From Candidatus Zixiibacteriota bacterium (lineage in GTDB: Bacteria > Zixibacteria > MSB-5A5 > UBA10806 > 4484-95): a stretch of 17,698 nt of DNA. The stretch covers positions 17,076 through 34,773 of the forward strand of contig JAOZPT010000024.1 of assembly GCA_029932605.1 (NCBI GenBank), written 5' to 3'. The position numbers and the translations under genes are program-made. Shown here piece by piece: positions 1-17,698 of this stretch (position 1 is its first letter; the number at the start of each line of letters is the position of its first letter). The notes under the pieces are model-generated. The model ran no database searches. It was given only the letters and a program-made list of their open reading frames with translations, and was not told where the DNA came from.

Positions 1-530
1 GGCGATTACGCCTATGTGGCCGATGGCAGTTGGGGTCTGCAGATAATCGACATCAGCGATCCCGCCCAGCCTAATTGGGTCGGAGATTACGACACGCCGG
101 GTTCTGCTATGGGCGTTTTCGTCTCCGGCGATTACGCCTATGTGGCTGATTATTATTCTGATCTGAAGATAATCGACATCAGCGACCCCGCCCAGCCTAA
201 TTGGGTTGGATATTATGACACGCCGGGTCAGACTCGTGGCGTTTTCATCTCAGGCGATTACGCCTATGTGGCCGATGGCAGTTGGGGTCTGCAGATAATC
301 GACATCAGCGACCCCGCCCAGCCAAGTTGGGTCGGAGGTTATGACACGCCGGGTTATGCTTGGGGCGCTTTCGTCTCAGGCCATTACGCCTATGTGGCTG
401 ATAGGGATTCCGGTCTGCAGATAATCGACATCAGCGACCCCGCCGAACCGAGTTGGGTTGGAGGCTACGACACTCCGGGTTCTGCCCGTGGCGTTTTCGT
501 CTCCGGCGATTACGCCTATGTGGCTGATGA
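1..530 (+). repeat. Intragenic 126-bp tandem repeat (at least 4 full units plus a partial unit)
   Basis: GGCGATTACGCCTATGTGGC recurs at 1, 127, 253, 379 (GGCCATTAC variant) and 505. Bases 1-59 and 253-311 are identical. Confidence 0.95.
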
Positions 531-855
531 GTATTCATTAATTATTCTAAGGTTTGTTCAGACTCATGTTGACCAGCCAGATGACATACCCCATAGATTT
601 TCCCTCTCCCAGAACTACCCCAACCCATTTAACACCTCCACCACGATACAATACAATCTGCCTATAGCTTCTGATTTAACCATCGACATTTATGATATAC
701 TCGGCCGTAAGGTTGAAACGCTTGTTTCGCTAAAAAAACCAGCAGGTTCACACGCCATTATCTGGGATGCTAAGGATATACCATCCGGTATCTATTTCTA
801 TAAAATACAGGCCGGTAATTACTCGCAATCGAAAAAATGTGTTATTTTAAAGTAA
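1..855 (+). CDS. LVIVD-repeat (beta-propeller) protein with T9SS-type C-terminal sorting domain, 5'-truncated
   Basis: Frame 1 is open from base 1 (GDYAYVAD...), so the GTG at 16 is internal. It contains 42-aa repeats ([42 protein letters not shown]), then the [15 protein letters not shown]...IYDILGRKV...SGIYFYKI...KKCVILK. Stop TAA at 853-855. Confidence 0.92.
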
Positions 856-935
856 TAATTTAATAAGCTTTTTGGTAAGATGATTATCTTATTTTGTTAG
901 AGTTTTTCAGTATAAGGTTAAAAAAAATAGGAAAG

Positions 936-2582
936 ATGATGAAAGTAGTAATTTCAGCTTTGTTATTTGTGTTGTTAGTTGGCATAGGAGTTGGTGAGGA
1001 GTCTTTATCTATCGGGGTTGATGAAGACGGAAATAAATACCTTACCGACCGGTTTGTAATCATGATGAAACCCGGCACCGCTCCCCTTATTACCAACAGG
1101 GTTATTTCAGGCCGGGTTTATACCGGCAACGACCAGGTTGATATGCTTTGTGCTGAAAACGATATCATCAAAGTTGAACCGTACTATCCTGCCCGTGTGC
1201 GCGGTGAAAAACTTCGTGCGCTGGTCAGTAGACTTTATACTTTAACCATTGGTTCTGAAATCGATGCTATAGATGTATATGGTTATTTTTCAGTCAGCAA
1301 TGAAGTAGAATCATCCGGTCTGTGGAGGGTGCCAGAGCCATTTTATACACCTAATGATCCCGATATAGATCAGCAATGGCATCTTGCTCATATTCACGCT
1401 CTTGAGGCCTGGGATACTATACGTGGTGATACAACAAAGCATTCTATTATCGGTATTATAGATACAGGTATAAACTGGGATCATTTAGATTTAGCTCCCA
1501 ACATCTGGGTGAATGAACTCGAGGACTTAAATCATAACGGCACCATTGACCCAGAAGACCTTAATGGAATCGACGATGATAACAATGGCTTCGTAGATGA
1601 TGTTATCGGCTGGGATTTTACTGATAACGATAACTATCCTACAGAAGATCTTACTCATGGTTCGGGAGTTGCAGGTTGTGCTTCTGAGGCAACGGATAAT
1701 GGCATCTTGGGTGCCGGTATGGGATTTTCAACAAGGCTTATGTGTCTAAAGGCTATAAATTCACAAGGTCAGCTGATTGGTGGTTACCTGCCCATGATTT
1801 ATGCAGCTGACAACGGGGCACAGATCATAAATTGTTCCTGGGGAATACCGGTTTATAACCAGATTGAGCAGGACATAATCAATGCCGTCTGGGAGGAGGA
1901 TGTATTAATTATAGCGGCTGCAGGAGCAAATCAGAACCAACAGGAAATATTTCCGGCCGCTTATGAGCATGTTATGGCTGTGGCCGCCACAGACCAGAAC
2001 GACCATTTAGCTCCATTTTCATCGTATGGAACCTGGATAGATATCTGTGCTCCCGGTGTTGATATCTTAATGACCTGGGATGATGGTTTTGAAATTCTCT
2101 CCGGAACCTCGTTTTCCTCGCCCATTGTAGCCGGTTTAGCCGGACTGTTAAGGGCTTGGTATCCATATTACACTAATGATGAAACCCAGCAATTAATTGA
2201 AGATTCAGCCGACTCTATTGACCATCTCAATCCGGGCTATGAGGGTTTGCTTGGCGCTGGAAGGATAAACGCCTTAGCCTGCATCACCACCAATATAGAC
2301 GATCAACGATTAAAACCGATACAGTTTACGCTTTCCCAAAATTATCCTAACCCCTTTAACTCTTCTACTGTTATAAAATACAATATAACCATCAATGCCG
2401 ATGTGAAATTGGAGATATATGATCTCCTTGGCCGTAAGGTTGAAACGCTTATATCTGAAAACCAGCATGCAGGTATGCATACCGTCATCTGGGATGCCAG
2501 GGAAATTCCAACAGGTATATATTTCTATGAGATACAGGTTGGTAATTGTTTCCAATTTAAAAAGTGTCTGATTTTGCGGTAA
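936..2582 (+). CDS. Secreted subtilisin-like S8 serine peptidase with propeptide and T9SS-type CTD
   Basis: Signal peptide MMKVVISALLFVLLVGIGVG (ATG 936/939 preferred to TTG 894). Triad motifs IIDTG (D), THGSGVAG (H) and SGTSFSSP (S). Ca-binding-like insert [34 protein letters not shown]. Confidence 0.93.
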   Translation: MMKVVISALLFVLLVGIGVGEESLSIGVDEDGNKYLTDRFVIMMKPGTAPLITNRVISGRVYTGNDQVDMLCAENDIIKVEPYYPARVRGEKLRALVSRLYTLTIGSEIDAIDVYGYFSVSNEVESSGLWRVPEPFYTPNDPDIDQQWHLAHIHALEAWDTIRGDTTKHSIIGIIDTGINWDHLDLAPNIWVNELEDLNHNGTIDPEDLNGIDDDNNGFVDDVIGWDFTDNDNYPTEDLTHGSGVAGCASEATDNGILGAGMGFSTRLMCLKAINSQGQLIGGYLPMIYAADNGAQIINCSWGIPVYNQIEQDIINAVWEEDVLIIAAAGANQNQQEIFPAAYEHVMAVAATDQNDHLAPFSSYGTWIDICAPGVDILMTWDDGFEILSGTSFSSPIVAGLAGLLRAWYPYYTNDETQQLIEDSADSIDHLNPGYEGLLGAGRINALACITTNIDDQRLKPIQFTLSQNYPNPFNSSTVIKYNITINADVKLEIYDLLGRKVETLISENQHAGMHTVIWDAREIPTGIYFYEIQVGNCFQFKKCLILR

Positions 2583-2619
2583 TTATTACTCGGTATTTTT
2601 AATATAGCAAGATGGGGCG

Positions 2620-2648
2620 GTGTTGGGAATCCATTTCCAACACTTTTT
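2620..2648 (+). terminator. Probable intrinsic terminator after the S8 gene
   Basis: Stem-loop GTGTTGGGAA-tcca-TTTCCAACAC (one G-U pair) followed by TTTTT, about 37 nt after the stop codon. Confidence 0.7.
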
Positions 2649-2651
2649 GCA

Positions 2652-2673
2652 TGGCAGGAAGGTGTTCCTGCCA
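2652..2673. repeat. Perfect 9-bp inverted repeat (second hairpin)
   Basis: TGGCAGGAA-ggtg-TTCCTGCCA, immediately after the first hairpin. A T-run follows at about 2684-2689. Confidence 0.7.
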
Positions 2674-2841
2674 ACGCAGGACCTTTTTTGAAGCAATATT
2701 AGGTTTCATATCACCAATGCAAATTTCTTCCACATTTTTTAAAAAATATGAAAGGGTTTGCGCAGGTTTATTAACTGGATAGATGTTTAATATTCTCCAA
2801 CGAAATCAGGTTTCATAAAGAGTATCGGCAAGTTGTCGCAC

Positions 2842-2855
2842 ATGTTATATAACAT
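2842..2855. promoter_or_regulatory. Perfect 14-bp palindrome, candidate transcription-factor operator
   Basis: ATGTTATATAACAT equals its own reverse complement. It lies in the 410-nt intergenic region upstream of the RNase H-like gene. Confidence 0.4.
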
Positions 2856-2993
2856 TTTGATACTCGGGTGCTTACATTACTACAAGATTTTTTATTTACT
2901 TGCTTAATTGATAGATTTCCGGCTACATCAAAGGCATATCTTTTGCTCAAAGGATAATTATGATTGACATGAGCAGAAAAGGAGGCGGCTTAT

Positions 2994-3371
2994 ATGAAAT
3001 GTTATTTTCAGGGTGTTACCCGAGAGGAGAATAACGAAGTTAAATTCAATGGCTATGTCAGTTTTACAATTCCTGAAATGGGTATAAAATTCAGGGGTCA
3101 GTTTAAGGGTTCATCAGATGAGTGCGAATATGCAAGCCTTTTAGCCCTTCTGGAGTTTATCGAGCTCAACGCCCATCTTTTCAAAGATAGAAGGATAGAG
3201 ATATTTGGCAACAACTTCAAGGTTGTCAGCCAGGTTAATTCAGAGATGTCACCAACACACGAACTCGAACCTTTCTGTGCTATGGCCCAGGGTTATAAAA
3301 AGAAAATTCCATATACACTGAACTGGATACCCACCGATGAAAATATGGCCCAGGACGGCGTAGATATATAA
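2994..3371 (+). CDS. RNase HI-fold protein, probably catalytically degenerate
   Basis: Strong SD AAGGAGG upstream. The motif order matches type-1 RNase H: YFQG (cf. YxDG), SSDECEYASLLALLE (cf. TNNEAEYxALIxGLE), IEIFGNNFKVVSQVN (cf. vxGDSxLVxxQvxG), NWIPTDENMAQD (cf. WIPRExNxxAD). Confidence 0.75.
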   Translation: MKCYFQGVTREENNEVKFNGYVSFTIPEMGIKFRGQFKGSSDECEYASLLALLEFIELNAHLFKDRRIEIFGNNFKVVSQVNSEMSPTHELEPFCAMAQGYKKKIPYTLNWIPTDENMAQDGVDI

Positions 3372-3406
3372 ATGTTTTTCGTTGTTTGTCTATATAGTCC
3401 TTTTAA

Positions 3407-3440
3407 GGGCTGAAATACCTTAGCCCCCCTAATTTTTGTT
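3407..3440 (+). terminator. Possible weak terminator hairpin
   Basis: GGGCTGA-aatacc-TTAGCCC, with a T-rich tract a few nt downstream. Confidence 0.35.
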
Positions 3441-3445
3441 AGTGG

Positions 3446-3473
3446 TTGACTTTAATTGTAAGTATATTATATT
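3446..3473 (+). promoter_or_regulatory. Sigma70-type promoter candidate for the M14/M1 peptidase pair
   Basis: TTGACT (3446-3451), 16-nt spacer, TATATT (3468-3473). Confidence 0.5.
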
Positions 3474-3566
3474 GAAATAGATTTGTATAAAATCAATCGG
3501 GGAGAGAAAGAGACTTTATAATAATTTATAGTTTTGTTTTTTGTTAATTTTAAAAAGGAGTCGTTG

Positions 3567-5837
3567 ATGTTTTCAAGGTTAATGTTAGCTTCAGTAATGC
3601 TATTAACTATCGTTCTTGTCCTCCCGGCAATGCCCTCTGAGAATCCGATGCTGGTGAGGATTGATTTAGTTGATAAAACAGATATATCCCGTTTAAGCCA
3701 GCTTCATTTTGATATACCATATGTGACTGAAAATTTTGCTGAAGCGGTTGTATATCCCGAGGACTTGGCCAAGCTCGACAAAGCCGGTTTACATTATCAG
3801 ATTGTCCATGAGGATCTGGTAAGCTTTTACCAAAGCCGCAACCCGATGAATTTAACTATGGGTGGGTTTCTGACTTTTCCGGAGATTCTCGATACTATTG
3901 ATGTCCTTCATGCAAACTTTCCTGATTTAGTCTCTGCCCGTGATTCCATAGGTGGCACCTGGGAGGGTAGAGGTTTATGGGTTTTTAAAATCTCGGATAA
4001 TGTCGATATCGATGAGGATGAGCCTGAGATTTTTTACAATTCTTTAATCCACGCCCGCGAGCCGGCCAGCTGGTCCTGGCAACTTCATTATATAAACTGG
4101 CTTTTGGAGAATTACGGTTCTGACTCTGTGGCTACCAACATAATCGATAACCGGGAATTATATTTCCTTCCCGTTTTCAATCCTGACGGTTATGAATATA
4201 ACCGTCAAACCAACCCCAACGGCGGTGGTATGTGGAGGAAGAACAGACGACCGTCACCTGCCGGTGTCGATTTGAACCGTAACTGGGGTTATATGTGGGG
4301 CTATGATAACAGCGGCTCATCGCCTTATCCGAACGATGAGACATATCGTGGCCCATCGGCTTTTTCTGAACCGGAGACCCAGGCGGTTAGAGATTTCATT
4401 ATCTCCAGAGATTTTCAGTTTATAGTAAATGCACACACATACGGTGATTATTTTCTATATTCCTGGGGTTATGATGATATTTATACTCCCGACCATCCCA
4501 TCTTTCTGGCTCTGGGTGATTCAGCCAATGCATTAACAGGTTATATTTACGGCACTCCCTGGGAGATTTTATACAATACTAATGGTGATGCCAATGACTG
4601 GCAGTATGGCGAGCAGATTGATAAGCCACTTATCTTTTGCACCGTTACAGAGTCAGGTAACCAATATGATGGTTTTTGGCCGTCGCTTAATCGTATTCCC
4701 CAGATAAACGCCCAGATGTTGCCGTTGGCTATATTCATGTCGCAAGTCGCCGGTAACATCAGATCACTTGCAGCGCCTTTACCGCCGGTATTAGACCCGA
4801 TTGGAGATATCGATACCGATACTTTTACAGTTAGCTGGAGCCACGAGGATGAGTATAATCCCGCGGTTGCCTTTGAACTTGTGGAGAAAACCGGTTACTC
4901 CAGAGTCACCGATGATTTTGAAAGTGGTGATGATAACTGGCTTCTCAATGGTTTTTACCTTCGCACCAACCGTTATCATTCGGCAAACCACAGCCTTTTT
5001 TCGGGCAGTCAGAACAATTACCACGGCAGTGCTATTTTGGCAGAAGCATTTACGGTTCAGGATGGCGATACATTGTTCTTTTACACCTGGTATGACATTG
5101 AAAGTGACTGGGATTATGCCTATGTGGAGCTTTCTACAGATGGTGGGCAAACATTTTTCACTATTGAGGGAAATATCACCACCAATTATGACCCCCACGG
5201 CAATAATCGTGGTAACGGTATAACCGGTTCATCAAATGGCTGGGTAGAGGCGATATTTCCTTTAGATGATTACGTTGATTCGGTGGTGATATTGAAGATT
5301 TCCTATAACACTGACAGCTATGTACTCGAGGAGGGCATGTATGTTGATGATATGTACCCTGTCAGCTTTTTTGAGCAAACACTTGTTATTTCATCTGACA
5401 TAACCGACAATTTTTACCTTATAGAGGGGCGTGAAAACGGGACTTATTATTATCAGGTTAAAGCCCGTGATGCTGAAGATCAGTGGTCAGTTTTTTCAAA
5501 TAGAGAGGTAGCCAATGTGGAGGTAGAGGTGCCGGTGAGAGAAATCCCGGGGATACCTACAGATTTCTCCTTAAAACAGAATTACCCGAACCCGTTCAAT
5601 TCACAAACCGAGATTTCCTTTTCGCTTGCCTCACCCGGATTTGTTGAACTTGAGATCTATGATATAACCGGCAAACGTGTATGCACTCTTATTAAAGCCG
5701 TAAAGAAAGCCGGTAACTATCAGGTGGTCTGGAATGGTTGTAACGACCGGGGGGATGATGTAACCAGCGGGATTTATCTTTATAAATTATGCTCATATGG
5801 TAAGTCGTTAACAAGGAAAATGATACTTATAAGATAA
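3567..5837 (+). CDS. Secreted M14 zinc carboxypeptidase (carboxypeptidase T-like) with FN3 and jelly-roll domains and T9SS-type CTD
   Basis: SD AAGGAG before ATG 3567 and a signal peptide. Motifs HARE (Zn His/Glu), WRKNRR, GVDLNRNW, NAHTY (Zn His) and TESG (catalytic Glu). DIESDWDYAYVELSTDGG is an immune-inhibitor-A/MAM-like domain. [15 protein letters not shown]. Confidence 0.93.
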   Translation: MFSRLMLASVMLLTIVLVLPAMPSENPMLVRIDLVDKTDISRLSQLHFDIPYVTENFAEAVVYPEDLAKLDKAGLHYQIVHEDLVSFYQSRNPMNLTMGGFLTFPEILDTIDVLHANFPDLVSARDSIGGTWEGRGLWVFKISDNVDIDEDEPEIFYNSLIHAREPASWSWQLHYINWLLENYGSDSVATNIIDNRELYFLPVFNPDGYEYNRQTNPNGGGMWRKNRRPSPAGVDLNRNWGYMWGYDNSGSSPYPNDETYRGPSAFSEPETQAVRDFIISRDFQFIVNAHTYGDYFLYSWGYDDIYTPDHPIFLALGDSANALTGYIYGTPWEILYNTNGDANDWQYGEQIDKPLIFCTVTESGNQYDGFWPSLNRIPQINAQMLPLAIFMSQVAGNIRSLAAPLPPVLDPIGDIDTDTFTVSWSHEDEYNPAVAFELVEKTGYSRVTDDFESGDDNWLLNGFYLRTNRYHSANHSLFSGSQNNYHGSAILAEAFTVQDGDTLFFYTWYDIESDWDYAYVELSTDGGQTFFTIEGNITTNYDPHGNNRGNGITGSSNGWVEAIFPLDDYVDSVVILKISYNTDSYVLEEGMYVDDMYPVSFFEQTLVISSDITDNFYLIEGRENGTYYYQVKARDAEDQWSVFSNREVANVEVEVPVREIPGIPTDFSLKQNYPNPFNSQTEISFSLASPGFVELEIYDITGKRVCTLIKAVKKAGNYQVVWNGCNDRGDDVTSGIYLYKLCSYGKSLTRKMILIR

Positions 5838-5865
5838 AAAACGAACTTGCTGTTTGGGAGGTTTT

Positions 5866-7845
5866 ATGAATAGGTTGGCAATAACGTTGGTTGTGCTTAT
5901 GGGGGTGATGTTTGTCTATGCTACACCGCCCTATAAGGGAAATTACGACCTTTTGCGTAATAAAGAACCGTTGAAAAATAACTTTGCTAATGAAGGTTTA
6001 GCCTTGTTTGACTCAACTCATACCTATGATGTCAGCCACTATACCATAAGGCTTGACTTGGATGAGGAGAATAACACCATTGATGTCGGTCACATCACTA
6101 TTGAAGGGACAGCTGTGGTCGATATCGATACTCTCGAAATTCACTTTATCGGTATGACTGTTGACTCAGTGAAAATTGACGGTGAATCTACCACTTTTCA
6201 AAGACATACCGGCAGGCTTTGGGTTTATACTCCCTCTCTGGAGGGGGGGCAATCTTTTTATGCCGATGTGTATTACCACGGTCATCCGCTGACTGGCATG
6301 TTTTTTACCTATACGCGTTATGGTGAAGACCACACATATACTTCCGTAGAACCTTCCAATGCCAGGTACTGGTTTCCCTGTTATGATGAACCCTGGGATA
6401 AAGCTACCAGTGAACTATATTGCACTGTAGGACCTGATAGATATGTGGTCTCTAATGGCAAACTTATAGAGATAATCGATGAAGGTGATGATAGATACAC
6501 ATTCCACTGGCAGGAGGTTTATCCTATTGCTACATACCTTATTTCGATAAGCGTTGCTCGTTATACTATCATTACGGATTATGCCTATGTAGGTGATGAT
6601 ACTTTGCCAGTGATTTATTATTGTTACCCCCAGGATTCAGCCTGGTGTGCTTATGATTTTGGCAATACCCCGGATATGATAGAGTTTTATTCTGATATTG
6701 TTGTTCCCTATGGTTTCATATCGGAAAAATATGGTCAGGCCCAGGCGGCTATTTTTAACGGTTGGGGAGCAATGGAGCATCAGACAGCAACCACTTTCGG
6801 GCATAATCTTATTGATGGTAACAGAAGTTTTGAATGGATCGTCGCCCATGAACTTTCCCATATGTGGTTTGGGGACTTGGTAACGCTTGCCGACTGGCGG
6901 CATATCTGGCTTAACGAGGGGTTTGCAGTATATTTTGATGCCTTATATACAGAGTATAAATACGGCTATGAGGCGTTTCAAAACCGGTTGGTACAATTTG
7001 CCCAGTCATACTTTAATGAAGACAACTATATTCGTTACCCGATTTTCGACCCGCCTCCTGGATACCTGTTTGGAACGGTAGAATACGAAAAAGCGGCGTT
7101 GGTTTTGCACATGCTCCGCCGACTGCTTGGTGACGATGATTTCTTTTCCGCAATCGTCGATTATGTCAATGAGTTTTCCTATAGCAATGCAAGCACCGAT
7201 GAGCTTCAAGAACACTTTGAAAACTATTACGGTGACCTCGATTGGTTTTTTGAACAATGGATTTATCAGGCTGGTCATCCTGAATATCTCTGGACATGGT
7301 ATGCTGTTCCTGATAGTGAACATTTTGCCCTTAATATAACGATCTCTCAAGTTCAGGATAACGCTCCAATATTCACCATGCCAATTACCTTCGAGGTTGA
7401 GTTTCCGGGGCATGATACTACATTTGTTCTGTGGAATTTTCAGCAGACTCAATCATACACGTTTTATTTTGACGATGAGCCTGTCCAGGTCTATTTTGAC
7501 CCCCAAAATGACCTTCTAAAAGAAGTGGAGTTCTATGTTGGTGTCGATTCGGAGGAGATTTTACCGGCATCATTTTCGCTTTATCAAAATTATCCTAATC
7601 CTTTTAATTCCTCAACTGATTTTAAATTTGTTTTAGATGGAAAGGGTTTAGCTGAGCTTGAGATATATGATATCACTGGCAGGCTGGTTAAGACTCTCTT
7701 TTCGGGTGTGGTTAAGGCTGGTATTTACAATATCACCTGGGATGGAACCGACAATGATGATAATCATGTCTCTTCGGGGACGTACATTTACCGATTGCGG
7801 ACAAATTATAACTCGGTTGCCAGGAAGATGAGCCTGATAAAGTAG
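5866..7845 (+). CDS. Secreted M1 family zinc aminopeptidase with T9SS-type CTD
   Basis: SD GGGAGG before ATG 5866 and a signal peptide. Motifs ARYWFPC, GAMEH, HELSH...WLNEGFA (HEXXH-X18-E) and [27 protein letters not shown]. Confidence 0.94.
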   Translation: MNRLAITLVVLMGVMFVYATPPYKGNYDLLRNKEPLKNNFANEGLALFDSTHTYDVSHYTIRLDLDEENNTIDVGHITIEGTAVVDIDTLEIHFIGMTVDSVKIDGESTTFQRHTGRLWVYTPSLEGGQSFYADVYYHGHPLTGMFFTYTRYGEDHTYTSVEPSNARYWFPCYDEPWDKATSELYCTVGPDRYVVSNGKLIEIIDEGDDRYTFHWQEVYPIATYLISISVARYTIITDYAYVGDDTLPVIYYCYPQDSAWCAYDFGNTPDMIEFYSDIVVPYGFISEKYGQAQAAIFNGWGAMEHQTATTFGHNLIDGNRSFEWIVAHELSHMWFGDLVTLADWRHIWLNEGFAVYFDALYTEYKYGYEAFQNRLVQFAQSYFNEDNYIRYPIFDPPPGYLFGTVEYEKAALVLHMLRRLLGDDDFFSAIVDYVNEFSYSNASTDELQEHFENYYGDLDWFFEQWIYQAGHPEYLWTWYAVPDSEHFALNITISQVQDNAPIFTMPITFEVEFPGHDTTFVLWNFQQTQSYTFYFDDEPVQVYFDPQNDLLKEVEFYVGVDSEEILPASFSLYQNYPNPFNSSTDFKFVLDGKGLAELEIYDITGRLVKTLFSGVVKAGIYNITWDGTDNDDNHVSSGTYIYRLRTNYNSVARKMSLIK

Positions 7846-7976
7846 TTTTATATAACCTGATCAGGCAATTTATATGGTTTTTTGAGGTTTAACAGAGAAA
7901 AATAAAACGTGGTTATCGAATTAACTTAACCGCATCTTAATTTGGAATATTTCATTTTTATAAGTTTTTGGGAAAA

Positions 7977-8951
7977 ATGGGGTTGATAGCAAAAATAAAG
8001 AGGTATTACCTGTTTTTTGGGCCAGAAGAATATCTTAAGACCAAAAGAATCAAATCCTTGATAAGCGCTGTGGTTGAAAAAGGGTATGAGGACTTTGACT
8101 GTAATTATTTTGAGGGGCGTGGCCTTGATGCAACCGTTTTAGTAAACGCTGCCTCATCACCACCATCGGGGTCTCCTTTGCGTGTTGTCGTGTTGCGTAA
8201 TCTCGATAAAGTATCACCGAGAGGGTTAAATTTAATTGAAAGATTTATCGATTCAATCCCCGATTATACAACATTGATAATGACCTCTGAGAAAATAGAT
8301 AGACGGAAGAAGATTTTTAAAACTCTTTACAAGGATGAAAAAGCCTGCGTTAGATTTAACCTGCCTACACCAAGAAAAGCGGTTGAGTTTATCGCTGAAT
8401 CTGCTAAACAGCTTAATATTAGCATTGAACCGGAGGCGATCAATTACCTGGTGGAGACTATAGGTCCTGATGTTGGCAGGTTGGACCAGGAATTAACTAA
8501 GCTGGCGTTGTATGTTGGTCCTAAGGCGACTATACGAAAAGATGATGTTGCTTTGTTATGCGGAGCTGGTAGTATCGGTACGGTTTTTGACCTCCCCCAA
8601 AAAATCGTGTCCGGAGATGCCAAAGGTTCTTTGGTTCTCTTAAACAGCTTATTATCAGCCAAGCAGTCTGAGGGCAGGATACTTTTTCGAATCAAGGATT
8701 ATTTTCTTAAGTTAAATACCGTTAAAGCATTAGATATGTCTGCATGGGTATTAAGAAAGAAATACGGTATGCTTGAAAAAACTGCTGTGAATATATGCCA
8801 GACAGCTAAGAGACTTTCAGAGATATGTATAATCAATTGCCTTCACCATACATATCAATGCGAGATAAGTTTAAAATCTGCCGGTTTAAAAAAGGATATA
8901 GTCCTGTTTGACCTTATTTCCAGGCTTGTGCTGGAGGTTAAAGAGGAATAA
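7977..8951 (+). CDS. holA: DNA polymerase III delta subunit
   Basis: N-terminal YLFFGPEEYL, FDCNYFEG, RVVVLRNLD, EKIDRRKK, QELTKLALY, helical C-terminal clamp-loader domain, about 325 aa. Start ATG 7977 or TTG 7968. Confidence 0.88.
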   Translation: MGLIAKIKRYYLFFGPEEYLKTKRIKSLISAVVEKGYEDFDCNYFEGRGLDATVLVNAASSPPSGSPLRVVVLRNLDKVSPRGLNLIERFIDSIPDYTTLIMTSEKIDRRKKIFKTLYKDEKACVRFNLPTPRKAVEFIAESAKQLNISIEPEAINYLVETIGPDVGRLDQELTKLALYVGPKATIRKDDVALLCGAGSIGTVFDLPQKIVSGDAKGSLVLLNSLLSAKQSEGRILFRIKDYFLKLNTVKALDMSAWVLRKKYGMLEKTAVNICQTAKRLSEICIINCLHHTYQCEISLKSAGLKKDIVLFDLISRLVLEVKEE

Positions 8952-8984
8952 ATTTAACATTTAACTGTATTATTTATAGGGCAG

Positions 8985-9575
8985 ATGGATCCTGAGAGAA
9001 AAGACGAAGACCTGCAGTTAATTGAGCAGGTTTTAGCTGGTGATATAAAAGTATTTGAAAAGTTAGTCGAGAGGTATCAGAAGAAGATTTACTTTTTAGT
9101 ATTAAGGATGACTAAAAATCATGATATAGCAGATGAGCTTGCCCAGGAAAGCTTTGTCAAAGCTTATATGTCCTTGTCCAGTTTTCAAAAAGGGAAAAGC
9201 TTCTATACCTGGCTTCACCGGATAACAGTCAATCTGGTGCTTAATTACCTTAAACATGAAGGCTTTACAGTATCATTGGATAGCCCTGATGGCAAAATTT
9301 ACCTTGAAAATATTCCTTCAAGCCCCGATCAACTGAAAGATCTGATCGACCAGGACCAGATGGAAGTTTTTCATCGTGCTCTGGACGAGCTTCCTGCTGT
9401 TCAGAAAGTCGTATTCATATTGAAGACATATGATGATTTTTCATACGAGAAAATAGCTGAGGTTATGGATTGCTCAGTTGGTACTGTGATGTCTCGGTTG
9501 TTTCGGGCAAGGAGTAAGCTTAGGAAAGCTTTAAAGGATCATGAAAAGGAAAAATATGATAAGTTGCAAAAATAG
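8985..9575 (+). CDS. ECF sigma factor (RpoE/SigW-like)
   Basis: Region 2: FEKLVERYQKKIY...ADELAQESFVKAY...SFYTWLHRITVN. Region 4: SYEKIAEVMDCSVGTVMSRLFRAR. 196 aa. Confidence 0.95.
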   Translation: MDPERKDEDLQLIEQVLAGDIKVFEKLVERYQKKIYFLVLRMTKNHDIADELAQESFVKAYMSLSSFQKGKSFYTWLHRITVNLVLNYLKHEGFTVSLDSPDGKIYLENIPSSPDQLKDLIDQDQMEVFHRALDELPAVQKVVFILKTYDDFSYEKIAEVMDCSVGTVMSRLFRARSKLRKALKDHEKEKYDKLQK

Positions 9576-10512
9576 AAGGTTGATAGGTCCTTACCTTGAC
9601 GGACAGCTTGGGGAATGCCGTTGGCTGGATGAACATATTTGTGAATGTTCGGAATGTTTGGCGGAGTATGAATCGATCCAGCGGTTTAAGTATCTGGTAA
9701 GGCAGCTTGATTTTTCACCACCTGAGAGTTTTTACTGGAAAAATTTCCCCTCCCGAGTATCGGCACGGATTGCAACTCGGCAAAGCCAGAGATTTCTTGC
9801 TCGCTCAAGATTGATGGGGTTGGGAAAGAAATTTGTTCTTCGCATTTTAACTCCTCTGATGATTGCGGTAGTCGCTGTTTTTGTTTTAAGAATGATTTAT
9901 CATGAAAATAGGTATCCTGAGAAACCTCTCTCGATACATGTCGGTGACAAGGTTATTTCTCCCGATGATTATCCTGATGTTTCTGTTGGCTCTGCTGATG
10001 AGCTGATATCTTCAGGTGATATCCCTGATGATGCCTTGCAACAATCGGAGTCCTTACCTGTTATCGATATGTTGCCCATCAAGCCCAACGATGAATCATC
10101 ACGGGCTATTGTAATTGCTGACAAGTTTTCTGTAGATTTCGAGTATGGCTTAGACAGCATTGCGCTTAAAATTTTGAATGATGATTATCGACAGATTGGT
10201 TTAAAGCGGGATAACCTTGTTGGGATGGATTTTAATTTAATTGACAATTACGGTTTAAACCGGTTAACGAGTTTCAGCTCTGACTGTTTGATCAGATACC
10301 AGATACTTGCAGGTTTCAATTCAAGTGTGATACCGATATCCTCGTATAAAAAGGAGGCGAGTAAATTCTTTGCTCCAAAAACATCGCTTTATTCAAATGT
10401 ATACAACCAGAAAGTGTCTTCATCCTGGGGGCTTGCCAGTGGTGGCGAAAAATATGATTTGGAGAAATTGCGTCGTTTGATGCTTGAGCTTGACCTCTCA
10501 AGAGAGAAATAA
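9556..10512 (+). CDS. Zinc-binding (ZAS) transmembrane anti-sigma factor
   Basis: Overlaps the end of the sigma gene. N-terminal C...YLDGQL...HICECSEC (HxxxCxxC), one TM segment (ILTPLMIAVVAVFVL), and about 200 aa of unrecognised extracytoplasmic region. Start ATG 9556 (after AAGGA) or 9541. Confidence 0.85.
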   Translation: MISCKNRRLIGPYLDGQLGECRWLDEHICECSECLAEYESIQRFKYLVRQLDFSPPESFYWKNFPSRVSARIATRQSQRFLARSRLMGLGKKFVLRILTPLMIAVVAVFVLRMIYHENRYPEKPLSIHVGDKVISPDDYPDVSVGSADELISSGDIPDDALQQSESLPVIDMLPIKPNDESSRAIVIADKFSVDFEYGLDSIALKILNDDYRQIGLKRDNLVGMDFNLIDNYGLNRLTSFSSDCLIRYQILAGFNSSVIPISSYKKEASKFFAPKTSLYSNVYNQKVSSSWGLASGGEKYDLEKLRRLMLELDLSREK

Positions 10513-10570
10513 CTTTAAGTTAAAATTACATATATCATAAATATAGCGCTCAAAATAATTTTTTTATCGT

Positions 10571-10599
10571 TTGCATTATTATTTAGAAATGTTTATATT
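10571..10599 (+). promoter_or_regulatory. Sigma70-type promoter candidate for the PGA operon
   Basis: TTGCAT (10571-10576), 17-nt spacer, TATATT (10594-10599), upstream of capB. Confidence 0.5.
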
Positions 10600-10641
10600 A
10601 ACAGGTAAGGGAGAGAGGAGCCTTTTTATAAGAGAGATCTT

Positions 10642-11814
10642 ATGTGGCTCGTTTTTTTGTTAGTTTTGGTTTTAGTAATATACGGTATATTTGAATATCA
10701 ACGGCATCGTTATTATATCAAGAGAATTCCGGTTCGCATCCATGTAAATGGCACTCGTGGTAAATCCTCGGTGACCCGTTTGATTGGCGGTGGATTGAAG
10801 GGTGGTGGGAAGAAGGTTTTTATAAAGACAACCGGAACCGGTCCACGCACTATTGATGTCAAAAATGTCGAGGAGCCGATTTACCGTGTGGGTCGTGCTA
10901 ATGTCATCGAACAGCTGAGAATCACTCGCCAGGCCTTTTTTGATAAGGCTGATTTTTTTGTGGTCGAATGTATGGCGCTTCAACCGGACCTCCAAATACT
11001 AACCGAACACCAGATGATACGTTCACAGGTAGGGGTAATTACCAACATCAGGGAGGACCATCTTGATGTTATGGGGCCAACTCTTGAAGATGTAGCTGAA
11101 TCGTTATGCAATTCGATTCCCCGAAATGGCCTACTATTTACGACCGAAAAGAGATTTCTGGATGTAATCAAGAGACGAGCATCACAAATAGGAACAAAGG
11201 TCAAGTATGTTGATTCCGGAAATATCACGGTTGAGGATATGAATGGTTTTTCATATCTTGAACATATTAGTAATGTAGCATTGTCTTTAGCGGTATGTAG
11301 TCATTTCGGTGTGGATAAAAAATCAGCCCTTGAGGGGATGTATGCCATTAATCCTGACCCTGGTGTTTTACGCATGTACTCGGTGGACATCGATGGTAAA
11401 TCTATTGAATTCGTGAATGCTTTTGCGGCAAATGACCCGGAAAGCTACAAAGCTATCTGGGAGATGCTGGATATTCACAGGAATTCTCAGAAGAAGTTGA
11501 TAGTTTTGGTAAATTCAAGGCGTGACCGTATCCAGAGGGCTGAACAACTTGGCGAGTTTATCGCAAAAGAACTTGAAGCGGATTTTTTCGTAATCAGTGG
11601 TGAATATACTCATCCGCTGGTTCACAAAGCTATTAAATGTGGTTTGCCGTCGGAAATGATCAAGGACCTAGGTGGACATACGGTAAGCGAGATTTTTGAT
11701 TTTATTGCTAAACTTACTGTAGAAAAATCAATGGTTGTCGGGATAGGGAATATAGTAGGGCTTGGTGAAAAGATAGTAAGACATTTTGAGAGCAAAGGGA
11801 GGATGGTTGCCTGA
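10642..11814 (+). CDS. capB: Poly-gamma-glutamate synthase subunit CapB/PgsB (Mur/FolC-type amide ligase)
   Basis: N-terminal TM. Motifs RIHVNGTRGKSSVTRLI (P-loop), KTTGT, ANVIEQ, VECMALQP, ITNIREDHLDVMGPT, NAFAANDPES and GIGNIVG. Confidence 0.95.
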   Translation: MWLVFLLVLVLVIYGIFEYQRHRYYIKRIPVRIHVNGTRGKSSVTRLIGGGLKGGGKKVFIKTTGTGPRTIDVKNVEEPIYRVGRANVIEQLRITRQAFFDKADFFVVECMALQPDLQILTEHQMIRSQVGVITNIREDHLDVMGPTLEDVAESLCNSIPRNGLLFTTEKRFLDVIKRRASQIGTKVKYVDSGNITVEDMNGFSYLEHISNVALSLAVCSHFGVDKKSALEGMYAINPDPGVLRMYSVDIDGKSIEFVNAFAANDPESYKAIWEMLDIHRNSQKKLIVLVNSRRDRIQRAEQLGEFIAKELEADFFVISGEYTHPLVHKAIKCGLPSEMIKDLGGHTVSEIFDFIAKLTVEKSMVVGIGNIVGLGEKIVRHFESKGRMVA

Positions 11815-12271
11815 ATCGATATTAGTAATGCAGGCTATCGGTCTTGGTCTGGTGGTAAGTCTCGTTTTCTCAGAGACTCTGGGTTTGGCAGCTGGTGGTA
11901 TGGTTGTCCCTGGTTATATTGCGTTGATGATTCATCAACCTTTAAGGATAATAGGGACTATCATCGTGGCGCTTCTAACCTTTTTTATTGTCAAAGTGTT
12001 ATCGAATTATATATTCATTTACGGCAGGCGCCGCACGGTGTTGATCATTCTAGTTGGCTTTTTAATTGGTGCGGCTTCACGCGAGTTTTTTGTAATCACC
12101 CCATCGGGTCTGACTATTGAGTTTCAGGCGATAGGATATATCATTCCAGGTCTTATCGCCAACTGGATGGAACGACAGGGAGTGGTACAAACCATCACCA
12201 TGATGTTGGTCGCCGGTGTTCTTGTCAGGATGCTTCTTATGATATTTACCGGCGGGGAAGTGATTCTATGA
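11807..12271 (+). CDS. capC: Poly-gamma-glutamate biosynthesis membrane protein CapC/PgsC
   Basis: Hydrophobic, about 150 aa. Motifs GLVVSLVFSETLGLAAGGMVVPGYIAL, IYGRRR and IGYIIPGLIANWMERQG. Overlaps the capB stop. Start uncertain: TTG 11807 or ATG 11828. Confidence 0.93.
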   Translation: MPESILVMQAIGLGLVVSLVFSETLGLAAGGMVVPGYIALMIHQPLRIIGTIIVALLTFFIVKVLSNYIFIYGRRRTVLIILVGFLIGAASREFFVITPSGLTIEFQAIGYIIPGLIANWMERQGVVQTITMMLVAGVLVRMLLMIFTGGEVIL

Positions 12272-13404
12272 GGCAGAGAGTAACCAAACCGTCATACTAT
12301 TTGCTTTCTTTTTTAGCCTTGTTATCGTTATTTTTGTTTTACTTGGCGGAGAAATCTCAAACCCCACGTAAGCGAGCATATTACGACCAGAAGGTCGAGG
12401 CTGCTCGGATAGCCAAGAGGGCTCAGGAGGTAATTAAAAATGAGGTCGTCAGTCGTGGTTACGTTATCGATGTTCAAAACGATCCCAACCTGACAGGGCT
12501 TATCGGCCCTCAGTATTCGCTTATTACCACCGACCGTGGTTATATTCGTGACAAGTTGATATCTACCAATCCTAATTGTGCAGCGGTATTGGTGGACCTT
12601 TTCCACAGGGCTAAGTTGAAACCGGGGGATCTGGTGGCAGTGACATTTACCGGTTCTTTCCCGGCTATGAATATCGCGGTATTGTCTGCCTGCAAGGTAA
12701 TGGGTTTAGAGCCGGTTATTATATCATCAGTTGGAGCGGCTACCTGGGGTGCCACCTGGGATGAATTTAACTGGCTGGACATGGAAAGTGCTCTTGTGAA
12801 TAATGGCATCTGGTCTTATAAATCAGTTGCGGCTTCATTGGGTGGTGGAAATGACCACGGGCGAGGGCTATCTCCAAAAGGACGGAAACTTCTTAAAGAG
12901 TCTATAAAGAGAAACAATGTAGAACTTATTTCATCTATTAGTGAGGAATACCCCGCCGGTTCGCTTGAGGCCAATATAGAAAAAAGGATTGAGATTTTCG
13001 ATCGTGAAAAGGGTGAAAAAGAATATAAGATGGTTGTAAACGTTGGTGGTGGATTGGCAGCAGTTGGCTCATCACAAAACGGGAGATTGATTCCACCCGG
13101 TTACAACAGGTCATTATATGATCGAGAATTTCCGGCACGGGGCGTTATAAACATCCTTGCCGAAAGACGGATACCGGTTATCCATTTATTGCAACTCAGC
13201 CGTTTTGCCGAGAAATACAACCTGCCTGTTGAGGTTTCGCCAGAACCTGAAATTGGAGAAGGGCCTGTATATTTCAAGGAACAATTCTCGATTGTCTCAA
13301 CTTTAATATACACTATAATACTGATGATTGCATTGATTGGAGCGATCCGGATAGACCTGAGGTACTATATATACAAAAATAAACATCTGTTTGTACGAAA
13401 ATAA
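12268..13404 (+). CDS. pgsW: Poly-gamma-glutamate system protein PgsW
   Basis: ATGA overlap with capC, and N- and C-terminal TM segments. Motifs DPNLTGLIG...ITTDRG...STNP, TGSFPAMNIAV, SSVGAATWGA, NWLDME, SLGGGND and NVGGG match, from recall, the family found after capBC outside Bacillus. Confidence 0.88.
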   Translation: MRQRVTKPSYYLLSFLALLSLFLFYLAEKSQTPRKRAYYDQKVEAARIAKRAQEVIKNEVVSRGYVIDVQNDPNLTGLIGPQYSLITTDRGYIRDKLISTNPNCAAVLVDLFHRAKLKPGDLVAVTFTGSFPAMNIAVLSACKVMGLEPVIISSVGAATWGATWDEFNWLDMESALVNNGIWSYKSVAASLGGGNDHGRGLSPKGRKLLKESIKRNNVELISSISEEYPAGSLEANIEKRIEIFDREKGEKEYKMVVNVGGGLAAVGSSQNGRLIPPGYNRSLYDREFPARGVINILAERRIPVIHLLQLSRFAEKYNLPVEVSPEPEIGEGPVYFKEQFSIVSTLIYTIILMIALIGAIRIDLRYYIYKNKHLFVRK

Positions 13405-13418
13405 TCAGCGAGGGATAT

Positions 13419-14309
13419 ATGAATTGCAAGCGGGTAATATATATTATATTTTTCATTTTTCTTATGGCATCAGCTGTTGGGGCGTCATCCTCTAGAAAAA
13501 CATTTACGCCTTTTGGCAGGCCTAAAACGATCAAGTTCGATTCCGGTAATGGTAAGACCTATACCTATTATTGTTTGGTCAAGGGGAAGTCAATGGGTTT
13601 TGCGGTGGAGGGTCCCGTTAAGGTTGATGTTAGAAGTCGTGCTGGTCTTCCCGGCCAGAATGTCATTGCCGAATACCAGATTCAGGTCTGGGAGGGTGAA
13701 TATCTTGTCAAGGCCGATAAGTTCAGAACTAAATACGTAGAAGCAAAATTCATAGATAGTGATCTGGTGCCAGCCGCATATAGGAATACTCAATTTGATG
13801 TTCCTCTTGGTATCCACAATTACCGGCTATGGCTGGTATCGGATAATATTGATACGGTTCTTATAAGGTTATACAAATCTATTCCTACCGAGGGTGAACC
13901 GGTTAAAGTGATTATGCGACCACTTGAATATAACAGGAAAGTCCATCTTTATTCTAAAAAGAACCAGACACCATATTATTTAATTGATAGACAGAGTGGC
14001 CTTAAGTTGAAGGTGACTGGACCAATTGAACTAATAATCCGGGCTCGGGCTAATTTTACAGAGGATATGGATGGTCGTATTGGCTATACGATTTCGGTAT
14101 ACGAGGGGCAAAAAGAAATTGAGACCCTTTCGGCCACCACTTCGAAGTCACTGACAATGGCTTATCAGGACTATACCGGCGTTGTGCCTTCAAGGCCTAC
14201 GCAATTTATCATCAAGGTGCCGGAGGGGACACATATCTATAATTTCCTTTTGAAAAAGTCAGCGGCTGAAACGGTGAGTATCCGTTTCTCGTTACCCAAA
14301 CAAGATTAA
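13419..14309 (+). CDS. Uncharacterised secreted/periplasmic basic protein with two tandem homologous beta-rich domains
   Basis: SD GAGGG, 14 nt after pgsW. Sec-type signal peptide (MNCKRVIYIIFFIFLMASAVGA). Internal duplication visible in the translation. Confidence 0.82.
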   Translation: MNCKRVIYIIFFIFLMASAVGASSSRKTFTPFGRPKTIKFDSGNGKTYTYYCLVKGKSMGFAVEGPVKVDVRSRAGLPGQNVIAEYQIQVWEGEYLVKADKFRTKYVEAKFIDSDLVPAAYRNTQFDVPLGIHNYRLWLVSDNIDTVLIRLYKSIPTEGEPVKVIMRPLEYNRKVHLYSKKNQTPYYLIDRQSGLKLKVTGPIELIIRARANFTEDMDGRIGYTISVYEGQKEIETLSATTSKSLTMAYQDYTGVVPSRPTQFIIKVPEGTHIYNFLLKKSAAETVSIRFSLPKQD

Positions 14310-14317
14310 TCATTAAA

Positions 14318-15397
14318 ATGACAATTATCAGTAAAAGCGATTCGGGTATAATTTCTGAATTTTTTTTGATGCTGGTACTTGCGCTTGTCATTGTCTTGAC
14401 AATGCCGGCGGTTGGTGAACCGGTGTATATTGGCAAAATCAGGAGCTGGGATTTTAGTTTTAACCTTACAACAACATACGATGATAATATCTTAAGATAT
14501 TCCGATTCTGACCTTGATTTGATGGATGACCCAACTGCCCCGCAGAATAAGTATGGAATAGAGTCAAAGGATGATTTTATAATTATCCCTGAGATAGATA
14601 TTGTATATAAAACAAGATTCACCGGCCATAGTCTTCATCTGGGGTTCAAGACGACTTATTATTATTATGTGGAAAACGACATTAAAAGACATTTTCGCTA
14701 CCAGGGGCGGTTGCGCCAATATTTCCAGAGAGGGTTTTATTTACAGGCGTCGTTGGTGTATTTCCCCGATTACTATTACCGCAACAGTTATGTATCATCA
14801 CAGGGCTACCATGAAGCCAAATTTGATAAGATCTATGGTAAATTTAAATTGGCGGTCCCTATATTTGATTCATTCAAAAGCAACCTCTACTATACATATT
14901 CAATAAAGGACTTCAATCAGTTGTTCGATGAAAGGGATTTAACCTCTCATGAACTTGAGATAGAGGCTATTTTTCGACCGGTTGATTACTGGAAGAGTTG
15001 GGCCAATTACAAATTCTGCACCGCTAACAGCGCAGGTGCCGATAATCCCGATTATCCTCGTGACACATCATATGATTCTTTTTTGTTTACCCTTGGTATG
15101 AGGTTTTATTTAAAAAGCTTTTCAGATAAAAGGATGGAGCTTGCGGGCAGAGTTTCTTATAAAGTTGTATGGTTTCAGACCAGCAAGGTCACCACTGAGG
15201 ATAGTTATCGCCTTGGTCGAAAGGATGACCGCTGGACGATGAATATTTCAGTTAAACAGAAAGTTGTAGACAACTTTTCTGTTGGACTTAATTTGAAAAA
15301 GGTTAAAAACCTGGTTGATTTACCGGCCAGTTACTTGGAAAAATATCTGGAATATTCATCAAATTCCGTTTATTTTATCTTGTATTACAAGTTATAA
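14318..15397 (+). CDS. Predicted outer-membrane beta-barrel protein
   Basis: Begins 8 nt after the previous gene and has a hydrophobic signal segment. First strand ends TTYDDNI. Many amphipathic Tyr/Phe-rich strands and a C-terminal beta-signal-like SVYFILYYKL. Start could also be ATG 14369. Confidence 0.72.
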   Translation: MTIISKSDSGIISEFFLMLVLALVIVLTMPAVGEPVYIGKIRSWDFSFNLTTTYDDNILRYSDSDLDLMDDPTAPQNKYGIESKDDFIIIPEIDIVYKTRFTGHSLHLGFKTTYYYYVENDIKRHFRYQGRLRQYFQRGFYLQASLVYFPDYYYRNSYVSSQGYHEAKFDKIYGKFKLAVPIFDSFKSNLYYTYSIKDFNQLFDERDLTSHELEIEAIFRPVDYWKSWANYKFCTANSAGADNPDYPRDTSYDSFLFTLGMRFYLKSFSDKRMELAGRVSYKVVWFQTSKVTTEDSYRLGRKDDRWTMNISVKQKVVDNFSVGLNLKKVKNLVDLPASYLEKYLEYSSNSVYFILYYKL

Positions 15398-15430
15398 TTG
15401 CAATATAATTTTTAGTGAGAGGAAAATGTT

Positions 15431-16144
15431 TTGAGTTTTATCGTTTTTTGTTGTTTATTTTTTGTATCAGTTATGCCAAGTTTTTCAGACAAACCTCCAG
15501 TTCCGGATTCGGCCGATACCTTTTCTGGTAAACGGCTAAGAATGGTTTCCACCCAGATTGAAAGTCGTGGAGTTAAGGATGAAAATGTTTTAAAGGCGAT
15601 GAGGACGGTTCCACGACATCTGTTTGTTCCTGAAAATATCCGGGCCTACTCCTACGAGGATGAACCTTTACCTATCGGTTTCGGTCAAACAATCAGTCAA
15701 CCATATATCGTAGCCTTAATGACAGAACTTCTGGAGCTGAAACCCAACTCTAAAGTGCTGGAAATAGGAACTGGTTCTGGATATCAGGCGGCTGTTCTGG
15801 CCGAGCTGTGCGATTCGGTTAGCTCGATCGAAATTATCTGCGAGTTGGCGGAACGAGCTGATTCCACACTCAAGGCGTTAGGGTACAATGTTGATGTTCG
15901 CTGTGGTGATGGCTACAGGGGATGGCCAGAAAAAGCGCCGTTTGATGCCATTGTTGTTACGGCTGCTCCCGACGAGGTTCCAGAACCGCTGATTGAACAG
16001 CTGGCCGAGGGAGGCAGGATGGTGATACCGGTGGGAACATACCATCAAGAGTTGAAATTAATAAGAAAGATCGAAGGTAAGGTTAAAGAGATGAATATCA
16101 TACCGGTTCGCTTTGTACCGATGACCGGTGAGTCAGACAATTGA
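15431..16144 (+). CDS. pcm: Protein-L-isoaspartate O-methyltransferase with hydrophobic N-terminal extension
   Basis: Motifs VPRHLFVP, PLPIGFGQTISQPYIV, VLEIGTGSGYQAAVL, GDGYRGWPEKAPFDAIVVTAA, GGRMVIPVG and VRFVPM. SD GAGAGG lies 8 nt before TTG 15431, and an in-frame stop at 15416 bounds the start. Confidence 0.95.
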   Translation: MSFIVFCCLFFVSVMPSFSDKPPVPDSADTFSGKRLRMVSTQIESRGVKDENVLKAMRTVPRHLFVPENIRAYSYEDEPLPIGFGQTISQPYIVALMTELLELKPNSKVLEIGTGSGYQAAVLAELCDSVSSIEIICELAERADSTLKALGYNVDVRCGDGYRGWPEKAPFDAIVVTAAPDEVPEPLIEQLAEGGRMVIPVGTYHQELKLIRKIEGKVKEMNIIPVRFVPMTGESDN

Positions 16145-16170
16145 TTTATAACTTAAAGGTGTAATTAAAT

Positions 16171-16197
16171 CGTAACATAAATTGTAAATGTCCGTAA
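16171..16197 (+). promoter_or_regulatory. ECF (SigW-like) promoter candidate upstream of pspC
   Basis: CGTAAC (16171-16176), 16-nt spacer, CGTAA (16193-16197). Compare B. subtilis SigW TGAAAC-N16-CGTA. Confidence 0.62.
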
Positions 16198-16240
16198 TTG
16201 AGATGTAATAGAAATATTCTTTGAAAAATGGAGGTGGCTT

Positions 16241-16672
16241 ATGCCTCGGAAAAAACTGTATCGTTCCCGTGAGAATTCTATGCTGGGTGGTGTCTGTGCC
16301 GGTTTAGCGGATTATTTTGATGTTGACGCTTCGCTTATAAGATTGGCCACTGTTGTTTTATTTTTCGCTGCCGGAACAGGCATACTTGCTTATATCATCG
16401 CCTGGATTATTATACCCCAAGAACCCCTTGATAAAAATGCAGCGACTACTGACGTTAGTGGCGGAAACCAAATGGAAATAACGGAGGGTTCGGACAAGTC
16501 AAAATTTGTAATCGGTATCGTTTTGATAGTACTTGGCTTTTTATTTTTAATGAGCACTTTAAATGTCTGGACCTGGTTCTCGTTTTTCAGGTTATGGCCC
16601 ATATTACTGATAGTGGTTGGTATAGTAGTAATTTTAAGAGGCTTGGAAAGAGGGGATGCCAGTGAAGATTAG
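16241..16672 (+). CDS. pspC: PspC-domain membrane protein with C-terminal LiaI/LiaF-like TM hairpin
   Basis: SD GGAGG. KKLYRSRENSMLGGVCAGLADYFDVDASLIRL...AYIIAWIIIP is the PspC domain. It is followed by GIVLIVLG...LWPILLIVVG (DUF5668-like). Confidence 0.9.
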   Translation: MPRKKLYRSRENSMLGGVCAGLADYFDVDASLIRLATVVLFFAAGTGILAYIIAWIIIPQEPLDKNAATTDVSGGNQMEITEGSDKSKFVIGIVLIVLGFLFLMSTLNVWTWFSFFRLWPILLIVVGIVVILRGLERGDASED

Positions 16673-17588
16673 CTCGATACGCTGGGGTATTATCCTTTTA
16701 GGAATAGGTTTAGTTTTCCTAGCGATTAATTTCGGTTACCTTGACTATTTTGTCTGGATGAGATTATTGTCATTGTGGCCGGTGCTGGTTATCGCGATAG
16801 GCCTAGAGCTGATTTTTAAAAGAACCAAGCTTCAATTTATGGCTTTATTATCACCCTTATTGCTGGCCTTGACATTTTTATATGTTTCCTCTGTTGACTG
16901 GCAGAGTGATGGATATCATTTTTATTATCGCTGGGATAATAAAGATTATGAACAGCATGTTTATCATTACAGTCTTGAGCGGGAGGATGATATTGACAAC
17001 CTTGAGGTTGATATTGATATGGGGCCCGGTTATTTCCGGGTAAGTTCCAGCGACGATGAATTGTTTGTTGGTGATTTTGAGTATCATCATGAAAAGCCAA
17101 GATGCAGGTTCGATAAATATGAGAATAAGGGCAAAATCTTTATCAAAACGAGAGACCGTGGAGGTTATTCTATTTTTAGAGGATCAAAGTATAAAAATGA
17201 TGCCAGGATTTTTATCGCGGATTATCTGCCTTTGGATATGAAGATTGATGTCGCTGCCGCTAGGTTGGAGCTTGACCTTTCCGAGCTTATAGTCAAAAAG
17301 CTTAAACTGGATACGGGAGCAGGAGATATCAAGATAAAGCTTGGTTCCCGATCGGATAAGGTCTTTTTACGGATAGACTCCGGTGCCTCGAGGATAAAGA
17401 TTATTGTCCCAGAGGAAATGGGGCTTAAGATAGATTCGGATATCGCTCTCTCATCAACAAATTTTCGCAGGATGGGTTTGGAAAAACACAGGGGCTATTA
17501 CCGTTCGGAAAATTTCTCGACCGCTGATTGCCGGGCGTTAATAGATATCGATTCCGGTGTTTCACAGATAAAAATCGACTATTATTGA
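16656..17588 (+). CDS. LiaF/LiaG-like envelope-stress protein (N-terminal DUF5668-like TMs, C-terminal toast-rack beta-solenoid-like domain)
   Basis: Overlaps pspC. WGIILLGIG...LWPVLVIAIGLEL TM region, followed by repeated beta motifs (IDMGPG, IDVAAA, LDTGAG, IDSGAS, IDSGVS) and IIVPEE. Confidence 0.8.
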   Translation: MPVKISSIRWGIILLGIGLVFLAINFGYLDYFVWMRLLSLWPVLVIAIGLELIFKRTKLQFMALLSPLLLALTFLYVSSVDWQSDGYHFYYRWDNKDYEQHVYHYSLEREDDIDNLEVDIDMGPGYFRVSSSDDELFVGDFEYHHEKPRCRFDKYENKGKIFIKTRDRGGYSIFRGSKYKNDARIFIADYLPLDMKIDVAAARLELDLSELIVKKLKLDTGAGDIKIKLGSRSDKVFLRIDSGASRIKIIVPEEMGLKIDSDIALSSTNFRRMGLEKHRGYYRSENFSTADCRALIDIDSGVSQIKIDYY

Positions 17589-17652
17589 GAATCGCCATCG
17601 CTCTAATTTTTCCTTAAATCAACAAGAAAAATCGTATAGTAGGGACCCACAG

Positions 17653-17698
17653 ATGAGATCCTTGACCAGGTTCAAACATCCCCGAACCGCAGAGTTCT
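17653..17698 (+). other. Possible start of the next CDS (MRSLTRFKHPRTAEF...), cut by the window edge
   Basis: ATG at 17653, 7 nt after AGGGA, with the frame open to the end. Too short to confirm. Confidence 0.25.

What the first reader, a model, noticed from the sequence alone, without database searches (positions are those of the whole stretch)
10642..15397. Candidate trans-envelope poly-gamma-glutamate synthesis and export system of a diderm bacterium: capB-capC-pgsW + periplasmic tandem-domain protein + outer-membrane beta-barrel
Seen in sequence: five co-oriented genes with overlaps or gaps of 14 and 8 nt behind one sigma70-like promoter, and no capA, capD or capE in the window. Established: CapB/CapC make PGA, and the characterised systems (Bacillus capBCADE/pgsBCAE) are monoderm. 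Synthase-dependent polysaccharides cross the outer membrane through a periplasmic scaffold plus a beta-barrel (AlgK/AlgE, PgaA, BcsC). Inference: PgsW, the basic 296-aa protein and the barrel form the equivalent route for a non-ribosomal polyamide. I know of no characterised outer-membrane PGA exporter, but I cannot confirm novelty without a search.
Basis: partly seen in the sequence, partly recalled or inferred. Interest (0 to 1): 0.85.

Follow-up and report, generated by a model that had tools for sequence, protein, structure and literature searches.

The report
Candidate outer-membrane exit for polyglutamate
Next to the genes that make the slime polymer poly-gamma-glutamate, this two-membrane bacterium carries two unnamed genes, for a predicted polymer-binding protein and a predicted outer-membrane channel, that are kept, fused or lost together with those genes across several phyla and likely carry the polymer out of the cell, a step for which my searches found no described machinery.

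Summary
Observation confirmed: pgsB, pgsC and TIGR04332 ('pgsW') pass curated cut-offs and are followed by two genes of no family: a secreted, basic, two-repeat jelly-roll protein and a predicted 14-stranded outer-membrane barrel. The genome (Zixibacteria, 99.96% complete) has no capA or capD match. All 35 strong barrel hits among 285 Zixibacteria genomes are in TIGR04332-positive genomes; in WOR-3, 60 of 64 barrel genomes have it (151 searched). The link survives operon break-up, the two proteins are fused in two phyla, and two genomes lost pgsB-to-barrel as a block. The barrel is a distant relative of polysaccharide-export (BBP2) barrels. Best reading: a dedicated outer-membrane export module for polyglutamate (0.6; transport inferred, not shown). 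Limits: 16 of 80 pgsW loci, 15 of them from diderm groups, have neither gene in their genome (some carry a gamma-glutamyltransferase instead); Fusobacterium, a diderm, is a known producer; E. coli with pgsBCA alone yields supernatant polymer. Rivals: surface anchor (0.17), Slam-like lipoprotein exporter (0.12). I found no paper on it. This scan reported the same system on other DNA (8 notes). New variant of a known kind.

The parts
10642..11814 (+). pgsB/capB, poly-gamma-glutamate synthase (Mur-ligase type), one N-terminal hydrophobic segment, P-loop GTRGKS at residue 37
   Evidence: TIGR04012 439 bits, cut-off 222.7; hydropathy; motif
11807..12271 (+). pgsC/capC, membrane subunit with four hydrophobic segments; TTG start overlapping the pgsB stop by 8 nt
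   Evidence: TIGR04011 133 bits, PF14102; start agrees with homologues; hydropathy
12268..13404 (+). TIGR04332 'poly-gamma-glutamate system protein' (pgsW): two membrane segments (9-27, 342-360) around a ~310-aa domain inferred to be periplasmic
   Evidence: 315 bits, cut-off 100; hydropathy; no solved relative by profile
13419..14309 (+). 'adaptor': signal-peptide-like N-terminus without lipobox, two homologous jelly-roll beta-sandwich repeats, basic (pI 9.5), arginine conserved at the same place in each repeat (R74, R210)
   Evidence: AlphaFold2 pLDDT 87; fold matches to carbohydrate-binding modules Z 8-10 and cellulose synthase chain 5eiy_B Z 9.0, rmsd 3.0, 109 aligned; repeat probability 99.95%, family median pI 9.65; 361 clusters at 50% identity
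14318..15397 (+). predicted 14-stranded outer-membrane beta-barrel with signal-peptide-like N-terminus; conserved residues on the outer face
   Evidence: AlphaFold2 pLDDT 84, pTM 0.78, 14 strands; CymA Z 24.9 rmsd 3.7 284 aligned, OmpG Z 21.8, PgaA Z 16.2, BcsC Z 15.0; profile match to a BBP2_2 protein, 94.8%, 289 columns
10570..10599 (+). sigma70-like site in the 129-nt gap before pgsB; plausible by position, not above chance
   Evidence: 9 of 12 consensus; 59 found vs 47.7 +/- 8.7 expected

Best explanation
The five genes likely form one poly-gamma-glutamate (PGA) synthesis and export line in which the two unnamed proteins are predicted to carry the polymer across the periplasm and out through the outer membrane. 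PgsB (cytoplasmic, ATP-dependent ligase) and PgsC (inner membrane) would polymerise glutamate and pass it across the inner membrane, as established for the Bacillus proteins of the same equivalog families. PgsW, anchored at both ends, would receive the chain in the periplasm in place of PgsA/CapA (inferred from topology and gene order). The basic tandem jelly-roll protein would bind the polyanion through its conserved arginines and deliver it to the periplasmic mouth of the barrel (inferred from fold, charge and N-terminal fusion to the barrel in relatives). The 14-stranded barrel would be the exit pore, with its conserved outer loops as gate. Shown here: gene identities, linkage, co-occurrence, fusions, joint loss. 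Predicted: folds. Inferred: polymer production, binding, transport and its direction.
For: Forward synteny: adaptor directly after TIGR04332 in 28 of 35 positive genomes of 201 Zixibacteria; adaptor plus barrel adjacent in 48 of 80 GTDB pgsW loci, with 5 more cut by contig ends. Reverse test: 35 of 285 Zixibacteria genomes have a strong barrel hit (E<1e-20) and all 35 have TIGR04332; none of the 235 TIGR04332-negative genomes has one. WOR-3: barrel 64, TIGR04332 61, both 60 of 151. Bacteroidota: 5 strong hits in 381 genomes (one is the seed), all in the full five-gene block. Co-retention without synteny: in the 20-genome phylum of G216 the same 2 genomes hold barrel and TIGR04332, on separate loci, with pgsC in both and pgsB in one; three Cloacimonadales keep an unlinked barrel. 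Adaptor-barrel fusions, adaptor first, in 6 ORFs of Cloacimonadota and WOR-3. Joint loss: in one genus G257 is intact while G089 and G258 have the start of pgsB abutting the last ~40 codons of the barrel. The only monoderm locus seen (Clostridium pascui) has neither gene in its genome. The barrel profile aligns over 289 columns (94.8%) to a BBP2_2 barrel encoded beside a Poly_export gene. Adaptor pI above 9 in 103 of 125 members; estimated lumen net positive in 32 of 43 barrels, 24 K/R vs 11 D/E here (rough estimate by strand alternation). No CapD or CapA in this genome.
Against: No experiment shows PGA from any of these organisms. 20 of 80 pgsW loci have neither gene adjacent; 16 of those have no strong match to either in the genome: 8 Polyangia, 1 Pseudomonadota-labelled, 2 Lacipirellula, 2 Aminicenantes, 2 Thermotogota and Clostridium; so do 7 of 7 GGT-type Zixibacteria tested (one weak 2.9e-4 barrel hit). 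Four genomes keep the adaptor without a strong barrel hit, and five keep the barrel without an adaptor hit. One WOR-3 genome has a barrel (1e-25) with no TIGR04332 match and no pgs gene beside it, and one has pgsBCW with no barrel match (G341, G353). E. coli given pgsBCA alone yields PGA purified from supernatant (PMC3815934 passages), so a dedicated pore is not strictly needed. Known synthase-dependent exit barrels have 16-18 strands (PMC9601211); the closest solved folds here, CymA and OmpG, are uptake pores (role recalled). 28 of 30 conserved barrel positions are on the outer half or outer loops and are as often acidic as basic, which also fits a surface-binding role. An LVIVD lipoprotein follows the barrel in 13 of 40 loci with room, and moved with it away from pgs in two genomes. 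The barrel profile was built from barrels found beside pgsW, kin are not independent, and most genomes are incomplete MAGs.
Confidence: 0.6

Rival explanations
1. The barrel is a Wzi-like surface anchor: PGA leaves by another route and the barrel's outer face, with or without the adaptor, holds it on the cell as a capsule, doing the job that CapD does in other systems.
For: 28 of 30 conserved barrel positions face outward. Barrel-type and gamma-glutamyltransferase-type loci were mutually exclusive in all loci read, as two alternative anchors would be. Wzi is a barrel needed for anchoring, not export (PMC9601211 passage). PGA reaches E. coli supernatant without a dedicated pore.
Against: Fusion puts the adaptor on the barrel's N-terminus, which is periplasmic in outer-membrane barrels; a periplasmic polymer-binding partner fits passage better than surface tethering. 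The nearest named relatives are export barrels. The estimated lumen is net positive.
Confidence: 0.17
2. The barrel is a Slam-like (type XI) protein translocon that brings the adaptor or the neighbouring LVIVD lipoprotein to the surface, where they bind or process PGA.
For: Atlas neighbours include SlipAM clusters (score 0.97; TM 0.67-0.78). Slam barrels have 14 strands (recalled). An LVIVD lipoprotein follows the barrel in 13 of 40 loci and stays with it when it is unlinked from pgs in G201 and G205.
Against: P0005 has no SlipAM match and only 1 of 43 family members has a weak one (E 0.0016). No TPR domain in the model. The adaptor has no lipobox and is fused to the barrel in 6 ORFs. In this window and 27 of 40 loci no LVIVD gene was detected after the barrel, yet barrel presence tracks TIGR04332 genome-wide.
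Confidence: 0.12
3. The barrel is an uptake pore (CymA/OmpG-like) and the adaptor a binding protein that recycle glutamate or PGA fragments to feed the synthase.
For: Best solved-fold matches are CymA (Z 24.9) and OmpG (Z 21.8); the GGT-type loci carry a transporter (DctM) and hydrolases, so salvage functions do sit beside pgs genes elsewhere.
Against: Those matches mostly reflect strand number (6-10% identity). No hydrolase or inner-membrane transporter travels with the barrel-type loci, and this genome has no gamma-glutamyltranspeptidase.
Confidence: 0.06
4. The two genes are unrelated envelope genes that hitch-hike in a conserved operon.
For: pcm, pspC and a LiaF-like gene also follow the block throughout this order; barrel or adaptor is missing in several pgsW genomes.
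Against: Flanking genes change between phyla while the five-gene core stays; barrel and pgsW are co-retained when unlinked; strong barrel hits are absent from 235 of 235 TIGR04332-negative Zixibacteria searched.
Confidence: 0.05

Closest known systems
Bacillus PgsBCA(E) / CapBCADE poly-gamma-glutamate system
   Same: PgsB and PgsC are equivalog members above cut-off in the same order.
   Different: No CapA or CapD match in the genome; TIGR04332 stands third; two extra envelope genes; diderm host.
pgsB-pgsC-TIGR04332 cassette of NCBIfam ('poly-gamma-glutamate system protein')
   Same: All three families present and adjacent.
   Different: The family model names no partner; the adaptor and barrel have no Pfam or NCBIfam family.
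Synthase-dependent exopolysaccharide export (AlgK/AlgE, PgaA, BcsC, with BcsB)
   Same: Inner-membrane synthase, periplasmic partner and outer-membrane barrel in one operon; partner sometimes fused N-terminally to the barrel; fold matches to PgaA Z 16.2, BcsC Z 15.0 and a cellulose synthase chain Z 9.0.
   Different: Polymer is a polyamide from a Mur-type ligase; partner is a beta-sandwich pair, not TPR; barrel is predicted 14-stranded against 16-18 (PMC9601211).
Composite OPX/beta-barrel translocon (EpsX/EpsY; BBP2_2 barrels)
   Same: Distant full-length profile similarity to a BBP2_2 barrel beside a Poly_export gene; Atlas structure neighbour TM 0.79/0.81 in a cluster with 43% BBP2_2.
   Different: EpsX has 18 strands; no OPX, Wzx or Wzy gene here; P0005 has no PF10082 match.
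Slam / type XI secretion barrels
   Same: Predicted 14 strands; Atlas neighbours with PF04575.
   Different: No TPR, no PF04575 match in P0005, no lipoprotein gene beside it in this window.

Membership tests
PGA synthase core (PgsB/PgsC) | PgsB equivalog TIGR04012 above cut-off | tested here: met
   439 vs 222.7 bits
PGA synthase core (PgsB/PgsC) | PgsC equivalog TIGR04011 above cut-off, adjacent to pgsB | tested here: met
   133 vs 96.45 bits; 8-nt overlap
PGA synthase core (PgsB/PgsC) | Production of poly-gamma-glutamate | not testable with these tools
   needs culture or heterologous expression
Bacillus CapBCADE / PgsBCAE | CapA/PgsA subunit | tested here: not met
   PF09587: 0 matches in the 99.96% complete genome
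Bacillus CapBCADE / PgsBCAE | CapD gamma-glutamyltranspeptidase anchor | tested here: not met
   PF01019: 0 matches
Bacillus CapBCADE / PgsBCAE | CapE/PgsE small peptide | not tested
   no search run; gaps of 14 nt or less leave no room inside the block
Synthase-dependent exopolysaccharide export (AlgE/PgaA/BcsC) | Outer-membrane barrel encoded with the synthase | tested here: met
Synthase-dependent exopolysaccharide export (AlgE/PgaA/BcsC) | Synthase is a glycosyltransferase | tested here: not met
   PgsB is a Mur-ligase-type protein
Synthase-dependent exopolysaccharide export (AlgE/PgaA/BcsC) | TPR periplasmic scaffold | tested here: not met
   adaptor model is all-beta after the signal helix; no TPR family match in the five proteins
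Synthase-dependent exopolysaccharide export (AlgE/PgaA/BcsC) | 16- to 18-stranded barrel | tested here: not met
   14 strands in the predicted model; definition from PMC9601211
Synthase-dependent exopolysaccharide export (AlgE/PgaA/BcsC) | Polymer passes through the barrel | not testable with these tools
   needs knockout or reconstitution
OPX/beta-barrel composite translocon (BBP2_2) | PF10082 BBP2_2 membership | tested here: inconclusive
   P0005 no match; 2 of 43 members weak (best 3.2e-4); profile match 94.8% to one BBP2_2 protein
OPX/beta-barrel composite translocon (BBP2_2) | Adjacent short OPX protein | tested here: not met
   no Poly_export match among the five proteins or the flanking proteins scanned
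Slam / type XI secretion | PF04575 SlipAM membership | tested here: inconclusive
   P0005 no match; 1 of 43 members E 0.0016; Atlas look-alikes
Slam / type XI secretion | Adjacent lipoprotein cargo | tested here: inconclusive
   absent in this window; LVIVD lipoprotein follows the barrel in 13 of 40 relatives
Wzi capsule anchor | 18-stranded barrel needed for anchoring, not export | tested here: inconclusive
   strand number differs in the model; the anchoring role cannot be tested here

The most novel reading that the evidence does not exclude
This is the first dedicated outer-membrane secretion route for a non-ribosomal polyamide: PgsW, a tandem arginine-bearing jelly-roll adaptor and a 14-stranded barrel descended from polysaccharide-export barrels form a PGA translocon used across many diderm phyla, and pgsBCW systems split into an exported type (adaptor and barrel) and a periplasm-retained or recycled type (gamma-glutamyltransferase, deacylase, DUF6305, DctM).
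Probability: 0.5. Interest if true: 0.78.

Novelty: new variant of a known kind. Interest (0 to 1): 0.62.

Why it matters
[quoted passage not shown] How a diderm gets this large polyanion across its outer membrane had no named machinery in the papers I could search. These two gene families give a concrete, testable candidate, two new protein families (361 adaptor clusters at 50% identity), a marker that splits PGA loci into two types, and possibly a way to improve PGA release from Gram-negative production strains.

Tried and rejected
Complex prediction of adaptor with barrel (paired 35-row alignments): no answer, score 0.00; no evidence either way. No RNA holder was listed for 10500-16200, so co-transcription is untested. 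Sequence searches of solved structures: none for PgsW, only weak generic porin matches for the barrel (E 0.0024 or worse). The fold searches did not list Wzi, AlgE or a Slam structure among the rows shown; this excludes nothing. No adaptor relative in plasmids. The search for related loci could not use the broad adaptor or mixed PgsW alignments; a narrower PgsW alignment gave the 80 loci, which are therefore biased toward the barrel-type clade (80 kept of 85 confirmed). The promoter-like site was rejected as evidence. PgsW-adaptor fusions (P0234; one ORF in L218) were not used: L218 also has a split pgsB, so frameshift errors are likely, and P0234 is a single protein. Weak barrel hits (E above 1e-6 or so) were left out of the 'strong' counts and are listed separately: 5 in Zixibacteria (two are the deletion scars), 6 in Bacteroidota; the WOR-3 count of 64 includes all hits. 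TIGR04332 was not run on the Bacteroidota sample. The PgsW tree is the quick tree only. [quoted passage not shown] Subscription papers are mostly outside this library; Candela 2009 was seen only as a reference title. Fusobacterium loci were not examined.
Full report
OBSERVATION. PgsB, PgsC and TIGR04332 pass curated cut-offs; the 296-aa and 359-aa proteins match no Pfam or NCBIfam family. Named close homologues are from Zixibacteria. The genome is 99.96% complete, has eight Omp85 matches and a glutamate racemase, no CapA and no gamma-glutamyltranspeptidase match, and single copies of the five genes. The promoter-like site is not above chance.

ANATOMY. PgsW has hydrophobic segments at 9-27 and 342-360, so its ~310-aa middle is inferred to be periplasmic; it has no solved relative by profile. 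The 296-aa protein models with pLDDT 87 as a signal helix plus two all-beta domains. The halves are homologous (hhalign 99.95%), each with a conserved arginine (R74, R210); 103 of 125 family members have pI above 9. Fold matches are carbohydrate-binding jelly-rolls, Z 8-10, tied among themselves, including cellulose synthase chain 5eiy_B (Z 9.0, rmsd 3.0, 109 aligned); a shared fold shows no function. The 359-aa protein models as a 14-stranded barrel (pLDDT 84, pTM 0.78). Best solved folds are CymA (Z 24.9) and OmpG (21.8), then PgaA (16.2) and BcsC (15.0). Atlas neighbours are unnamed clusters, then BBP2_2 and SlipAM clusters. The 43-row family profile aligns over 289 columns (94.8%, E 4.9e-8) to a BBP2_2 barrel encoded next to a Poly_export gene. 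By strand alternation the lumen is net positive in 32 of 43 members, and 28 of 30 conserved positions lie in the outer half or outer loops (a rough topology from the model).

LINKAGE IN ZIXIBACTERIA. Of 201 genomes, 35 have TIGR04332; 28 have the adaptor directly downstream (27 of 34 loci read, plus G152 by coordinates). Over all 285 genomes, 50 have TIGR04332 and 35 a strong barrel hit; all 35 are among the 50. The other 15 are two genomes whose contigs end inside the block and 13 genomes of two families; 12 of these 13 have a different locus, deacylase-DUF6305-gamma-glutamyltransferase-pgsB-pgsC-pgsW (three scanned against Pfam, four matched by gene order and size, five by local profile; one is cut by a contig end). 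Seven of them were searched whole: no adaptor, and one weak barrel hit. In one genus, G257 is intact, while G089 and G258 show the start of pgsB (about 78 and 228 codons) abutting the last ~40 codons of the barrel: the block was deleted as a unit, once or twice. A contiguous deletion shows joint loss, not by itself joint function.

OTHER PHYLA. Of 80 GTDB pgsW loci, 48 have adaptor and barrel adjacent, 6 adaptor only, 1 barrel only, 5 are cut by contig ends and 20 have neither. The full block occurs in records titled Bacteroidota, Ignavibacteria, Eisenbacteria, Fermentibacteria, WOR-3, TA06, Cloacimonadota, Nitrospirota and Marinimicrobia; some titles are unreliable, as three 'Ignavibacteria' rows fall inside Zixibacteria in the tree. 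Whole-genome searches of 37-42 genomes found unlinked barrels in 2 of the 6 adaptor-only genomes and in 4 of the 20 with neither. In the 20-genome phylum of G216 the same two genomes hold barrel and TIGR04332 on separate loci; both have pgsC, one has pgsB over cut-off. In 151 WOR-3 genomes: barrel 64, TIGR04332 61, both 60; barrel only 4 (one fusion at a contig start, two weak, one real exception), TIGR04332 only 1; the adaptor precedes the barrel in 29 of the 30 best loci. In 381 Bacteroidota genomes the 5 strong hits all lie in the full block; 6 weak hits do not. Six ORFs fuse adaptor to the barrel's N-terminus (L093, L095, L209, L213, L214, L215; boundaries checked for three), which places the adaptor in the periplasm if the barrel has the usual topology.

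RESULTS AGAINST. Sixteen of the 80 loci come from genomes with no strong match to either gene. Five (Clostridium, Aminicenantes, Thermotogota) lie outside the barrel-bearing group of the tree, three of them with GGT or deacylase genes in the stretch read; eleven (Polyangia, Lacipirellula, one Pseudomonadota label) form one clade with 100% support and have no such genes nearby (quick tree, midpoint root). Four genomes keep only the adaptor. E. coli with pgsBCA yields PGA purified from supernatant (PMC3815934 passages). An LVIVD lipoprotein follows the barrel in 13 of 40 loci with room (9 more end too soon), and stays with it in two genomes where it left pgs. The barrel profile was trained on barrels found beside pgsW; kin are not independent; most genomes are MAGs.

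MECHANISM. I commit to export (0.6): PgsB/PgsC polymerise and translocate (established for these families), PgsW receives the chain, the basic adaptor guides it, the barrel lets it out (all inferred). That the two genes belong to the PGA system at all I put near 0.9. Rivals: Wzi-like surface anchor 0.17, Slam-like protein exporter 0.12, uptake pore 0.06, hitch-hiking 0.05. Loss of adaptor or barrel singly in some lineages argues against an obligate rigid trans-envelope complex.

COMPARISON AND NOVELTY. It works like synthase-dependent exopolysaccharide export but fails membership on synthase type, TPR scaffold and strand number (PMC9601211 abstract and passages). It has the PgsB/PgsC core but lacks CapA and CapD. 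Searches found no description of these two genes; two Ace Lake papers (PMC8542988, PMC9324843: passages and supplement searches) note PGA genes in such phyla and list only CapB, CapC and CapA; a 2026 review (PMC13721041, passages and section 8.2.4; first 300,000 characters held) calls export incompletely understood; PMC5542703 (passages) shows PGA loci in most phyla. Most subscription papers were not searchable. This scan noted the same system in 8 earlier reports on other genomes; those are unchecked AI notes, not independent evidence, and my reading was recorded before I saw them. Verdict: new variant of a known kind, interest 0.62.

Noticed in passing
L032, L033, L034, L035, L036, L039, L040, L172-L176; also L111, L127: A second pgsBCW locus type: DctM transporter, AstE-like deacylase, DUF6305, gamma-glutamyltransferase, then pgsB-pgsC-pgsW; shared by Zixibacteria, Clostridium pascui and Thermotogota, and never seen with adaptor or barrel in the loci read.
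   Followed up: partly
L050:5868-6243 (G089) and L164:4137-4974 (G258), against L163 (G257): Deletion scars joining the start of pgsB to the end of the barrel gene, with different pgsB breakpoints, in a genus whose third member is intact.
   Followed up: yes
G216 and G234 (L144, L154-L156, L158, L167-L170): pgsB, pgsC, pgsW and the barrel are scattered over separate loci; the barrel sits between lgt-like and nucleoside-salvage-like genes (labels by eye).
   Followed up: partly
L060, L061, L067, L068, L100, L102, L105, L120-L123, L125, L126, L143, L145: An LVIVD-repeat lipoprotein directly follows the barrel in several phyla; a gingipain-like C25 peptidase often precedes pgsB (L061, L128). Possible further parts of the system.
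   Followed up: partly
L092, L094, L096-L098, L103, L104, L108, L109, L113, L114: One PgsW clade of Polyangia, Lacipirellula and a Pseudomonadota-labelled record lacks adaptor, barrel and nearby GGT; five Polyangia have a 466-489-aa lipoprotein-like gene of no Pfam family before pgsB, a candidate alternative export part.
   Followed up: partly
P0113, P0147, P0232, P0234: Adaptor variants with three repeats (429-446 aa), and one 683-aa PgsW-adaptor fusion of uncertain reality.
   Followed up: partly
L042:5783-6950 (G125): Barrel gene split into 236- and 192-aa frames in an otherwise intact block: pseudogene or assembly error.
   Followed up: no
window 16-855, 894-2582, 3534-5837, 5854-7845: Four secreted-looking proteins (LVIVD-repeat, subtilisin-like, carboxypeptidase-like, aminopeptidase-like; labels by eye, not scanned) share a C-terminal tail starting with QNYPNPFN, recalled as a type IX/FlgD-like sorting tail.
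   Followed up: no
window 7968-10512 and 15431-17588: holA, an ECF sigma factor and an anti-sigma-like gene precede the block; pcm, pspC and a LiaF-like gene follow. This envelope-stress neighbourhood is conserved in the window's order.
   Followed up: partly
window 2994-3371: 125-aa ORF with only a weak ribonuclease HI-like match (E 3e-4, far below cut-off).
   Followed up: no
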